Source: Candidatus Latescibacterota bacterium | GTDB lineage: Bacteria; Latescibacterota; UBA2968 | Assembly (NCBI GenBank): GCA_965220765.1 | Contig: OZ244847.1 | Location: 640,646-704,645 of the forward strand | Reading direction: 5' to 3' | Length of the DNA stretch: 64,000 nucleotides | The notes under the pieces: model-generated | What the model was told of the DNA's origin: nothing | Database searches by the model: none | What the model saw: only the letters and a program-made list of their open reading frames with translations | Translations under genes and position numbers: made by a program | Shown here: piece after piece, positions 1 through 64,000 of the stretch | Position numbering within the stretch: position 1 is the stretch's first letter | Layout: the number at the start of each line of letters is the position of its first letter

Positions 1-29
1 CTGTCGGTCGGTCGGGGTCCGTCAACCCC

Positions 30-3000
30 TTAGTACGTGTAGTCATTCCTGTTGGTTGGACTCGTTCGGTCTTTCTGATTAAATAGATTGCGTATATCCA
101 GGAAGACCGAGGTCTGAACCCGGGACGTCATGGCAAAGGACCTTTCCAATGCCAGGTCTGTTCGAGAGTCCATAGCCAGTTCGCGGTAGGGCCGCACGCC
201 ACCTTCTGGCGGGCTATAGAGGAATAATCCTCCCGTTTCAACCCGCGTGACCAGATTGATGCGCGTATTGCGCAACACTTTGCTGACGATGGCACCACCC
301 CGTTCGTAATCGGCCGGGAAGGATGCCAGCATTGAGGCGGTTCCAAATTGCCGTCGATCTCCTCCGCGCGGTTTCAGGAATAGCTGGGTATAACCGCCAG
401 TGAGCAGGTAAACGCCCCTATCTTTGGTCGGTCCCTCGAGGGGGCGCAGGCCATCCCATTCGCCCGTACCCAGGGTCTTGCCATAAGCCTGATTCACAGT
501 AGCGGACTCGTATCGGCTATTGGCCCGCCCAGCAATCAGATCGATGTCTTCTTGCGACATCATCTTGGGCACTTCACTACCAGAGGAATGAGGCTCCCAT
601 TCTACCCACAAATCGGGAACCGGCACACCGAATTCGGGATGCGTATAGGCGATGTTGACGGCAGCTCTTCTGACACCTTCCTCATCCATGTAGATGTTGC
701 GTATCACGTTGCCGCGCTTGCCCGTGGTAAATGACGCCCACTGGTAGTTGTAGGACAAATTGAATGAGAAATTGTGGCTGAACCGCTTGCGCAATGCGAG
801 TTCTACTCCCCGCGTATCCCCATAAGCACCGTTGTCCAGGGTGCGGGAATAGCGAATGGAGCTGATGCGCGGTCCCTGCCAGGTTTCGTTGGGATAGTGG
901 GTGAATTGCTCGACCTCGGAGCGATAATAAGCCGTTAGTGCTATGGTATAGTCCGAGACAAAGTTCCAGTCTGCACCCACTTCAAATGCCGTGGTTTTGG
1001 CGGGGCGCAACAGGTGCGTGCCGTTTCGACCGCTATAAGTCGTTTCCAGGTTGTTGTAGCGTTCTGTATCGTCAATGCGGCCGTTGCCGTTGACATCTCT
1101 GTCTTCGGCTTTGCCGGCTACCCAGAAGTCTTCGCCAAAGTAGAACCACAGGTCGGCCCATTGCAGGTAAACACCCGACGAGAACCGGAACTGCGCCCGT
1201 TCGGTTATGGGATGCGAAATCCCGATGCGGGGGCTAAATACCACGTGCCAGGGGGCTTGTGTTGACCAGATCGATCCTTCATTATAGGCGTAATCTCGCG
1301 CCAGAGTGGGTCTGCGGAACATTTCGGAACCGCGGGCACTACCGTGCGTTATTCTGCGGGCATTGGGATTGAAGGCATCCATGCGCAGGCCCAGGTTCAC
1401 GATCATGCCCTCAAATTCCATCTTGTCCTGCACGTAAGCATTGATGGAATACGGCTTGACGCCTTCCTCTCCGAATCGACCTTCATCTGCCACAAACATC
1501 AGGTGTCGATCTGCAGGGGTGGCATTGGCGATGATCATCATCATGATGTCCCGGCGCATAAATTCAATACCGCCCTTGAGCAGGTGGCCCTTTGTCACCT
1601 GAGAGGTCATATCGACCTTCAGGCCCAGGCGGTTGCGGTCTGCCACTTTCCAGCGGGCGGCTGTTCGTCCGGTGTTAAACCAGTTGGCGTCGCCCGTGTT
1701 GTTGACCGTTGTTGCGTGATATACGCCGCTGGTATCTGTTAATGAGCGGCTGCGCGAGATGCGCACTTCGTAAAATGTTTTGGGCGAGAGTGTGTGGGTC
1801 GCGACCAGATATTGCACCTCTTCGCTTTCCATGCGTTTTCCAGCCCCGGACCAATCTGGCGGCAAAAACAGATCCCGACCACCGTTGCCCAGACCCCGAT
1901 GCAAGCCCGGAAGCGAATCTGCCGTGCGGATATAGGGATCGGCCACGCCGTCTGACCAGTATTCGTATCCCTGGTAAAGCCCGCCCAATTTGAGCTTCAA
2001 GTTAGGGCTTGGTCTAAAGGTGAAACTGCCGGAGAGCGTCAGGTTGTCTGGACCCGTGGGGACAAATCTGTTGGTATCGTTGTAAAATCCCGTCTGTTTG
2101 GATCCCGGATAGCGATTGGCTAAACGGCCGTGTTTTGCCGTGGCGACAAAGGAGACATTGGTGCCAATGGGACCCGAGAGATTTGCCTCTGCATCCCAAC
2201 CGCTGACCTCTGTGTAGTCCTCTCGGATATGCAGGGGTTCGCCAGCTAATTCTGTCAGTGTCTGGTTGTCCAAACCGAGATCGGGACGCCGTTCCGTCAG
2301 CCAGTTGGGATTGTCCCACTGCATTTTGTCCTGATGTTGTGGGGCGTCATAGACATTCATGCCCCAGTGCTTTTTCCCGGCAGGCTCATAGCGAAATTCG
2401 CCCCAGCCATTGTACTGATTGCCGCCGTCTTTTGTGACGATTTGGACCACACCGGCCTGTGCATTGCCAAACTCGGCGGGTGTTACGCCGGTGAGTACGG
2501 ACAATTCTTGAATTGCTCCGCGATTCACGGTTTTGAACTGCCCGCCAGCACCGCGGCCATCATTGTAGTTTATCCGTATGCCATCGACCATATAGGCCAC
2601 GTCGCTGCCCCATACAACATCGCTGTAACCGGATCCGGGACCGCCGACCCGGCTGCCGCGCAAGCGGTTGCTACCATCTACGGACACACCGGGCTGCAAT
2701 TGCAAAAGCTCGGATGTGTTTCGCACGATGCTCAAAAGGCGTTCGGTTTCTTCGACGGTTACGGTGTACTTACTCGTGGTCTTGTCCGGTTCCACGAGTG
2801 GACGGTCGGCAACGACGACCAGTTCGCCGAGTTCTACAGCGGCTTCTTTGAGCGAGAAATTCACGGTGACGGTCTGATCGGCGATGATCAGTACGTCTTG
2901 AACCTGGACGGTCTCATAACCGACGAGAGAGCCGGTGAGGGTAACGCGCCCCGGGTCTGCCTGGATAATTGCGTAGTACCCATCGGCATCGGTAACCGAG

Positions 3001-3167
3001 CCGCGCTGAGTGCCTTTGATCACTACATTGGCTCCCGGCAGTGGTTGTCCGGTGTTGTCTCGCACAACCCCGTTGATTTTACCCGTGCTGCCCGCCCACA
3101 GGTCGCCGGTTCCAGCAATCAGGAAACCAACAATCAGGAAACTGAAAAACAACAGTCTGTGCTTCAT
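30..3167 (-). CDS. TonB-dependent outer-membrane receptor with N-terminal carboxypeptidase-regulatory-like (CarbopepD_reg) domain
   Basis: 1045 aa. N-terminal signal peptide (MKHRLLFFSFLIVGFLIAG). A GxVxDxxGxPLPGANV motif typical of the CarbopepD_reg domain. Long beta-rich body ending in an aromatic residue (..NDYTY), as in TonB-dependent receptors. Confidence 0.8.
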   Translation of the reverse strand: MKHRLLFFSFLIVGFLIAGTGDLWAGSTGKINGVVRDNTGQPLPGANVVIKGTQRGSVTDADGYYAIIQADPGRVTLTGSLVGYETVQVQDVLIIADQTVTVNFSLKEAAVELGELVVVADRPLVEPDKTTSKYTVTVEETERLLSIVRNTSELLQLQPGVSVDGSNRLRGSRVGGPGSGYSDVVWGSDVAYMVDGIRINYNDGRGAGGQFKTVNRGAIQELSVLTGVTPAEFGNAQAGVVQIVTKDGGNQYNGWGEFRYEPAGKKHWGMNVYDAPQHQDKMQWDNPNWLTERRPDLGLDNQTLTELAGEPLHIREDYTEVSGWDAEANLSGPIGTNVSFVATAKHGRLANRYPGSKQTGFYNDTNRFVPTGPDNLTLSGSFTFRPSPNLKLKLGGLYQGYEYWSDGVADPYIRTADSLPGLHRGLGNGGRDLFLPPDWSGAGKRMESEEVQYLVATHTLSPKTFYEVRISRSRSLTDTSGVYHATTVNNTGDANWFNTGRTAARWKVADRNRLGLKVDMTSQVTKGHLLKGGIEFMRRDIMMMIIANATPADRHLMFVADEGRFGEEGVKPYSINAYVQDKMEFEGMIVNLGLRMDAFNPNARRITHGSARGSEMFRRPTLARDYAYNEGSIWSTQAPWHVVFSPRIGISHPITERAQFRFSSGVYLQWADLWFYFGEDFWVAGKAEDRDVNGNGRIDDTERYNNLETTYSGRNGTHLLRPAKTTAFEVGADWNFVSDYTIALTAYYRSEVEQFTHYPNETWQGPRISSIRYSRTLDNGAYGDTRGVELALRKRFSHNFSFNLSYNYQWASFTTGKRGNVIRNIYMDEEGVRRAAVNIAYTHPEFGVPVPDLWVEWEPHSSGSEVPKMMSQEDIDLIAGRANSRYESATVNQAYGKTLGTGEWDGLRPLEGPTKDRGVYLLTGGYTQLFLKPRGGDRRQFGTASMLASFPADYERGGAIVSKVLRNTRINLVTRVETGGLFLYSPPEGGVRPYRELAMDSRTDLALERSFAMTSRVQTSVFLDIRNLFNQKDRTSPTNRNDYTY

Positions 3168-3195
3168 AGCACGACCTCCTTAAAGGGTGAATGGG

Positions 3196-3909
3196 TTAAC
3201 GCCAGAAATAAAACTTAACTCCGGCTCCTATATCGAAGAACATTAACGGGCGAGTGCGTTCCAGGTCGTAAAAGAGCATGGGTCTCAATTCTCCCACGAC
3301 AAAGTTTAGGCGCCCGCGTACATCCAGACTGATATTATCGGTGATAAATGCCTCCATACCCGCACCAGTGGTCAGCGCAATGGTGGTGCGTTTGTCGATT
3401 TGCGGATCCATTACGGTGTTTAAGTCGATAGGATCGCTGGTTTGAGCTGGCCATACGAGGTTGCTGTTTTCGGCGTTATAACGAAAAAAACCACCACCGA
3501 GAGCTATGTAATGGCGATAGTCTTTTGCCCGAAATCCATGCTGCCGGTTCTCTTCGCCCACAAAGACGAGCGCGTTCACAGCTACGCTGTTGAAGGTCAT
3601 TGTCGATGAGGCGTTGGGGCTGGTGTATTCCTGACCGTCAATTGGATATACAAACGATTTGGTCGCGAGTTTTCCGTTGTCGAATTTGGAATAGTGATAT
3701 TCCACTTCAACAGTTACCAGTTCGCTCGCAACATAGTTCACGTTCAAGCCGTATTTTCCCGCTTGATCATAACGGTCTCGCAAATTGGACAAGGGTACGT
3801 GGTAATTGGCAAATCCACCGAGGCCCCATCCGTTCTGCTGGGCAAATAAATCACCCGATACAAGCACCAGTAATACGCTTGCAAGAAAAGAAGTCAACGT
3901 GCGTGTCAT
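3196..3909 (-). CDS. outer-membrane beta-barrel protein (OmpA/OmpW-like fold)
   Basis: 237 aa. Signal peptide ending AQQ, alternating amphipathic beta strands, C-terminal ..KFYFWR aromatic terminus. Confidence 0.55.
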   Translation of the reverse strand: MTRTLTSFLASVLLVLVSGDLFAQQNGWGLGGFANYHVPLSNLRDRYDQAGKYGLNVNYVASELVTVEVEYHYSKFDNGKLATKSFVYPIDGQEYTSPNASSTMTFNSVAVNALVFVGEENRQHGFRAKDYRHYIALGGGFFRYNAENSNLVWPAQTSDPIDLNTVMDPQIDKRTTIALTTGAGMEAFITDNISLDVRGRLNFVVGELRPMLFYDLERTRPLMFFDIGAGVKFYFWR

Positions 3910-4220
3910 AAACTCTCCTTTCTACAGCTTAAAACTGCAGTGATGCACTTCTCTGTTACATGTTGACGAGATACTGAGTGTGCTAACCCGGTTGTTTCAG
4001 TGCATTGGCCTCACCCCATTCCTGTTTTTTAGAAGTACTAATAATAAGTAAAAATAAATTTTAAAAATTCTAAAAAACAATAAGTTATATATGATAGCTC
4101 TATTGATATAGACATGTCAAGCCCTTTTTGATTCGGTTGTAAACTTTTGTAAAAAAAATCTCAAATCCCGTTGCGCGCTATCAGGACGTCAATTTGTCGA
4201 ACAAATTTTTCACTTCTTTG

Positions 4221-4994
4221 TTACTCCGGCAATCCCACGATCAATTCCTTTGATGTCAGAGAGTAGTGTCCGAACATTTCCAGGAAGAGTACGGCGCCCC
4301 GCGTTTGTCCGAGGTTTTCGTGCGTTTCAAATGATTCCATTCCCGTGGTGCAGTCCCGCAGGAGGATGATTTCATATCCTCGGCGACCCATTGCGAGGGT
4401 TCCGTAGTCTCTCATCAATATGCAGGCGTTGGTGTTGAAGCCGAGGTAGAAGAGGAAGAGGATGCCCTGTTGTTTGCACCAGCGGTGGAGTTCTTCGCCC
4501 GTGGAGATGACGGCTTCTTTGCCTTCGACCTGTACGAGGGGATGCATTGCGAGTCTGGCGCGGGTTTCGGTGAGTTCTGCTTCGCGCGGTTCTACGGGGC
4601 GCGCATAGCGTTCATATATTCCCGTTTTGCTGCGGAATTCTGAGGGGGGCCAGTTGTTTTTGGCGTTGGTGGATACGTCTCCTTTTTCGATCAGGTTCAC
4701 CCAGGATGGATGCGCTTCGGCCAGTCGCGGTGCCGGGGCGTGAACGATGGGCATTTCCGCTTTTCTGCAGGCGCTCAGGAGGGGGACTATTTTGTTTCTT
4801 ACGATTTCCTCAGATCGAGCTTGCGTGTCTTTCAGGTAGTGATGCGACCAGATATCGACGAGTACGAGCGCTGTTTGCGCTATCGGGATTTTCCAGTTGA
4901 GGTGGGCATAGCTCGTGTTCTTTTCGATCCAGACGACGCCTTTGTCAACGTGCCAGCGGTAGTAGCGAGGGGCGATGGTTATTTTGTTTTTCAT
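4221..4994 (-). CDS. isochorismatase-family (cysteine) hydrolase
   Basis: 257 aa. LVLVDIWSHHY motif resembles the isochorismatase ALLVIDMQNDF region. GFNTNACI contains the conserved catalytic Cys context. Confidence 0.6.
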   Translation of the reverse strand: MKNKITIAPRYYRWHVDKGVVWIEKNTSYAHLNWKIPIAQTALVLVDIWSHHYLKDTQARSEEIVRNKIVPLLSACRKAEMPIVHAPAPRLAEAHPSWVNLIEKGDVSTNAKNNWPPSEFRSKTGIYERYARPVEPREAELTETRARLAMHPLVQVEGKEAVISTGEELHRWCKQQGILFLFYLGFNTNACILMRDYGTLAMGRRGYEIILLRDCTTGMESFETHENLGQTRGAVLFLEMFGHYSLTSKELIVGLPE

Positions 4995-5004
4995 GTGTTC
5001 TCCT

Positions 5005-7416
5005 TCACGCTATGCGCCTGCTTTCTCCATGGCCAATGGTGTGCGTGCCGTCTTCTCCTGCGACTTTTACTTCTGTATGTTCGGAACTGGAGACGTAAAG
5101 TGCTCCGTCGGGGATGGCGTCTATCCGGGCGTTGCCTTCTATGGTCAGTATTCGGGCCGCGCGGAGCAGGCAGGCTGATTCGCCGCCGATGGAGATGCGG
5201 TAGTGTGCGCGGTTTCCATGTGTTTCGAGGATGGCGCCGGGGAAGATTGGCAATGGGTCGGTTCTGTTTGTGGTGAAAGTGCATATTTGTTGTGTGGGAC
5301 CGAAGTTTGCGGCGGCGAGATATCCTTCGGCTATGAGGCCAACGCTGTTTTCCGATGCGGTCAGTATTTCGAGGGCGGTGTCGGGTGTGTCGGTGGCGTT
5401 TTGTTCGGGGATGAGCAGGGCGGTGAGACGGCCCGCTTCTTCGCCCGCACGAAGGGGTTTTTCACCCGATAGTCGGGAGAGTGTGAGGTCGTCGGCTATG
5501 GCGCGGTAGGGGTTGAAGTAGTGCCGGTTGTGATAGACTGTGTCGCCGGTTCCGGTATAGTGTATGCCCAGACGGTTGTCTATGTTGAGATGGGGGGGAT
5601 GGCCCAGGTTGTCGATTATGTCGTCGGATTCCAATTCGCCGTGCCAGCCTGCGTACCGGGTCTCGCCGTCGGGGCGATATAGTACGCGCTCGCCGCGACA
5701 GTTGGGCGTCATGTGTAAGAAGTGTTCGTTGGTGATGCGCAAGAATCCCTGGTTGAGTTCTTCTAATACGAGGTCTTCCTGGGCAGTGAATTTTTCAAAT
5801 GATAGGGCGCGTCCGTCTGGCAGGCTGGCAAAGAGTACGTGCTGTCGCAGGGATTCCTGGCAGCGGTCTATGACGAGGGCGGCGGCAAAGCTGTCGTCGT
5901 ATTCGGCAACGCGCACGGTTTTGAGGCGGTGGCTGTCAGGGCGATTTTGCACGATGGGGGTGCCGAGCCATGTGTCTGAACACGGGGCGATGGTGTAGAT
6001 GCCTTCTCGCGTGAGGGGCAGGGCCATGATTGAGTTGCGCCAGGCAAATGAGGTTTGTCCGTGCGGATGTCTGTGGTGTACAAATCCCGCGTGGGGAAAG
6101 TGGCGTATGCCCGAGAGACGCGATTCCATTTCTTCTGTGGGTGAAGGCGATGGGGCTGGTCCAAAGAGGCGATGGAGGAGGTACAGGTCGGCGACGCCCG
6201 AGATCGAGACTTCGCGCATGATCATGGGGTCTTGTTGGTCGTGAGCTTTCTGGGCGAGTTCCTGGTCGTACATCCGTCCTCCATTTCCGCGCTGGCGGTG
6301 TTCGGCATGTTCCAGTCCCAGATGTTCCAGGGCTGCGGCGTCCGCGTCGTCAAAAAATAAGGCGGCAATCGCGTGTGCCGAAATGGTTGAGAGTATGTGT
6401 AGATAATGCCAGTCCATGCCCTGAACGGCCTGGGCATATCCGCCGCCGTCGGTGAGTGCTTTGAGGTTTTCGTACACGCGCTGTTTGTTCCAGAAGAGTT
6501 CTGGCGGTAGTTCACGTCCCCAGAGCTGGTATAGACAGCCGACGCTTATGAGGGGAGAGAGGCCAGATGCCGTGTAACTGGGGTGTACCATGCCGTGGTT
6601 TTCCGCGAGATAATCGGGTAGTGCTGTGAAGATTTTTGCGGTCAGGGTTCGCGCGGTTTCGTCTCCTACGAGGCCGAGGTCTTTGGTGTCTTGCGGCGCG
6701 GCGCAGGTAGAGAACATCCATCTGCGGGCGGTTGCTTCCCAGGCTGCGGCGTCCGCGTGTTCGGATAGGAAGAGGAAACAGGAGGTGAGTCCGTGAGAGG
6801 TCCAGGCGTTTTCTTCCATTTGGGTGTCTGTATAGACGCCGCTTTTGGGGGCCATGGCTCCGAATCGCGCGGCGTAGTCTTCGTGTACGCGGGCGACCAT
6901 CATCCAGGTTTCTCGGTCGATCCATTCCCGCAGTAGCAGACAGATACGCGCCAGGCCAGCAACGGTGCTGCCACACTGGCTTTCTCGGAAGAAGCCTTTG
7001 CCCCGTTCTCCCCATTTGGTGCCGCAGTTTTCCGGACGGCCCAGTCCTTCTGATGGTCGCACGCAGTCTTCGGGACCAGAGTCGTGTGTGTAACAGAGGT
7101 AGCGCACGCCTTTGATCGCCATTTCCCGCAGGGTGTCGCGGGATACGCCCGTGGATGTTTCGTCGTATTCTGGAGATGTGCTGACATAGGCAAAGGTTTC
7201 GGCACAGCTAATGGTTTCGATTCCGTACCAGTGACATCCGCCGAAGAAATGCCCGCAGTTGGGGCGGTCGGGCCAGTCGGCAAAGTACGCGATGCCGGTT
7301 GGTATCCACTGTTCGATCATCCGAAGATAACGGCGACTCATTTCGTTTTCAGTGTCGGGAAGGTGCGGATGCTGCAGGTCTGTGGTGTCGGTTATGCGTA
7401 CCATTTTGTTCTCCAT
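5005..7416 (-). CDS. large cytoplasmic alpha/alpha-toroid-like protein, possibly heparinase II/III-like polysaccharide lyase family
   Basis: 803 aa, no signal peptide. Directly downstream of and co-directional with the clearer heparinase II/III-like gene. Weak motif evidence only. Confidence 0.35.
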   Translation of the reverse strand: MENKMVRITDTTDLQHPHLPDTENEMSRRYLRMIEQWIPTGIAYFADWPDRPNCGHFFGGCHWYGIETISCAETFAYVSTSPEYDETSTGVSRDTLREMAIKGVRYLCYTHDSGPEDCVRPSEGLGRPENCGTKWGERGKGFFRESQCGSTVAGLARICLLLREWIDRETWMMVARVHEDYAARFGAMAPKSGVYTDTQMEENAWTSHGLTSCFLFLSEHADAAAWEATARRWMFSTCAAPQDTKDLGLVGDETARTLTAKIFTALPDYLAENHGMVHPSYTASGLSPLISVGCLYQLWGRELPPELFWNKQRVYENLKALTDGGGYAQAVQGMDWHYLHILSTISAHAIAALFFDDADAAALEHLGLEHAEHRQRGNGGRMYDQELAQKAHDQQDPMIMREVSISGVADLYLLHRLFGPAPSPSPTEEMESRLSGIRHFPHAGFVHHRHPHGQTSFAWRNSIMALPLTREGIYTIAPCSDTWLGTPIVQNRPDSHRLKTVRVAEYDDSFAAALVIDRCQESLRQHVLFASLPDGRALSFEKFTAQEDLVLEELNQGFLRITNEHFLHMTPNCRGERVLYRPDGETRYAGWHGELESDDIIDNLGHPPHLNIDNRLGIHYTGTGDTVYHNRHYFNPYRAIADDLTLSRLSGEKPLRAGEEAGRLTALLIPEQNATDTPDTALEILTASENSVGLIAEGYLAAANFGPTQQICTFTTNRTDPLPIFPGAILETHGNRAHYRISIGGESACLLRAARILTIEGNARIDAIPDGALYVSSSEHTEVKVAGEDGTHTIGHGESRRIA

Positions 7417-7525
7417 GGATAATAAGCGGTCAGTGGTTAGTAGCCAGCGATCTCAGCGATCAATCCCATCCATCGTCATTGCGGCACGCTTAAAGCCGCA
7501 ATCCAGAAGGTTTTGTTTTTAGCCG

Positions 7526-10500
7526 TCAGCGATCAGTTTTCCATTCATAATCAATGGTCGCACATAAGGTCTCGATTTCGCCGTTGGCAATGTGAAGGTG
7601 AATTGCGTTTTGTATTTCGCACGGGTCGCCTGTAGAAAGATCATAAATAAAGCCTTTTGTGTAATCCTCGCGGGATACGAGTCCTCGGATAAAGGAGGTG
7701 TCGCCTACTTCTACGCGGACTTTGTTTTTTTTTATGGGCGATATGTCGGTGATGGTGTAACAGGCGTCCCGGATGCCGTCGTTTAAGATGCGTAGATGTG
7801 CGCCGATGAGGCGTTTGTCTGCGGGGAGATGGCCTTCTATTTCGACCCAGGCTGGGCCGGTTTCTTCGCGGTGAAAGTTCGTTATGGTGCCGAGGTGCGT
7901 TGGGGTGCTGATCCGCAGGGTTCCAGAGGGGGTGTTTACGTGGGTTCCGCCGACTATAAAGATGGATGTTTGTCCGTTGTCCCGGGATATGATTGCAAAT
8001 CGCCCTGCGGCTGCGATGTTTTCGTTCAGGTCGAATACGCGGTTCGGGTCGTCGGATGATAGTATCCAATCTGTTCGGCCTGTTCTGGTTGTTACCCTTA
8101 TAGCTGCTGCTGTCAGATCGTCTGGTTCTGTACCGAGGTCAATGCGGGTGGCGTCTGTTATATGAGCTTGGTTCTCTCGGTAAGGTTCTATGATGGAGGC
8201 AAAGAGGCTTTGCTCTGAGCCGGAGTTGTGTAATAGTACGTAGCGGATGCGCCGGGGGTTGCCGGGTTTATTTTGCGGGGGATCGCCCCATGATAGGGCC
8301 GCGTCTTCTACGTTGGATAGTACGCGGTAGTGCAGGTGCAGGGGTGTTTCACCGTGCTGAGTTTTCCAGGTGTCTGCGAGTTCCCAGTCTGCCCACCATC
8401 CGGCTGCGGGGTTCTCGGCGCGGTGAACGCCGTAGAGGTAGGCGAAACCACTGCCGCGGTAGCGTCCGTCATTGGGTCCGTCGTAGTGCTTGCCGAAGGG
8501 GATGGTTTCGCCCGCATACGTTCCTTTTTCTTGTGGGGTGAGGTCGATTCCGCGGGTGGTGACGTGGCCTTCTCCGGCGTGGAAACTCATGACGTGGTCG
8601 TTGCCGCCAGCTATGCGGAAGACGTCGATGAGGTAAGATTCGGTGGGCGATGTGTCGATCATTGCGAGGGTGCGCCGATAGTCCTGTACGTCGGGATAGA
8701 CTTCGGGGGATGCGATTTCGACGACGCCTATGCCCTGTGAGGCGGCAAAATATTGGCAGTGTCCTATCCAGTTCACTTCCTGTTGCTGCTGGTTTACCAT
8801 TACTGTGTTATGCGAGATGGTATTTGTTGTCCAGCCCGCTCGTTTGGGCCATTTGCTGTCGGCGTATTCGGGGTATCCCAGATCGGGCAATACGTCCATT
8901 CCGCGGTAGTACATGCCAAAGTTCAACCGGTCTTTGTGGCCGTGTCCTCCGTTGCGTCCGTAATATAACCAGGCCGCCCGCTGGTCTTCTCCTTTGCCAT
9001 GCCGGAATACGGTTAGTCCGTATCCGTTCAGGTTTTCGCTTTTTAGTTCTATTTCGCCGTGTTGTTTTACGATGTCGAGGACGGTTTTCTGGATTGCTTC
9101 GGGTTCGGTGTCGAAGATGGAGGTGTGTAGTCCGTCGGTGCTGTTTCCGTTGAGTTTGTACGCGAGGCGCGCGAGGTCGGTGTCGCCGAGCCGGGCGAAG
9201 GCGCTGATGACGGTTTCGAGATCTACGTTGACCATGCCTTCGCCTCCGGTGTTGCCGGTGTCGCCGATGTGAGGGGTGTAGCGGTCCAGTGCGGTGAGGC
9301 GATAGGGCGCGCCGTACATGCGTTTGAGGCGGGGATAGTCGCGGTATAGATCGAAATCTCGATATTTGTGACACCGATCCAGTATCCAGGCACAGCGGGC
9401 AAATGCGTTCATCCAGCCGAAGCAATAGCCGGGTGCTGCTTCGTTGCCAACGCCGTCTCGATCCACTTCTCCGATCAGGGTTGCCGGGATGTGTCCCCCA
9501 CCGGTGCCACGGGATCCTCCGGGTTCAAAGAGCCAGTCGAGTGCTTCGGGCGTTTCCTGTGGGTCGTCCAGTACTGCCGCCGCAGTGGCCATTGCGGTTT
9601 GGGTCATGCCTTCGTTGCCGCGGATGCGCCGGTCTCGACAGGAGCGTATGAATTCTCGCAGGAGTCCGCGTTCGATGTTTTCGCGGATGTGGGCAATGCT
9701 CGTTTTGGGGTGTCTGATCTGCCATTTTTCCGCTTGTGCGGATAGGAATTTGACGAGTTCACCGTCGTGTTCTATTCCTTTGGAGATCATGTCGCAGGAT
9801 AGGGATAGGGTTTCTGCCATACCATTTTCCCATATACAGCCTTTGATGCGGCCCATGCCCGTGCCGCCGTGGGAGTTGTAGAGGCCCAGGTCTGAATAGG
9901 GGGTTAAGTCCATGTCGGGATAGACGTCTGCTATGCGGTTGAGGATGATGGCGCCTTTGTGGGCATAAGCGGTGTCGCCCGTGTAGAGATACGCTTTGCC
10001 CAGGGCGAGTGCCGCTGCTGGCAATTCGGTCCAGGTGCAATAATGGCTGTAGTAGGCGATGAACCACCAGCGGTTTCCCATATCGTCGATCCAGCCCATG
10101 CCGTCATCTACTGCGAATTGGAGATCATTGGGGTGTTCGGCGTTGTATAGCAGGGATTCATCGGCGAGTTTGCGATCGAAGATACCACCGGGTCCCAGGC
10201 CGCTTTTGTAAAATGCCTCGAAGTCATTTTTGGGCCAGATTTGTCCGCACGACGGACATTCGAGTTTATAGGGGCGGTGCAGCGATACTTTCCAGGGGTA
10301 GTTGCCGAATGCATAGACGTCTCGGCCGCATTCGGGACAGCCGAGGTCGGGGTTGACGTGGATGCCGCGGGGGATGGTTTGTCCCGTGATCAGGTCCCAG
10401 ATTTCCTCGTCGCTTCGCGCCATATAGGGCGCACAGGTTTCGATTGCGGCGTCTCGCTCGGCTCTCGCCCAGGCGTAGCGTTGGATATTTCGCCGGGCAT

Positions 10501-10531
10501 TGCTTATTTCTTCGGGGGTGTACAATCCCAT
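7526..10531 (-). CDS. heparinase II/III-family protein with N-terminal CxxC...CxxC zinc-ribbon-like motif
   Basis: 1001 aa. C-terminal region GHGHKDRLNFGMYYRG...ISHNTVMV matches the Hepar_II_III signature (HxH.D ... HNT). N-terminal CPECG...CPSCG zinc-ribbon-like motif. No signal peptide. Confidence 0.6.
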   Translation of the reverse strand: MGLYTPEEISNARRNIQRYAWARAERDAAIETCAPYMARSDEEIWDLITGQTIPRGIHVNPDLGCPECGRDVYAFGNYPWKVSLHRPYKLECPSCGQIWPKNDFEAFYKSGLGPGGIFDRKLADESLLYNAEHPNDLQFAVDDGMGWIDDMGNRWWFIAYYSHYCTWTELPAAALALGKAYLYTGDTAYAHKGAIILNRIADVYPDMDLTPYSDLGLYNSHGGTGMGRIKGCIWENGMAETLSLSCDMISKGIEHDGELVKFLSAQAEKWQIRHPKTSIAHIRENIERGLLREFIRSCRDRRIRGNEGMTQTAMATAAAVLDDPQETPEALDWLFEPGGSRGTGGGHIPATLIGEVDRDGVGNEAAPGYCFGWMNAFARCAWILDRCHKYRDFDLYRDYPRLKRMYGAPYRLTALDRYTPHIGDTGNTGGEGMVNVDLETVISAFARLGDTDLARLAYKLNGNSTDGLHTSIFDTEPEAIQKTVLDIVKQHGEIELKSENLNGYGLTVFRHGKGEDQRAAWLYYGRNGGHGHKDRLNFGMYYRGMDVLPDLGYPEYADSKWPKRAGWTTNTISHNTVMVNQQQQEVNWIGHCQYFAASQGIGVVEIASPEVYPDVQDYRRTLAMIDTSPTESYLIDVFRIAGGNDHVMSFHAGEGHVTTRGIDLTPQEKGTYAGETIPFGKHYDGPNDGRYRGSGFAYLYGVHRAENPAAGWWADWELADTWKTQHGETPLHLHYRVLSNVEDAALSWGDPPQNKPGNPRRIRYVLLHNSGSEQSLFASIIEPYRENQAHITDATRIDLGTEPDDLTAAAIRVTTRTGRTDWILSSDDPNRVFDLNENIAAAGRFAIISRDNGQTSIFIVGGTHVNTPSGTLRISTPTHLGTITNFHREETGPAWVEIEGHLPADKRLIGAHLRILNDGIRDACYTITDISPIKKNKVRVEVGDTSFIRGLVSREDYTKGFIYDLSTGDPCEIQNAIHLHIANGEIETLCATIDYEWKTDR

Positions 10532-10672
10532 TGGGGTTCTCCTTATGACGACCAGCGATAAATTTTTGTGGCTTATCGCCGCTATGTGTGACTATATTAG
10601 CGTCGTTCAAACAGAAAGTTACATGACGTATTTTTAAATACAAGAAAAATTGAAATAGCTTCCGAAAACACT

Positions 10673-12661
10673 ATGGCCCTACCCGAATCCCTGTCTCCCA
10701 CATCTGAAGATGCCCAAAGAAGAGCGACGCGCATTACGCCTCGCAGTGTCGCGTTGGGGCTTCTGATTTCTTGTCTGGCGAGTGCATGGGTGACGTATTC
10801 CCGCACGGCTGCAAATACTTCTGCGGTTAATATTACCCATCTTCCGGTTTCTATTTTTGCGATTTTTTTGTGCGTTTTTGTTCTCAATACGCTTCTGAAG
10901 ATTCGGTTTGACAGACAGGGGCTGGCTTCTCGAGAATTGGCTGTTATTTTCGCTATGGGGCTGATTGGGGCGATTATTCCCGCGCGTGGGTTGACCGGTG
11001 TCTGGCTGGGGCTGATGGCCGCGCCTCATTATCTGGCTACGCCGGAGAATGGGTGGATTGACAATGTTCAGCCCTTTCTTCCGCCCTATCTTTTTCCGTC
11101 CAATGATCACCAGCAGACGACGTTTTTGTACGAGGGCTTGCCGTCTGGCGTGTCTATTCCGTGGGAGGTGTGGATTGGTCCGATTTTCTGGTGGGTTACG
11201 CTGATTTTGGCGGGGTTTGTGGTGTGTTTTTGTCTGGTGGTTATTCTTCGCAAGCAGTGGGTTGAAAGCGAGCGTCTGGATTATCCTTTGCTCGCGCCTG
11301 TTCTGGAGATGGTTGCCGAGGCTCGCGATTCTTCGGGGCGAAGTGGCTGGCCGGTCCTGTTTCGGGGGTATCTCTTCTGGATTGGTTTTGGGCTGGCGTT
11401 TGGGATTATTGGGTGGAATATTATTACTTATTTTTATACGACGGTTCCCCGCATTAGCATGAGTCCCAATGGCGGGCTTTTTTATTTTGCGCGCCTTTTT
11501 CCGCCGCTGTTGACGCATATCAATACTTATACTATTGGTTTTGGATATTTTGTGAATCTGGAAATTCTTTTTTCGATCTGGTTTTTCCACTTTTTGCTGA
11601 TGGGCGAGATTGCGCTTATTCGGAAGACGGGTTTTCAGTTTGGGCGGATGCACCAGAAGGGCGGCGGTTGGGGTGATCCCCTGGTGCAGTGGCAGTGCAT
11701 GGGCGCGCTTTTTGTGTTTGTGGGCTGGGGGCTGTGGACTGCGCGGCGGCATTTGAAGGTGGTTTTCAGGAAGGCGTGGCATGACGATCCCGATGTGGAT
11801 GATGCGAATGAGCTTCTTTCCTACCGCACGGCTGTGATTGGCCTGATTGTGGGTGTGGCTTATATCATAGCCTATCTTTTGAAGGCGGGGGTTGCGCCGG
11901 GTCTTTTGATGATTACGATACCGGCTGCGATTGTTATTTATATCGCGCTTGCCCGTTTTGTGTGTGAGTCGGGCACGCTGTATCTGGGTATTCCCACGAC
12001 GCCTCTGGATATGGGTTTTCAACTGATCGGTACGGTTACGATTGATCCGAGGACGATTGCCGTGGGTTCTACGGCTCATGCGCTGCGCTGGATGCTGTTT
12101 ATGCCGGCTTTGTCGCAGAATGTCAAAGTTTTTGATCGCGTGCCGGGCAATAAGCGCGTGCTTTTTTGGGTGTTGCTTTTGGGGTTGGTCGGTGCGCTGG
12201 TGGTCAATATTTCTATGGTGCTCTATCTGGGCTATACACATGGGGCGTATAATTTTACGGAGTATCCGTTTACCCGGTACGCGCCCCGTCTTTACGATGC
12301 GATTGTTACGAAGATCAAGTCTCCCGAACCGGCTTCGTGGGAGCGGATGGTGCTGTTCGGCTTTGGGGGTTTCATTTTTGCGATTCTCACGGCGCTTCGG
12401 TACCGCCTGCCCTGGTGGCCCATCCATCCCGTGGGTTTTATTATTACGACGACGAGTATTCTCCACGAGATTACGTCTCTTATTATCGTCTGGCTGTTCA
12501 AAGCCATTGTGATTCGGGTAGGTGGTGTGTCCCTGTACGAAAAATACCGTCCGCTCTTTTTCGGGATTATTGCAGGCAGGGCGACGGGGGTGCTGGTTTC
12601 GTTTGTTGTCGATTTGATCTGGTTTCCTGGCGGAGGTCATGGGGTACACGGTTGGGCGTGA
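10673..12661 (+). CDS. large polytopic integral membrane protein of unknown function
   Basis: 662 aa with at least 12 hydrophobic helices. Only long plus-strand gene in the first 30 kb. Divergent from the heparinase-like pair. Confidence 0.6.
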   Translation: MALPESLSPTSEDAQRRATRITPRSVALGLLISCLASAWVTYSRTAANTSAVNITHLPVSIFAIFLCVFVLNTLLKIRFDRQGLASRELAVIFAMGLIGAIIPARGLTGVWLGLMAAPHYLATPENGWIDNVQPFLPPYLFPSNDHQQTTFLYEGLPSGVSIPWEVWIGPIFWWVTLILAGFVVCFCLVVILRKQWVESERLDYPLLAPVLEMVAEARDSSGRSGWPVLFRGYLFWIGFGLAFGIIGWNIITYFYTTVPRISMSPNGGLFYFARLFPPLLTHINTYTIGFGYFVNLEILFSIWFFHFLLMGEIALIRKTGFQFGRMHQKGGGWGDPLVQWQCMGALFVFVGWGLWTARRHLKVVFRKAWHDDPDVDDANELLSYRTAVIGLIVGVAYIIAYLLKAGVAPGLLMITIPAAIVIYIALARFVCESGTLYLGIPTTPLDMGFQLIGTVTIDPRTIAVGSTAHALRWMLFMPALSQNVKVFDRVPGNKRVLFWVLLLGLVGALVVNISMVLYLGYTHGAYNFTEYPFTRYAPRLYDAIVTKIKSPEPASWERMVLFGFGGFIFAILTALRYRLPWWPIHPVGFIITTTSILHEITSLIIVWLFKAIVIRVGGVSLYEKYRPLFFGIIAGRATGVLVSFVVDLIWFPGGGHGVHGWA

Positions 12662-12825
12662 TGGGACCACGTAAGAACACAATCCGCAGAAGAAACGCGA
12701 ATAATTTGAGCGTTTCACACAGATAAATGGTAGAGGCAAAAAACCTTTCGCCCATTGTTATGTGTGTTGTAGGGGCGGGTCCCCGTGCCTGCCCGTCATC
12801 GCGTTTAAGCCGCTCTATTGCATTA

Positions 12826-14037
12826 TTAGAAATTGAATGTGAGTGCGGCGCGAAGCCCTTTACTGGATGTGCCTGTCTGCCGCGGCCAAGCAGGTAGGGG
12901 TGCAAGGCTCAGGTTAAGGCGTTGGGGTGATACCTTGACCCATTTGTCGGATTTTGTTATTGCACCAAGCAGCGTGGAAATACCAATAATTGAGGGTACG
13001 TATATCAAAGTCATAACAGATTCTGTAAATGCTTCCCATCCATCTCCTTCAAATCCTTCACCTTTGACCTGGGTCTTTATCAGGATAGCTACACCGGCTC
13101 CCGCAGCAAGCCCAATTATCAAGCCTTTGCTTGTATTTCTATATTGTCCCATGCTTACTTCAATATGAGAGATTGCAGTAATAGGTACTTGATAAAATGT
13201 TGTATGTCCTTGTTGGATACTATCTGGGGCACGAAGTCGGCGGGGCGAAGTTGCACGTTCTGCTTGGATAACGAGCGTGTCATGGGTCATTTTAATGAGC
13301 TTGCCAACCATCTGACCCTTCTGAATTGATGGGGCATACACACGCACTCGAGCATTGTATTTGGCTCCGGTTTCTCGATATTGCTCAATCTCTGTCAAGT
13401 GTTTGGCGACAATGAGGGTGTCAATATCATTGTATGCTATGTTATAGGTATCAGCCCCATATTTGAGCGCGATATGGCTTGAGTCCTTGTCTGCGATCTG
13501 GCTAGTGGCTTTTCCCATAGCACCTTGAGATGTATAGACGATATGGGCATACCATCCCTTTACGATCTCTGATGGGGCAATCTGTCCGCGTGGCATCACT
13601 GTGACGGTCTTTTGATTAAGCCGTTGTATAGCAGCCTGCTCTGTCTCCTTTGCTCCTGCCTCTCGTTTTTCCATCTCTCGAATAAACCGATTTACCTCAT
13701 TGATTTGCTTTCCTCGTGAGGTTGCTTTCTTGCTCATGATCACTGATAGCACTTTGTCGTAAGCAATGGTCTTCTTTCCAAAAAGTGCTCCGCTTCGAAT
13801 CAGAAATGTGGTCTCGTCAATCGCATCAATCCAGCCCTTTTCCAATTTCTGTTTATTCTTGCTATCGTAATAGGTGACTACAACGTAGGCATCTTGAATG
13901 AGCGTGTCGGCATTGATCTGTGCGCCTTGCAGGTATGTGGCTGCATACGCCAGCGTTGGAGCCATTATATTGAGCAAGATGGTTGCAATTACAAAGACAG
14001 CAGCTAATTTTTTCATGTGTCTCTCTTTTTGAGACAA
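12826..14037 (-). CDS. hypothetical secreted protein (signal peptide, C-terminal hydrophobic segment)
   Basis: 403 aa. N-terminal KKLAAVFVIATILLNIMAPTLAYA signal peptide. Low-GC composition relative to flanking genes. Confidence 0.5.
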   Translation of the reverse strand: MSQKERHMKKLAAVFVIATILLNIMAPTLAYAATYLQGAQINADTLIQDAYVVVTYYDSKNKQKLEKGWIDAIDETTFLIRSGALFGKKTIAYDKVLSVIMSKKATSRGKQINEVNRFIREMEKREAGAKETEQAAIQRLNQKTVTVMPRGQIAPSEIVKGWYAHIVYTSQGAMGKATSQIADKDSSHIALKYGADTYNIAYNDIDTLIVAKHLTEIEQYRETGAKYNARVRVYAPSIQKGQMVGKLIKMTHDTLVIQAERATSPRRLRAPDSIQQGHTTFYQVPITAISHIEVSMGQYRNTSKGLIIGLAAGAGVAILIKTQVKGEGFEGDGWEAFTESVMTLIYVPSIIGISTLLGAITKSDKWVKVSPQRLNLSLAPLPAWPRQTGTSSKGLRAALTFNF

Positions 14038-14064
14038 ATATATTTCATTGATTCTACTTAAAAG

Positions 14065-14517
14065 TCAATCGAACTGTAGTCTATTATACCAGATTAAAAA
14101 AAGAATAACTGGAAAAAAAACAATGATAGCTATAGCTTGTTCTCTTGAGGCCTTTTTTTTTGTAAGCAATTCTATCTTCTTGATGTGCTTAAAAGAGATA
14201 TGGGCCTCCTTATCTTTAAATCCATGGGTAGAGGTGACGATAACAATGGCATCTGCCGTGACAGATTTCACTCGTCCTATCTGGCGTTTTGGTTTTGTAG
14301 ATGAGCCATCCAGATAGGTAATGCGAATGAGTTGTTCCACTTTCAGGTTCAGTGGTTTGTGCTGCTCTGCCTTCAGGTCTTCCTGTTCAATAGATTTCAG
14401 AACTTTTGTCGTCTGGCATCCCGTCTGAATCAGGAGCACGCACGCCAGTAGCAGGCATAGGACTTTGCGAGAGATCTCAAAACCATTGGTTAGAACTTTA
14501 CGTATTTTCTGGTTCAT
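14065..14517 (-). CDS. hypothetical lipoprotein
   Basis: Start chosen at MNQKIRKV, internal to the 14065..14568 ORF. Lipobox LLIQTGC. Low-GC. Confidence 0.45.
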   Translation of the reverse strand: MNQKIRKVLTNGFEISRKVLCLLLACVLLIQTGCQTTKVLKSIEQEDLKAEQHKPLNLKVEQLIRITYLDGSSTKPKRQIGRVKSVTADAIVIVTSTHGFKDKEAHISFKHIKKIELLTKKKASREQAIAIIVFFPVILFLIWYNRLQFD

Positions 14518-14718
14518 CAATAATACCTCCTTCAAAACACAAAGGTACGGGTAGCTGTCTCCCATCATTAAAGTCGCCGATTAGACTGACAGACATAGAG
14601 AAACTGCCTGTTCCTGTCCTGCCGTGAACATCGGTCACTATCACGGTAAGTTTGAAGTGCGAAGTGGGATGAGACAATGGAGAGGTGTTGGGAGGTTCTT
14701 ACTTTTTACTTTTTACTT

Positions 14719-15183
14719 CTAACTTCTTTCCACCTCCACCCACAATTCATTTAGTCCGCGCAAAGTGATCTGATGCCTACGCACGGGTTCGGCGCTTAGT
14801 CGAATTGAGGGGTATCGCTTCAACAGGGCGGCAAAGGCCACTTTGGCTTCCATTACGGCAAGTGACGCGCCCAGGCAGTAATGGATGCCGCGTCCGAAAG
14901 AGAGGTGACTCGTTTGCTTTCGGCCTATGTCCAGGGTATTGGGATCGGAAAACACGGCGGGGTCGCGGTTTGCTGCGCCGATGAGGGAGATGACGGGTTG
15001 GCCTGCGCGGATTCGCTTGTTTTTGACCACGCTTTGAACCGGTCCAGGTCCTCGGTGTGGACCCCCAGCATTTGGGCGATGACAATAACCGGCAGGGGAA
15101 ATGCGAAGGCGTTCATAGGTGAGCAGTGCCCGTGCGGCAAGCGGCTTGAGACTTTTCTCGATTGCCCGAGTTATTGAAATCAT
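14719..15183 (-). pseudogene. cytochrome P450 remnant (frameshifted and truncated)
   Basis: C-terminal heme-ligand loop FGRGIHYCLGASLA and ANRDPAVFSDP are in one frame. A meander/middle P450 segment LPVIVIAQMLGVHTEDLDRFKAW is in another frame (14925..15140). Only about 465 bp are present, versus about 1.2 kb expected. Confidence 0.6.
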
Positions 15184-15255
15184 CGTTGCGTTCTTTCACA
15201 CAAAAGCCCCGTTTGACTTTTGCCAGACGGGGCTTTCGATATTGGCGGGTATATC

Positions 15256-16407
15256 TCATGCATTCTTCAGGGCATTTACCGCTTCAATCAGTCGCCGATC
15301 GGCTTTGTAGCGCAATTCTAAGATCGCGTCTATATCCGATAGTGCGTTCGACTGAGCCTGTAGTCGGCACACGTCAATGCGGTCTGACAGGGCATTCATC
15401 ACCACGTCGAGCAACATCAAATCTGTGACATCGTCGGCAACCATACACTCATCGGCCAGAACTTTGCGGATCATTTCCAGGGGCTTTTTGAGCCTTTCAG
15501 CGTCCGGGATGGATTCACTATTTCCATTGTTGACCAGTTCGGGCGACAAGCTGCCGAGAAAACCTTCACTGATGAATTGCCGCGTTTTGTCTTCGGTCCA
15601 CGATTGCGCCAAAATTTGTGTCAATTTGTTCGATGGTTGTTCGGGTTTCTTTTCTCGACTGCGACTGCTGCGATCGCTGCTGCGCTTTGAAGGCCGCTGT
15701 TTGTTCTGGTCGCTCTGATTGCGTCCTTTGGGCGGGCGAGATACTTTGCGCGTGTCTTTTTGCACATTGCGAGTATCTTCTTTTTTTGGTTCATCCCGCT
15801 GGGCCTGAGCAGGTGTTTCGGTTCGCGCTGGTTCTGCTGATGCTTGAACGGTTTTTTCCTCTGTGTCCGCGTTTTGCTGTCGCGTGGGTTGAACAGGTGT
15901 GCTTACACCGGCGCGATCTTCCCAGCCAATTGGAGCTGATCGCCTTGTCCGACGCCCCCATTGCATTTCTTCTGTTTGCACATCCTGGGGCGTTTGTGTT
16001 TGCGCGGTTTCTGCTTCTTTTCGATTCTGTTCGGCGGAAGCCTTTGCCTGGACCTTTTCCCTGCGCCGTCTGGATGGCGGCGATGAGATCACTGTGCGCT
16101 CTTCCTGTGCAGCAGGCATTTCAGCCTTTTTCGCAGGTTTTTTGGCCTGTTTTACAGGTTTTTTGGCTGTTTTTTTAGTTGCCTGCTTTTTGGCTGTTTT
16201 TTTAGATGGCTGCTTTTTCGCAGGCTTTTTGGATGACCGCTTTTTTGATACACGCGGTGTAGAAGATCTGGTGCTCGTTTTCTTAGCTGGCTTTTTGGCT
16301 GTTTTTTTAGTTGCCTGCTTTTTGGACGGGCGTTTTGCTTTTTTTGCTGTGGATGTTGCGCCTTCAGTTTCCCGAGGTTCATCGGTCTGTGATTTCGTTT
16401 TTGCCAT
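15256..16407 (-). CDS. Lys/Ala-rich histone-H1-like (KKxAKK-repeat) protein with conserved C-terminal helical domain
   Basis: 383 aa. N-terminal 100 aa is a tandem AKKTAKKPAKK repeat, then a low-complexity acidic/polar linker, then an ordered C-terminal domain of about 100 aa (LKKPLEMIRKVLADECMV...). Confidence 0.55.
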   Translation of the reverse strand: MAKTKSQTDEPRETEGATSTAKKAKRPSKKQATKKTAKKPAKKTSTRSSTPRVSKKRSSKKPAKKQPSKKTAKKQATKKTAKKPVKQAKKPAKKAEMPAAQEERTVISSPPSRRRREKVQAKASAEQNRKEAETAQTQTPQDVQTEEMQWGRRTRRSAPIGWEDRAGVSTPVQPTRQQNADTEEKTVQASAEPARTETPAQAQRDEPKKEDTRNVQKDTRKVSRPPKGRNQSDQNKQRPSKRSSDRSSRSREKKPEQPSNKLTQILAQSWTEDKTRQFISEGFLGSLSPELVNNGNSESIPDAERLKKPLEMIRKVLADECMVADDVTDLMLLDVVMNALSDRIDVCRLQAQSNALSDIDAILELRYKADRRLIEAVNALKNA

Positions 16408-16482
16408 AATATCCTTTCGTCAAATTTGGTTTAAGTCTTTGCATAATATAGATAAAACTGCCCATAAATTCAACCAAACACA

Positions 16483-16512
16483 AAAAAAAGGCTGACCATT
16501 GGTCAGCCTTTT
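16483..16512. terminator. bidirectional Rho-independent terminator
   Basis: aaaaaaaa-GGCTGACC-att-GGTCAGCC-tttt is a perfect 8-bp stem flanked by an A-run and a T-run, immediately downstream of groEL on the minus strand. Confidence 0.6.
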
Positions 16513-16543
16513 GTGGAGGTTGAGCATATTTTGACAGTCCGAT

Positions 16544-18169
16544 TTAGTGCATGTGCCCGTGATGGGGGTCGTGGGCGGGCGCAGCACCTGCGTTTTCTTC
16601 TGGCATATCTGTCACCAGAGCTTCGGTTGTCAATAACAGTCCCGCGATGGACGCTGCATTTTCCATTGCAGTGCGCACGACTTTTGTGGGGTCAATCACA
16701 CCGGAATCTACCAGATCTTCATATTGCTCGGTGCGTGCATTAAACCCATAAGCGCCTTCGCCTTCGTTCACTTTTTGCACGACAAGGCTGCCTTCTATGC
16801 CGGCATTATCGGCGATCTGACGCAGCGGGGCTTGCAATGCGCGACGCACGATATCTACGCCTGTGCTCTGGTCGCCCTGCACATCTGTTTCGTCTAATGC
16901 GCCAAGACTGCGCAGGAGAGCGACTCCGCCGCCGGGCACAATGCCTTCTTCAACAGCAGCACGCACGGAATGGAGTGCATCTTCGACGCGGGCTTTCTTT
17001 TCTTTCATCTCTGTTTCGGTTGCCGCACCAACGTTGATGACGGCTACACCACCAGCCAATTTCGCCAATCGCTCTTCGAGTTTTTCGCGGTCGTAGTCAG
17101 AGGTGGTCTCTTCAATTTGCCGACGAATTTGACTCGTTCGCCCTTGAATATCGGCGAGAGATCCCGCACCTTCTACGATTGTGCTGTTGTCTTTGTCGAT
17201 TACCACGCGCTTGGCCTGCCCGAGATCGCTAATCTCGACGTTTTCGAGCTTGATGCCGAGATCTTCCGTTATCACGCGCCCACCCGTCAGTACGGCGATA
17301 TCACCCAGCATTTCTTTGCGGCGGTCGCCATATCCCGGTGCTTTTACGGCACAGGCAGCGAGGGTGCCGCGCACTTTGTTGACGACAAAAGTGGCGAGGG
17401 CTTCACCTTCAACATCTTCGGCAATGACCAGAAGCGGCTTGCCAGCACCGGCAACTTTTTCGAGCAGAGGCAATAAGTCGTTCATGTTTGACAACTTCGC
17501 CTCGTTAATAAGAATCAGCGCGTCTTCCAGTATGGCTTCCATGTTTTCCTGATCGGTCACAAAATAAGGCGATAGATAACCGCGGTCAAACTGCATTCCT
17601 TCGACCACATCCAGTGTTGTCTCAATACTCTTGGCTTCTTCGACTGTGATTGTGCCGTCTTTGCCAACTTTGTCCATTGCATCGGCTATAATCTCTCCGA
17701 TGCTGCTGTCACTGTTGGCGGAAATTGTCCCTACTTGTGCAATTGAATTGCGGTCTTTTACCGGCTGGCTCTGGTCTCCCAGTGCTTTGACCACGGATTC
17801 AACAGCCGCGTCAATACCGCGCTTGAGGTCCATCGGGTTGGCTCCGGCGGTTACATTGCGCAAGCCTTCACGGAAAATCGCTTCGGCCAATACTGTCGCT
17901 GTGGTTGTGCCGTCGCCTGCAATGTCAGAAGTCTTGGAAGCGACTTCTTTGACCATCTGCACGCCCATGTTTTCGTAAGCGTCTTCGAGTTCGATTTCTT
18001 TGGCTACAGTCACGCCGTCTTTTGTCACGGTGGGAGACCCCCAGGATTTCGCGATAACCACATTTCGTCCAGCAGGTCCCAATGTGGCCTTCACGGCTTT
18101 GCTCAAGAGCGTTACACCATCGAGAATGCGCTCTCGAGCATCTATTCCATAGGCAATCTGCTTTGCCAT
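16544..18169 (-). CDS. groL: chaperonin GroEL (Cpn60)
   Basis: 541 aa. [29 protein letters not shown] canonical GroEL motifs. C-terminus is His-rich (HDPHHGHMH) instead of a GGM repeat. Confidence 0.97.
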
Positions 18170-18184
18170 AATATCAATCTCCTT

Positions 18185-18472
18185 CTACTGAATAATGCCC
18201 AATACGTCATCTTCGTTTACGATTACGTAATCATCGCCATCAACTTCAATTTCCGTGCCGGAGTATTTGCCAATTAAAATCTTTTCTCCGGATTTTACCG
18301 CTGGCGCGATCACGTCGCCATTCTTATTGCGTTTGCCCGGTCCAACGGCAACGACCTCAGCTTCCTGTGGTGTTTCTTTAGCAGTATCGGGGATGATAAT
18401 GCCCCCCTTCACTTGCTCATCAGCATCCACCCGTCGCACCAGGATGCGATCGGAAAGCGGACGGACATTCAT
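18185..18472 (-). CDS. groS: co-chaperonin GroES (Cpn10)
   Basis: 95 aa. MNVRPLSDRILVRR..GGIIIPDTAKE... Confidence 0.95.
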   Translation of the reverse strand: MNVRPLSDRILVRRVDADEQVKGGIIIPDTAKETPQEAEVVAVGPGKRNKNGDVIAPAVKSGEKILIGKYSGTEIEVDGDDYVIVNEDDVLGIIQ

Positions 18473-18527
18473 GAGAACCCTCCTTGAAAAGCAGTTAAAT
18501 GTAATAAATTTAATTGTTTATATGTTG

Positions 18528-18554
18528 TTAGCACTCTGTTATTTTGAGTGCTAA
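18528..18554. promoter_or_regulatory. CIRCE operator (HrcA binding site) upstream of groES-groEL
   Basis: TTAGCACTC-N9-GAGTGCTAA is a perfect match, located between the predicted promoter and the groES start. Confidence 0.85.
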
Positions 18555-18561
18555 GGCGGGA

Positions 18562-18591
18562 AAATATACAGAAGCACCAATATTTGCGCAA
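18562..18591 (-). promoter_or_regulatory. candidate sigma-70-type promoter for groESL
   Basis: Minus-strand TTGCGC-N17-TATATT lies immediately upstream of CIRCE. Confidence 0.45.
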
Positions 18592-18602
18592 GTGTAAAAG
18601 GG

Positions 18603-19073
18603 CTATATATCAGCCAGTTTTGTTTTTTTCTGAGCCAGTACTTTTTCCAGATGATCAATTTGCTCTTTGAGCAGTTCGGGAGTTTCTGGCGCACCCGTTT
18701 CTTCAGGTGGAGGTGGAATTTCAGCCGGCAAATGCGCATCTTCCCAATCCCCGTATCCGCCGTCCATCGAGATCACTTTTTCGTATCCCAGGGCTTTCAG
18801 GGTTTCGCCAGCGAGGAGGGATCGCACGCCGCCTGCACAAATCACAATCACTTCACGCGATTTATCGGGCATTGCCAATTCAGCTTTATATTCCAATTCA
18901 CCGCGCGGTATGTGTACTGATCTTTTTAAGTGCCCGCGCTCCCATTCATCCAGTCCTCGCACGTCGAGTAATACGGGATTATTGCCCTCGTTCAAATACT
19001 CATTTACTTCCTGTACAGTCATTTCTGGAATATTTTGACGCGCATCATCCAGCAAATTTTCACGCGACTTCAT
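18603..19073 (-). CDS. rhodanese-domain sulfurtransferase
   Basis: 156 aa. DVRGLDEWERGH..VIVICAGGVRS active-site Cys loop. C-terminal Pro/Glu-rich tail. Confidence 0.8.
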   Translation of the reverse strand: MKSRENLLDDARQNIPEMTVQEVNEYLNEGNNPVLLDVRGLDEWERGHLKRSVHIPRGELEYKAELAMPDKSREVIVICAGGVRSLLAGETLKALGYEKVISMDGGYGDWEDAHLPAEIPPPPEETGAPETPELLKEQIDHLEKVLAQKKTKLADI

Positions 19074-19094
19074 AGATTCATCTCCTCATTGATT

Positions 19095-22000
19095 TCAAAC
19101 TCTTCCATGACAATGCTTGAACTTCTTGCCGCTGCCGCACGGACATGGCGCGTTTCGCCCCACCTTTTTTTCAACGCGCACCGGCTGTTTTTTTGCCGCA
19201 TCGCCTTCTGTAGAATTGGCGGTCAATTCATCGGCGCCCGGTTCGGGCATGCCAGCAAAGCCCATTCCCGTGGCATCGCGGTGTTCCAATGACAGGCGTG
19301 CAGGCTGCTGGGTGCGCGGTTGTGCGGGGGTTTCTTCAATAGAGATGCGGAATAACAATCGCAATGTTTCTCGGTTGATGTCTTCGAGCAATGCTACAAA
19401 CATCTCGTAACCTTCGCGCTTGTACTCGATCAATGGATTTTTTTGTCCATAACCGCGAAGACCAATGCCCTCTTTCAGCTCGTCCATTTCGCGGAGGTGT
19501 TCTTTCCACTTTTCATCAAAGACGCTCAGGTAAATCATGCGTTCTATCTGGCGCATACGGTCTTCCCCAATGACCCTTTCGCGTCGATCATAAGCCTCGC
19601 GAACCCCGCGCAATACACGATCTCGCAAACCCGCTTCGCGCAATTGGGGCAGATCTTCATCGGGTATGACAGGTGCTTGCAAAAACACATTGCGCAAATC
19701 GTTCATTAATCCATCGAAATTCCAGTCTTCGGGATGTGCGTCGGGCGGTATATGAATATCGAGTAGCGCATCGATGGTTTCGTCGATCATTTCGCTGATC
19801 ATCGCCGAGATATCTTCTTCTTCCAGCGCGTGTCTGCGTCTGTCGTAAATCACTTCGCGCTGTTGATTCATCACGTCGTCGTAATCCAGTACCTGTTTTC
19901 GAAATTCAAAATTGCGCGCTTCAACCCGTTTTTGCGCGGTTTCAATGGATTTTGTCACCCAGCTGTGTTCGATCACTTCGCCTTCTTCAGCGCCCAGGCG
20001 GTCCATGACACGAGCAATGCGTTCGGATCCAAATAGACGCATTAAATCGTCTTCCAGTGAGATGAAAAACCGCGAGCTTCCCGGGTCCCCTTGCCGCCCA
20101 GAGCGACCGCGCAATTGCCGGTCGATGCGCCGGGATTCGTGTCGTTCGGTGCCGATGATATTCAAGCCACACGGGACTTCATCCCTACATCCGTATTCGT
20201 CTATGTAGGGACACAGGGGCCGGGTGTTATCGGGATCTGCAATCAATGCACACTGGTGTCCTTCGGGTGCTTTTACGATGCCTGGTCCCAGTTTGATATC
20301 TGTACCGCGCCCGGCCATATTGGTCGCTATTGTCACGGCACCGGGTTGCCCGGCCTGCGCGATGATCTGCGCTTCTTGTACATTTTGTCGGGCATTGAGC
20401 ACCTGGTGTTTGATTTTTTTGCGCGCGAGCATCCGCGAAATCAACTCGGAGGTTTCAACGGAAATTGTGCCGACCAGGACTGGCAATTTTTGTTCGTGCA
20501 AATGCACGATTTCATCGAGAAGAGCATTGTATTTTTCGCGTTTTGTGCGGTAGATCCAGTCGTTAGAATCGATGCGGCGCACCGGCTCATGCGTTGGAAT
20601 CGATACCACATCGAGTTTGTAGATTTGATGAAATTCTTCGGCTTCTGTTTCAGCTGTGCCCGTCATTCCCGCCAGTCGGTCATAGAGTCTGAAATAATTT
20701 TGCAACGTAATGGTTGCCACTGTTTGCGTGTCGCGTTCGACTTTTACCTTTTCTTTTGCTTCCAATGCCTGGTGCAATCCATCGGCAAAACGGCGTCCGG
20801 GTTGTGGCCGTCCCGTAAATTCATCGACGATGACAACCTTGCCGTCGTCGATCATATATTGCACGTCTTTTTCGTATAGAGAATAGGCTTGCAACAATTT
20901 TCGCACGCTGTGGATGGATTCATTTTTTTCTCCATAGTCCTGATAGGCGGCTTCCTTTGCGTGGTCTTTGTCTGAATCGGATAGCGATTTATTCTGTTCG
21001 ATATCCCGAAGCACTTCATCGAGGTCTGGCAATACAAAATCGTCTGGATTGAGGCTGATTTCGTCGCGTCCTTTTTCTGTCAGGTCGATGATGTGGCTTT
21101 TTTCGTCGATGCTGAAATAGAGATCTTCGTCGAGTTCCCCGGTGCGTTTGTCGCGGATATAATCGGATTCAACCCGCTGCACGAGACGCTTGATGCCCTC
21201 TTCCTGAAGTCGTTTCATGAAGCGACTGTTTTTGGGCATTCCGCGCTGAACCTGCAATAACAAGATGCCGGCCTCGTATTCATCGCCGGATTCGAGTTCT
21301 TTTTCTGCTTCTTTTAAAATATTGTTTACGACTCGGGTTTGCGCTCGCACCAATTTTTCGACCAGCGGACGCATTTCTTCATACCGATGCGATGTGGATT
21401 CTGCCACTGGTCCCGAAATGATCAGCGGTGTGCGCGCCTCGTCGATCAGGATGCTATCTACCTCGTCAATAATTGCAAAATAGTGCTCGCGCTGTATCAG
21501 GTCTTCGGGACGAATCGCCATGTTATCGTAGAGGTAATCAAAACCAAACTGGTCTTTTGTACCGTACACGATATCCATAAGACAGGCGTCTTTGTGATCG
21601 CATGGGCGCATGCGATACCCATCTTTTCCCTCTTCTTCCATAATAAAACCTTCCACGCCCAACGCGCGATCCTGAATGACGCCTACGGTGAGGCCCAGGA
21701 ACAGAAACACGGGTCCCAGCCACATGGCGTCGCGCTTGGCGAGGTAGGAGTTTACGGTGACGAGATGCACGCCGCGCCCGAGCAAGCCATTCAGGTACAA
21801 AGCCAGACCCGCAGCCAGTGTTTTGCCTTCGCCCGTGGCCATTTCGGCGATTTTGCCCTGATGCAATACGGTCGCGCCGATCAATTGCACGTCGTAGGGT
21901 ATTTCATGCCACACGATTTGATCGCCAGCCCGGTCCCAGGACTTCTCCCGCTCTTTGAAGCGCCTGCACGTTTCCTTAAAGACGGCAAATGCCTCTGGGT

Positions 22001-22313
22001 GAATTTCATCGAGCACATCGCGCTCAATATCCTTGATTTCGGCCTCGATTTCTGCAATGGCTTCCAATTGTTCGGTGCGGTCTTCGTCTCGTTGCAACGC
22101 GGCCAATTCTTCTTTGAGCTGAATGAGATGTTTTTGAGCATCATCAGTCGCTTCGGCAACGCGCGTGCGAAATTCTATTGTTTTGCCTTTTAATTCCTCG
22201 TCGGACAAAGAGGCATACGCTTCGTAGAGTTGATTAATTTCATCCACAATCGGTTGCATTTTCTTTACGTCCCGATCGTGTTTGCTGCCGAAAATTTTTG
22301 TCAGGAAGTTCAT
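19095..22313 (-). CDS. secA: preprotein translocase ATPase SecA
   Basis: 1072 aa. DEAD-like motor motifs. C-terminal zinc-binding tail [14 protein letters not shown]. Confidence 0.97.
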
Positions 22314-22340
22314 TGTGATTATCCTGTGGATAATGAGGTG

Positions 22341-23090
22341 TCACATTCCAAGTTCGATGCGTTCGGCCAAAAAAGGCGGAAGTCCCGCCGATAGAATTTT
22401 GGCCTGCGCTGTTGCCACATCGTAAGACACGCGGCGCAATTGGAGGTTCCCTTTTTCTCGATCCCACACGACAAAAGCCGCTCGCGCATCGCCGTCTCGG
22501 GGTTGTCCTACACTGCCGACATTTACGAGATAGCGGTCATTGTCGGACAACTGCACTTCTCCTTCGCGTGTAAGTACCGTTTTTTCAGATGCCGAGCACA
22601 CAAATGCGCGGTGAGAATGTCCGACAAAACACATCTCGAAATTGGTTTGAGCGAGTATTGACCAGCCATCTTCGGGGTCGAATAAATAGTGCCACAACTC
22701 GGGTTCAATTGGCGAAGCATGGGCATAACAATAAGCAGATTCGTTTTGAAAGGGTTGGTAAGATCGCAATAGCGAGGCGTTTTCATCACTCAGCATTTGA
22801 ACAGTCCATTGTATTGCCGCCAGTGCCACAGGGTTAAAAAACCCCGGATCTTCCAGGCCCACTGCCGCCCAATCGTGATTGCCCGCCAGCACGAGGTCCG
22901 ATACTTCGCGCACGCGTTCTATACACATATTGGGGTCTGCGCCGTATCCAACCATATCGCCCAAACAAATAATTCGATCTACCTGTGCTTCTGCAATTTT
23001 TTCCAGCACTGTTTCCAAGGCTTCGAGATTTCCGTGTACATCTGAGAAAATCGCGATGCGTCCAATATTATCCATTGGGGTGTCCCGCAT
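22341..23090 (-). CDS. metallophosphoesterase (calcineurin-like phosphoesterase)
   Basis: 249 aa. IAIFSDVHGN..CLGDMVGYG..GNHD metal-ligand motifs. Confidence 0.8.
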   Translation of the reverse strand: MRDTPMDNIGRIAIFSDVHGNLEALETVLEKIAEAQVDRIICLGDMVGYGADPNMCIERVREVSDLVLAGNHDWAAVGLEDPGFFNPVALAAIQWTVQMLSDENASLLRSYQPFQNESAYCYAHASPIEPELWHYLFDPEDGWSILAQTNFEMCFVGHSHRAFVCSASEKTVLTREGEVQLSDNDRYLVNVGSVGQPRDGDARAAFVVWDREKGNLQLRRVSYDVATAQAKILSAGLPPFLAERIELGM

Positions 23091-23490
23091 TCATCTTGGA
23101 CAGGGTATCGAGAATACCGTTGATAAAGTTAGAAGCATTGGCTTCGCTAAATTGCTTGGCCAATTCTATTGCTTCGTCAATAGAGACTTTGTAGGGAATA
23201 TCTTCGAAATAGCGCATTTCGGCAAGTGCCATCCAGAGGACGATGCGATCTATACGCGACACCCGATCCAATGACCAATTTTCCAGTACGGGTTCAATAG
23301 ATGCGTCCAGTTCTTCGCGGTGCTCCCAGGCTGTTTGGGCCAGAGTTATCGCAAAATCCGAGGTTGATGCCGAAAGGCGCGCACGGATGCACATGGTCTG
23401 CGCTGTCTGTTGTACTGGGTCGCCAACGCTCGCGGTCCAATAAAGTGCTTGCAGCGCAGCCTGACGCGCTTTGCGTCTCGATTTTATCAT
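23068..23490 (-). CDS. nusB: transcription antitermination factor NusB
   Basis: 140 aa. [13 protein letters not shown] ... typical NusB fold motifs. Confidence 0.9.
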
Positions 23491-23963
23491 TTTTTTGACT
23501 CCCAGGCAGCGATAACGCCAATCATTTCAATCGCGCCCAGTGCCGCTTCCCAACCCTTATTGCCGGCTTTGGTCCCTGCCCTCTCAATCGCTTGTTCAAT
23601 GGTATCGGTTGTTAAAATACCAAATATGGTGGGTACACCTGTTTCGCGACCAATAGATGCCACGCCTTTTGCGGCTTCGTTGCATACGTAGTCAAAATGC
23701 GGTGTGCTACCTCTGATTATTGCGCCCAGACAGATAAGCGCGTCATATCGACCGCTTTGCGCCATTTTTTGTGCCATCGTGGGAATTTCAAAACTTCCCG
23801 GCACCCATACCGCGTCTATGGCATCTGTATCGCCACCGTGGCGCGCAATACAATCGAGCGCGCCACCGAGCAATTCTTTGCTGATAAACGCATTGAATCG
23901 CGCCACCACAATGCCAAACTGTTTGCCTTTTGCCGATAGCTGACCTTCATAAACTTTGGGCAT
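23487..23963 (-). CDS. ribH: 6,7-dimethyl-8-ribityllumazine synthase
   Basis: 158 aa. [18 protein letters not shown]..motifs. Confidence 0.95.
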
Positions 23964-25203
23964 CGCGATCTCCTTCTTCGCCTAATTGCAATTCGTCCTC
24001 TTTAAATAAATGTCCCATCTTTTCTTGCTTAGTCCGCATATATGTCAAGTTCCATTTGTTGACCTGAATGGCGACCGGGATGCGGTCTATAATTTCTATT
24101 CCATAAGCTTCCAGGCCCACGCGCTTTGATGGATTATTGGTGATGAGCGCGACTTTTTCGATTCCCAAATCCGACAAAATTTGCGCGCCAATGCCATAGT
24201 CTCGTTCGTCCATTTTAAATCCGAGTTTCAGGTTGGCTTCTACGGTATCATATCCCTCTTCCTGCAGTTTGTACGCGTGTAATTTTGCCCGCAGGCCAAT
24301 ACCTCGCCCTTCCTGCCGCATATACACCAGTGCCCCGCGTCCTTCTTTTTCGATCATCTCGAGTGCGGAGTGTAAGTTTTTTTCGCAATCACATCGCAAT
24401 GAGCCGAGCGTGTCTCCCGTCAGGCATTCGGAGTGCATCCGCACCATTACGGGTGCATCGCCGGAAAGATCGCCTTTTACCAGTGCGACGTGTTCGCGTT
24501 GATCTACGTCGCTTTCATACAGGTGTAATTGAAATACGCCAAATCGCGTGGGCATATCTATTTGCTCGACACAGCGCACCAGTTTTTCGGAACGGCGGCG
24601 ATAGGCAATTAGATCGTGAATTGTCGTCACTTTCAAGCCAAATTGGTCGGCAAGTTCCACAAGCTGTGGCAAACGTGCCATGGTGCCGTCTTCATTCAGT
24701 ATTTCACACAGTACACCGGCGGGATACAGGCCGGCCAAACGCGCCAGATCTACCGCTGCTTCTGTGTGTCCTGCTCGCCGCAAGACCCCGCCGGGCATTG
24801 CGCGGAGGGGGAAAATATGACCTGGGCGGCCAAAATTTTCAGGCTGCGATTTGGGATCTACAAATTGTCGAATGGTTTCCGCTCGGTCCTGTGCAGAGAT
24901 ACCGGTTGCCACGCCGTAGAGCGCGTCGATGCTCACCGTGAATGGCGTGCCGTGAAGCGCTGTGTTGGTATTGACCATCATGTCCAGGTCGAGTTCTTTG
25001 AGGCGGTCGGGGGTTGCGGGTAAACAGACCAGTCCGCGGCCATGGCGCGCCATAAAATTAATGGCTTCAGATGTTACTTTTTCCGCGGCCATGATGAAGT
25101 CGCCTTCATTTTCTCGGTCTTCGTCATCGACCACAATGACGATTTTTCCCGCTCGAATATCTTCGAGGGCTTCTTCTATTGTTGCGATTTTGCCCATATA
25201 CAC
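23947..25203 (-). CDS. ribBA: bifunctional 3,4-dihydroxy-2-butanone-4-phosphate synthase / GTP cyclohydrolase II
   Basis: 418 aa. [10 protein letters not shown] (RibB) and CxC...C GTP cyclohydrolase II zinc motif ([14 protein letters not shown]). Confidence 0.95.
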
Positions 25204-25214
25204 CTTCCTGTAAA

Positions 25215-25859
25215 CTATTGGTCGCTCATCATCTCCCGAATGCGATCTTCTGTGAGCTTATTTTTATCATTCCCAAGTTGCACCAACCGCTCCAGATAGC
25301 GCGCGATCATATCCACTTCGATATTTACCCGGTCACCCGGATATTTTTCCGACAATGTCGTCACTTTTAGCGTGTGCGGAATTGCCGCGACCGAAAAGGT
25401 GTGATCGGTTACTGAAATCACTGTCAGGCTGATTCCGTTGACGGCGACAGAGCCTTTTTCAGCAATATAGGGAGCCAGTTCAGACGGAACTTCAAACTCA
25501 AATACAATTTGATCGGGAGATTCCGTGCGGTCTGTCACGCGCCCCACGCCATCTACGTGTGCGGCAACGAGATGACCGTCGAGGCGGTCGCCGAGTTTTA
25601 ATGACCGCTCCAGGTTGACGCGGTTGCCCACGCGGCAATCACCCAATGTCGTTCTTTGCAGTGTTTCTGCTACGGATTCGATCGCAAATGTGTCGGCATC
25701 AAAATGTACGACGGTATGACACGCCCCTTCGATGGCAATGCTGTCGCCTATTTTTACGCCGTTGAGTACCTGCTTCGCTGCTATGGTCGTGCGCTGATAA
25801 CCCGCGCGCGATTCAATGTGCCGAATTGTTCCCACTTCTTCTACAATGCCGGTAAACAT
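25215..25859 (-). CDS. ribE: riboflavin synthase alpha subunit
   Basis: 214 aa. [10 protein letters not shown] start and internal lumazine-binding repeat. Confidence 0.93.
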
Positions 25860-26557
25860 GGTTGCTCAGATGTTTTTGGACGATTTTTTACGCGAGCAGT
25901 GAACAAGAAATCATTGCCGATGGATTCGACTTTCACGTTTTCAAGTGCTATTGCATCGGCTATCGAAGTAATGTTTAAGGATCCGATTGCGGGTATTCCC
26001 GCGCCCAGTATTTTGGGTGCGACAAATGCGGCTATTCGATCTACCAGGCCCAGGCACAATGCCGATGCAGCCACGCGACTGCCGCCTTCGATCAGGATGT
26101 GTTGCAATCCCATTTGAGCGGCTTTTTGCAAGACTGCCTTCAAATTAATTTGACCATTCAGTATTGGCAACTGCCAGATCTGCGCCTGTTTTTTTTTACG
26201 TTCTTCTATTCGTTTTTTGCACACCTCTTCAGCGGTTGCTATAATCAGAGGTGCCCCGCTAAAAATTTTGGCGTTTAATCCGATTTTTAGCTGAGAATCC
26301 AGTACGATTTTTGTCGGGCTGCATCCATCGACATACCGCACGGATAATTCCGGGTCATCAGTCATCACAGTGCCGCGTCCGACCAGAATCGCGTCGGCCT
26401 CTGCGCGAAGTTGATGCCCGCGCACCCGCGATGCTTTTGATGTGATCCATTTCGAGTCGCCCGTGCAGGTGGCGATGTTGCCGTCCAGTGTTTGCGCCAG
26501 CTTTAAGGTGACAAAAGGCAATCCGGTTGACCGATATTTGGTTTCGAATTTGTTCAT
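25841..26557 (-). CDS. ribD: 5-amino-6-(5-phosphoribosylamino)uracil reductase (RibD C-terminal reductase domain only)
   Basis: 238 aa. LKLAQTLDGNIA..ADAILVGRGT..dihydrofolate-reductase-like RibD_C motifs. No deaminase (HxE/PCxxC) domain. The gene abuts the upstream ORF, so a missing N-terminal domain is not hidden. Confidence 0.8.
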   Translation of the reverse strand: MNKFETKYRSTGLPFVTLKLAQTLDGNIATCTGDSKWITSKASRVRGHQLRAEADAILVGRGTVMTDDPELSVRYVDGCSPTKIVLDSQLKIGLNAKIFSGAPLIIATAEEVCKKRIEERKKKQAQIWQLPILNGQINLKAVLQKAAQMGLQHILIEGGSRVAASALCLGLVDRIAAFVAPKILGAGIPAIGSLNITSIADAIALENVKVESIGNDFLFTARVKNRPKTSEQPCLPAL

Positions 26558-28608
26558 TATTTTACTTCGAAAACAGTTTTTCCAACCCCCACGTTGCCCA
26601 GTGCATCTTCCGCTTTCACTACGAGTGTATAAGAGCCGGTTTTCAGATTTTGAATAGAAAAATTCAGTGTCTCTGTCGGCGAATCAAATATCTGGTCAGT
26701 GGGGAAGACGACCTTCCAATCGTCGGAGTTGAGTGAGTACGCTGCCTTATGAATTGCAGTGGCAGCGTCCTGGATTGAACCGGTTACGCTTATCTTTTTG
26801 TCGATCTGCCTTATGTCGTGCAACTGCACCGTTGGTGCCGAATTATCAATTTCAAAGGGCGGACTGACCGCCTCGGCTGTTAATTCGATGGGGTTGTCCA
26901 ATCGGTCTGATGCAACGACCTTAACTTCGACTGTGCCATCGGGAACAGCTTCGGTGTGCCAAAAATAATGTGAGGTCTTCAAATCGTCTTTTAACAGCCG
27001 CCAGTGCGATTCGCCAATACTTCTAAAATACAGGGTATAAATCAAGGCATCGTCGTTGGCATCACCGGCAGTCCAATCAATTTTCCACACGCCTTTTTCC
27101 ATAAATTCTGAATTTTCACCTTCGTTGCCAGACAGGTCGGTCTCGGCTTTAACCCTTAATATTCTGGGATGAACATTTTCCTGCAAGCCCGCGAGTTTGA
27201 TAAAACGCACCAGAGGTGTCGCATTTTCTGATTGTGTCTTCAAAACCAACCGATATTGCAAAAAGCGCCCAGGGCGACTGGTAATGGGTTTTCCCGATGT
27301 GGTGATTGGCTCTGACCACGCACTCCACGTATCATCGGGTTCTTCGCTGTTGCCGGACCGCGTTTGAACAGCGACTGATGTTTTTGCTGGTGTTTCGCTT
27401 TGCCATGATACGCGCCCCCAATGCGATACCCGATCAAAGTCGTAGGGTTCAGAAGTGAGTTGCCCTTCTCTGGCAAATTCTTTTTCTATTCGATAAATTT
27501 CACCGGATCCACTGCATCCAATCCACAGTGCATTTTTGTGCGCGGCAGCCATAACATAGGGATTTACATCTTTTAATACTGTGAGCAAAGTGGCGTTGCC
27601 ATCGGGCCAAATGCGATGTATGCGGCCGTGTTCTCCCGTGACTACTGTTACTGTTCCATTGGCATTAATTACAGAATCTAACAACATCGGATCATTCGTA
27701 TTCCACAGTCGCATTGCCAATCCCGAAGGTTGGATCGCATACAGTGTTGCGCCGGATTGATCTGATCCTTTTTGCTCTCTCCCATTTCCTTCTGTTCGAC
27801 CGCTTTGCGCCATCGCTGTTGCGTAAATTGTGCCATTGGGCATTACACTCAGCGAGTGAATCTCTTTTTCACGGGCGTCGTAAAGCACATCTGCCCCCCC
27901 CTTATCGCGCACCTGATAAATCAGACCGCTGTTGTCTGTGCCCGCATAAATTTCGCCCTGAGCACCCAACGCGAGCGATACGACATTGGGGTCCTTGCTC
28001 GCGTACAGCGCGACGACTTTGCCCTGTTTGTCAATTTTCAAAATGCGCCCGCGGTCACCACCTGTACCCGCATATAATCCACCGCTCGGACGTGCGACTA
28101 TTGCAAATACATGGCTGTCACCTGTCTGACAAAATTCCGTGGGTTCTCGTCCTGGTGCGATGCGATAAATCAGCCCGTCGGGCGATGTGCCCGCATAGAG
28201 CGCGCCATCTATACCAATGGCGAGGCTAAATATGTGAACTTCAGGGGAATCAAATAACAATTCTGCCCGATCGCTGTCGGGCTTGAGCATGTAGATTCGA
28301 CCTTCTTTGCCGGTTCCGATGTACAGGGTTTTGTTTTTATCTACAGATAGTGCCCATACAAAGTCTTCACCTGTGTCTGCTACCCGTTTATAGGATGGTG
28401 CCAATGTCACTGTGCCTTCCCGCGTGAGCGACACGCCATCGGATTCTCCTTTTAGGAAAGCCGTCTGTGAATCTTCTCGCCAAATTTTGGGCGACACTGC
28501 GTTTGCGATTGTTCCAAGGAGGACAAAAAGCAGCACATGTGTCATCCCCGATCTCAATATTCTATCTTTTTTCTTCACCCGAACCTCTCCTGCCTGAAAA
28601 AGTTGCAC
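26557..28608 (-). CDS. secreted beta-propeller repeat protein (two-component-regulator-propeller-like repeats) with C-terminal Ig-like domain
   Basis: 683 aa. Signal peptide. Repeated G.(L/I)Y.GT...G.IY blades. C-terminal beta-sandwich-like region. Confidence 0.45.
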   Translation of the reverse strand: MQLFQAGEVRVKKKDRILRSGMTHVLLFVLLGTIANAVSPKIWREDSQTAFLKGESDGVSLTREGTVTLAPSYKRVADTGEDFVWALSVDKNKTLYIGTGKEGRIYMLKPDSDRAELLFDSPEVHIFSLAIGIDGALYAGTSPDGLIYRIAPGREPTEFCQTGDSHVFAIVARPSGGLYAGTGGDRGRILKIDKQGKVVALYASKDPNVVSLALGAQGEIYAGTDNSGLIYQVRDKGGADVLYDAREKEIHSLSVMPNGTIYATAMAQSGRTEGNGREQKGSDQSGATLYAIQPSGLAMRLWNTNDPMLLDSVINANGTVTVVTGEHGRIHRIWPDGNATLLTVLKDVNPYVMAAAHKNALWIGCSGSGEIYRIEKEFAREGQLTSEPYDFDRVSHWGRVSWQSETPAKTSVAVQTRSGNSEEPDDTWSAWSEPITTSGKPITSRPGRFLQYRLVLKTQSENATPLVRFIKLAGLQENVHPRILRVKAETDLSGNEGENSEFMEKGVWKIDWTAGDANDDALIYTLYFRSIGESHWRLLKDDLKTSHYFWHTEAVPDGTVEVKVVASDRLDNPIELTAEAVSPPFEIDNSAPTVQLHDIRQIDKKISVTGSIQDAATAIHKAAYSLNSDDWKVVFPTDQIFDSPTETLNFSIQNLKTGSYTLVVKAEDALGNVGVGKTVFEVK

Positions 28609-30334
28609 TACCGTCTTTACCCACGACCAGAAGCACCGTTTGACTGCCGGTCAATACATAGTTAGTCCGTACGTGTTTTTGGCTATATACCGACTGCTGT
28701 GATTTTTGCACGACATCTGATCCACGCGCCAGCGATAGTGCTGACAGAACCGACGTGGGCAATCCAGAAATTTCGCGGCCGCCCATTGTCACGCCGGGAC
28801 GGGAAGCTACAAATCGCGCAACGAGTACATCATTGCGTCCCGATTTCTGGATCAGACCAATCAGTTCTTCCAGTGTTTTGGGTTGATAAGCGGTGCGTTT
28901 TATATCTTGTAATCGCTGTTGTTGCTCATTCACAACCTGCAATATCAAACGCCCTGGTGTTATAAACTCGGGGATTGGCAGGGCGACATCTACGATTTCT
29001 CGCTTGCCCAGCAATGGAGCCAGAGCAACAGAGACATGTACTGTATCGCCCGGTTCGTATTTCAAACGGTCCAATCTCAGCCCCTCAACACGGGCACTTT
29101 GGGCGCGTTCCTCAACGGATAATTGAAATACAGCCGAGTCAATATTGGCTTCGACAAAAGGATTCTGAATCACTTGTGCAAGGGGTTGTGTCAAGCCCAG
29201 CACCGCCAATCCAAGCCCCTGAGTACCTGCGTATTTATTTTTTAGAATCACGGGTTCGCGTTTGGGCATGTGCAATGTCAATTGCCCTGCGACAGTGGTT
29301 TCACCCGTCAATTTTTCAGCGGAGATAACGGAGGTTGCTACAGCCATCCGCACCAGCAACGGGCCCAATTCTCTGTGGCGAAATACCTCCATATTAAACG
29401 AAGCGTCGTGATTGGGAGATACGACAGAGATACGCACGGGCATCATTTCTGCTTCAGATCCTATCAAGCCAGCAATACCCGGTGCGCGGTCTTGCAAGAT
29501 CACACCGATATGTTGCGATGCAGTGCCCACCTTAAACGAAAGCATCTGGCTGGAGATTACTTCGTGAATAAATGCTGCGGTCATAGACATCGCCGTGCGA
29601 CCACCAAATAACAGGGGATGACCAAACCCCACGACTTTATTACCCACGCGATGTGTCAGTGTGCCAATACCCGTGACACTGAGATCGCCCCGAACCAATT
29701 GCACGCCCAGAGGTGCGCCCGGTTCAAATGGACCGACAGACAGGGATGGGTCTGTTCCGCCGCCGCCCTGCATGGGCAACAGGCCGTATTTTGACAGTTC
29801 TTCGCGAAATTCCGCGACTACTTGCGGGGCAAATCCCGAAAGCATCAAAGGTACAGCCACGGGTTTTAGCACACCGCCGTGTACATCAGCTATTTGTCCA
29901 TCCCAGGGCGCGGATCCATAAGTCGCGTTCGATGTGGTATCCCGCGATGCGCGTTGGAGTACCGTCATCATCTCGCCAATTGGCGTGATCCCCGCGATTG
30001 GCTCTTCTGCGAATGCACCAATACTATAGCCGACTGCGCCGACGAGTTTGCCTTCTATATATACCGGGCTGCCACTCATGCCGGCGATGACGCCAGTTTG
30101 CGCCATGGGACCGCCGGATAGACGAGCGAGAATCATATCGCTTTTTGGACCAAAGACATTGCGCAAGACACCTAATACTTCAACGCCAAATGTATCGATG
30201 CGGGTGCCTTGAAATACCGTGCGCCCCACGCCTTTCATGCCGCGCTGGATATCATCTACAGGCATGTACAATTCAGCACTGGTCGATCCGTATAGCATGC
30301 AGATCGTAAAAAATGTCAAAAATCGAGAAAGCAT
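28562..30334 (-). CDS. S55 (SpoIVB-like) family serine peptidase
   Basis: 590 aa. Signal peptide. GMSGSPVY serine-protease motif as in SpoIVB/S55 peptidases. Confidence 0.55.
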   Translation of the reverse strand: MLSRFLTFFTICMLYGSTSAELYMPVDDIQRGMKGVGRTVFQGTRIDTFGVEVLGVLRNVFGPKSDMILARLSGGPMAQTGVIAGMSGSPVYIEGKLVGAVGYSIGAFAEEPIAGITPIGEMMTVLQRASRDTTSNATYGSAPWDGQIADVHGGVLKPVAVPLMLSGFAPQVVAEFREELSKYGLLPMQGGGGTDPSLSVGPFEPGAPLGVQLVRGDLSVTGIGTLTHRVGNKVVGFGHPLLFGGRTAMSMTAAFIHEVISSQMLSFKVGTASQHIGVILQDRAPGIAGLIGSEAEMMPVRISVVSPNHDASFNMEVFRHRELGPLLVRMAVATSVISAEKLTGETTVAGQLTLHMPKREPVILKNKYAGTQGLGLAVLGLTQPLAQVIQNPFVEANIDSAVFQLSVEERAQSARVEGLRLDRLKYEPGDTVHVSVALAPLLGKREIVDVALPIPEFITPGRLILQVVNEQQQRLQDIKRTAYQPKTLEELIGLIQKSGRNDVLVARFVASRPGVTMGGREISGLPTSVLSALSLARGSDVVQKSQQSVYSQKHVRTNYVLTGSQTVLLVVGKDGSATFSGRRGSGEEKR

Positions 30335-30445
30335 GCGTTCACTTCCGTATAGAAGGGAGTGAGAGAAAATTTTTGCATCTTGATATTATACCGTTTTTTG
30401 GGGCGGTGAACAAGTTTCTTGTAAAACATATCTAATCTGTGTATA

Positions 30446-30925
30446 ATGGCAAATATGCAGATCACTTTGCTCACTGTGGGTAAGTTCAAAGACGCGTGTT
30501 ATCGAGATGCCGCACAAAATTATATCAAGCGGCTGCAACACTACGTCGCTTATGATGAGATTGAAGTGCGCGAAGAGCGCGTGGGTAAAAATGCCCGTGT
30601 GTCTGATATTATCGAGAAAGAAGGCCATCGCCTTTTAAGTGCGTTGCATCCAGATGCCACTGTGGTTGCTCTTGGGCCTTCTGGCAAATTGTGTCGTTCT
30701 GAAGCCTTGGCCAAACGTTTGAACCTTATGCGCGTACAAAGAAAAAACCGCCTCGTTTTTCTCATTGGCGGCCCTTTTGGGCTTGCATCTCGAGTTTTGT
30801 CGCGTGCAGATTGGCATCTGTCACTTTCACCTATGACTTTCCCACACGAATTGGCGCGTGTGATTTTGCTGGAGCAACTCTATCGCGCTTTCACGATTAT
30901 CAGAGGTGAAAATTACCACAAATGA
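30446..30925 (+). CDS. rlmH: 23S rRNA (pseudouridine1915-N3)-methyltransferase RlmH
   Basis: 159 aa SPOUT fold. ..VVALGPSGK..LVFLIGGPFGL.. typical RlmH motifs. Confidence 0.9.
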   Translation: MANMQITLLTVGKFKDACYRDAAQNYIKRLQHYVAYDEIEVREERVGKNARVSDIIEKEGHRLLSALHPDATVVALGPSGKLCRSEALAKRLNLMRVQRKNRLVFLIGGPFGLASRVLSRADWHLSLSPMTFPHELARVILLEQLYRAFTIIRGENYHK

Positions 30926-30950
30926 AAAAGCGATCCCATTTGGCAAACAG

Positions 30951-31037
30951 CCCGGGGGCAAACGGCTCACACAGCCTGGGAGAGATGATTCCGCGAGAAT
31001 CCGGCTACGTTGAGTCAACTCGCCCCCGGGTTTTTTT
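30951..31037 (+). terminator. rlmH terminator-like element with a long-range GC stem
   Basis: CCCGGGGG (30951-30958) pairs with CCCCCGGG (31023-31030), followed by T7. The loop is about 64 nt and has internal hairpins. Confidence 0.4.
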
Positions 31038-31305
31038 AACATGTCAAAACCAAACAAGAGATAAGTCAGTAATGGCGAGTTCGCTAATTCAAATGTATAG
31101 TAGAGAGAATAGGAACGGGGGAGTTCGACAATTCAACACTTAGATGACCGAGAAATCCGATGGGGAATCGGTGTCACCACTTCGACTCGAGGGGGATTGA
31201 CGAGTTTTTACCACAAGAACGCGCTTAAGATAAGCCATTGTTTTTATTAAGTCAAGATTACTTTTTTTTATATTTGATATGCGCCAGATATTGTGTATCA
31301 CATCA

Positions 31306-32607
31306 TTATTTACCACAGCCCAATGTGGTTCTATTTTTAAATAATCGCGTGTACGCGGTCGGTTCTTCAAAAACTCCTCCGCTTTGATCGTAGTAGTTTT
31401 CCTCCAATACATAAGCACCTCCTCGGGGTCGCAACCACGATGCATTGGGTATGGGATATTCTGAGAGCATGCGATTCCAGGTGCCGTAATTTTCCGGACC
31501 GTTGGATTCCATTAATCCCCCTTTTACTCCTGGAAATGCGGGCAATCGCGTAGCTACGTTTTTGTTCCATTCCACCAACACGGGTACACACGCATTATCC
31601 GCTACAAAACACGGCACATTAGACAGTGTTGCCGCTTCGATCATGCGAAAAGCCAATGACAGGGTTTTTCCCGCGGGTTTGATCGCCATAGCACCGTATC
31701 CCTGCTCCAATCGGGTGTGTACATCTGCAACGGTTTCGATGCTTTCATCCCCTGCAAAACGCGCAGGTAAGCCGTGTACATCGATATCTCCCGGATGCAA
31801 AAAAGGTTCTTCAATCAGGACAATGCGATCCAGAATACCTTCATTGTCCGCATGATCTAATAAGCGCGCCATGCTGTCTTTTTTGCCATACCGACCATTG
31901 GCATCGAGATAATAGAGCACATGGCCCGAATCGGTCATTTCCGTTTCGTATTGAGATGCCAGACTGTGAACCTGAGATAGGCAGGTCATGTCTTTTTCTA
32001 CCATTTCAGTTTCATCTCCCGGATGCCCAATTTTGATTTTTAGTATGTACGCTCCATCATCTAAAATCGCCTGCAATTCATCTATGGGCAGAGTATAACT
32101 CACCGCAGGTACGAGCGCGACATGCGATTGACGATGGGATAAAAATGAGCGAAATTTTTCTGGGATTAAGGCGTCGAACGTCGCCAATTCCATCCGTTTT
32201 GCATGCAAGATCCAGGCGGCGTTGTCCAGTGCTACCAGCGCAATCAGTGCAAATGTTCGGCGCAAATCCCCATGGCCTGTAATGGCTTTGGCAAAAGAAA
32301 AGACATCGTTTTCAACAGTGTCAAATAATGCTATCGGGTCGGCAAATTCTTTTCCCTTGATCTGTTGTAGTGCAAATTCCAGAAGAGATGCCTGAAGCAA
32401 ATTGCCGCCTATTTCTGTATGTGCAGCAAATACGGCAGCGTCTGACCACAGTACGGCCAAACCACCTATACCAAAAGCTTCATGTCCGTCGGCATCTTTT
32501 AAACGCACGATGAGATTCCACTTTTCGTGAAAAGCCGATCCCTTAAACGCAAATGGCCGCGCAAATGGTTCGCGCTGAATTTCTAAATCTGTTTCGACAA
32601 TGTTCAT
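31306..32607 (-). CDS. enolase-superfamily enzyme (MR/MLE subgroup, KxK type)
   Basis: 433 aa. KIKIG (KxK), YLDANGRY, LIEEP, AGDESI metal-ligand/catalytic motifs in canonical order. About 100-aa C-terminal extension. Confidence 0.6.
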   Translation of the reverse strand: MNIVETDLEIQREPFARPFAFKGSAFHEKWNLIVRLKDADGHEAFGIGGLAVLWSDAAVFAAHTEIGGNLLQASLLEFALQQIKGKEFADPIALFDTVENDVFSFAKAITGHGDLRRTFALIALVALDNAAWILHAKRMELATFDALIPEKFRSFLSHRQSHVALVPAVSYTLPIDELQAILDDGAYILKIKIGHPGDETEMVEKDMTCLSQVHSLASQYETEMTDSGHVLYYLDANGRYGKKDSMARLLDHADNEGILDRIVLIEEPFLHPGDIDVHGLPARFAGDESIETVADVHTRLEQGYGAMAIKPAGKTLSLAFRMIEAATLSNVPCFVADNACVPVLVEWNKNVATRLPAFPGVKGGLMESNGPENYGTWNRMLSEYPIPNASWLRPRGGAYVLEENYYDQSGGVFEEPTAYTRLFKNRTTLGCGK

Positions 32608-32731
32608 TTGTTTGTATTCCTAAAAATAAAGGGGAGGTCTAACAAGACCTCCCCACCTCGCCTGGTCGCATCTGATTAACCACGCCACGAAGCAAACCAG
32701 AAATGCTGACCCGGATCGAGAATTGAATAAC

Positions 32732-33475
32732 TTACTGCCCAAAGCCGATGCTTACGCCTCCCCAAATCGTGCGGTTGTCGGGATTGACTTTTGTATCGGC
32801 ATAAGAAAATCCAAGGGTGGGCGCGATCGAAATTGCGCAAGCATTACAACTGAGAGAAGCTGTAACTGTTACATCGTTAAAACCCGTTTTATTCTTACCC
32901 GTTTCATCTGCGTAATTGCTCATGGCAACACTTGCACCGATACTCAGTACTTGCCCCTCTTCTGAGCCGAGCGGAATGTCATAGCCACCCGACAAAGACA
33001 CGTACCATGCCTCGACCAGACCAAAGTCGTAATAAAATGTCACTGCCGGTGATATGGCGTTATCCAGAGAAAGCCCGAGATAAGCTTCTTGTGAGAGATT
33101 TGAGTCTTCATCTGCACTGGGAAATACATATTGAATATAACCGATGGACATACCCAGGCCCATGTCGTCGCTCAAGGATCTCGAATAGTCGGCATAAAAG
33201 TCAAGTTCATCGACATTTTGGGTTTGTGTATCGGGATTTCTGTCATCAATGCGGTCCTGCACAAACCACGATCCCCACGCACCTATAGACAAACCCGTTT
33301 CACCGAATCCCACCTCAATACCCGGCTGGGCCACAATTTTGTCATCGGCTCCGAGCACATAACCACGCCAGATATATCCCGTATAACTATCCAGAGTAAT
33401 ACCGACCGACATCTGGGCGTTTGCGGGTGCGATTAGAAAAATTCCCACAAGTAAAATGCCACATAATTTTTTCAT
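32732..33475 (-). CDS. outer-membrane beta-barrel protein
   Basis: 247 aa. Signal peptide ending ANAQ. Alternating beta strands rich in G/Y/W/D. Confidence 0.5.
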   Translation of the reverse strand: MKKLCGILLVGIFLIAPANAQMSVGITLDSYTGYIWRGYVLGADDKIVAQPGIEVGFGETGLSIGAWGSWFVQDRIDDRNPDTQTQNVDELDFYADYSRSLSDDMGLGMSIGYIQYVFPSADEDSNLSQEAYLGLSLDNAISPAVTFYYDFGLVEAWYVSLSGGYDIPLGSEEGQVLSIGASVAMSNYADETGKNKTGFNDVTVTASLSCNACAISIAPTLGFSYADTKVNPDNRTIWGGVSIGFGQ

Positions 33476-33706
33476 AATTCCCTCCTGATGGGTTTATACA
33501 CAGTGATGCTATGACCTGTATGCAAAACTCTGTGGCGTACACACAGACCATATTTTGAATTTTGACACTTTTAGTTTTTCCTTTTCTCCTTTCTAAAAAT
33601 ATAGGTGGAAGATGTTTCATTGGGATTTCTTAAACATAAAAAAAAATGAAATAAAAACCAAAAATACGTCCAATGTTTCAAATGTGTAAACGGCACACTT
33701 GTTTTG

Positions 33707-35392
33707 CTAAAAATAATAAATCAGATAAATTGCGAGAAAAATAATTGCGAGAAGCACATTGCTTTGCGATAACCACGATCGACCAAATAATCCCCTGTTA
33801 TTGTGTTGCGTCCGAATACCGGCAATGAGTTTTCGAATCAGCGCCTTTCCTCCATCGAAAAAGGCATCGACAAGTGGGCCGCCCGTTCGAACAATGGCGC
33901 GAATACCTTTGGGTAAAGCACGTCGATAAATCCAATCGGCATCGAGGTTGACACTGGGCTGTTCGGACGGGTAATTGCCCGTTAGCATAAGGGCCGCAAA
34001 TGCCAGCACGCCGAAGAATACCAGTTGCAGTTGGAGCACGACATGGGTTGTCGTGTAAGATATATAATCTACAGGATATGGCAACAGATTGTAAAGAAGT
34101 GGCGGATAGGATCCGATGGCGACACAGAGTATGGCTGAGATTGTCATGGCGATCCGCATATTGAGCGGTGCTTCAGGGCAGCGAATTTTTGAATCGTGCG
34201 CGAAAAATGTGAAAAATGGAATTTTGACACCTGCGTGGTGAAGCACGCCTGCCGATGCAGCTAACAGCACCAGCCAGATTCCCACAGCGCCCATGTTGGC
34301 GACGCCTTGCATAACCATGGGCTTGCTGATAAATGCATTGAATAGCGGAAGCGCGGAAATAGATGCGGCACCTATCAGACAGCACGCACAGGTCCAGGGC
34401 ATGGATTTGTAAAGGCCGCCCAGATCTGTGGCATTCATTCGCCCGGTGCGATACAAGACAGCACCCATGGACATGAATAGCAGCCCTTTGAAGATCACGT
34501 CATTGAAGGCATGCGATACTGCGCCGTTAATACCCAGGGCACCCCCCACACCAATGCCCACGACCATAAATCCGATCTGGTTGATCATGCTGTAGCTCAA
34601 TACGCGGCGCAGATCATTTTCGATAACTGCAAAGAAAACCGGAAATATGGTCATGATTGCGCCGATGTAGATGAGTAGTTCCTCTCCAGCAAATCCGCGC
34701 GCGAGGGCATATACAGCGGTTTTGGTGGTAAATGCGCTCAGAAATACCGTGCCTACGGGTGTGGATTCTGGATAGGCGTCGATCAGCCAGTTGTGGAGCA
34801 GGGGAAAGGCGCATTTGATTCCAAAGGCCAAAAATATCAGGTAGTGATGTCCCTCATTTAGTCCGATGTGTTCGAATGCAAGGGATTTTGTGTTCAAAAA
34901 GTAGAATACAGCGCCCAGTAGCAGCAGCAAGCCCGACGAGATGTGCACGACCAGATAGCGCATGCCAGAGCGCAGTGCACGCTCACCGCCGCGCGCCCAT
35001 ATCAGGAATACCGATGTGATCGCCAGCAATTCCCAGAAGATGAACAGGGTGATCAGATCGCCGGCAAATACAGCGCCAACCGCCGATCCCGCGTAGATTA
35101 ATCCCGTGCCGATTTGCAGTCGATCCTTGAGATGCAGGGCGTAGATTGCGCCGAGAAAAGCCGCGAGATGGAATAGATATCCAAATAGCATGCTCAAGCG
35201 GTCTGCGCGCAGTACGGTCAGTTCGTATCCGCCCCATGTGATGTGCCACAGGGTTCCATCGGCAATGGTCAGCAGGTTTAAAAATCCGAGCACAGGCAAG
35301 CACACCGACACAATGCGGCGCGGTGTGCCTGGCAGACAAAATAAAAATAGGCCGCCCGCCAGCAGGATCAATGCGGGATGAAGCTCACTCAT
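33707..35392 (-). CDS. Mrp/Mnh antiporter large subunit (MrpD/NuoL-like proton-conducting membrane transporter)
   Basis: 561 aa polytopic protein. Complex-I antiporter-like subunit motifs. Last gene of the mrp-like array. Confidence 0.8.
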   Translation of the reverse strand: MSELHPALILLAGGLFLFCLPGTPRRIVSVCLPVLGFLNLLTIADGTLWHITWGGYELTVLRADRLSMLFGYLFHLAAFLGAIYALHLKDRLQIGTGLIYAGSAVGAVFAGDLITLFIFWELLAITSVFLIWARGGERALRSGMRYLVVHISSGLLLLLGAVFYFLNTKSLAFEHIGLNEGHHYLIFLAFGIKCAFPLLHNWLIDAYPESTPVGTVFLSAFTTKTAVYALARGFAGEELLIYIGAIMTIFPVFFAVIENDLRRVLSYSMINQIGFMVVGIGVGGALGINGAVSHAFNDVIFKGLLFMSMGAVLYRTGRMNATDLGGLYKSMPWTCACCLIGAASISALPLFNAFISKPMVMQGVANMGAVGIWLVLLAASAGVLHHAGVKIPFFTFFAHDSKIRCPEAPLNMRIAMTISAILCVAIGSYPPLLYNLLPYPVDYISYTTTHVVLQLQLVFFGVLAFAALMLTGNYPSEQPSVNLDADWIYRRALPKGIRAIVRTGGPLVDAFFDGGKALIRKLIAGIRTQHNNRGLFGRSWLSQSNVLLAIIFLAIYLIYYF

Positions 35393-35669
35393 CGTAATAG
35401 TCCTCTGATCGCATGATCATTTTTCGCAAAGGTATAGCCCCCAGAACGATCAATGTGCAAGCCACAAATCCGTAAATGGCATAAAATCCAAACCAGCCTT
35501 CAACTGGCAACGCGCCTTCGGCAAACGTCAGGTGCCGATGCACGATCAGGTCGGTGAGGATCAACAACGCACAACAGACAAAAAAGCCCAGAATCAAGCG
35601 GCGCACATTACCGGGATTGTCAAAAATATGTGGGCGTTCATTCTCTTCAGGAGATTCGGGATTGTTCAT
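35385..35669 (-). CDS. small membrane protein within mrp-like cluster
   Basis: 94 aa with two hydrophobic helices. Coupled by 4-8-bp overlaps to both neighbours. Confidence 0.4.
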   Translation of the reverse strand: MNNPESPEENERPHIFDNPGNVRRLILGFFVCCALLILTDLIVHRHLTFAEGALPVEGWFGFYAIYGFVACTLIVLGAIPLRKMIMRSEDYYDE

Positions 35670-37234
35670 GGTCTGGCCTCTCCGATCATAAGCAACAGAT
35701 TTAGAACAGGGTCGGGATAGATATAGAGCAGCAGGCAGCCCGTGGCCGTAAATAATAAGGGGAGCACACAGGCAAGCGGTGCTTCGTGCAGGCCGTCTGC
35801 GTGATGGTCATTTGTTGCGGGTGCAAAGAATGCATAAATGGGAATGGGCAATAAATAGAGGACATTGAGTAGCGAACTGATGAGCAATACGCCTGCAGCC
35901 ACATATTGATGGGCTTCAATTGTAGCCATAATTAGATACCACTTGCTCCACGCGCCCGCAAAAGGCGGAATTCCGATAATGCTCAGAGAGCCAATCAAAA
36001 AGGCGAACATGGTAAATGGCATCTGCCGTCCAATGCCTTTCATGTCGCTGATTTCTGTTTTGTGCAGGGCCACCAGGATGGCTCCGGCACAGAAGAACAG
36101 GGTGATCTTGCCAAAGGCATGGGTTGCGATGTGCATGCTACCGCCCAGCACACCCAAATCATTTGCAAGCGACGCCCCCAGTACGATATAGGCTAACTGG
36201 CTGATTGTGGAATACGCCAGTCGCGCTTTCAAATTGTCTTTTGTCATCGCTACCAGCGACCCCACCAGAATGGTGAAGCCGGCGATGTAGGTCAGCCATT
36301 CGCTAAGACCCGCATCGGAAAGCAATTCTGTGCCAAAGAGGTAGATCACCACTTTCATGACGGTAAATACACCGGCTTTTACCACGGCTACGGCGTGTAG
36401 CAATGCGCTGACGGGCGTGGGCGCGACCATAGCTGCGGGCAACCATCGGTGGAAGGGCATTAACGCGGCTTTCCCGGTTCCAAAAGCATAGAGACCCAGC
36501 AGGACGATTACAATTCCTTCGCTCGCTTTGCCGGTTAAAATACCGCCCGGCGCAAATTCCAGTGTGCCGGTCAATTGCCATGTCCACACCATGCCCAGCA
36601 ATAGAAAACCCACCGATGTGCTCATCAAGATGCCCATGTAAATTCGCCCGGCGCGCATGGCTTCTTCGCTTCGGTGGTGCGTTACAAGCGGATAGGTCGA
36701 TAGGGTCAATAGCTCGTAAAATATGAAGAGGGTGAACATGTTGCGGGCAAAAGCAACGCCCAGCGCAGCCGAGATGGCAAATGCGAAGAAGACAAAAAAC
36801 CGCGTCTGGTTTTCTTCGTGATGCCCGCGCATGTACCCGATGGCATAGACTGTGGTGACAATCCACAAGCCCGACGCGATCAGGGCAAATATCATGCCCA
36901 ATGGCTCTACTTTAAATGCCAGTGATAGGCCCGGCATTACGTCTATGACATGCGCGACGGGTTGTGCGCCATCCATTACCGAAGGCAGGAGTGAAAGCAC
37001 TGTGCCAAAGGTCAATACCGCCGCAATCAATGTGATTGTTTCACGCATATTGGGACTGCGCGAGGTCAGTGCAATAAAGGGCATGCCCAGAAGTGGTAAC
37101 GCGATGGATAGGAGTATGGCGGTTGATCCACTCACGGCATTACCCCTATCAATAATCCGGCGGCGCGTTGTGCCACGTTGACTGTCAAGTCCGTTTGAAT
37201 ACCAAAATACACTGTTGCTCCCGTCAAAACCCAC
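35666..37234 (-). CDS. mrpD: Mrp/Mnh antiporter subunit D-like (NuoN/M-like)
   Basis: 522 aa polytopic protein. The true start is probably internal, because the ORF overlaps the upstream gene by about 100 bp. Confidence 0.8.
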   Translation of the reverse strand: MGFDGSNSVFWYSNGLDSQRGTTRRRIIDRGNAVSGSTAILLSIALPLLGMPFIALTSRSPNMRETITLIAAVLTFGTVLSLLPSVMDGAQPVAHVIDVMPGLSLAFKVEPLGMIFALIASGLWIVTTVYAIGYMRGHHEENQTRFFVFFAFAISAALGVAFARNMFTLFIFYELLTLSTYPLVTHHRSEEAMRAGRIYMGILMSTSVGFLLLGMVWTWQLTGTLEFAPGGILTGKASEGIVIVLLGLYAFGTGKAALMPFHRWLPAAMVAPTPVSALLHAVAVVKAGVFTVMKVVIYLFGTELLSDAGLSEWLTYIAGFTILVGSLVAMTKDNLKARLAYSTISQLAYIVLGASLANDLGVLGGSMHIATHAFGKITLFFCAGAILVALHKTEISDMKGIGRQMPFTMFAFLIGSLSIIGIPPFAGAWSKWYLIMATIEAHQYVAAGVLLISSLLNVLYLLPIPIYAFFAPATNDHHADGLHEAPLACVLPLLFTATGCLLLYIYPDPVLNLLLMIGEARP

Positions 37235-38610
37235 ATAGAGATCTGCATCATTAACGGTGCTTCCTTTACATTGGAATCGTCATCGGCTTTCTGAAAATAG
37301 GCGACTTCAACGACGCGCCACATATAAACTACGGCGAGTAGAGAACTGAGCAAGGCGAGTAGTGCTATGGGCCACCACCCGGCTTCCAGCGCGGCCAAAA
37401 TTAAATACCATTTGCTGATAAAGCCCACGGTTAATGGCACGCCGATTAAGCTCAAACCCGCCAGTACAAAAGCCGCCATAGTCACGGGCATGCGTCGTCC
37501 AAGGCCTTTCCAGTCGGCAAGGTCAGATGATCCGAGGCGCAATACCACGCAGCCCACAGCCAAAAATAGTGCGGCTTTCATCAGTGCGTGGTTAAACAGG
37601 TGCACAATCCCTCCCGTCAATCCAGCGAGTGAAACAAAGCCGATGCCCAGCATCATGTATCCGATTTGCGCCACGCTCGAATAGGCCAATAATCGCTTTA
37701 TATTGGTCTGGTAAATAGCGGATAGGGATGCCACGTAAATCCCGATGAGGGATAGGGGAATTAAAAAGACATCGAGGTTGAGTTTTTCAAATACAAACTC
37801 GGCACCCCATACGGTGAATGTGAATCTCAAAAATACGTAGATGGATACTTTTGTCGCTGTTGCAGCTAAAAATGCCGTGACCACAGAGGGGGCGTAACAA
37901 TAGGCATTGGGCAACCACATGTGCAGCGGGAACATTGCCAGTTTGATTAACATGCCCACGGTTAAGAAGGCGAATGCGACCATTGCTGTGCGGGTTTCGA
38001 ACATGGCGGGCAAGCGTTGGGATAGATCAAACATATTTAGCGTGCCGGTCATCATATACATCAGTCCGATACCGATGACAATAAATGTGGCTCCCAATGT
38101 GCCCATGAGCAAATATTGATAAGATGCCGTCAATGCGCGCCGGTCGCGTCCCATCGCGATGAGGGTATAGGACGATAGCGATGATATTTCCAAAAATACA
38201 AAGACGTTAAACGCATCGCCTGTGATTGTAATGCCCATCAATCCGGTGAGGCAGAGCAAATAAGCTGTATAAAACAAATAATGCTGCTTACCGGAGATTT
38301 CATCAGCCACGCTCGGCAGTGCAAAAAACGTCAGCACGGCGGCGATGATCGAAACCAGTAGCAGCACAAAAGCATTGATTGTATCGACGCGGTATTCAAT
38401 GCCCCAGGGCGCAATCCATCCGCCTATTGCATAAGAGACCACGCCTTCTTCAAGTACGCGGATGAGTAGCATAGACGCCATGCATAGGGCGGCCAAACAC
38501 ACGAGAGATGCAAAAGCCCATACCAGCGTCTTTTGCCGCAACAACACACATAAGGGGGCTGCCACAAGGGGTACAACGATCAACAATATGGGCAGGTGCA
38601 TATCAATCAT
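37132..38610 (-). CDS. mrpD: Mrp/Mnh antiporter subunit D-like (NuoM-like)
   Basis: 492 aa polytopic protein. Conserved antiporter-subunit helices with charged mid-membrane residues. Confidence 0.8.
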   Translation of the reverse strand: MIDMHLPILLIVVPLVAAPLCVLLRQKTLVWAFASLVCLAALCMASMLLIRVLEEGVVSYAIGGWIAPWGIEYRVDTINAFVLLLVSIIAAVLTFFALPSVADEISGKQHYLFYTAYLLCLTGLMGITITGDAFNVFVFLEISSLSSYTLIAMGRDRRALTASYQYLLMGTLGATFIVIGIGLMYMMTGTLNMFDLSQRLPAMFETRTAMVAFAFLTVGMLIKLAMFPLHMWLPNAYCYAPSVVTAFLAATATKVSIYVFLRFTFTVWGAEFVFEKLNLDVFLIPLSLIGIYVASLSAIYQTNIKRLLAYSSVAQIGYMMLGIGFVSLAGLTGGIVHLFNHALMKAALFLAVGCVVLRLGSSDLADWKGLGRRMPVTMAAFVLAGLSLIGVPLTVGFISKWYLILAALEAGWWPIALLALLSSLLAVVYMWRVVEVAYFQKADDDSNVKEAPLMMQISMWVLTGATVYFGIQTDLTVNVAQRAAGLLIGVMP

Positions 38611-38959
38611 TCACGAGGTCCCGTTCTATAATTTCATCTTCTTCAATTGTATCATAAGCTTCTCCGATTCGCACGACGAGTGCCAGGCCCAGGGAGAGGG
38701 TGGCGATGCCCACGACAATTGCGGTCAGGATGAGTACATGGGGCAATGGGTTCGAGTACACTTCAATACCTTCGCTCAAAATTGGCGCAGTACCTCCGCT
38801 GACTTTTCCCATGCTGATATAGAGCAAGAAAACCGAAACCTGAAAGATACTCAGGCCAATCAATTTTTTTACGAGATTGGGACGCGCGATTGCGGTGTAC
38901 AATCCAATCATCATCAAGACCATACAGGCCCAGTAGTTGAATAATCCGACGGAGATCAT
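38603..38959 (-). CDS. mrpC: Mrp/Mnh antiporter subunit C (NuoK-like)
   Basis: 118 aa, three transmembrane helices. Confidence 0.85.
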   Translation of the reverse strand: MISVGLFNYWACMVLMMIGLYTAIARPNLVKKLIGLSIFQVSVFLLYISMGKVSGGTAPILSEGIEVYSNPLPHVLILTAIVVGIATLSLGLALVVRIGEAYDTIEEDEIIERDLVND

Positions 38960-39381
38960 CGCAATCGCCTCCGGCCTGCAAAAGAAAAAAAGATGGCTAT
39001 CATTACTGCAGCTACAGTAATACCCACGCCGAGTTCGACCAGAAAGATGCCGAGATGTTGTCCGTGCGGTGGGTCGGCCGGATCCAGAGCAGTATAATCC
39101 AGAAAATTGTAGCCGAGAAATAGGGAAATTAATCCCGTGCCCGCATAGAGCAAGACGCCGAGTGCAACGAGCGTTTCAATGATGCGGGGTTTTACAATTT
39201 GTTTTGCGGCTTGCAGGCCAAAAATTAGCGTGTAGAGGACCACTGCTGCGGCAAAAATTACACCGGCTTGAAATCCTCCTCCAGGCCCGAAGTCGCCGTG
39301 AAATTGCACGTAGAGCGCGAATAATAGTATCGGAGGAATGAACCACTTGCTCACTACGCGGGGGATACTCTCATGTTTCAT
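38956..39381 (-). CDS. mrpB: Mrp/Mnh antiporter subunit B
   Basis: 141 aa. HGDFGPGGGFQAG motif characteristic of MrpB/MnhB. Confidence 0.8.
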   Translation of the reverse strand: MKHESIPRVVSKWFIPPILLFALYVQFHGDFGPGGGFQAGVIFAAAVVLYTLIFGLQAAKQIVKPRIIETLVALGVLLYAGTGLISLFLGYNFLDYTALDPADPPHGQHLGIFLVELGVGITVAAVMIAIFFSFAGRRRLR

Positions 39382-39950
39382 TGCTCGTCCTCCTTGCGCC
39401 AGATATGTCCCAGGAGCAATATTACGCCGATACCTGCTGTAAATATCACGGTTACTTCACCCAGTGTATCGTATCCACGGTAGCTCGCCAATACCGATGT
39501 TACAATATTGGGGATTCCCATTTCTTCTCCCGATTTTTCAATATAGCGGTCGGCAACGTGCTGGTGAACGGGGGCGTTGGGGTCGCCGAACATCGGCATG
39601 TCCAGTGTGCCGTAGATAAGCGCGCTACCTGTAATGAGTACGACGAGCAGTGCCAATGCGTTATTTTTTTTGACAATTTTTTCTTCGCGTGTTGTCAATG
39701 ATAGTGTGCCCAGCAGGAGCACGGTTGATACGCCAGCACCAACAGCCGCTTCGGTAAATGCGACATCGACGGCGTCGAGCAATGTAAATACGATAGCCGA
39801 TAGGAAGCTGAATATGCCCGTCATCATTGCGGCCATAAATAGATTGTGCATTCGGGAAACCGCAATCGCGAGTACTATCATAAAAGACAGCAAGGCGATG
39901 TCCAGAATTTCAGTCATGCTCATTTTTCCCTTTGTTGTTGGGATCACCAA
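39378..39950 (-). CDS. MrpA C-terminal-like / MnhB-domain membrane protein (DUF4040-like)
   Basis: 190 aa. SYRGYDTLGE motif of the MnhB domain. The MrpA C-terminal region appears here as a separate gene. Confidence 0.65.
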   Translation of the reverse strand: MVIPTTKGKMSMTEILDIALLSFMIVLAIAVSRMHNLFMAAMMTGIFSFLSAIVFTLLDAVDVAFTEAAVGAGVSTVLLLGTLSLTTREEKIVKKNNALALLVVLITGSALIYGTLDMPMFGDPNAPVHQHVADRYIEKSGEEMGIPNIVTSVLASYRGYDTLGEVTVIFTAGIGVILLLGHIWRKEDEQ

Positions 39951-40242
39951 AAAAAGGCTTGAGACCCGACGTCAATGCCGCTTTGCCCACTGCGTGGGTC
40001 GATGTGGGACTGGTGAGGAGCAATATCACCAGTATCATCACTAATTTTACTGTGACCATTGTCAGACCGCCCTGAAACATCAGTCCCAGCAGGACGAGGC
40101 TCGCCCCCAGTGTGTCGGTAATACCACCGCCGTGCATGCGGCTGTAAAAATCGGGTAAGCGCAATAGCCCCAGGCCGCCTATCATGCACAGAATACTTCC
40201 CAGGATAAGACAAATCCAGCTCAATATATCGACAATCATCAT
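39910..40242 (-). CDS. mrpG: Mrp/Mnh antiporter subunit G
   Basis: 110 aa. LGLLRLPDFYSRMHGGG motif of MrpG. Confidence 0.8.
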   Translation of the reverse strand: MMIVDILSWICLILGSILCMIGGLGLLRLPDFYSRMHGGGITDTLGASLVLLGLMFQGGLTMVTVKLVMILVILLLTSPTSTHAVGKAALTSGLKPFFGDPNNKGKNEHD

Positions 40243-40342
40243 GGTGTTTGGGTCCTTTTAAGCAGTCAGCAAATCAGGTGCTGTATCTGAAAGCCGTCAT
40301 CGCGGCATGATGTTGAGCCGCGATCCAGAGGTTTTGCTTTTT

Positions 40343-40612
40343 CTACTCTTCTGGCTCAGCACCTAAGTCATTATAGCTCACAAATTTTAGAACGGCCAAT
40401 GTGCCTATGAAATTGATCAATACATAAATCAGGGCGAGGTCTAAAAAATCGGGTCGGCCAGTCAAAAATCCGAGTACAGCAATAAATAATACGGTTTTGG
40501 TGCCAAACATATTTACCGATAGGATGCGATCGTACACAGTTGGGCCCAATAGTGCGCGGCAAAGTGCCAGTGCCATGGTGACCAATATGCCGATCATTGC
40601 CGCAATAAACAT
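40343..40612 (-). CDS. mrpF: Mrp/Mnh antiporter subunit F
   Basis: 89 aa, three transmembrane helices. LLGPTVYDRIL motif. Confidence 0.8.
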   Translation of the reverse strand: MFIAAMIGILVTMALALCRALLGPTVYDRILSVNMFGTKTVLFIAVLGFLTGRPDFLDLALIYVLINFIGTLAVLKFVSYNDLGAEPEE

Positions 40613-40613
40613 C

Positions 40614-41090
40614 TCATCGCTCCAGTGCCGTCACGCGGCGGTCCATATCGCCGCTCTGCACGTCGTCAGCGGCTTCATTTGTTAATGCATGTACTACAAT
40701 ATCTTCTTCGTCCAGTTCAAGTGATACGGTGCCGGGGGTCAGGGTTATTGAATTGGCAAATATGACGCGACAGAGATCGGTTTTTTGCGTTCCCTTTACG
40801 CGCACTATGCGCGGGGCAATGGGTAACCTGGGGCTCAATATTCGTTTTGCCACGTCGATATTTGCTTTGATAATGGCCCAGATTAACCAGGGAATATACA
40901 AAGCGAGGCTCCAGATCAGATGAATTGAATACCCTTCTTCATCTACAATAGATAGACGACCGGCCAGATAAACGACAAAAGCACATGACAATATACCCAT
41001 GGCGAGGACGAGCGTGTGTTCAAGCGTATAATGTCCAGACCAGAGCAGCCATGTGCCAAATGCCACAATGCTCATGAAGATGTAACGCAT
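40614..41090 (-). CDS. mrpE: Mrp/Mnh antiporter subunit E
   Basis: 158 aa. First gene of the array. Position and hydrophobic N-terminal half are consistent with MrpE. Confidence 0.7.
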   Translation of the reverse strand: MRYIFMSIVAFGTWLLWSGHYTLEHTLVLAMGILSCAFVVYLAGRLSIVDEEGYSIHLIWSLALYIPWLIWAIIKANIDVAKRILSPRLPIAPRIVRVKGTQKTDLCRVIFANSITLTPGTVSLELDEEDIVVHALTNEAADDVQSGDMDRRVTALER

Positions 41091-41235
41091 ATAGACCTCG
41101 GGTGAAAGCGTCGGGGACGGTTCCTGCGCCGTCCTCAGCAGTCATCAGGCACCCATCCTACAGGAAAGGCACAGAAAACCCACTCGTTCGCTCGAATGGG
41201 GTGGATATGCGAACTGTTTTATTTAATATTTTTTA

Positions 41236-41616
41236 ATGCAAAAAATCAAGCGAAATATCGCGTTGTGTTCTATCTTAAGGATGAGAGACGATTTAATTAA
41301 TAGAAAGGTACAGTCGGTGTCAACTATTCTGATCGCATATTTGTTTACAGCACTTATTTTTGGTTTTTTTCTCTATTATTTTGTTTGGCGAAATCGCTAC
41401 ATGACACAGATTCGCCTATCTGTTTACAAAGTTGAAGGGCGGGTTGTGAGTATTGAACGGGTTGTGAGAGATGTTCATGTGACTCCGCATCAGGATCTGC
41501 TGGCGTTAAAACGCATTGAGTGGAAGGTTATTTACAAAGATCGCGATGACAATCTCTGCGAGACCCGCTGCCGTGTTAGAGATGGACAACTCGACTGGCA
41601 TCCTCCGCTGTCGTGA
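41236..41616 (+). CDS. hypothetical small membrane protein (possibly DUF3592-like)
   Basis: 126 aa, one transmembrane helix. Contains the LLALKRIEW segment that is repeated at 43.29 kb. Confidence 0.3.
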   Translation: MQKIKRNIALCSILRMRDDLINRKVQSVSTILIAYLFTALIFGFFLYYFVWRNRYMTQIRLSVYKVEGRVVSIERVVRDVHVTPHQDLLALKRIEWKVIYKDRDDNLCETRCRVRDGQLDWHPPLS

Positions 41617-41621
41617 TTTTG

Positions 41622-43199
41622 TTACATGCCCCAGATATCGATCTCGATTCCACTGCTCAATGTTCGGCGATTGTGGAATACCTTGTCCGTCCAACGCCTG
41701 CCTTCACGACGGTCAAAGATCACCAGATGACCCGCCTCTGCATCACACCGATCCATGTATTCTGCGGTCTGATCCAAACCATCGGCGATGGTCTGTTTTA
41801 GGCTCTTGTGGAGTATTTTACACTCGATCACGATTTTGCGCGTCTGATCACCCTGCGGCCAGACGATCAATAGATCCGTACGCATCCGCCCAAGGCCATA
41901 CTCCCGTTCAATGCGTCCACCGCTGTTCACGATACGCTGCAAAAACGCCTGCAATAACAACTGTGGACCCGCCTCCTGGTATTGAAATCGTCTCACCCAG
42001 TGCTCTGAGTGCTCGCGGAAGAAGGTCTGGAACTCGGTCATCAGTTTGACCACATTCAGGCTACCATCGGCATTGACGTACCAGGCCGTATCCTCATTGA
42101 GTCCCACCTGGGCTGCGTAGGTCAATTCGCGGGGGACGATCTCCGCGTAGATCGGATTGGCAATGCGGAGTGGGTCGTTTGGAGCGATCAAACCCAGATC
42201 GCGCACATACTCTATGTCGCGGGTCGAGAAATCGCTGTCCTCTGATCCACTCAAAAGTGGCTCGACAACGCGACGCACGCGTTCTTCCTGCAATTTGTCG
42301 GCCAGCTGGTCAAGGTGCGTCTCACGACGCAGGATGAGTTGCTCTTGTGCATTGTGGATTGTGTCGGCAGTGATCGGAATGCCGCGGTCTTGTGCGGTTT
42401 CGCCATAGAAACAGGTTTCTTCTGCCAGTGCGTTGACCAACCACGGCTGCCCTTGCGTCTGCGTCCAGATCAGTTCCAGCGCGTCGGGGGCGAACACCTG
42501 TCCCGTCTCCTCAGTGTGTTGTCCGATCAGGGCGAGCACCTCGTCTTGCGAGAAGTCGCCCAGGCGCAGGGATCGCGCTTTGATGTTGAAGGCACTGCCT
42601 CCTGCGATGATCGCATTCTCCGCCGTTGACTGGATGCGGTAATCGCGCACATCTCGTATCCCACACAGCACCACGCTTTGTGGAAAGCCTGCCGGGCGGC
42701 GGACATAGCCTGCCCGCAACTGTCGCAACACCGACAACAGCGCGTCACCGATCAGCGCGTCGATTTCGTCAATGAGCAGTACCAGAGGTTTCGGAGTAGC
42801 CTCAGACCAGCGCGTCAATGCCTCGCGCAGGGCACCGTGGGGGCCGTACTTTACCAGGATGTCGAGCCAAATCTCGTCCAGAAACTCGTCGCTCAGTGTT
42901 GAACGCGCCCAGGAAGCCAGTTCACCCAGGATCGTGCGCATCACTTGTTCCACATCTTCGCGTGCTGCCTGTCCGCCTTCGACGTTGACATACACGCAAC
43001 GGTAGTCGCCTTCGGCGTTGAGGAGTTCGCGCAGGGCCAGTAGTGCAGAGGTCTTGCCCGTTTGCCGGGGCGCGTGCAAGACGAAATAGCGTTTGTCGCG
43101 GATAAACCGGCGAACCTCAGTTAGGTTGAGCCGCTCCAGAGGCGGGATGCAATAGTGATCCGCAGCTACTACGGGTCCGGTGGTATTAAAAAAACGCAT
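41622..43199 (-). CDS. AAA-ATPase with C-terminal PD-(D/E)XK nuclease-like domain
   Basis: 525 aa. N-terminal P-loop LHAPRQTGKTS and the conserved architecture of the predicted-AAA-ATPase/PDDEXK family. Higher GC than the surrounding 43-64 kb. Confidence 0.7.
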   Translation of the reverse strand: MRFFNTTGPVVAADHYCIPPLERLNLTEVRRFIRDKRYFVLHAPRQTGKTSALLALRELLNAEGDYRCVYVNVEGGQAAREDVEQVMRTILGELASWARSTLSDEFLDEIWLDILVKYGPHGALREALTRWSEATPKPLVLLIDEIDALIGDALLSVLRQLRAGYVRRPAGFPQSVVLCGIRDVRDYRIQSTAENAIIAGGSAFNIKARSLRLGDFSQDEVLALIGQHTEETGQVFAPDALELIWTQTQGQPWLVNALAEETCFYGETAQDRGIPITADTIHNAQEQLILRRETHLDQLADKLQEERVRRVVEPLLSGSEDSDFSTRDIEYVRDLGLIAPNDPLRIANPIYAEIVPRELTYAAQVGLNEDTAWYVNADGSLNVVKLMTEFQTFFREHSEHWVRRFQYQEAGPQLLLQAFLQRIVNSGGRIEREYGLGRMRTDLLIVWPQGDQTRKIVIECKILHKSLKQTIADGLDQTAEYMDRCDAEAGHLVIFDRREGRRWTDKVFHNRRTLSSGIEIDIWGM

Positions 43200-43480
43200 C
43201 GCTGGATCTCCCTGTCCCAGGCATCAGTTACTCTGAATATATAATATTGCGACAGAAAGACAAAAAAATCCGGATGACTCAGTATCCGGATATGTTGGCA
43301 TTAAAACGCATCGCGTGGCAGTACTTTAATGACAATCATTTTTTGCGCTTTCGGCCAATCCCCCTCATCGGAAACAATAACCTTTTGTGGTTCATAATTA
43401 CCTTCTTCCTTTATCATTCGCATGGACGAGTCCGAGCGCATCCGCCGCCAGTTTGGGTTCCCATCTCAAATTTAACGCCT

Positions 43481-44221
43481 TCAATTTTCTTGTTTCTTCG
43501 CAATGCATATAAAGTTTTCCGTCCAAATATCCTGACGTTTACCCGAACTGATTCTTCGCATCATATTCAACCCTATCTTTAATACGTGCCAAAGCATGTA
43601 TCTCATTTTGCTTTTCAAACCCCTGCCTGGAAATATAGACTCTTTCACACCCACAATTTCAAATCCTGTAAATCTCAAAAGTTGCCTCAAAGACTGTGGC
43701 GTTAATATGGTCATGTGAGTCAGATCACCATAGATTATTTGACTTGCAAACATTCCTTGTCCGTTAGGGGTTCGCAAAATTAAATGGCCGTTTTTATTCA
43801 GAATTTCTTTGATGCTATAAAGAAGCTGGATTAATTCCTGACGTGTAAAGTGTTCGACAAAATCAATAGCGAGAATCAGATCATACGCCTGATGGTATGC
43901 TTGAAGAAAATCAAATACATCCGAGTGATAGACCTGTAATCCGTATCGCTTTGCAGCGATAACCTGTTCTTCTGAGGTGTCAATACCCTCTGCACTTGAA
44001 AATCCTTGCTTACTCAAAAAATCAAGCACCTCACCTCGACCACAGCCTAATTCTAAAATACGGCTTTGTTTGGATAATTTTTCCAATAAGGGCTGAAGAT
44101 TTTGTTCACACCAGTTATGCAGGATAGCTTGTTTTTTCTCCCAGGTTCCATCGTCCTTAAACGTTGACAGATATCGGTCGTATAAAGCCTGTCTAAACTG
44201 TGTCATCATGTGATCAGCCAT
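43481..44221 (-). CDS. class I SAM-dependent methyltransferase
   Basis: 246 aa. ILELGCGRGE motif I. Confidence 0.8.
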   Translation of the reverse strand: MADHMMTQFRQALYDRYLSTFKDDGTWEKKQAILHNWCEQNLQPLLEKLSKQSRILELGCGRGEVLDFLSKQGFSSAEGIDTSEEQVIAAKRYGLQVYHSDVFDFLQAYHQAYDLILAIDFVEHFTRQELIQLLYSIKEILNKNGHLILRTPNGQGMFASQIIYGDLTHMTILTPQSLRQLLRFTGFEIVGVKESIFPGRGLKSKMRYMLWHVLKIGLNMMRRISSGKRQDIWTENFICIAKKQEN

Positions 44222-45211
44222 TTATTTTGTTAGCTCTTGCATAATCATATCCGTCGTATCGTCCCAACCTGCATTCTGTTGTGAAAAGTCCTTTTCTGCC
44301 CAAAGCATTCTTTCTAAAGTCGATATAATCTCGGGCGCGTCTGGGCAACTCAACCGACCGAGGCTAATCAACTCCCTATTGATTTTCATGTCTCGACCAC
44401 CAATATATATAGCTGGCGTACCAAGCAAAGCAGCCTCTCTTGCAACAGTATCTCCAGACGAGATCACACATTTGGCATAGTATAATAAGGTATGCATTTC
44501 ACTTGTAGATTCCGGTAAGACATATATGTTATCAAATTCCGAAATTTGGGTAGCTCCTTCTTCAACAGAAGCGATTACAGAAAATTTATTCTGATATAAA
44601 TAATTCAATATCCCTTTCATATTTTGACTTGAATCGTCAGACCAGTAATCCAAACTTATATGTGCAATTTGTCTTATAAAAACGTACTTCTTTTTTTGAA
44701 CGCCATACTTTTTTAGAATTTCTTTTGCAGGCTCAAAACGGTTGAGATACGCGAGTTCCTTATACCCATTGAAAGTACCAATATTCTTTCCCTTGATTCC
44801 CAGAAGCTGTGGAATAATAAATTTTGAAGAGAATTTTCGGCACAAAAAAAATAAAAGTTTGTATTCGGCATTGTCATAAAAAACCACTGACCTCTTGCCC
44901 ATAATCCAACAAGCAATTGAAACGTAAAATCCCCCATGGCTTGTTGCGACATCGTAAGGATTCTTCCACCCTTCCCAAATCAGATAGGCTATGCGGTGAA
45001 ATAAGCCGAACAGTTTGCCAATACGCGATCCATAATGCCTACCAATAACCTTAATGGGAACATTGAGCTCTTTCTTAGCAAAATCGACCAAATCCCCTCT
45101 ATGTCTAATCAGGACAGTTACATCATGTTCAGCCTGTAGATTCCGAATGGTTTTCTTGTAGAAATTTAGATGGGCTGGATGTAAAATATCAAATAGAATA
45201 CGCATCTTCAC
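44222..45211 (-). CDS. DUF354-family protein (GT-B / UDP-GlcNAc-2-epimerase-like fold, putative glycosyltransferase)
   Basis: 329 aa. N-terminus MKMRILFDILHPAHLNFYK..HDVTVLIRHRGD matches the DUF354 signature. Confidence 0.6.
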   Translation of the reverse strand: MKMRILFDILHPAHLNFYKKTIRNLQAEHDVTVLIRHRGDLVDFAKKELNVPIKVIGRHYGSRIGKLFGLFHRIAYLIWEGWKNPYDVATSHGGFYVSIACWIMGKRSVVFYDNAEYKLLFFLCRKFSSKFIIPQLLGIKGKNIGTFNGYKELAYLNRFEPAKEILKKYGVQKKKYVFIRQIAHISLDYWSDDSSQNMKGILNYLYQNKFSVIASVEEGATQISEFDNIYVLPESTSEMHTLLYYAKCVISSGDTVAREAALLGTPAIYIGGRDMKINRELISLGRLSCPDAPEIISTLERMLWAEKDFSQQNAGWDDTTDMIMQELTK

Positions 45212-45243
45212 CTGCCGTATAGATTGGTGTATAAAAAGACAAT

Positions 45244-45978
45244 CTATTGATCTCGCAGTCCAAAACCACGCGCAGTTTTTTTAGCTTCTTCAGACTTTTT
45301 GTAATGAACCTCTGGTGCGTGGCTATGCTGTAAATCATCAGCCTGAATGTTAGGAATATTTTCCACATTGACCCGCCTGAGCCATCTTCTAACTGTCCAG
45401 TTGTAAATCTCGCGTAATAGACTGTACATCAAATAGACGACTGTCGATACAATGATTTGAACATCGAGTTTCACAGATTTGTTGTTGATATAGTAACAGT
45501 CACAAGATAGGCCAAGACTGCGGTCTGTATTCTCAGGATCAATAATTTGAGAGATGCCAGTAAGGCCGGGTAAAGTTTGGTATCGGCGTTCAAAGTTTGG
45601 GATATTTTTCATATAAAAATTGTGTAGTGGTTCTCTGATCGGCCTCGGTCCTACAAAATCCATATCCCCCTTGATGATATTCCAAAGCTGAGGTATTTCG
45701 TCAATCTTTGACATCCTGAGCAGGCGTCCGCTTTTTGTCGTATATTTTTCCTTATCTACAAAGAGATCATTTTGATCTGTTTTTTTACAATCAATCATTG
45801 TTTTAAGTTTATAAATGGTAAACGTTCTTAAGTTTTTTCCCACCCGGATTTGTTTGAACAAGCATCTATCCCGAGTCTCTATCCAGATCAATATGATACC
45901 CAGGATCGCGAGCGGTAATAGTAAGAAGAGAAGACTCAGAGCACACAGTACTCTTAATATTTTATTCAAACGGCTCAT
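45244..45978 (-). CDS. initiating sugar-phosphate transferase (bacterial sugar transferase, WbaP/PglC-like)
   Basis: 244 aa. One N-terminal transmembrane helix. FVGPRP...PGLTGISQI motifs. Confidence 0.85.
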   Translation of the reverse strand: MSRLNKILRVLCALSLLFLLLPLAILGIILIWIETRDRCLFKQIRVGKNLRTFTIYKLKTMIDCKKTDQNDLFVDKEKYTTKSGRLLRMSKIDEIPQLWNIIKGDMDFVGPRPIREPLHNFYMKNIPNFERRYQTLPGLTGISQIIDPENTDRSLGLSCDCYYINNKSVKLDVQIIVSTVVYLMYSLLREIYNWTVRRWLRRVNVENIPNIQADDLQHSHAPEVHYKKSEEAKKTARGFGLRDQ

Positions 45979-45981
45979 TTC

Positions 45982-47250
45982 CTAAACCTGATTGACGAGT
46001 ATGTCAAGGGTATGAGCGAGCTGTTTTGCTAACTGTTTTCGCTCAAACGCCCAGAGTCGCCTATTGTTTTGCATCTTACAATCCGAAATCTGGCGATTTT
46101 GCACTAAATTTGAAATATGACACGCTATCTGCCCGGGATCTCGACTTGCAAAACAGAAACCCGGGTTTACTCGTTCTATAATCTGTACAGCGTCTGAATC
46201 CTGGTCTGCTATTGCCAGTATTGGTCGGTTGGCTCTTAAGTACTCAAAAATTTTGCTGGGAATCCACTGTTTATCTGGAACAGAAAAAGTCAATACCTCA
46301 GCTCCCAATATGTACTGCAAACATTCTCTGTGTGGTATTTGTGAGATGATATGCACACAAGGTTCTAACTCGTATTTCTTTATCGTATCTCGGGTAAATG
46401 CGTCTTGCCTTCCCAAGAGGACCAATTGAATTTTTTGTCGCAGTTTTGGACATGTTCGCAGCAGCACACCCAATGCTTCGAACATTGGCAGGGGAGACAA
46501 TTCTTTAAAAAGTGATCCGGCATATAAAAAAGTGAATTTGGAAAATACATGAGGCGTTAGATCTTTGAAGTCTTCTTCATCAAATCCATTCGTCAAAACT
46601 TGCGACTTTCCCTCTATATCAGGCTCAAAACTTCGGAGGATACCAGGCCAAGCAGCAAGAATGCGATCTGAATCGCGGAGCACAATTTTCTGTAAATACT
46701 TCTCGAACTGTTCAAGAGGCTGGATGCGTTTGGGACGGTGTTGTTTCTCGATCCAGGGATCCCTGAAATCAGCTATCCAGGGACGCTTATATTTTAGATG
46801 GAGCGTTCTTCCAATGAGATGTGAGGTCTCACGAGGAGATGTAGAATAGATCGCGTCTATATTCTCCACCTGGAAAATCTCTCTTGCCTTACGAACTCCC
46901 GTAAAATACCAGGCAACATATTGATCAGGCACGAATAAGGATCGGATTAAAGAAGCCAGGGGATTTTTAGATAATGAAAAAGACCCTTGTTTTGCCCGTC
47001 CACCTATGAGTCTGTAAAAGTCATATAGGGAAGGAGCATTTACCCGATAAATGCTTAAATCTTCCGGAATGCCATCTAATAGTTTTTCATCCACAGCGTC
47101 TAAATGATTTTCTGACCGTTTGCAAGTCAGAACAACTGGTCGCCATCCAAAATCCTGAATATACTTCACGAATTTGGTAACCCTCAGAACTCCAACACCA
47201 TTAAAAGGAGGAAATTTTTGTGTGATTATCAAAACTGTCTTCAAAATCAT
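45982..47250 (-). CDS. glycosyltransferase (GT-B, probable GT4)
   Basis: 422 aa. GT-B N-terminal pattern and C-terminal sugar-donor binding region. Weaker motif match than the next GT4. Confidence 0.5.
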   Translation of the reverse strand: MILKTVLIITQKFPPFNGVGVLRVTKFVKYIQDFGWRPVVLTCKRSENHLDAVDEKLLDGIPEDLSIYRVNAPSLYDFYRLIGGRAKQGSFSLSKNPLASLIRSLFVPDQYVAWYFTGVRKAREIFQVENIDAIYSTSPRETSHLIGRTLHLKYKRPWIADFRDPWIEKQHRPKRIQPLEQFEKYLQKIVLRDSDRILAAWPGILRSFEPDIEGKSQVLTNGFDEEDFKDLTPHVFSKFTFLYAGSLFKELSPLPMFEALGVLLRTCPKLRQKIQLVLLGRQDAFTRDTIKKYELEPCVHIISQIPHRECLQYILGAEVLTFSVPDKQWIPSKIFEYLRANRPILAIADQDSDAVQIIERVNPGFCFASRDPGQIACHISNLVQNRQISDCKMQNNRRLWAFERKQLAKQLAHTLDILVNQV

Positions 47251-47255
47251 ACCTC

Positions 47256-48311
47256 CTAAATAAATTGATCGTGACCCGTATTTTCTAATTTCTTAATGTC
47301 ATAGATTTCTGTCACATCGGGGAATGGCAAAAACTCCCAATTATATCCACCATCTGTTAATTTTGGCGGTTGTCTCGCATACCATAGCCCAGCCTCTCTC
47401 CATTTCTTTTTTGCGGTAGAATGATTTTTGGTTGTACTCGCACCTGCAACGATTTTATTATCATCTACATGCAATCCGCGTATATATCCGCCGGGAAGTT
47501 GTGCCACATGCTCAATTTTTCCACTGTTTGATATCCGACATATCCTGTGATCAACAGATTCACAGACATAGAACCAATTGTCAAAAAACTGAATGCTGTG
47601 AGGGTGAATTATGCTTTTATATATGATTTCATAGCGAACAGGCTCTCGCTGTTGAGATAAATTGTGTTGTGCTTGTATATCCTCCCATTGAATTAAAACC
47701 AGAACACCATCAAGCATTTCGCTCCATCGTTTTTTTGAATTTATATCTCGGCCTTTTAGTGAAAACATGGTCATATACAAACCATTGGGCGCAGGATAGA
47801 TCGAGTTTACATGTCGCAGATCGTCATCATGAGTGTCGATATATATAAATCCCAAAGGGTGTAATATTCTTTCTTGCTCGACTTGAAACATAGCGATACA
47901 GTTGTACCGAGACATGACAACATATAGAACGTTTTGGTAAATACTCAAGTCGTGCAAATCCAGTGACATTCTACGCAGGGGAAGCCTGGGCAAAAGACGC
48001 TCAAGACCGCGCGTTATTTTTCTCACGAATGCCGAAGAGGAATCAGGCCCAATGACCAGGTTTCGAAAGAAAATATTGCGCCTGAGTTTCGCGTGTAGTC
48101 CTTCGGCGGCAATTCGGTATTTGTGATTAATTTTAAAATTCCTGTCCAATCGTATTAAATTGCCATTGCAGGCAACCCAGGCACCATTTTCACAAAGCCC
48201 AATTCCCCGCGAATTCCCCGCAAAAATAGGCCATATTTTTTTTTCTTCTAAATCGACCAAAAAGATGCGCCCATTCGATCCACAGGAAGAAATCAGGTAC
48301 AGGGATTTCAT
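47256..48311 (-). CDS. hypothetical protein in glycan cluster
   Basis: 351 aa, no recognisable catalytic motifs. Operonic spacing with the flanking glycosyltransferases. Confidence 0.4.
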   Translation of the reverse strand: MKSLYLISSCGSNGRIFLVDLEEKKIWPIFAGNSRGIGLCENGAWVACNGNLIRLDRNFKINHKYRIAAEGLHAKLRRNIFFRNLVIGPDSSSAFVRKITRGLERLLPRLPLRRMSLDLHDLSIYQNVLYVVMSRYNCIAMFQVEQERILHPLGFIYIDTHDDDLRHVNSIYPAPNGLYMTMFSLKGRDINSKKRWSEMLDGVLVLIQWEDIQAQHNLSQQREPVRYEIIYKSIIHPHSIQFFDNWFYVCESVDHRICRISNSGKIEHVAQLPGGYIRGLHVDDNKIVAGASTTKNHSTAKKKWREAGLWYARQPPKLTDGGYNWEFLPFPDVTEIYDIKKLENTGHDQFI

Positions 48312-49456
48312 ACCCTGATCTCTTCTATAATGGCAATCATACGTTCCGTTGAGGCGGTCCAGTTCAGTTCTCTTTCAACTCTTAATCGACCAGCCCTTCC
48401 TTGTGCCATAGCGAACTCTGGGTTTTCGAGATATTGGATGAGCGTATCAGCACAATCGTCAACAGAAAATGGATCAATAACAGATCCTGTCTGACCATGT
48501 AAAACAGCGTCTTCAACGCCACCTGACTTGCCACCAATAACCGGTGTTGCGCATGCATTTGCTTCGAGGAAGGCGATGCCAAAGCCTTCGACCTGACAAA
48601 AATTTTCCACAGCTTGCGAAAGCATAATGAATATATCTGCAAGGTTGTAATAGTCTCTCAGGTCACTATCTGTCACAAAACCCGTGAAGATAACGTATGG
48701 TTCCAGATTCAAATCTTTGACTAATTCTTTCAGGTAATCCCGATGGTGTCCTGTGCCTGCAATGAGGTACTTGATCTGTGGGATTTGGCGACAAACCTTC
48801 GGCAAGGCGCGAATTACAGTCTCATGGCCCTTATGTGGTACAAGTCGAGATACTGACAGGATCACCTTGTGGTCTTTCAGCCCATATTTTCGAAGCAAAT
48901 CATTTGGTTTCTGAGTAGGATAAAAATCTTTGGGATCTACAGCGGGATTTACGATATGTGTTTTCCCCATCGAAAGCCCCATCTTTTGCAAAAGCGACTT
49001 CGTATAAGCACTGTTTGGGAATATGCCATCAGATGCTTGCAAAACTTTGTATCTGAGAAATCCTAACCGCTGCCATATACGATGTTTCCATGTGAGATTT
49101 GTATCCTGAAGTTCGGTTCCGTGGGCGATTGTGAAATATTGGAATGCCATTAGATGTCGAATTAGATAGGTATGGATGCCAGACCGCCATTCACCATTGA
49201 TCACCACATCAATTCTTTCACTGAGCGCGTAATAGAATAATCTCAGGGTCCAGATGGGAGTCCAAAAGAGGCGTTGAGGAATGCGTTTTGTTATAAAAGG
49301 CTGTTTTCTATCAAAGGCTTTGCATCCTTCGCAGTACGAAGCGACCACACAAATAGAGTGTCCTTGCGAAACCATTTCTAATGCCAGATGATGGAGATAT
49401 GTCTCAATACCACCTTCTTTGGGACGATAATTTCGGGATGTAATTAGAATACGCAT
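48308..49456 (-). CDS. glycosyltransferase family 4
   Basis: 382 aa. EGFGIAFLEA...PVIG..GG motifs of GT4 retaining glycosyltransferases. Confidence 0.85.
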   Translation of the reverse strand: MRILITSRNYRPKEGGIETYLHHLALEMVSQGHSICVVASYCEGCKAFDRKQPFITKRIPQRLFWTPIWTLRLFYYALSERIDVVINGEWRSGIHTYLIRHLMAFQYFTIAHGTELQDTNLTWKHRIWQRLGFLRYKVLQASDGIFPNSAYTKSLLQKMGLSMGKTHIVNPAVDPKDFYPTQKPNDLLRKYGLKDHKVILSVSRLVPHKGHETVIRALPKVCRQIPQIKYLIAGTGHHRDYLKELVKDLNLEPYVIFTGFVTDSDLRDYYNLADIFIMLSQAVENFCQVEGFGIAFLEANACATPVIGGKSGGVEDAVLHGQTGSVIDPFSVDDCADTLIQYLENPEFAMAQGRAGRLRVERELNWTASTERMIAIIEEIRV

Positions 49457-49459
49457 GTG

Positions 49460-50536
49460 CTACTGACCACTTAGCATCCTGTAGATTGATCTTAAAATTT
49501 GTTCTTCATCATCCGCAATGCGGAGAAACTGATCCTGCAAGTCGGTCAATATTTTATCATCCTTTGTCATATAAATTCTGGTGAATGACCGGGCAATGAG
49601 CATCCATTGTTTTGATATGGATTCCCACTGGTGTTCTATGCGATGAAGATCAGAGGTACAACCTTCCACTTTTAAGCCAGAACAGACAGCCATAAATTCC
49701 GATCTTTCCTGGTTCAACATAAGTGCTTCGCTACAGGCTTTTCTCGCTTGTCGCTCAAGCACATCTGGAGATTCTTGAATCCACAAAGGAAGAGCGGCTG
49801 CAAAGTTGCGAATGCCTTGCGGCCCTGCAATAACAGATAATGGCGGCAAATCTCGAGATGACTGGTTTCTTAAATATTTCCAATAGACCTTTTGAATGAG
49901 CCGCTTTAGTTTTTTTGATGAATAGAGATTGTTCTCAACTTTGTTTTTTAACAACCGAATCAGGGTTTTAGTCTCAGGGATACGACAACTCTCTGGCACA
50001 TGAAAATCATGGAATTGTTTATGGGCCAAATGGCTCCCTACAAACTCAATGGGCATCCATTGAAAAGGCCGCGCACCATTACTCACCATCAGAATAGTGT
50101 CTCGGGCATCATCAATACCACATCCAACATAAGTCGCGTGATCAGAACCATCATCGGAATAGCTGTTGCGATTTTTTGCTGCAATCCACAATAGCAATGG
50201 CCGGTTATTCTGTATTAAAATAGTGATGTGTTTGCGAAACTCTGAAGGGGTTGAGCAGATAATTGGTTCTATTCGCACATTGAAAAGCTCACGCAAATTA
50301 TGGAATACACGCCCCCGGGTATAAGCATGACGAAAGGTATTTGAGGTAGGAAAGTGCCAAAAAGACCATCCCAACTTGAGCAACTCAAAAGTTTGTAAAT
50401 TTTCAAAAAGCGGATCATGATAGGCCAAAATATTCATGACATGCCCAATGCAAAACATATACTGATTGCCAGCGGTTCCATCAGGCCCGGGGTATGGTTT
50501 TACTCTGTCTATTATACAGTTCATTTTATTATGCAA
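49460..50536 (-). CDS. hypothetical protein (possibly BtrH_N/DUF4872-like papain-fold acyltransferase)
   Basis: 358 aa. Weak resemblance only. Confidence 0.3.
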   Translation of the reverse strand: MHNKMNCIIDRVKPYPGPDGTAGNQYMFCIGHVMNILAYHDPLFENLQTFELLKLGWSFWHFPTSNTFRHAYTRGRVFHNLRELFNVRIEPIICSTPSEFRKHITILIQNNRPLLLWIAAKNRNSYSDDGSDHATYVGCGIDDARDTILMVSNGARPFQWMPIEFVGSHLAHKQFHDFHVPESCRIPETKTLIRLLKNKVENNLYSSKKLKRLIQKVYWKYLRNQSSRDLPPLSVIAGPQGIRNFAAALPLWIQESPDVLERQARKACSEALMLNQERSEFMAVCSGLKVEGCTSDLHRIEHQWESISKQWMLIARSFTRIYMTKDDKILTDLQDQFLRIADDEEQILRSIYRMLSGQ

Positions 50537-50578
50537 TCATCATGCGTATGAGAAAAAAATCTGGTGATCAATGTGAGA

Positions 50579-51238
50579 CTATTCTCTGTTTTTAGGAAAC
50601 TCAGGAGTGAAAATAAATTTCACATAAATGTAGGCAATGATTTCGCCTATAATCGACCTGAACCCTGCACTTGAATCATACCAGTAATCGGGATCGTAGT
50701 TATAGGGAGGAACAGCTATAACGCCTACTTTTGACACGCCATCAAGAGCGATTTTAAATAAAATAAACGAGCGCCGGGCATGATGACCTCTGGTAACTAT
50801 ATCAACTTTTTTTTCTTTTTGATTCGCATCGCGTAGCCAGTGACGAAGTCCTAATGCGGAATTGAAAGTACGATCTCGTTCAAACTTCCCATTCGGCATG
50901 TCGCGAACGGCCACCTTGACAAGATCAGGATCAATTTGCCATTCTGAGACAAGAACCTTCGCAGTGTTATAGGCAAAATGACCTCCCGTCACCACTATCT
51001 GAGCGTATTTGCCAGTTCTGTAAATTTGTAATGCTGATCTGAGTTCTTCGGCGTGCAACCATCCCTCTACTACCATAATGTCGCCATGTAACGGTTTGCT
51101 TATCGCAAAAAAGGGATATGCATAGATAGCAATGACTCCGCTTCCCAAAAAAATAAAAATCAAAAAAATGGTCGCTTGCTTAAATACTTTGTACAAAATC
51201 GTCCTGAAAATTCTCTTAAACTTATTATTCATAATCAT
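50579..51238 (-). CDS. DUF218 (YdcF/SanA/ElyC-like) membrane-anchored protein
   Basis: 219 aa. N-terminal transmembrane helix. VVTGGHFAYN core resembles the DUF218 VVSGG motif. Confidence 0.65.
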   Translation of the reverse strand: MIMNNKFKRIFRTILYKVFKQATIFLIFIFLGSGVIAIYAYPFFAISKPLHGDIMVVEGWLHAEELRSALQIYRTGKYAQIVVTGGHFAYNTAKVLVSEWQIDPDLVKVAVRDMPNGKFERDRTFNSALGLRHWLRDANQKEKKVDIVTRGHHARRSFILFKIALDGVSKVGVIAVPPYNYDPDYWYDSSAGFRSIIGEIIAYIYVKFIFTPEFPKNRE

Positions 51239-51310
51239 CTCATTTGGGATTTATTGACGTTGGTGAGTGGTCATACGATGTATTTCACCACGAACAGAAT
51301 TGATTAATCC

Positions 51311-51385
51311 CACATTCCCATAAACTTGAGCTTTGAACTGCTGCCTACCGCCGACACGCGACTTGCCAGGGTCTGTCAGTGGATT
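51311..51385 (+). repeat. repeat module copy 1 (5'-truncated)
   Basis: cacattccca-taaacttgagctttgaactgctg-cctaccgccgacacgcgacttgccagggtctgtcagtgg, shared with copies at 54.2, 60.0 and 63.4 kb. Confidence 0.8.
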
Positions 51386-51400
51386 TTGTCTGGGAATACT

Positions 51401-51871
51401 TTACGAAAGTCCCACACTTCTTCGAGAAGAAAAAAGAAAATGGTCGAGAGAAACAGGTGTAGATTTGAAAAAAAACAAAAAATAACAGCAGAGTAAGAAG
51501 ACCAAATCCTGGAGCAACGCGACATACAAACTGGTTTCATTGAACCCAAAACAACCACAGGCGATGTCTGCACCGCGGAGAATATTAATGCCCACTGCTG
51601 CTGCAAATATTAAAAAAAGACCAAAGCTACTGAGCACAGCACTCTTGTGCCACAAACCGAGAAATAAAAATAAACCTGTCACAAGCTCAATCCAGGGCAA
51701 GAAGATCCCCCATAGCACGACCAATCCCTCAGGGAGCAAATTGTAGGCTTTAACAATTTTAATAAATGCTTCGGGATTACGGATTTTTACAATTCCAGCC
51801 CACCCCAGAATAACTCCCAGAAATATCCTGGCCACGGTTCCTGCCCATGCTATTTTGGGAGATAGAATCAT
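51401..51871 (-). CDS. MauE/DoxX-family membrane protein
   Basis: 156 aa, 4 transmembrane helices. Conserved CGCFG pair of cysteines typical of MauE-like proteins. Overlaps the rhodanese gene by 4 bp. Confidence 0.6.
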   Translation of the reverse strand: MILSPKIAWAGTVARIFLGVILGWAGIVKIRNPEAFIKIVKAYNLLPEGLVVLWGIFLPWIELVTGLFLFLGLWHKSAVLSSFGLFLIFAAAVGINILRGADIACGCFGFNETSLYVALLQDLVFLLCCYFLFFFKSTPVSLDHFLFSSRRSVGLS

Positions 51872-52362
51872 CTGTCAAAACCAGTTTGAATCGGATTTAC
51901 TCCCTTTACCCATTCCTCCCATCCGCCTTCAAAAACTTGAACATGTATAAATCCAAATTTCCTTTTTAGAGATCTCGCCAATTCGACACTGGTATTACAA
52001 TTTATGCCAGAACAATAGACAATTATTGGGGTCTCGCGGGCGACATCAGCCAAAAGCTGCTTGGAGAAATAATCGTGCTGAATATACGGTATGTTCACTG
52101 CCCCTAAAATATGGCCTTTTTGATAGGCAGATTCAGAACGTCCATCAATGAGTAATATTTTTGATTTCGATTGAATTATATTTCGAAGCACCTCTAAAGA
52201 GAGATATGTTATATCACCTTTTTGTTGAGAGGTTTCAGCTTCACTCAACAGAAGCTGCTCGCTAAAAATGACAGTATAAATCAATCCTGCGCCTATTCCC
52301 AAAATTTGGATGACCAATGCACGCAAGAGGACTAACTTATAATTGTAGAATCCCACACTCAC
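51868..52362 (-). CDS. membrane-anchored rhodanese-domain protein
   Basis: 164 aa. N-terminal transmembrane helix. ..IIVYCSGINCNTS active-site Cys loop. Confidence 0.8.
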   Translation of the reverse strand: MSVGFYNYKLVLLRALVIQILGIGAGLIYTVIFSEQLLLSEAETSQQKGDITYLSLEVLRNIIQSKSKILLIDGRSESAYQKGHILGAVNIPYIQHDYFSKQLLADVARETPIIVYCSGINCNTSVELARSLKRKFGFIHVQVFEGGWEEWVKGVNPIQTGFDR

Positions 52363-52374
52363 CGGCTGCGTTCC

Positions 52375-54144
52375 TTATGCGATAAGTTGCTTGCGAAAAA
52401 GATGCCAATAGTGTCCTTTCCTCTTCACCAACTCGCCATGGAGTCCTTGCTCAACCACTCTGCCCCCATCCAAACAAATAACCTCATCTACCTGCTGGAT
52501 GGTGCTGAGTCTGTGGCTAATCACAATCAGGGTCTTATCTTCATATAGATCCTGTAAATTTGCTATAATTTTACCTTCGCTTTCAGAATCCAGTGCCGAT
52601 GTTGCTTCGTCAAGGATCAGAATATCCGAGTTTTTCAAAATTGCACGCGCAATCGCAATACGTTGTCTTTGACCAGCCGAAAGCGTGTTACCACGATCAC
52701 CGATAAGCGTAAGCACCCCATCTTCAGACTTCTCAATAAATCCATCCAAACCAGTTAGCCTGATCGCTTGATTGACCTCTTCGGGTGTACTTTTGGGCTT
52801 GCTGTACCGGATATTGTTCCAGATCGTATCATGAAAAACTTGATTTTCCTGGGTTACCAGACCAATATGCTCTCTCAGATCATACAGCTTGATATTGGTA
52901 ATCGGTGTGTGATCAATCGCAATCTCACCTGTATCGGATTCGTAAAAGCGACACAGCAAATTGACTAATGAACTCTTGCCACAACCGCTTGACCCCACCA
53001 GAGCATATTTTTTCCCTTTCTCAAGTCTTAAACTGAAGTCCTGCAAAACGGGTTGTCCGTTATATCCGAAATTGAGGTTGGTAAACGCAATCTCCTTTTG
53101 AAAAGAAAACGGACTGGTGGCAGACCCATCTGCTGTTTTCTGAATATCAATCTCGAGAAACTCGAATACCCGCTTCATTGAAACAGATACACGGACGAGT
53201 TCTACATAAAGCTGATTGAGATTTCTAAATGGTTCAAAAAGACGCGACAGGTACTGCAAAAAAGCAACCAATGCCCCCAGGCTCATGGCCCCCAACATGA
53301 CTTTATGGCCTCCCCATCCCAAAATGAGTGCCGGAGTCAATGACGTTAACAATCTCGAAATCGATCTCATCGCTCCAGAGTAGGTTACATTTTGCATACT
53401 GATATCCATGAGACCATTTAGCTGTGACCGCAGTCTATTATTTTCATAATTATAGGCATTATAGACTTGAATCAATTGGATAGACTCGAATCGCTCAATC
53501 AAATAGCTCATGACTTCAGAGCCTTTCTTTCGCCCGCGTTCCGTAATATCTCTTATTTTGGGCTGGAAGTAGCGAATATTGAGTGCCAGAAAGGGTATGA
53601 CAATAATAGAAACCAAAAATAGCTGCCAGTTTAACCAGCACAGAGCCACAGTAAGCCCTATGAGTGTCAGCAAGCTATGTATAAGACTCAAAGCACTTGA
53701 AGTAATAAACGACTGTATCCGATCCACTTCGTTGCTCATTCGATAGACCACATCTCCAGATTTATTGCGATCATAAAAGCTCAATGGCAACTGGATCAAG
53801 TGATCAAAAAGATGGCTTCTTATATCCAGCATAATGCGATTGTTTATATAGGCAAATAAATAGTTTGAACAAAAACTAATGATGATATTCCCTACCGTAA
53901 CACCCAATAGCAGAAGTAAAATCCATATCAATAGTTCATAGTCTTCGTTTGGAAACACGTCATCAATGATAATTTTCATGATATAAGGGAAGGCCAGCGA
54001 GCTAATAGTCCCTAAAATCATGAGCACGAAAACAACGCTTTGATGTATCCAATAAGGTTTCAGAAATTTTAAAAAATGATAAAAGACATGTCTCTGCTTA
54101 GAGAGACTGAAAATGGCGGATATGACTTGTTGTTTGTCCTTCAT
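52375..54144 (-). CDS. ABC exporter, fused permease/ATP-binding protein (ABCB-type half transporter)
   Basis: 590 aa from MKDKQQ. 6-transmembrane-helix domain, then Walker A GSSGCGKSS, signature LSAGQRQR and Walker B ILILDEATSALD. The longer ORF to 54354 reads through the repeat element and is rejected as the start. Confidence 0.9.
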   Translation of the reverse strand: MKDKQQVISAIFSLSKQRHVFYHFLKFLKPYWIHQSVVFVLMILGTISSLAFPYIMKIIIDDVFPNEDYELLIWILLLLLGVTVGNIIISFCSNYLFAYINNRIMLDIRSHLFDHLIQLPLSFYDRNKSGDVVYRMSNEVDRIQSFITSSALSLIHSLLTLIGLTVALCWLNWQLFLVSIIVIPFLALNIRYFQPKIRDITERGRKKGSEVMSYLIERFESIQLIQVYNAYNYENNRLRSQLNGLMDISMQNVTYSGAMRSISRLLTSLTPALILGWGGHKVMLGAMSLGALVAFLQYLSRLFEPFRNLNQLYVELVRVSVSMKRVFEFLEIDIQKTADGSATSPFSFQKEIAFTNLNFGYNGQPVLQDFSLRLEKGKKYALVGSSGCGKSSLVNLLCRFYESDTGEIAIDHTPITNIKLYDLREHIGLVTQENQVFHDTIWNNIRYSKPKSTPEEVNQAIRLTGLDGFIEKSEDGVLTLIGDRGNTLSAGQRQRIAIARAILKNSDILILDEATSALDSESEGKIIANLQDLYEDKTLIVISHRLSTIQQVDEVICLDGGRVVEQGLHGELVKRKGHYWHLFRKQLIA

Positions 54145-54192
54145 ATTCACCCGTGATGTAAGCAACTTAAAGTGTGCGTGTGGAATAAGACA

Positions 54193-54368
54193 CACCTTAC
54201 TCGATAAGCTCAAGTAAACTATTCTCTCAAGCTCACATTCCCAAATGCTTGAACTTTGAACTGCTGCCTGCCCGCGCCGTCGCCTGTCCGCATGCAGGTG
54301 TTCCGCACAGGCAGGCACGGCAGGCAGGTCTGCCGCCGACATTCGACTTGCCAAGGTCTGTCGGCAAC
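54193..54368 (+). repeat. repeat module copy 2 (with a roughly 60-bp GC-rich insertion)
   Basis: ccttactcgataagctcaagtaaa...ctcaagctcacattcccaaatgcttgaactttgaactgctg-[60-bp insert]-ctgccgccgacattcgacttgccaaggtctgtcggcaac. Confidence 0.8.
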
Positions 54369-54407
54369 TTCGTTATACAGAAACGCTCGAATACGACTTG
54401 ACTTTCT

Positions 54408-55514
54408 TCACTGTCCGGTAGAGGCTCCTTGGGGTTCAGTTAGACGATAGACACGAATCCTGCCATTGGTATCTTCGCCATCCTCAGGAGGCGAATACGC
54501 ATATATAGAATTCCCATGGCAAGTAAAAATATTGTACCCCAATTCATTCTTCACTTCCTGTGCATAAGGCTGCACATCCAAATCCGATAAAAGTATAAGT
54601 GCAGTACTCATTGATAAATCCTCAAAAGTGTACCTGAGCAAAATATCTCCCGAAGACAAGATATGCATGCCGTACAACCTGCTGAACCTATGTTGGGATA
54701 ATTGTCTTATATCTTTGCTATCATCTACTTCATCTAACTTGAGACTGACAAATTTGGGATGATTTGTGACTATGGGTGTAAGAAACTCCTGTGCTGTCAA
54801 ATCAATTCGCATAACTTTATCTTCCCAAGGCAGCGCAAAGTATATGATTTTTCGCACTTCGTCATAAGCAAGCCCTTGGTAACGCTGCAAACCAAAAAAT
54901 AGTTTTCCGTATTGTGTATCGCAGACCTTGAACTTTGCGAGGTCGTCACCAGTGTCAAGGGAAGTGACGCAAAGCATACCGTTTTTGTTTTTATCTACAT
55001 AAGTATGAATGAGATTATGACCATCGGAAACCGCCAAGCGATTAATAAAGCGTCTCTCAGATAGCTCTACTTTCCCTACAAATTCACCTTTGAGTGAAAA
55101 TCGAAGCGTCTGTCCGGTTCCTCCATCGTAGATTAGTATTTGGTCGGTATTGGGGATAGTCGTTGGGTGAGTCGGTATCTTGTACTGGCCTTCTCCTTCC
55201 CCCCGACTGCCAATAGACCGCTTATAGCTTCCCTCTCTGCCAAAAACTTCGACACTTTTTCTCATAGTATCTAAAATAATGATGTAGTCCTCCACAACCA
55301 CAATAGATCCGACACGCCCGAGAAACGGTCCCGCCTCTGGGTGTTCGAGGGTAATAACATCAATCAATGCGATCTGGGGGGGGGGGCCTTGTGTTTGCAC
55401 CTTAGGGACGACCCTATCGAGCTGGTTTTCAACAGTACTTTTTTCGCAACTTCCAAAAATAAGAAAGAGGAGTGTCAGCCACCTCGCGGAAACCAATAAC
55501 TTTTTTTTATTCAT
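54408..55514 (-). CDS. beta-propeller lipoprotein (6-bladed-propeller-like) carrying a 12-nt homopolymeric tract
   Basis: 368 aa. Lipobox LIFGSC. Repeated blade-like segments. A G12 run on the plus strand at 55376-55387 encodes the PPP of ..QGPPPQIA... Confidence 0.5.
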   Translation of the reverse strand: MNKKKLLVSARWLTLLFLIFGSCEKSTVENQLDRVVPKVQTQGPPPQIALIDVITLEHPEAGPFLGRVGSIVVVEDYIIILDTMRKSVEVFGREGSYKRSIGSRGEGEGQYKIPTHPTTIPNTDQILIYDGGTGQTLRFSLKGEFVGKVELSERRFINRLAVSDGHNLIHTYVDKNKNGMLCVTSLDTGDDLAKFKVCDTQYGKLFFGLQRYQGLAYDEVRKIIYFALPWEDKVMRIDLTAQEFLTPIVTNHPKFVSLKLDEVDDSKDIRQLSQHRFSRLYGMHILSSGDILLRYTFEDLSMSTALILLSDLDVQPYAQEVKNELGYNIFTCHGNSIYAYSPPEDGEDTNGRIRVYRLTEPQGASTGQ

Positions 55515-55540
55515 CGGTTTTAATCCTTTTCTATTTGGGC

Positions 55541-56498
55541 TCGATATTCCTGAGAAGTTGTTTTAAAAATGGATCGTTTAATCGAGTCTGTTGAGTAAGA
55601 GGTAAATCATAACAATGTGAATAAAGGCTTCACTATTGTCAGTCAAGTCTTCATAATCCTTTGACAGACGGCGAAAATTTAATAACCAAGCAAAGGTGCG
55701 CTCAACGACCCAACGGCGCTTGGCGACCTGGAAGCCCTCACCTTTAGGCTTAACAACCTCAAGATCAATTTTATACGTGCGCTTCCTATCAGCGACCCAT
55801 TCCTTGAGGTCATCGCCGCGATAGCCGCCATCAACCCACAGCTTGCGTAAGCGTGTTGTTCCTTGCTCAAAATACTGATTCAGCAGATGCTTGAGGCCGT
55901 CACGATCTTGGAGATTGGCAGGCGAGACAAAGGCGTTGATCACCAGGCCGAGGGTATCGACAAACAGGTGGCGTTTGCGTCCATTGACCTTTTTGCCAGC
56001 ATCGTAACCTTTTGAGTCTTTTTGTGTTGCACTCTTGACACTTTGACTGTCAATGCAGCCTGCTGATGCGGTAGCTTTGCGTCCTTGTCGTTTTCTCTCT
56101 TTTCGTGTGAGTGCTTGTTGCATACGCTCAAAGACACTTTGCTCGCGCCACTTATTGAAATAGCCATACACGGTTTGCCAGCAGCCAAAGGTATGAGGCA
56201 ACATGCGCCATTGGCAGCCCGTCTTCGTCAGATACAGGATGCCATCAAACACGTTCCGCAAATTGACAGGGGGACGTCCACGGCTACCTTTTCGCCATTT
56301 GCGCTTGGGCAGGAGTGGGATGAGCAGTTGCCATTGCGCTTCGGTTACATTTGTCGGATATTGCCGGTGCGTATTCATCGCAGGTCCTTTCGTTTCAGGG
56401 TGATATGCACTACCTGAATTTGGACAGATGAATACGCTTTTTCAACGCTTTTTTTCTTCTTTCATAATTTTAAAACAGCTTCTGAGGATTTACCGAGA
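55541..56498. mobile_element. IS5-family insertion sequence (about 0.96 kb) with about 25-30-bp imperfect terminal inverted repeats
   Basis: Left end tcgatattcctgagaagttgttttaaaaatgg. Right end reverse-complement tcggtaaatcctcagaagctgttttaaaattatg. Single transposase ORF inside. Confidence 0.75.
55578..56378 (-). CDS. IS5-family DDE transposase
   Basis: 266 aa. DDE_Tnp_1-like motifs CIDSQSV (D), FVDTLGL (D), VVERTFAWL (E). N-terminal helix-turn-helix. Confidence 0.85.
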   Translation of the reverse strand: MNTHRQYPTNVTEAQWQLLIPLLPKRKWRKGSRGRPPVNLRNVFDGILYLTKTGCQWRMLPHTFGCWQTVYGYFNKWREQSVFERMQQALTRKERKRQGRKATASAGCIDSQSVKSATQKDSKGYDAGKKVNGRKRHLFVDTLGLVINAFVSPANLQDRDGLKHLLNQYFEQGTTRLRKLWVDGGYRGDDLKEWVADRKRTYKIDLEVVKPKGEGFQVAKRRWVVERTFAWLLNFRRLSKDYEDLTDNSEAFIHIVMIYLLLNRLD

Positions 56499-56574
56499 AT
56501 ACCGAGCTAAACTGGAGTACATCAAGTGCGATAGCACATTTTTTACAACTCCTTGCACTTAAGTTGAGTTTACA

Positions 56575-59052
56575 TCAGTCCTCTTGAAGGGCATCTATTG
56601 GACTTTCAGAGGCGACCTTGAACGCATGTATGAAGCCACCTATCAGCGGAAGAAGAATGCCTAAGAAGATTGCTACCAAAATCGTGCCAACACCAAATTG
56701 AAAGCGGTAGGCAAATATTGAGAGCCATTCATCCATAAAGAAATAGGAGAGCGGAAGCATGATGATGGCGGCGATAAATCCAGGTACTGCGTAGTTCAGC
56801 ACAATCCCACTGGCTATTTTGGAGGGCACAGCCCCCATGACCCTTCGGATGACGATTTCCTTTCTTCTGCGTGCCACGGCGAGGGAGATCATGCCCAGGG
56901 CACCCATTGACGCGATCAGGACAGCACACAAAGTCGCGCCAGAGACGATCTTGCTCCAACTGATTTCTCGGGCATAAAAGTGTCGCCTGTCATCTTCTAC
57001 AAAGGAAAATGTCAGGTGATGCTCCGTTTTGAGGTCTTGCCATAGTTCCTTGAGAAACGCACTAAATGCTTTGGCATTGCCATCTTGAAGCCGAATCAAT
57101 ATTTCACGGTCTTGTCGCTTGGTTGTTGCACCATCTGGGACAATCGTGATGATAGTCGGTGGGACCTTGTGGTGTGAACTTTGGAAGCGAAAATCCTTGA
57201 CTATACCTACAATACGGCCACTGACATCGCGACCAAACACGGGTCTTCTGAACTTTGTATCCGCCTGCGTGATCACCTGTCCAAGAGGCTGTGGTGATGT
57301 CAGGTGTTTTTGCAAGGCTTCATTCACGATTACATCGCCCGGGATAGGATTTGGATGTAAGGCTCTTCCTTGTAAGAGTTGCAACCCGACGGTCTTCAGA
57401 AAAGGGCCATCTACCTGATAATAGTTTACATTATCAATGAGTTTGTTACCGCTGTCTTTGATTAGAGTTGAGTTTGACGAATTTAGAGACAGATTCGTCC
57501 GAACAGAGGATGTCACGAGAGGAGACGCTGATAAAGACGCTTGCAGACGATCAATCTCATTTTCTGTCAACCCACTGGTATTGAGTCTGACCAGGTTCGC
57601 GGGTTCAAACCCTGGATCTGCTGTGATGACGAAAAAGGTCTGTTCAAAGATAATGATCGTGCAAAATACAAACACCAATGTCACACCCGACTGTACAGCC
57701 ATCAGTACCTTCAAAAAAGGACCAGACCTGACGGCCTTTGAGGTTTTGCTCAAAACGCTGATGGCAGACACAGACGACATAAATGTCGCCGGGTAAATGG
57801 CTGTGACCAGACCTATTAGACAGGCAAGTGATAGGAAAATGATCGCGGTCTGAATAGGATCTACCGAAGACATAAAAGGGATCCGCAAAATGCCTTCAAT
57901 AGGACTTGAGGCCAACTCTGCGACTGCCAGACTTATGATGCAGGCCAAAATGCTGTATCCAAAGCATTCGGCCAATAGCTGGTATCTGAGTTGCCGTCGG
58001 TTCGCGCCAAAGATTTGCCTGATGCCCAATTCTTTTGTACGCGAGTTGAACCGCGCTACATAAAGAAGCACGTAATTCAAACACGCGATAAACAGAACCA
58101 ATATACTGATACCGGCGAGAATATATCCATATAAGGGATTTGTTTTGCGAAACATACCATCAACAAATAGACCGATATAATGGTGCAGGTCTGTGAGGGA
58201 TTGCAATTTGGCCTGAAAGGTCTCTAAGTCCCATATTGAGTTGATAGAGGACTGCTTCTGCATGAACGTAGTGAGCTTTCTGTCCATTTCTTCCACATTT
58301 GATCTGTCTGCCAAACGGATGTAATGTGTGGATTCAAAGCCCCAGTCCCATTGTCCTTCTTCATTATCGAGAAAGGTCGTGGACATACTCAAGGGCAAAA
58401 GAATCTCGAAATATAAGCTCGAATTACGTGGAGGAGCCACGATGCCCCCGATTTCAACAGGGGCTACTACGGGTTTTATATCTCTCAAAAATCTGCGAGA
58501 AGCAACTCGCATCCATAACACTTTGCCTATCAAGTTGTCAATATCGTTGGTAAGCGTCTGAGCAAATCTACGTGTGATCACGACTTGCCCAGGGCGAGAG
58601 AAGAATGTACCGCGAATAAGGGGGAAGGAAAACATCTCTTCAAAACTTCTATCGACGAACAAGACATGTTGGATAGGTCGCAAAAACTCTTTGTGAGTAC
58701 CTACCTGGCAGGTCGCTGTCCCAATGACACTCTTTACACGGGTTGTATGCTCAATCTCAGGAAATTCAGCAGCCACCATGGAGGATAGTGCAACAGGAAA
58801 ACTGGCGGTCTCTGTCCATGTGCCCGCCAACGGTGTCCCTCTTATTGTTTTTTCATACTTGACCTTTCCGACAACGCAGTATATGCGATGATGGTCTTTG
58901 TGGAATCTATCAAAGCTCCAATCGTACAGGAAGTAAAGCACGCAGAGATAGCAGCAGGCAATTCCTATCCCCAAACCCAGCAGATTAATGGCTGCATACG
59001 TTTTATACTTGAGGATATTGCGAAACCATGTTCGGAAGTAATTGGCAATCAT
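56575..59052 (-). CDS. FtsX-domain ABC-transporter permease (MacB-like, two FtsX repeats)
   Basis: 825 aa. An N-terminal transmembrane helix, a large periplasmic domain and 3 transmembrane helices, repeated twice. No adjacent cognate ATPase gene. Confidence 0.8.
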   Translation of the reverse strand: MIANYFRTWFRNILKYKTYAAINLLGLGIGIACCYLCVLYFLYDWSFDRFHKDHHRIYCVVGKVKYEKTIRGTPLAGTWTETASFPVALSSMVAAEFPEIEHTTRVKSVIGTATCQVGTHKEFLRPIQHVLFVDRSFEEMFSFPLIRGTFFSRPGQVVITRRFAQTLTNDIDNLIGKVLWMRVASRRFLRDIKPVVAPVEIGGIVAPPRNSSLYFEILLPLSMSTTFLDNEEGQWDWGFESTHYIRLADRSNVEEMDRKLTTFMQKQSSINSIWDLETFQAKLQSLTDLHHYIGLFVDGMFRKTNPLYGYILAGISILVLFIACLNYVLLYVARFNSRTKELGIRQIFGANRRQLRYQLLAECFGYSILACIISLAVAELASSPIEGILRIPFMSSVDPIQTAIIFLSLACLIGLVTAIYPATFMSSVSAISVLSKTSKAVRSGPFLKVLMAVQSGVTLVFVFCTIIIFEQTFFVITADPGFEPANLVRLNTSGLTENEIDRLQASLSASPLVTSSVRTNLSLNSSNSTLIKDSGNKLIDNVNYYQVDGPFLKTVGLQLLQGRALHPNPIPGDVIVNEALQKHLTSPQPLGQVITQADTKFRRPVFGRDVSGRIVGIVKDFRFQSSHHKVPPTIITIVPDGATTKRQDREILIRLQDGNAKAFSAFLKELWQDLKTEHHLTFSFVEDDRRHFYAREISWSKIVSGATLCAVLIASMGALGMISLAVARRRKEIVIRRVMGAVPSKIASGIVLNYAVPGFIAAIIMLPLSYFFMDEWLSIFAYRFQFGVGTILVAIFLGILLPLIGGFIHAFKVASESPIDALQED

Positions 59053-59666
59053 CGGTCATCCATATTTTGTTAATAGCGGTGTGGATAAAAAACCGTGCCA
59101 TAGTCGGTAACCTTCGCTACTCAAATAATCACACATTTTCCCTGTCTTGGATGTTATGAGGAAGAGTGTTGAAGTTTTTGACAGCGTAAAATCAGTGTTA
59201 TCGGTAAATAGGCCGATAACACGAGGTTGTGCCTATATTAGTTGAAATAGTAGAGGTCCCAATGTAAATTGGATACAGCAGTTTCAACCGTGAAAACGCT
59301 ATATCCTCAACCAAAGGGGCCCGTAATCTGCCTGTGCGTTGCACGCAGACAGGTGAATAAAATATCGCACAAGCCCCCAAAGTCAAATCCACAAAGACGA
59401 TGCAACGCCACAAACACCCCCTGAAGAAGAACTGGACACACTGAATACACGCATCGCGCCAAGCCTTGATCCCAATAGGATTAGATGCCGTGGCAGAAGA
59501 ATTACAGCAGGAAGTGACCCGCTTAGCCGGGGACAGATATGGACTTGACCCGATAACACCGAACTAAATTTGAGCCTACCAAGAGGGTTGCACACTTTGC
59601 TTTTTTAAAGGGGCATATAGAAATGCTCTATTTTAATGAACTATCTCAAGTGAGACAATCATTGTA

Positions 59667-59900
59667 TCAGCATGGTCCCCAAGTTTTTCTCGTACTATAT
59701 GCCTCCTCTGATCTACATTCGTAATAAGGAAAATACTCCCGGCACTCATAGTAAGTGGTTATGGTCACACACCTAACCGGATCTCCAACAGTCTCTCTTA
59801 TACGACCCGTCTCAATCCAGATACCCCAGTCGTGCCACTCATATCCATAAATACGTGGAGAAGACAGCGGAGACTTCTCAGGCTTGGTCAAGATCTTCAT
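59667..59900 (-). CDS. small Cys/aromatic-rich peptide (candidate precursor peptide)
   Basis: 77 aa. Strong RBS AAAGGAAAGGAGGTG 7 nt before the ATG. Four Cys. Internal YYEC..YYEC repeat. Repeat module copy 3 lies immediately upstream. Confidence 0.45.
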   Translation of the reverse strand: MKILTKPEKSPLSSPRIYGYEWHDWGIWIETGRIRETVGDPVRCVTITTYYECREYFPYYECRSEEAYSTRKTWGPC

Positions 59901-59946
59901 AATATCACCTCCTTTCCTTTTGGGTCAAGTAAAAGTGTGCTTGCCC

Positions 59947-60085
59947 TTACTTGATAGGCTCAAGTTCAAGTAAAACCATTCTCTCCCGCTCACATTTTCC
60001 AAATGTTTGAGCTTTGAACTGCTGTGGTAACCCGCCCTTGGGAGCTACCGCCGACACTTGACTTGCCATGGTATGTCGGCGGCTA
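59947..60085 (+). repeat. repeat module copy 3
   Basis: cttacttgataggctcaagttcaagtaaaaccattctctcccgctcacattttccaaatgtttgagctttgaactgctg-tggtaacccgcccttgggagcta-ccgccgacacttgacttgccatggtatgtcggcgg. Confidence 0.8.
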
Positions 60086-60128
60086 TTATATCAACACTTT
60101 TGCCATGGCTACATCTTGTTCATAAATA

Positions 60129-60851
60129 TCAATAAACAAATGTAGATAAAGGATCTATCTCAAATTTCTTGGCAATAATTCGAGAATAGGGCACCCCTTT
60201 AAGATGACCGTTTAGAAGTGGTTTTTGTAAACGCAAATGTTTTTGAATCACACCAAAAAAGAGGACTGTGTTTTGAGGGCGGTCTTTTGAAGGCAAATGA
60301 CAATGCGTTATGATATTCTTTTCATTGACAACAAAGACCGCTGGCGTGCGATGGGTGAGTACTTTATTCTGGAATAGCATGTTCTCAGTATCCGAAAGCA
60401 ACTCGTAATGCAGATTAAAACTTCTTTTGTATCTTTTCAACACGCCCGCAGGAGCATTGGCAAACGCATAAATTGGAAAGCGTTTTTCGGGGTCCTGGCT
60501 CTGGTACACATGCTCCAGTAACTTTATCTGGGTGATTAGACAGGGCTGACAGTCTTGAGGCTTGAAGACGAGAACCAATCCTTTTCCTGTTTTAGAAAAA
60601 TCCGTTGAAATCCAATCGCCATTTATATTCTTCAATTTCAACTTCGGAAATTCTTGCCCTTGATAATTGGAGGCATAAGTAGAAGTGTTTATATGCTCCT
60701 TGTAATCAGCATTCTCTATTCGGAGACCTCTGATTTCTTCCCAACGACGAGCGTTCGTATTTCTCAACTTCCATACCCCAAATAACGCAACAAAAAGAAA
60801 AACAGATAGCAGGATATTTAAAATCAGCGATATTTTGCGAATTTCTTGCAT
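60129..60851 (-). CDS. membrane-anchored TlpA/ResA-like thiol-disulfide oxidoreductase (thioredoxin fold, CxxC)
   Basis: 240 aa. N-terminal transmembrane helix. VLVFKPQDCQPCLITQ active-site CQPC. Confidence 0.7.
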   Translation of the reverse strand: MQEIRKISLILNILLSVFLFVALFGVWKLRNTNARRWEEIRGLRIENADYKEHINTSTYASNYQGQEFPKLKLKNINGDWISTDFSKTGKGLVLVFKPQDCQPCLITQIKLLEHVYQSQDPEKRFPIYAFANAPAGVLKRYKRSFNLHYELLSDTENMLFQNKVLTHRTPAVFVVNEKNIITHCHLPSKDRPQNTVLFFGVIQKHLRLQKPLLNGHLKGVPYSRIIAKKFEIDPLSTFVY

Positions 60852-60882
60852 TTACTTTCTCCGCATCGTTAAGGTATTGATC

Positions 60883-62799
60883 TCAAAAAAAATCAACAAC
60901 AACATCGGCCATCTTTTTTTGTCCTTCTACGCTGATTATCTCAGTGGCTGGAAGGCCCTGCGTTGATTCTATGCGCGATGTGATTTGGCAAATTTCCGCT
61001 TTAGAGAGCGGCTGGTTGACGACTGTATTAACCGTGTCATTAACAATTTTTTTCTTATCACTAAAAACGAGCAGAATAACTTTTCCTTTTCCCAGGCCCT
61101 CTAACACGCGGATATTTTCCTGTATAAATTCAGGCTCGTCGATAGAATTAACGAGCAGGATATAGGCATCGGGAACGGTTCCAAAGAGCAAGATCAATGA
61201 GGGCAACGTATAACTCTGAGATTTTTCGTAAAAGCTATGAGGTATGATACCGGACTGACCACCAACAATGATGATATCCGGGTCTGAGTGTTCAATGCCG
61301 ACCATAGCGGAATTTAGAAGTGGAATGTGTAAATCTATGGGAATTTGGATGCTCTGATGCCCGTCATATCCATTTGGAAATGTAAAATCGAAATCAAATA
61401 ATGCAGATTGGTGTTCTGTACCCAATTGACCCACTTTATAGCCAATTTTCTGTAATTGTTTTCTCAGTGCCAATTGTGCAGTGAACTTGCCTTGTTGCGG
61501 TCCTGTCCCAAACACGCCCACGACAGGTTTCTGGCTTCTGTTTCTCCAATCATAAGTTTTGGTCAAAGCCTCATAAGTTGCAAAATCAATGGTCGGTGCT
61601 GCACAATGTAGATATTTTTCTTCAAATGCTTTACTTATGCTTTCGTATTGCTTATTTGCAATGGGGCTCAGACTGTAAACATTCTTGTTATGCTTCAATG
61701 CCAGTTTTAGAGATTCTTGTAACACATCGCGTTTCTTAATCCGGCTAATTTCATCCAAATAGCCCAAAACGAGCGTATCGCCGTATTGCAGACAGTCTTC
61801 CAAATTTTGTTGTATGATGAGATCAGATTCGACCCCACCAATAACCTCCCCACAATCTTTGCCTATGGTTCTTTTTCCAACAACGTCAACTACCCTTGCA
61901 ATTCTAAACGGCAATAACTCCTGAAACCGCACCAGCCCATGCATTTCTTTGTTATAGGGGAAAATCACAGCCTTTTCTATCCAGTCTGGCGTATTATTTG
62001 CCTTATTTAGGTCTCGGATAGAAACGTCTGAGCGAGACCTGGGCATTTCGCTCATTGCATAAGCACTGCTATCTACCAACTCGGGACATTGACTTAAGGA
62101 GTGCATCTGCAAAATTTCTGTCAGATCGTTGAAAGTTATGCCATCATATTTCTCTATGATCAGAGCAATCAAGCCAGAAACATGCGGAGCCGCAAAACTC
62201 GATCCGCCCATAAATATCTGTTTGCCTACCAGCCAATCGAGGCGTTGACGATCACCTCGTGCGACAAACTGTATTTTTTCGTGCGGGTCAAAAAAGTAAT
62301 CAAATTTTCCACTCACTTTTCCTCCTGCTACGCCAAAAACATTGGGAAAAGACGCGGGAATACTCGGTTGTCCATCATTTGATGTCGCCGCAACAATGAA
62401 CGTCTGGTGTTTGTGTGCAAAATCACAGGCCTCCTTCAAAATATCGATATTCCTCTCATCCAGAGTGCCTAAACTCAAATTGATAATGTGACAGTGATGT
62501 TCAACACACCAGTAAATCGCCTTGCACAAAATGTCCATTGTCGCTATCAGCTCTGATTCAAAAATTTTGACAGGCAAAAATTCTACATTGGGAGCCTTAG
62601 AGTGGATGACGCCAATACATGCTGTACCGTGGCCTATCATATCCTTGTAATTTGAATCCTGACCGCCATTGCAGAAACTGGTACCATTCAACACATGTAC
62701 ATCTTTGTGGCCGACGTTAAAACCGCTATCAATGACGCCGATCCGAGTCCCAGTACCTGTCAGCCCTGAAAAAAAATGCGCCATCAAAAAACCTTTCAA
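60883..62799 (-). CDS. intracellular S8 subtilisin-like serine peptidase fused to a roughly 400-aa C-terminal domain (possible CoA-binding/Rossmann-like region)
   Basis: 638 aa. Catalytic triad contexts GVIDSGF (D), HGTACIG (H), GGSSFAAPHVSG (S). No signal peptide. C-terminal half contains VVGVFGTGPQQGKFTAQLAL, which is SucD/CoA-binding-like. Confidence 0.8.
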   Translation of the reverse strand: MKGFLMAHFFSGLTGTGTRIGVIDSGFNVGHKDVHVLNGTSFCNGGQDSNYKDMIGHGTACIGVIHSKAPNVEFLPVKIFESELIATMDILCKAIYWCVEHHCHIINLSLGTLDERNIDILKEACDFAHKHQTFIVAATSNDGQPSIPASFPNVFGVAGGKVSGKFDYFFDPHEKIQFVARGDRQRLDWLVGKQIFMGGSSFAAPHVSGLIALIIEKYDGITFNDLTEILQMHSLSQCPELVDSSAYAMSEMPRSRSDVSIRDLNKANNTPDWIEKAVIFPYNKEMHGLVRFQELLPFRIARVVDVVGKRTIGKDCGEVIGGVESDLIIQQNLEDCLQYGDTLVLGYLDEISRIKKRDVLQESLKLALKHNKNVYSLSPIANKQYESISKAFEEKYLHCAAPTIDFATYEALTKTYDWRNRSQKPVVGVFGTGPQQGKFTAQLALRKQLQKIGYKVGQLGTEHQSALFDFDFTFPNGYDGHQSIQIPIDLHIPLLNSAMVGIEHSDPDIIIVGGQSGIIPHSFYEKSQSYTLPSLILLFGTVPDAYILLVNSIDEPEFIQENIRVLEGLGKGKVILLVFSDKKKIVNDTVNTVVNQPLSKAEICQITSRIESTQGLPATEIISVEGQKKMADVVVDFF

Positions 62800-62917
62800 T
62801 ACGCGATGTGTGACTTTAAAATCGCCACAGAATCATGCCGACAAACAGATATAAGAAAGTCAAAACTACTGGATTACTGGCATTGTGCCTTCGCGGCTAA
62901 CATCCTGCCGCAATGAC

Positions 62918-62937
62918 GGGCGAGGCATGCCTCGCCC
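62918..62937. other. perfect GC-rich palindrome downstream of the ACP-like gene
   Basis: gggcgagg-catg-cctcgccc. No adjacent U-tract on the minus strand. Confidence 0.4.
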
Positions 62938-62980
62938 CTACAATGGATAACTGACCACTGATTGCTTGTTTTTTTCACCA

Positions 62981-63280
62981 TTATTCTAAAGTCACACCTG
63001 ACGTCTTTCGATATGTTTCAGTGGTTAATTTCCCATATATATACTGCGCTACCGAACGTGTCGAAGTGAGCATGTCTTCTGTGAGTTCTTCGTCCTCTAC
63101 GACCACGTCAAATGTATCCTCTAAGCCTGTCACCAGGGCCAGGGTGGAAATAGAATCGAGTATAGAATTCAAAGGAAGATTACCCCAATCTACATCATCG
63201 GATGGGACTTCACGGTCTAATGCTCTCAGGACCAGACCTTGAATCTGATTCTCAATCTCAGCTATTGTATTTTCTGTCAT
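62981..63280 (-). CDS. acyl-carrier-protein-like small acidic protein
   Basis: 99 aa, acidic. LPLNSILDSISTLALVTGLE resembles the phosphopantetheine-attachment helix II (DSL..EL) of carrier proteins. Confidence 0.4.
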   Translation of the reverse strand: MTENTIAEIENQIQGLVLRALDREVPSDDVDWGNLPLNSILDSISTLALVTGLEDTFDVVVEDEELTEDMLTSTRSVAQYIYGKLTTETYRKTSGVTLE

Positions 63281-63334
63281 AAAATTTTATATCCGGTTAC
63301 ACGATAGTTGACATCCTATCCCTCAAAAGGTATC

Positions 63335-63426
63335 TTACCATCAAGCTCACATTCCCAAATGCTTGAGCTTTGAACTGCTGTCTGCCGCCGACACTCGACT
63401 TGCCAGGGTCTGTCGGCGGCTTTTTT
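63335..63426 (+). repeat. repeat module copy 4 (most compact; second hairpin followed by T6)
   Basis: cttaccatcaagctcacattcccaaatgcttgagctttgaactgctg-tctgccgccgacactcgacttgccagggtctgtcggcggc-tttttt. Confidence 0.8.
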
Positions 63427-63450
63427 GTGATGTATGTAATATAATTGCCC

Positions 63451-63990
63451 TTATAGTTTCAAGCCCGAAAGTTTGTCCTGACCTGCAAAATTTGTCCCAG
63501 ATTCTACTTTTTTGCGATATGTGGTCGGACTAACGCCATGCTTCTCTTTGAAAAACTTGCTAAAAGTCGATAAAGATGCAAATCCACACAGGTAAGCAAT
63601 TTCTGAAAGGGTATATGATGTGTTCTTCAACGCTTCCTCAGCCTTTGTTAGACGTACATTCCGAAGGCACATCCTGAACGGCATTCCCAGGTGCTTCTTA
63701 AACAATTTATATCCATAGCTTTCCGAGAACCTGAAATGACGTATGACATCTTTAAATTTCAGCTTTGGATTGCTGTAATTCGCCTCCAAAAATGATTCCA
63801 ACCAGATCTTCCACATATCTTGTGGAGGCATATATTTTTTGATCTTCGCCAAAAACACATCTCTCTTGATGGGTTTATCAAATACACTGACAGCACCGGC
63901 CTTGATCAGTTGCTCGCCCAATTCTGCGGATTGCAAATCTGTCATGACCAGCATAGCGGTCTGTATTTTCTCCGCCTTCACACGCTTCAA
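63451..63990 (-). CDS. AraC-family transcriptional regulator, probably with N-terminal receiver domain (5' end outside the window)
   Basis: C-terminal AraC helix-turn-helix (..SEIAYLCGFASLSTFSKFFKEKHGVSPTTYRK). Preceding ..IKAGAVSVFDKPIKRDVFLAKI resembles the end of a REC domain. The ORF runs to the window edge. Confidence 0.8.
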   Translation of the reverse strand: MKRVKAEKIQTAMLVMTDLQSAELGEQLIKAGAVSVFDKPIKRDVFLAKIKKYMPPQDMWKIWLESFLEANYSNPKLKFKDVIRHFRFSESYGYKLFKKHLGMPFRMCLRNVRLTKAEEALKNTSYTLSEIAYLCGFASLSTFSKFFKEKHGVSPTTYRKKVESGTNFAGQDKLSGLKL

Positions 63991-64000
63991 TAGGGTTATT

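What the first reader, a model, noticed from the sequence alone, without database searches (positions are those of the whole stretch)
59667..59900. 77-aa Cys- and aromatic-rich small ORF with near-perfect RBS directly downstream of repeat copy 3
Sequence is MKILTKPEKSPLSSPRIYGYEWHDWGIWIETGRIRETVGDPVRCVTITTYYECREYFPYYECRSEEAYSTRKTWGPC. It has 4 Cys and an internal YYEC...YYEC repeat. The RBS AAAGGAAAGGAGGTG sits 7 nt upstream of the ATG. It lies between the TlpA-like thioredoxin and the FtsX permease. This makes it a plausible precursor or substrate peptide for the neighbouring S8 protease and disulfide machinery. It could instead be a small regulatory protein.
Basis: partly seen in the sequence, partly recalled or inferred. 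Interest (0 to 1): 0.65.

Follow-up and report, generated by a model that had tools for sequence, protein, structure and literature searches.

The report
Hypervariable secreted-peptide precursor gene, Latescibacterota
The 77-codon ORF is a real, conserved gene that most likely encodes the leader-carrying precursor of a small, strain-specific, disulfide-stabilised secreted peptide, made by a so far undescribed radical-SAM-less protease/carrier-protein/ABC-exporter gene cluster of uncultivated Latescibacterota bacteria.

Summary
The ORF exists as described, on the minus strand (59667-59900), with GGAGG 7 nt before the ATG. It is a real gene. It founds an unannotated family of about 30 proteins (56-84 aa) found only in Candidatus Latescibacterota assemblies. 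The family sits in one conserved cluster: response-regulator/AraC, ACP-like protein, S8 protease fused to a DUF1611/TIGR04066-like domain, membrane redoxin (CxxC), PEPTIDE, FtsX/MacB permease, DUF5128 beta-propeller lipoprotein, MsbA-type ABC exporter, rhodanese, MauE/DoxX.

The first 21 residues (MKxLTKPxKxRLSSPRIYGYE) are conserved, with synonymous codon changes, and are predicted disordered. The rest is hypervariable (mean 25% identity, while neighbouring enzymes are 88-94% identical). It keeps two invariant Cys and is predicted to form a small beta-sheet.

Peptide, FtsX and DUF5128 form a module that is duplicated and exchanged between strains. The peptide cistron is closed by a conserved long-range 5'-UTR/3'-UTR RNA helix supported by covariation.

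Best reading: a leader-dependent, Sec-independent precursor, cut by the cytoplasmic S8 domain, exported by the ABC transporter and oxidised outside the cytoplasm. This parallels QhpC/QhpE/QhpF and Haft's TIGR04066/ACP/subtilase/ABC maturation system, but without a radical SAM enzyme. The chemistry and the biological role are inferred, not shown.

The parts
59667..59900 (-). Precursor-peptide gene (77 aa plus stop). Residues 1-21 (59838-59900) form the conserved leader-like region. Residues 22-77 (59670-59837) form the hypervariable core, with Cys44, Cys53, Cys62 and Cys77.
   Evidence: sequence; family; synonymous changes at invariant residues; AF2: residues 1-20 disordered, 25-77 beta-sheet.
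59908..59912 (-). Shine-Dalgarno core GGAGG, 7 nt before the ATG. The surrounding AAGGAAAGGAGGTGATAYT is identical in all homologous genes.
59932..59963 (-). 5' arm of a long-range mRNA helix. Helix A is TTGAGCCTATCAAG (59963-59950). Helix B is GCACACTTT (59940-59932). AGGG lies between them.
59570..59598 (-). 3' arm of the long-range helix. AAAGTGTGC (59598-59590) pairs with helix B. CTTGGTAGGCTCAA (59583-59570) pairs with helix A. It starts 69 nt after the stop codon.
   Evidence: 98.7% of cells are paired in 10 genes and there are 3 compensatory pairs. Of 14 non-majority cells on one side, 11 are G.U on the sense strand and 3 are unpaired. The MFE and centroid of the 416-nt RNA both contain the helix (z = -4.0).
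59988..60083 (-). Copy 3 of the cluster-specific hairpin+box element. The hairpin GCCGCCGACA...TGTCGGCGGT is at 60083-60047. The box ACAGCAGTTCAAAGCTCAAACATTTGGAAAATGTGAGC is at 60025-59988. It is the presumed promoter/operator of the peptide transcription unit.
   Evidence: The same element, in the same orientation, precedes the ACP operon, the ABC exporter and the EPS operon here and in all related loci.
60883..62784 (-). Signal-less S8 subtilase fused to a DUF1611/TIGR04066-like P-loop domain. It is the presumed leader peptidase, with a partner domain of unknown chemistry. Its Asp (VIDSG), His (GHGT), Asn (NLSLG) and Ser (GGSSFAAP) motifs are present.
   Evidence: Peptidase_S8 84.8 bits; DUF1611 42.5 bits; QhpE model 139.6 bits against a cut-off of 165; TIGR04066 124.2 bits against a cut-off of 200; 57; homologues start at MAHFF.
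62981..63280 (-). ACP-like small protein with an LDS(I) Ser motif. It is the first gene of the operon.
   Evidence: PP-binding 18.9 bits, just below the 20.8 cut-off; several ACP models match weakly. An ACP gene accompanies the S8-DUF1611 gene in all systems inspected.
63451..63990 (-). Response-regulator/AraC-type (HTH_18) regulator, cut at its N-terminus by the window end.
   Evidence: translation. The syntenic genes are annotated Response_reg+HTH_18.
60129..60851 (-). Membrane-anchored thioredoxin-fold protein (AhpC-TSA/Redoxin) with a CQPC active site.
56575..59052 (-). Duplicated FtsX/MacB-type permease (ADOP-like, DarB-like). It is part of the variable peptide-linked module.
54408..55514 (-). 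DUF5128 / NHL-type 6-bladed beta-propeller with a lipoprotein-like N-terminus (..LIFGSC). It is part of the variable peptide-linked module.
52375..54144 (-). MsbA-type ABC exporter (6 TM helices plus NBD, no C39 peptidase domain). The true start is MKDKQQ at 54144, giving 589 aa as in the homologues.
51401..52362 (-). Membrane rhodanese (51868-52362) and MauE/DoxX membrane protein (51401-51871). Together with the redoxin they form the extracytoplasmic thiol-redox set.

Best explanation
The ORF encodes a ribosomally made precursor of a small secreted peptide.

Proposed pathway:
- Residues 1-21 (MKILTKPEKSPLSSPRIYGYE) act as a leader. The leader is not a Sec/Tat signal. It is recognised by the cluster's own machinery.
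- The cytoplasmic, signal-less S8 domain of the S8-DUF1611 fusion removes the leader. The likely cut is at or just after the invariant I-Y-G-Y motif, which offers hydrophobic P4 and P1 residues as subtilases prefer.
- The MsbA-type ABC exporter carries the roughly 56-residue core across the inner membrane.
- The membrane redoxin (CxxC), MauE/DoxX and rhodanese set then forms or corrects its disulfides. C53-C62 would form in all members. C44-C77 would form in addition in this subtype. The result is a compact beta-sheet mini-protein.

The core is strain-specific and travels with its own FtsX/MacB permease and beta-propeller lipoprotein. I read these two as the cognate handling or self-protection partners of a bacteriocin-like or recognition peptide.

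The peptide cistron is bracketed by a 5'-UTR/3'-UTR helix of about 25 bp. This helix most likely gives a discrete, nuclease-protected (possibly RNase III-excised) precursor mRNA. That would let the substrate be made in excess of the enzymes.

Shown: the gene, the family, selection on the protein, synteny, the leader/core architecture, the variable module, and covariation in the RNA helix.

Inferred: cleavage, the cleavage site, export, disulfides, the role of FtsX and DUF5128, and the role of the helix.
For: - Family. About 30 proteins with invariant M1 K2 L4 T5 K6 Y18 G19 Y20 C53 C62, and no Pfam or NCBIfam model.
- Protein-level selection. The invariant residues show synonymous third-position changes (K AAA/AAG, T ACA/ACC/ACT, I ATT/ATC/ATA, Y TAT/TAC).
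- Translation signal. The RBS is identical in all genes.
- Synteny. It holds in every locus examined.
- Variation. Between genomes, S8 is 88-94% and ABC 87-91% identical. The leader averages 68% and the core 25%.
- Structure. AF2 with the family alignment gives residues 1-20 below pLDDT 50 and residues 25-77 at pLDDT 76-96, all beta.
- Cysteines. 25 of 30 cores have an even Cys number.
- Protease. The S8 domain has no room for a signal peptide, aligns to mature subtilisin, and scores best against QhpE. QhpE cuts the leader of the Cys-rich QhpC in the cytoplasm before export by the ABC transporter QhpF, under an inducible transcriptional regulator (PMC7876137).
- Variable module. The peptide + DUF5128 + FtsX module is duplicated in tandem in L006 and L007. 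Core identity correlates with FtsX identity (Mantel p = 0.006) and weakly with DUF5128 (p = 0.06), but not with S8 or ABC. The module is 98-100% identical between two genomes whose S8 genes are about 92% identical.
- RNA helix.. In the divergent L014 system a helix of completely different sequence occupies the same position.
Against: - There is no experimental evidence of translation, cleavage, export or disulfides.
- The cluster contains an ACP-like protein and a DUF1611/TIGR04066-like domain whose roles this model does not explain.
- TlpA/ResA-type redoxins are usually reductants rather than oxidants.
- Five of 30 cores have an odd Cys count.
- The FtsX permease has no ATPase gene beside it, and L010 has no FtsX at all.
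- The model has no fold match, so its structure gives no functional hint.
- The correlation of the core with DUF5128 is only marginal.
- The same regulatory element precedes the neighbouring polysaccharide operon. This could point to a signalling or matrix-related role rather than antagonism.
Confidence: 0.6

Rival explanations
1. It is the precursor of a more heavily modified RiPP. The conserved ACP-like protein and the DUF1611/TIGR04066-like domain perform carrier-protein-dependent chemistry on the peptide, for example N-acylation after leader removal or another ligation. The Cys residues and the redox proteins would then be secondary. Leader cleavage and export are the same as in the main model.
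For: An ACP gene and the S8-DUF1611 fusion co-occur in every system inspected, across phyla. The ACP serine motif is kept. The TIGR04066 and ACP-related proteins are fixed partners in the Firmicutes Cys-rich-peptide maturation system (PMC4573289, PMC10731318). BtrH_N/DUF4872-type genes occur nearby.
Against: The cluster contains no acyl-ACP-loading enzyme, ligase or acyltransferase. The ACP hit is below Pfam's cut-off. The function of TIGR04066 and DUF1611 in peptide maturation is unknown. Nothing in the peptide marks an acceptor site.
Confidence: 0.2
2. It is a secreted signalling (pheromone-like) peptide. The polymorphic core defines pherotypes. Through the adjacent response-regulator/AraC protein it controls the cluster itself and the neighbouring exopolysaccharide genes.
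For: The core is hypervariable while the processing machinery is conserved. The same hairpin+box element precedes the peptide gene, the machinery operons and the EPS operon. A response regulator is always the first gene of the locus.
Against: There is no sensor kinase in the conserved cluster. A folded core of about 56 residues is large for a pheromone. A dedicated FtsX permease plus lipoprotein for each peptide looks more like handling or immunity than sensing.
Confidence: 0.12
3. It is a cytoplasmic small regulatory protein, or an accessory subunit of the protease/redox machinery, and is not a substrate.
For: There is no signal peptide. The protein is small and Cys-containing.
Against: A hypervariable body attached to a conserved, disordered N-terminus is the opposite of what a subunit or regulator with a fixed partner would show. 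The gene is duplicated together with membrane or periplasmic partners.
Confidence: 0.05
4. It is a protein-derived-cofactor or small-subunit precursor, like QhpC (quinohemoprotein amine dehydrogenase gamma subunit) or MauA.
For: The cluster has a QhpE-like protease, a QhpF-like ABC exporter, an AraC-type regulator and MauE.
Against: There are no dehydrogenase subunits, no QhpD-type radical SAM enzyme and no QhpG in the window or the syntenic loci. A catalytic subunit would not have 25% core identity between strains whose other genes are about 90% identical. The peptide matches no model.
Confidence: 0.02
5. It is a spurious ORF inside an inverted-repeat-flanked DNA element (a MITE, an inverton or a cassette). 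The repeats would act on DNA, not RNA.
For: The ORF is bracketed by inverted repeats of about 30 nt, roughly 350 nt apart. IS remnants (Y1_Tnp) lie next to it in L001 and L002. The segment is highly variable.
Against: There is purifying selection on the leader codons. The reading frame is open in about 30 diverged members. All 13 genes inspected (the ten plus L014, L016 and L017) are in the same orientation as the operon, so there is no sign of inversion. Of 14 non-majority cells on one side, 11 are G.U on the sense strand and 3 are unpaired, which fits RNA pairing. The recombination tract between L001 and L002 does not end at the repeats. No recombinase gene is conserved in the cluster.
Confidence: 0.01

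Closest known systems
Haft's Cys-rich-peptide 'peptide maturation system' of Firmicutes: TIGR04065 precursors, the radical SAM maturase CcpM (TIGR04068), the TIGR04066 protein, the ACP-related protein TIGR04069, a subtilase and an ABC transporter. Examples are the Roseburia cluster and the SacP23 cluster.
   Same: It has the same set of accessory genes. There is a TIGR04066-like domain (124 bits, here fused to the subtilase), a small ACP-like protein, an S8 protease, an ABC exporter and a small Cys-containing peptide. The Melioribacteraceae relative L013 links the two systems: it has the S8-DUF1611 fusion, an ACP, an rSAM/SPASM enzyme and a candidate Cys-rich precursor.
   Different: There is no radical SAM enzyme in the window or in the conserved part of the syntenic clusters; L016 has a separate one upstream. 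The peptide does not match TIGR04065 and the ACP does not match TIGR04069. TIGR04066 scores below its cut-off. This cluster adds redoxin, MauE and rhodanese, plus the FtsX and beta-propeller module. The phylum is different.
Maturation of the QhpC gamma subunit of quinohemoprotein amine dehydrogenase (QhpE protease, QhpF ABC exporter, regulator QhpR)
   Same: A small Cys-rich polypeptide carries an N-terminal leader that is not a Sec signal. A signal-less subtilisin-like protease cuts the leader in the cytoplasm. An efflux-type ABC transporter then exports the polypeptide, and the genes are co-regulated (PMC7876137). The best NCBIfam match of the S8 domain is QhpE.
   Different: The QhpE score (139.6) is below the cut-off (165). 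QhpD, QhpG, QhpA and QhpB are absent. The core is hypervariable rather than a conserved enzyme subunit.
MauE/MauD of methylamine dehydrogenase, and the DoxX-rhodanese membrane thiol-oxidoreductase complex of mycobacteria (the latter from my own knowledge)
   Same: A MauE/DoxX membrane protein occurs together with a thioredoxin-fold protein and a rhodanese, next to a small multi-Cys exported polypeptide. PMC7876137 notes six disulfides in the MADH beta subunit.
   Different: There is no MauA or MauB. The redoxin matches only the general AhpC-TSA/Redoxin and ResA-like models.
Lantibiotic-type self-protection (LanFEG ABC transporter plus LanI lipoprotein) and polymorphic bacteriocin or pheromone loci (own knowledge)
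   Same: A peptide-specific membrane permease and a lipoprotein are encoded next to, and vary with, a variable secreted peptide.
   Different: The proteins are unrelated (a MacB-type duplicated permease without an adjacent ATPase, and an NHL beta-propeller). The immunity role is purely inferred.
Long-distance 5'-3' pairing in small-ORF mRNAs (the hok fbi/tac interaction of type I toxin mRNAs; RNase III stems that excise cistrons) (own knowledge)
   Same: The mRNA of a small ORF is closed by pairing of its 5' and 3' untranslated ends, and this is conserved by covariation.
   Different: The peptide is not a hydrophobic toxin. No antisense RNA is evident. The SD is not inside the helix. No Rfam family matches.

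Membership tests
TIGR04065-04069 Cys-rich peptide maturation system (CcpM system) | Radical SAM/SPASM maturase (TIGR04068) | tested here: not met
   No CxxxCxxC motif occurs in any ORF of at least 150 aa in the 64-kb window. No Radical_SAM Pfam hit lies inside the conserved cluster of any syntenic locus; L016 has a separate rSAM gene upstream of the regulator.
TIGR04065-04069 Cys-rich peptide maturation system (CcpM system) | TIGR04066-family maturation protein | tested here: inconclusive
   Residues 275-550 of the S8 fusion match TIGR04066 at E = 5.9e-36 and 124.2 bits. The curated cut-off is 200.
TIGR04065-04069 Cys-rich peptide maturation system (CcpM system) | ACP-related protein TIGR04069 and precursor of family TIGR04065 | tested here: not met
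   The ACP-like protein hits only generic ACP models, and the peptide hits nothing, even at E <= 10.
TIGR04065-04069 Cys-rich peptide maturation system (CcpM system) | Subtilase and ABC transporter in the cluster | tested here: met
   Peptidase_S8 84.8 bits; ABC_membrane 182 bits plus ABC_tran 110 bits.
Qhp (quinohemoprotein amine dehydrogenase) maturation | QhpE equivalog protease | tested here: inconclusive
   NF049966 scores 139.6 bits against a cut-off of 165.
Qhp (quinohemoprotein amine dehydrogenase) maturation | QhpD radical SAM enzyme, QhpG, and structural subunits QhpA/QhpB | tested here: not met
   None is present among the cluster genes or in the syntenic loci.
Double-glycine-leader bacteriocins (class II / NHLP type) | GG/GA cleavage motif in the leader and a C39 peptidase domain on the ABC transporter | tested here: not met
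   The leader has no GG motif. The ABC exporter has only ABC_membrane and ABC_tran, and starts at MKDKQQ with no N-terminal peptidase domain.
Lanthipeptides / other enzyme-defined RiPP classes | Class-defining enzyme (LanB/C/M, YcaO, P450, rSAM) adjacent to the precursor | tested here: not met
   Pfam annotation of all cluster genes shows none of these.
Pfam INT_rpt (PF14882, integrase repeat unit) | Significant match of the protein or its family to the repeat profile | tested here: not met
   Pfam gives no hit for the ORF. The phmmer hits are sums of 4-11 tandem stretches that score from about -2 to 23 bits each, with independent E of 9e2 or more for the stretches shown in detail. The family profile built without the query finds none of these proteins.
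MauE/MauD disulfide system of methylamine dehydrogenase | MauE-family membrane protein | tested here: met
   PF07291 MauE scores 90.2 bits against a cut-off of 27.
MauE/MauD disulfide system of methylamine dehydrogenase | MauA small subunit / MauB | tested here: not met
   There are no such hits in the cluster.
Type I toxin mRNA with 5'-3' fold-back (hok-like) | Hydrophobic membrane toxin ORF and cis-encoded antisense RNA | tested here: not met
   The peptide is hydrophilic and acidic, with no TM segment. No Rfam match was found. The presence of an antisense RNA cannot be tested here.

The most novel reading that the evidence does not exclude
The locus may represent a new, radical-SAM-independent class of ribosomal peptide natural product. 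In this reading an S8-protease/DUF1611 fusion and a dedicated acyl-carrier protein process, and possibly acylate or otherwise derivatise, a leader-bearing peptide. The product would be a polymorphic 'lock-and-key' molecule whose core co-varies and is exchanged together with its own MacB-type permease and beta-propeller lipoprotein, serving kin discrimination or immunity in sponge/coral-associated Latescibacterota. The precursor's dosage would be set by a conserved 5'-3' mRNA clamp. This would also give a first handle on the function of the widespread S8-DUF1611 + ACP gene pair, which has more than 1000 homologues across phyla.
Probability: 0.25. Interest if true: 0.8.

Novelty: new variant of a known kind. 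Interest (0 to 1): 0.58.

Why it matters
The ORF turns an anonymous small reading frame into the founding member of an unannotated precursor-peptide family in a phylum with no cultured representatives.

It also defines a compact conserved cluster: regulator, ACP, S8-DUF1611, redoxin, peptide, FtsX, propeller, ABC exporter, rhodanese and MauE. This cluster could be expressed heterologously.

The S8-DUF1611 + ACP pair is widespread, with more than 1000 proteins across phyla. It has been listed as a 'peptide maturation system' for over a decade without a known reaction. This radical-SAM-less version isolates that pair from thioether chemistry, so its function becomes directly testable.

The strain-specific peptide/permease/lipoprotein module suggests peptide-mediated strain interactions in the assemblies that carry it. 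The covariation-supported 5'-3' mRNA helix around a precursor cistron is an unusual and testable mechanism of post-transcriptional control.

Tried and rejected
1. INT_rpt homology. The exhaustive phmmer search listed many large 'integrase repeat' proteins at E down to 1e-13. These hits come from summing weak matches (about -2 to 23 bits each) to tandem repeats. They disappear when the family profile is used without the query. Rejected as a chance, member-specific resemblance.
2. Transposase remnant in the 615-nt gap after the ORF. There is no similarity to the Y1_Tnp fragment that follows the gene in L001 and L002. Only the 3' arm is shared.
3. Known RNA families. An Rfam scan of 50.5-64 kb found nothing.
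5. JGI metagenome scan for more members. None was found. The GTDB representative genomes gave only two Latescibacterota loci.
6. Leader similarity to the Cys-rich 127-aa protein of the Melioribacteraceae rSAM cluster (MKPLKKPIKPL...VYLYES). It is visible by eye but not significant with the family HMM. I keep it as a lead only.
7. C-C' pairing (ACTTGACCC/GGGTCAAGT) in the window. It is not conserved in other loci. Dropped.
8. Sigma-70 promoter and terminator scan. It gave only weak consensus matches, including a terminator-like hairpin at 59195-59222. Not decisive.
9. Literature. I found no paper on this family, on DUF1611 in RiPPs, or on DUF5128/MauE clusters.
10. The look-up of encoding contigs could not locate the window's own record. 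The organism is therefore inferred from relatives.
Full report
**1. The observation**

- The ORF is real and lies at 59667-59900, on the minus strand.
- Upstream the sequence reads AAAAGGAAAGGAGGTGATATT-ATG. GGAGG is at 59912-59908, 7 nt from the start codon.
- Cys are at 44, 53, 62 and 77. YYEC occurs at 50-53 and 59-62. 13 of 77 residues are aromatic.
- The ORF lies between a redoxin gene and an FtsX/MacB permease gene, just downstream of one copy of a four-copy repeat.
- ORFs of this size are common by chance: 79 ORFs of at least 40 aa overlap the last 12 kb. The case therefore rests on comparative evidence.

**2. It is a gene**

- A word-seeded search found only the protein itself, on a 5.7-Mb NCBI/ENA contig.
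- An exhaustive HMMER scan of 1.84 billion representatives found five small homologues of 74-84 aa.
- A profile search then brought the family to about 30 clusters of 63-84 aa. None has a Pfam domain or a name. Pfam and NCBIfam give no hit for the ORF, even at E <= 10.
- Invariant positions are M1 K2 L4 T5 K6 Y18 G19 Y20 C53 C62.
- In eight distinct genes, the invariant residues are encoded by different synonymous codons: K AAA/AAG, T ACA/ACC/ACT, P CCT/CCA, I ATT/ATC/ATA, Y TAT/TAC. Conservation therefore acts on the protein.
- The RBS block AAGGAAAGGAGGTGATAYT is identical in all genes.
- The two loci retrieved from species-representative genomes are Candidatus Latescibacterota MAG chromosomes. 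Other members come from ENA assemblies, including TARA samples.

**3. Anatomy of the protein**

- The first 21 residues (consensus MKtLTKPxKsRLsSPrIYGYE) are conserved, with a mean pairwise identity of 68%.
- The remainder is hypervariable, with a mean of 25% and a range of 2-57%.
- Cores are acidic (mean net charge -7) and about 15% aromatic.
- Cores have 2 Cys (12 members), 4 Cys (13), 3 Cys (4) or 5 Cys (1). The count is even in 25 of 30.
- C44 and C77 are present together in the window's subtype and absent together in the 2-Cys subtype.
- AlphaFold2 with the family alignment predicts residues 1-20 as disordered (pLDDT below 50). Residues 25-77 form a confident all-beta mini-domain, with pLDDT 76-96 and strands at 25-38, 44-55 and 67-74.
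- No solved structure resembles the model; all Foldseek matches have E above 1.
- There is no hydrophobic signal sequence.
- The second YYEC is specific to this member.

**4. Context**

In every locus inspected the gene sits in the same cluster. The gene order is:
- response-regulator/AraC
- ACP-like protein of about 95 aa
- S8-DUF1611 fusion
- membrane redoxin with CQPC
- peptide
- FtsX/MacB duplicated permease
- DUF5128 NHL-type beta-propeller with a lipoprotein-like N-terminus
- MsbA-type ABC exporter without a C39 domain
- membrane rhodanese
- MauE/DoxX
- polysaccharide genes

The S8 domain begins at the very N-terminus. The catalytic Asp lies about 20 residues from the start, and the homologues start at MAHFF. 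This leaves no room for a signal peptide. The D/H/N/S motifs are present.

The best NCBIfam matches of the S8 fusion are QhpE (139.6 bits, cut-off 165) and, for residues 275-550, the 'peptide maturation system protein' TIGR04066 (124 bits, cut-off 200).

No ORF of at least 150 aa in the window has a CxxxCxxC motif. No conserved Radical_SAM gene appears in the syntenic loci.

**5. A variable module in a conserved machine**

- Between genomes, S8 is 88-94% and the ABC exporter 87-91% identical. FtsX is 72-87%, DUF5128 is 61-90%, and the peptide core averages 25%.
- Core identity correlates with FtsX identity (Spearman 0.53, Mantel p = 0.006) and weakly with DUF5128 (0.35, p = 0.06). It does not correlate with S8 or ABC.
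- L006 and L007 each carry two tandem peptide + DUF5128 + FtsX modules beside single copies of everything else.
- L001 and L002 differ by about 8% in S8 and redoxin DNA. They are 98-100% identical from the peptide 5' UTR through FtsX and DUF5128.
- The S8 protein most similar to the window's that has retrievable context (L016, 92%) sits next to a different, 2-Cys peptide type.
- The peptide and its two envelope partners therefore behave as an exchangeable unit.

**6. mRNA architecture**

- The cistron is bracketed by inverted repeats. The 5' arm is TTGAGCCTAYCRRG...GCACAYTTT (window 59963-59932). The 3' arm is AAAGTGTGC...CYYGRTAGGCUCAA (59598-59570), which starts 69 nt after the stop codon.
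- In ten genes, 98.7% of the 230 pair cells form standard pairs, against 17-43% when the partners are slid.
- Three pairs show double (compensatory) changes. Of the 14 non-majority cells on one side, 11 are G.U on the sense strand and 3 are unpaired.
- Only 1 of 500 column shuffles reaches the observed covariation score.
- L017 completes a U-A to U.G to C-G series at one pair.
- The MFE and centroid folds of the 416-nt window RNA contain the closing helix (z = -4.0). The same is true for L001 (z = -2.4).
- In the divergent L014 system (S8 55% identical), an uncalled 56-aa family member is flanked by a completely different, perfect 16-bp pair (CGACCUUCAGCUAUUC / GAAUAGCUGAAGGUCG) at the same relative positions. 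That pair closes the fold (z = -6.4).
- This is structure conserved without sequence conservation, on the sense strand. It therefore points to an RNA feature.
- All 13 genes inspected (the ten above plus L014, L016 and L017) are oriented like the operon. The L001/L002 recombination tract does not end at the arms. Both points argue against an inverton or cassette site.

**7.

- The hairpin (GCCGCCGACAGACCCTGGCAAGTCGAGTGTCGGCGGC) plus box (GCAGCAGTTCAAAGCTCAAGCATTTGGGAATGTGAGC) occurs four times in the window.
- In all related loci it occurs in gene orientation about 65-120 nt before the ACP-S8 operon, some peptide genes, the ABC exporter and the polysaccharide operon.
- It is best read as the cluster's shared promoter/operator. 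The adjacent regulator is the obvious candidate binder, but this is inferred.
- In the window the peptide has its own copy. In L001, L005 and L011 it has none, so there it must be co-transcribed with the upstream genes.

**8. Mechanism proposed**

The steps below are inferred from the anatomy and from the characterised QHNDH pathway (PMC7876137).
- The precursor is translated from a helix-closed, probably processed and stabilised mRNA.
- Its disordered leader is bound and removed in the cytoplasm by the S8 domain. The invariant I-Y-G-Y offers hydrophobic P4 and P1 residues.
- The core is exported by the ABC transporter.
- The core is then oxidised or isomerised by the redoxin/MauE/rhodanese set. 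C53-C62 would form in all members, and C44-C77 would form here in addition.
- The FtsX permease and the propeller lipoprotein that co-vary with the core handle it in the envelope, for further export or self-protection.
- The ACP and the DUF1611-like domain are unexplained. They may add carrier-dependent chemistry.

**9. Comparison with known systems**

- The gene set corresponds to Haft's TIGR04066 / ACP-related / subtilase / ABC 'peptide maturation system', known from Roseburia and Paenibacillus clusters with a CcpM radical SAM enzyme (PMC4573289, PMC10731318).
- The S8-DUF1611 fusion with an ACP is widespread, with more than 1000 hits. In a Melioribacteraceae genome it is accompanied by a PapB/SCIFF/CcpM/QhpD-like rSAM/SPASM enzyme and a Cys-rich 127-aa candidate precursor.
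- The window's system fails the defining rSAM, TIGR04065 and TIGR04069 tests. It is therefore not a member of that system, but a radical-SAM-less variant with a new precursor family and an added redox set and envelope module.
- It works like the QhpC/QhpE/QhpF route, but it is not a Qhp system.

**10. Verdict**

- The gene is certain. The precursor/export model is likely (about 0.6). The chemistry and the biological role are open.
- Novelty: a new variant of a known kind, namely a leader-dependent secreted-peptide system. It comes with an undescribed family and an unusual mRNA clamp.
- Interest is moderate to high for RiPP/bacteriocin and small-protein specialists, because the cluster offers a clean entry to the uncharacterised S8-DUF1611 + ACP pair.

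Noticed in passing
window 51308-51383, 54231-54368, 59988-60083, 63345-63420 (gene-sense is the minus strand): A hairpin+box element occurs in four copies. It is conserved in sequence, orientation and position in all related Latescibacterota loci. It lies ahead of the ACP-S8 operon, some peptide genes, the ABC exporter and the DUF218/polysaccharide operon. It looks like a cluster-specific regulon promoter/operator that links the peptide system to exopolysaccharide genes. The hairpin stem shows some compensatory changes, for example GCCGCTGACA/TGTCAGCGGT.
   Followed up: partly
window 55578-56378 (-): An IS5-family transposase is inserted between the FtsX and DUF5128 genes. In the other loci these two genes are adjacent or nearly so, so the insertion is specific to this genome and may uncouple the module.
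   Followed up: partly
L001 vs L002 (about 6400-14560): There is a recombination mosaic. The S8 and redoxin genes are about 84-96% identical at the DNA level. From about 260 nt upstream of the peptide gene through FtsX and DUF5128, the two genomes are 98-100% identical.
   Followed up: yes
L014:17039-17209: An uncalled 56-aa, 6-Cys member of the family (MKTLTKKRSTKGRNPVYGYDFNW...) lies in a divergent paralogous cluster (S8 55% identical). That cluster also contains a formyltransferase gene. The member is flanked by a different, perfect 16-bp 5'/3' inverted repeat.
   Followed up: partly
L013:5512-5895 (Melioribacteraceae GCA_041538185.1): A 127-aa Cys-rich protein lies next to an rSAM/SPASM maturase and an S8-DUF1611 + ACP pair. 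Its N-terminus (MKPLKKPIKPL...VYLYES) resembles the leader by eye, but the resemblance is not statistically significant. There may be a shared leader type across phyla.
   Followed up: partly
L015:7044-8961 and 11223-12242: A second S8-DUF1611 + ACP system exists in a Latescibacterota genome. It has four tandem membrane mini-proteins of about 105 aa carrying CxxC...CxxC motifs, a 131-aa acidic protein, and a BtrH_N-like gene directly after the ACP.
   Followed up: no
L016:1643-4587: A separate small ORF plus a radical SAM gene plus two unknown genes lie upstream of the response regulator in the locus whose S8 is 92% identical to the window's. This arrangement is not conserved in the other loci. 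The window ends before the equivalent region.
   Followed up: no
L001:10588-10869, L002:10435-10728: Y1_Tnp (IS200/IS605-type) gene fragments lie immediately after the peptide gene. The window's 615-nt gap has no such remnant.
   Followed up: yes
window 59053-59569 (-): About 500 nt of apparently non-coding sequence lies between the 3' helix arm and the FtsX start. This is longer than in the other loci. It contains a terminator-like hairpin at 59195-59222.
   Followed up: partly
window 59799-59888 (peptide residues 5-34): A member-specific resemblance to the Pfam INT_rpt repeat (KPxxIPxxPxxxYxxxWxGWGDWLGTGRI) produced many apparently significant hits to large repeat proteins. It was shown to be a summation artefact.
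   Followed up: yes
window 16146-16350: A 27-nt tandem repeat (TTTTTGGCTGTTTTTTTAGTTGCCTGC-like, about 5 or more copies) lies inside the minus-strand ORF 15256-16407. It presumably encodes a Lys/Ala-rich repeat.
   Followed up: no
window 43481-51238 (-): A polysaccharide-type gene set lies immediately downstream of the peptide cluster: DUF218, a DUF4872-like gene, GT4 glycosyltransferases, DUF4915, Bac_transf, DUF354 and a methyltransferase. The same set is found in the same place in several related loci.
   Followed up: partly

Follow-up and report, generated by a model that had tools for sequence, protein, structure and literature searches.

What does a cytoplasmic subtilase do when it is fused to a DUF1611 module and encoded next to an acyl-carrier-like protein? 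The question is raised by a locus in the window, by which we mean the whole stretch of 64,000 nucleotides of a Candidatus Latescibacterota genome that was analysed. The earlier note had read the pair as acylation or ligation chemistry coupled to proteolysis. As judged from sequence, this general idea is plausible, and the fusion protein is apparently the hallmark enzyme of a gene cluster, widespread but uncharacterised, for the maturation and export of small Cys-rich peptides.

The protease-DUF1611 fusion and its carrier-like partner

The fusion gene (60883..62799) lies on the reverse strand, as do all other features described here. Its open reading frame is listed from a TTG at 62799, and translation probably starts at the ATG at 62784, which yields a protein of 633 amino acids. 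A database copy (P0001) is 100% identical to the window protein, has the same length and begins at this ATG. The AF2 model of the full-length protein has a pLDDT of 90.8.

The N-terminal half contains an S8 protease domain (62104..62757), which belongs to the Peptidase_S8 family by its Pfam score (PF00082, E 8.4e-24, 84.8 bits against a cutoff of 21.8) and matches subtilisin BPN' in Foldseek (E 1.6e-14). The catalytic Asp (62728-62730, in VIDSG), His (62629-62631, in IGHGT) and Ser (62197-62199, in GSSFA of GSSFAAPH) correspond to D19, H52 and S196. All three are invariant in an alignment of 84 homologues, in which the oxyanion residue N102 is conserved to at least 90%. The N-terminus, MAHFFSGLTGTGTRIGVIDSG, has neither a hydrophobic signal sequence nor a propeptide, and the catalytic Asp is already reached at residue 19. 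The intact triad and the missing signal peptide described in the earlier note are thereby confirmed, and the domain is predicted to be an intact cytoplasmic S8 subtilase. A secreted subtilase with a PPC-type or β-sandwich tail, the outcome that had been named as speaking against this reading, was not seen in AF2 models and Foldseek searches; the models rule it out by showing an α/β Rossmann-like part and a P-loop part at the C-terminus. Among NCBIfam families, QhpE (NF049966) is the top match of the S8 domain (E 8.9e-41, model positions 1-216 of 219), with a score of 139.6 bits that stays below the family cutoff of 165.

The C-terminal DUF1611 module (60886..61977) combines a Rossmann-like N-subdomain, which carries the family motif PYNKEMH, with a P-loop C-subdomain. 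It spans about 370 residues rather than the roughly 400 estimated before. The profile search that had been proposed as a check gave a match to DUF1611_C above the Pfam cutoff (PF07755, E 6.1e-11, 42.5 bits against 25), which places the module in this family; PF17396 is not reported for the window protein and is precomputed for many homologues. A longer match links residues 275-550 to TIGR04066, a family named 'peptide maturation system protein' (E 5.9e-36, model positions 1-269 of 361). At 124.2 bits against a cutoff of 200, the module is best described by sequence as homologous to TIGR04066 and outside the equivalog.

The AF2 model of the module (pLDDT 93.1, pTM 0.92) matches the PDB entries 2g0t, 2obn and 7xrj in Foldseek at E 2.5e-15 to 8e-12 over about 400 aligned columns, and the two-subdomain fold of the solved DUF1611 structures is present in full length. 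TM0796 (2g0t), Ava_3511 (2obn) and DgcN (7xrj) share this fold (TM-score 0.61-0.72 relative to the target) and a P-loop of the form GT....GK.T. They are only 16-20% identical to the window protein, stand alone and have no protease fusion and no ACP or peptide context, and PYNKEMH, TEH and VGGQSG (for VEGQG) are specific to the fusion family. The next Foldseek matches after the DUF1611 structures are cyclic-2,3-DPG synthetase and MurD, which have a P-loop of the ADP-forming ligase type, at low TM-scores of about 0.2.

The Gly-rich segment singled out by the earlier note, VVGVFGTGPQQGKFTAQLAL, is indeed present. Its core, GTGPQQGKFT (61480..61509), is part of the DUF1611_C domain and is modelled between a β-strand and a helix, as a P-loop of the BioD/DUF1611 kind and not as a Rossmann dinucleotide loop. 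The G, T, Q, G, K and T of the P-loop are invariant in the 84 sequences, in which the motifs GT..QGK.T, TEH, QSG, PD and N..D do not vary either. More than 20 polar residues of the module, including the P-loop Lys (K433), are invariant across sequences that are about 40% identical. Sequence conservation and model together suggest that the C-terminal half is a nucleotide- or cofactor-binding enzyme module. ATP hydrolysis is uncertain, because the VEGQG of TM0796 reads VGGQSG in the fusion protein, so that Gly replaces the acidic residue after the Walker-B-like strand.

A 99 amino acid long ACP-like protein is encoded upstream of the fusion gene and on the same strand (62981..63280). It is acidic and carries the DSIS helix noted before. 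The two genes are separated by about 180-195 nt and do not abut. The putative phosphopantetheine-attachment site is Ser43 (63152..63154, in LDSIS). The window protein scores 18.9 bits against PF00550, just under the cutoff of 20.8, while all 24 family members tested match NCBIfam ACP models (best E 5.7e-18; AsbD in 22 and TIGR04069 in 10). The corresponding Ser, at which helix 2 begins, is the same in all 68 family sequences compared, whereas the Asp before it varies. Of the 66 fully flanked loci, 62 have an ACP-like gene, and in 53 it is a direct neighbour in the same orientation. The sequence therefore identifies the 99-aa protein as ACP-like and as a putative carrier.

Fusions of this type are not unusual in frequency, contrary to what had been supposed: over 1,300 proteins have the architecture, and at 50% identity the clusters number about 1,900 (1,944). 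Genomes of Candidatus Latescibacterota contain several divergent fusion copies each, and many of these genomes are sponge- or coral-associated MAGs. The fusion gene, the ACP gene and the precursor gene described below each occur only once in the window.

A candidate precursor peptide and the genes around it

An ORF downstream of the fusion gene (59667..59900) encodes a candidate precursor peptide of 77 amino acids with the leader MKILTKPEKSPLSSPRIYGYE and a core of four Cys, in which Cys is also the C-terminal residue. A strong ribosome-binding site, AAAGGAAAGGAGGTGATATT, immediately precedes its ATG. An HMM of the leader retrieves the window ORF with E 2.6e-10, and it finds related ORFs, more than 30 in total, in about 29 loci. 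The leader (MKxLxKP…YxYE, about 21 residues) is common to several phyla, and leaders of this type are also found in loci of Melioribacteraceae and Bacteroidota that encode a PqqD-rSAM-SPASM maturase. Identity among the precursors is 63% in the leaders versus 22% in the cores, and the cores are hypervariable behind a conserved leader even among loci with enzymes that are about 90% identical. These loci have one or two different precursors each, and most cores contain two, four or six Cys, an even number being usual. Small precursors in which the leader is conserved and the core varies, with putative modifying enzymes encoded alongside, are the pattern expected of a RiPP cluster, and the sequences of this family display it.

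Several neighbouring genes encode proteins with predicted roles in export and thiol chemistry. A membrane-anchored TlpA/redoxin-like thiol-disulfide oxidoreductase with a CQPC motif (60129..60851; AhpC-TSA E 3.7e-9, Redoxin E 3.1e-8) belongs to a family found in 29 loci. It is accompanied by a rhodanese-domain protein (51868..52362; PF00581 E 1.8e-18), whose family occurs in 21 loci, and by a MauE/DoxX-family membrane protein (51401..51871; PF07291 E 1.8e-25). A duplicated permease of the MacB/FtsX type (56575..59052, 825 aa, with FtsX and MacB_PCD matches) is syntenic in close relatives. The ABC exporter (52375..54354) consists of a transmembrane domain and an ATPase and has no C39 peptidase domain; its family is present in 58 loci, and since the relatives have 589-594 amino acids, translation probably begins downstream of the TTG from which the ORF is listed. 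A six-bladed DUF5128 β-propeller, predicted to be a lipoprotein (54408..55514; PF17170 E 1.6e-12), represents a family seen in at least 24 loci. The precursor peptide, the exporters and the disulfide-handling genes had not been part of the earlier description. This context offers an explanation for the protease/ACP pair.

At the other end, a response-regulator/AraC-type regulator (63451..63990; HTH_18 E 4.9e-22, with a partial Response_reg match) is cut by the window end; its relatives have 278-286 amino acids, and the gene is syntenic. An Rfam scan of the window gave zero matches. A radical SAM protein is not encoded between 43 and 64 kb of the window and is lacking in 68 of 77 loci (9 have one), which rules it out as an obligatory partner. 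Acyl-activating or fatty-acid genes are not conserved near the loci.

Membership in the cluster is tentative for a BtrH-like papain-fold protein (49460..50536), because its gene lies about 10 kb from the fusion gene. It matches DUF4872 (E 3.6e-4), BtrH_N (E 0.01) and an HMM of the locus-associated BtrHb family (E 5.9e-7). In the alignment, its Cys29 occupies the position at which the nucleophile is presumed, and two conserved columns contain His133 and Asp142. The protein may act as a carrier-protein-dependent transacylase. BtrH-like genes are present in 43 of 81 loci, often directly after the ACP gene, and absent from the other 38. A single conserved Cys nucleophile in all locus-associated BtrH-like proteins was not found: many of them, among them many members of the BtrHa family, carry Ser at this position.

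Related cassettes and a proposed model of peptide maturation

Several described systems resemble this cluster. In Firmicutes, clusters termed 'sactipeptide-like' in Roseburia and Paenibacillus contain TIGR04066, TIGR04069 and a separate subtilase beside a TIGR04068 (CcpM-type) radical SAM protein, and this cassette has been described bioinformatically only (PMC4573289, PMC10731318). The two have in common a DUF1611-related maturation protein and a subtilase, along with a small protein related to ACPs, an ABC exporter and peptides rich in Cys. In contrast to the Firmicutes cassette, the subtilase and the TIGR04066-like module form one polypeptide here, the scores remain below both family cutoffs, and the window has no radical SAM protein. 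Since the Firmicutes components are separate, the present fusion joins them in a single protein. Membership in QhpE, TIGR04066 or TIGR04069 was rejected, because the proteins are homologous, yet below the cutoffs or matched by a minority of members. By sequence, the window cluster can be regarded as a variant of the TIGR04066/TIGR04069 plus subtilase cassette.

A further likeness concerns the carrier. A BtrH_N/DUF4872 protein with a small, standalone carrier beside it also occurs in BtrJ/BtrI/BtrH of butirosin, AsbC/AsbD/AsbE of petrobactin and CtaD/CtaE,H/CtaG of closthioamide biosynthesis, and the ACP family described here matches AsbD models. BtrH, AsbE and CtaG are carrier-protein-dependent transacylases that use carrier-bound donors (PMC12865890). 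Different from the present loci, the carriers in these three systems are loaded by an ATP-grasp or adenylating enzyme and not by a DUF1611 protein, and the acceptors are small molecules or carrier-bound chains instead of ribosomal peptides. CtaG has a Cys nucleophile; at this position the window protein has Cys and many BtrHa-family members have Ser.

We propose that the fusion protein and the ACP form the core of a RiPP-like peptide-maturation cluster with carrier-protein-dependent chemistry, and to this model as a whole we assign a probability of about 45%. The ribosomally made precursor (59667..59900) would be processed in the cytoplasm, where the S8 domain, with QhpE as its best family match, would cut off the leader. 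As the exporter comes without a C39 peptidase domain, leader removal calls for a separate peptidase. Together with the adjacent, phosphopantetheinylated carrier, the DUF1611 module would attach an acyl or aminoacyl group to the peptide. In the version that we prefer, DUF1611 would charge the carrier in an ATP- or CoA-dependent reaction, and a papain-fold transacylase of the BtrH/AsbE/CtaG type would then move the group from the carrier to an amine, for which the N-terminus freed by proteolysis is the simplest candidate. In this window the transacylase may be the protein at 49460..50536, but its distance of about 10 kb and its weak similarity argue against the model. The product would be exported via the ABC and MacB/FtsX transporters, after which the TlpA-like redoxin, MauE and the rhodanese would oxidise its paired Cys to disulfides in the periplasm.

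We consider a more specific version of this model unlikely: S8-DUF1611 and the ACP would define a new class of ribosomal peptides, in which the leader peptidase incorporates a carrier-protein (thiotemplated) step, so that the DUF1611 P-loop charges the ACP and the unit is ligated as the leader is cut. If true, this would provide the first function for DUF1611/TIGR04066 in peptide maturation and a third kind of carrier-loading enzyme, besides adenylating and ATP-grasp enzymes. A confirmed carrier-protein-dependent modification would represent a new tailoring logic for ribosomal peptides, and would give access to the disulfide-rich peptides of uncultivated bacteria, a large source that is still unexplored. 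DUF1611/TIGR04066 and an 'acyl carrier-related' partner have been present in peptide-maturation annotations for years without an assigned chemistry. We found no functional study of such a pair in the literature, including that on Latescibacterota RiPPs and on freyrasin/PapB accessory genes. The window links a DUF1611/TIGR04066-like module to its carrier partner in a very common form, and the precursor family, whose members have a leader in common and Cys-rich cores that are hypervariable, offers a handle for experiments.

Competing explanations

Within the same cluster, DUF1611 could itself be a DgcN-like acyltransferase that transfers an acyl group from acyl-CoA or acyl-S-ACP to the amine freed by the fused protease; the ACP donor would be loaded by housekeeping metabolism and the BtrH-like proteins would do something else. 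The structure 7xrj (E 8e-12) is titled N-acetyltransferase DgcN and is the sole characterised DUF1611 structure in the PDB. DgcN, a D-glutamate N-acetyltransferase, is not a ligase, which favours the transferase role. A protease-transferase fusion would moreover couple cleavage with acylation, and this explanation accommodates the retention of the ACP in the 38 of 81 loci that have no BtrH-like gene. However, DgcN is related to the fusion protein by fold only, at 16% identity and with no NCBIfam match of the DgcN type, and the D-amino-acid catabolic context of DgcN is replaced here by one of peptide export. In addition, the P-loop and the other invariant polar residues fit nucleotide chemistry as well, and the cluster has no source of acyl groups. 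We consider a transferase role of DUF1611 distinctly unlikely.

The similarity to QhpE raises the question whether the locus belongs to a QHNDH/MADH-like system, in which the Cys-rich peptide would be the cross-linked small subunit of a periplasmic β-propeller complex and would depend on a QhpE-like protease, a QhpF-like ABC transporter and folding by MauE and a thioredoxin-like protein. In QHNDH biogenesis, a small Cys-rich peptide undergoes leader cleavage and then ABC export, a logic that parallels the window cluster. QhpE, the leader peptidase for the quinohemoprotein amine dehydrogenase γ subunit, is likewise a minimal cytoplasmic S8 protein without signal or pro sequences and is the best family match of the S8 domain. 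Further resemblances are MauE, the AraC-type regulator, which weakly matches QhpR (E 1.6e-10), the recurrence of β-propeller and redoxin in the loci, and rSAM-SPASM proteins in some of them. Nonetheless, this explanation is quite improbable. Enzyme subunits would be conserved, but the cores are 22% identical where the enzymes are about 90% identical; one or two different precursors exist per locus and several divergent copies per genome. Unlike the window protein, QhpE has no DUF1611 fusion or ACP partner, and its score is under the cutoff. Haem and dehydrogenase subunits are absent, as is the qhpA/B/C/D/G context: neither dehydrogenase subunits nor QhpD/QhpG were found in the window or its syntenic relatives.

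It would be equally surprising if the DUF1611 module and the ACP-like protein were non-catalytic, serving the protease as a leader-binding or scaffold domain and as a chaperone-like acidic protein, respectively, with no carrier chemistry. The NCBI name of the Firmicutes partner is only 'acyl carrier-related', the window ACP is under the Pfam cutoff, and an obvious loading enzyme is missing. Against this, the ACP Ser is invariant next to a variable Asp, and the set of invariant polar residues of the DUF1611 module, P-loop Lys included, is a typical active-site pattern at this level of divergence.

We give next to no credence to a protease fused to a CoA-binding or ligase domain of the SucD/NDP-forming acyl-CoA-synthetase type, as the earlier note had suggested: the N-subdomain is Rossmann-like and weakly similar to DapB_N and amine dehydrogenases, but CoA_binding, Succ_CoA_lig and ATP-grasp are not matched in Pfam at E<=0.1, neither SucD nor ACD is among the top 50 Foldseek PDB matches, and the Gly-rich segment belongs, as described above, to a P-loop. 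The homologue DgcN reportedly uses acetyl-CoA, which would indirectly support the 'CoA-like' intuition behind that suggestion.

The subtilase-DUF1611 fusion family

The reported fusion enzyme is confirmed. It is encoded on the minus strand (60883..62799), and its identical database copy, P0001, starts with the ATG at 62784, resulting in a protein of 633 aa. Its N-terminal 230 residues comprise a Peptidase_S8 domain (PF00082, E 8.4e-24, 84.8 bits versus a cutoff of 21.8) with the catalytic Asp in VIDSG, the His in IGHGT and the Ser in GSSFA. This triad is invariant across an alignment of 84 sequences, most of which are only ~40% identical to the window protein. Because the protein starts with MAHFFSGLTGTGTRIGVIDSG, both a signal peptide and a propeptide are absent, and the S8 half is a minimal cytoplasmic subtilase, as the earlier note had correctly described it. 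Among curated families, it is closest to QhpE (E 8.9e-41), which acts as leader peptidase on the quinohemoprotein amine dehydrogenase gamma subunit; its score of 139.6 falls short of the 165 set for that family.

The C-terminal module contains GTGPQQGKFT (61480..61509), the core of a segment that had been likened to SucD and acyl-CoA synthetases. Profile searches identify it as a P-loop that belongs to a DUF1611_C domain (PF07755, E 6.1e-11, over cutoff), and residues 275-550 match TIGR04066, the NCBIfam "peptide maturation system protein" (E 5.9e-36, under cutoff). AlphaFold2 provided confident models of the full protein (pLDDT 90.8) and of the C-terminal 379 residues alone (pLDDT 93.1, pTM 0.92). 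In Foldseek searches against the PDB, the modelled module groups with three solved DUF1611 proteins, i.e., TM0796 (2g0t, E 2.5e-15), Ava_3511 (2obn) and the N-acetyltransferase DgcN (7xrj, E 8e-12), over ~400 aligned columns and with target-relative TM-scores of 0.61-0.72. The P-loop ligase-type cyclic 2,3-diphosphoglycerate synthetase and MurD rank next with much lower TM-scores, which also applies to matches of the N-subdomain to Rossmann-type enzymes, such as DapB and amine dehydrogenases. More than 20 polar residues are invariant family-wide, including PYNKEMH, which stands where a dinucleotide-binding loop would be, the P-loop Lys, TEH, QSG, PD and N..D. This conservation suggests that the module is an active enzyme. 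As a caveat, TM0796 carries an acidic residue after its Walker-B-like strand (VEGQG), whereas the fusion enzyme has Gly at this position (VGGQSG).

The proposal of an enzymatic C-terminal half agrees with the DUF1611 fold, the confident models and the invariant polar residues, and a beta-sandwich or PPC-type tail, which the earlier note itself had named as refuting its reading, is not what is present. The SucD/acyl-CoA synthetase assignment is wrong as to the family and is supported by neither profiles nor folds: the CoA_binding, Succ_CoA_lig and ATP-grasp profiles gave nothing at E<=0.1 against the fusion enzyme, and the top 50 Foldseek PDB matches contain no SucD or ACD.

The architecture had been considered unusual, but a word-indexed protein search retrieved 1,338 matches at E<=1e-5, and PF00082 and PF07755 occur together in nearly all of the best 120 of these. 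When only the C-terminal module was used as a profile, 1,944 clusters at 50% identity were recovered, with 725 at E<=1e-30. Proteins of 590-680 aa with the module at the C-terminus make up most of them, indicating that they are fused. With these numbers, the fusion is a large family and not a rarity, mostly annotated just as "S8 family serine peptidase". When one genome per species was scanned, the closest relatives (~90% identity) came from Candidatus Latescibacterota MAGs. Two or three divergent copies are encoded on several complete Latescibacterota chromosomes, and the family is further seen in Gemmatimonadota, KSB1, Melioribacteraceae, Bacteroidota and one Bacillota MAG.

Carrier protein, candidate precursor peptides and neighboring genes

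Upstream of the fusion gene, a minus-strand ORF (62981..63280) encodes an acidic 99 aa protein with an LDSIS motif, which scores slightly below the PF00550 cutoff. Homologous small ORFs were pulled from 77 related loci; among the 66 loci with at least 3 kb on either side, 62 contain a member, and in 53 it sits directly beside the fusion gene in the same orientation. All 68 sequences retain the Ser, while the preceding residue varies (D, N, S, H), and general ACP models match all 24 members tested (best E 5.7e-18). The suspected carrier protein is well supported, and its sequence predicts a bona fide carrier-protein fold with a putative attachment Ser. The ~180 nt spacer between both genes (62800..62980) holds a GC-rich palindrome, GGGGCGAGGCATGCCTCGCCC, at about 62915-62936, and may have arisen by insertion of a repeat element or may act as an attenuator; in two related loci (L003, L004) the gap is just 12 nt.

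The window and its close relatives share a minus-strand gene order: a response-regulator/AraC regulator, the ACP, the fusion enzyme, a membrane-anchored TlpA-like redoxin (CQPC), a small ORF, a MacB/FtsX permease, a DUF5128 beta-propeller lipoprotein, an ABC exporter that lacks a C39 peptidase domain, a rhodanese and MauE. The small ORF (59667..59900, minus strand) is a candidate precursor of 77 aa with a strong ribosome-binding site, AAAGGAAAGGAGGTGATATT, immediately 5' of its ATG. It consists of MKILTKPEKSPLSSPRIYGYE and a core of 56 residues, four of which are Cys. This leader is common to 13 such ORFs of close loci, in which mean identity is 63% for the leader versus 22% for the core, with adjacent enzymes being ~90% identical. 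The precursors of other paralogous loci form separate groups that follow the same leader plan, MKxLxKP…(A/G)Y(E/D). In Melioribacteraceae and Bacteroidota, the precursors are 127-137 aa long, consist of MKPLKKPIKPLNY…VYLYES and a very Cys-rich core, and adjoin a radical SAM gene; the Latescibacterota member of that radical SAM family (L010) combines PqqD, radical-SAM and SPASM domains. Precursors of this family can now be recognized. A combined leader HMM detects >30 precursors across ~29 loci and exactly one within the window.

The conserved leader and the hypervariable core, in combination with a dedicated peptidase and exporters, constitute a RiPP or bacteriocin-type cluster signature. The number of Cys per core is nearly always 2, 4 or 6, usually with a Cys within 3 residues of the C-terminus (e.g., L029:5975-6109, L045:6699-6923, L042:12920-13147, L001:6512-6895). 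These even counts and the set of redoxin, MauE and rhodanese suggest periplasmic disulfide formation in the peptide. Some cores end with CC, CCC or CCCCG, and some loci encode Rce1-like CAAX proteases beside TPR proteins with weak matches to prenyltransferase alpha repeats.

The radical SAM gene is missing from the window and from 68/77 loci, is variably present even among 90%-identical relatives, and is dispensable. A second recurrent neighbor is a BtrH_N/DUF4872 protein (43/81 loci), often directly after the ACP gene; the window's member (49460..50536, minus strand) is weak. Between ACP and BtrH-like genes, 12 loci (L026, L032, L043, L045, L047, L048, L056, L065 and others; e.g., L056:8018-8662) encode a conserved ~214 aa protein (family f25) with no match in Pfam, and in L021, L022, L040 and L051 the ACP is followed by GT28-like genes. 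Upstream of the ACP gene, 90%-identical relatives differ: some carry a PqqD-rSAM-SPASM maturase with DUF354 and UDP-glucose-dehydrogenase-like genes (L005, L010), L007 has a sulfotransferase, and the window, L002-L004 and L012 contain the regulator alone, which indicates that tailoring genes are gained and lost in a modular fashion.

Possible chemistry

The interest of the locus rests in its chemistry. Firmicutes clusters with a TIGR04068 radical SAM protein, TIGR04066, a TIGR04069 ACP-related protein, a subtilase and an ABC transporter have been reported by genome mining, with chemistry assigned in neither study (PMC4573289, PMC10731318). The cassette was previously known from annotation only; new here are the fusion of the subtilase to a DUF1611/TIGR04066-like module and the optional radical SAM. 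In Firmicutes, subtilase and TIGR04066 are separate proteins, whereas their union in a single chain is evidence that the two act together. BtrH, AsbE and CtaG are papain-fold transacylases with carrier-protein-bound donors (PMC12865890), and their pathways use a loader enzyme to charge the carrier. As the DUF1611 module is the sole conserved loader candidate with a nucleotide-binding fold in these loci, we favor a mechanism in which the S8 domain would remove the leader, the DUF1611 module would charge the ACP, and the carried group would be passed to the peptide, the freshly exposed N-terminus being the simplest acceptor. Proteolysis may be coupled with acyl chemistry, as the earlier note had suggested. 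The main rival is that the DUF1611 module might itself be a DgcN-like acyltransferase using an acyl thioester as donor. Purely structural roles of DUF1611 and ACP are hard to reconcile with the invariant ACP Ser and the invariant P-loop. A QHNDH/MADH-like system, in which the small Cys-rich peptide is a subunit of a propeller enzyme, would fit the QhpE-like, QhpR-like, MauE, propeller and ABC export components, but both the hypervariable cores and the presence of multiple divergent copies contradict this reading.

Surrounding sequence

Over ~43500..64000, GC falls from ~0.50 to ~0.41 and all genes are on the minus strand; this block, which looks like an island, contains a methyltransferase, DUF354, sugar transferases, GT4s, DUF4915, the BtrH-like gene and DUF218, and then the peptide cluster. 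Its glycosyltransferases might belong to the peptide pathway, in view of the GT28-like genes after the ACP in other loci. An IS5-family insertion sequence (55548..56488) with 21-nt inverted repeats and a minus-strand transposase ORF (55578..56378; NF033580, E 5e-75) lies between the FtsX permease and beta-propeller genes. It is absent there in syntenic relatives, indicating a recent insertion within the cluster. An Rfam scan of the whole 64-kb window gave zero matches. Positions 1..43000 contain housekeeping and unrelated genes, including a TonB-dependent receptor (30..3167), a heparinase II/III-like gene (7526..10531), GroEL (16544..18169), SecA (19095..22313) and an Mrp antiporter subunit (33707..35392), and strong GC and AT skew extends across 4-12 kb of the window.
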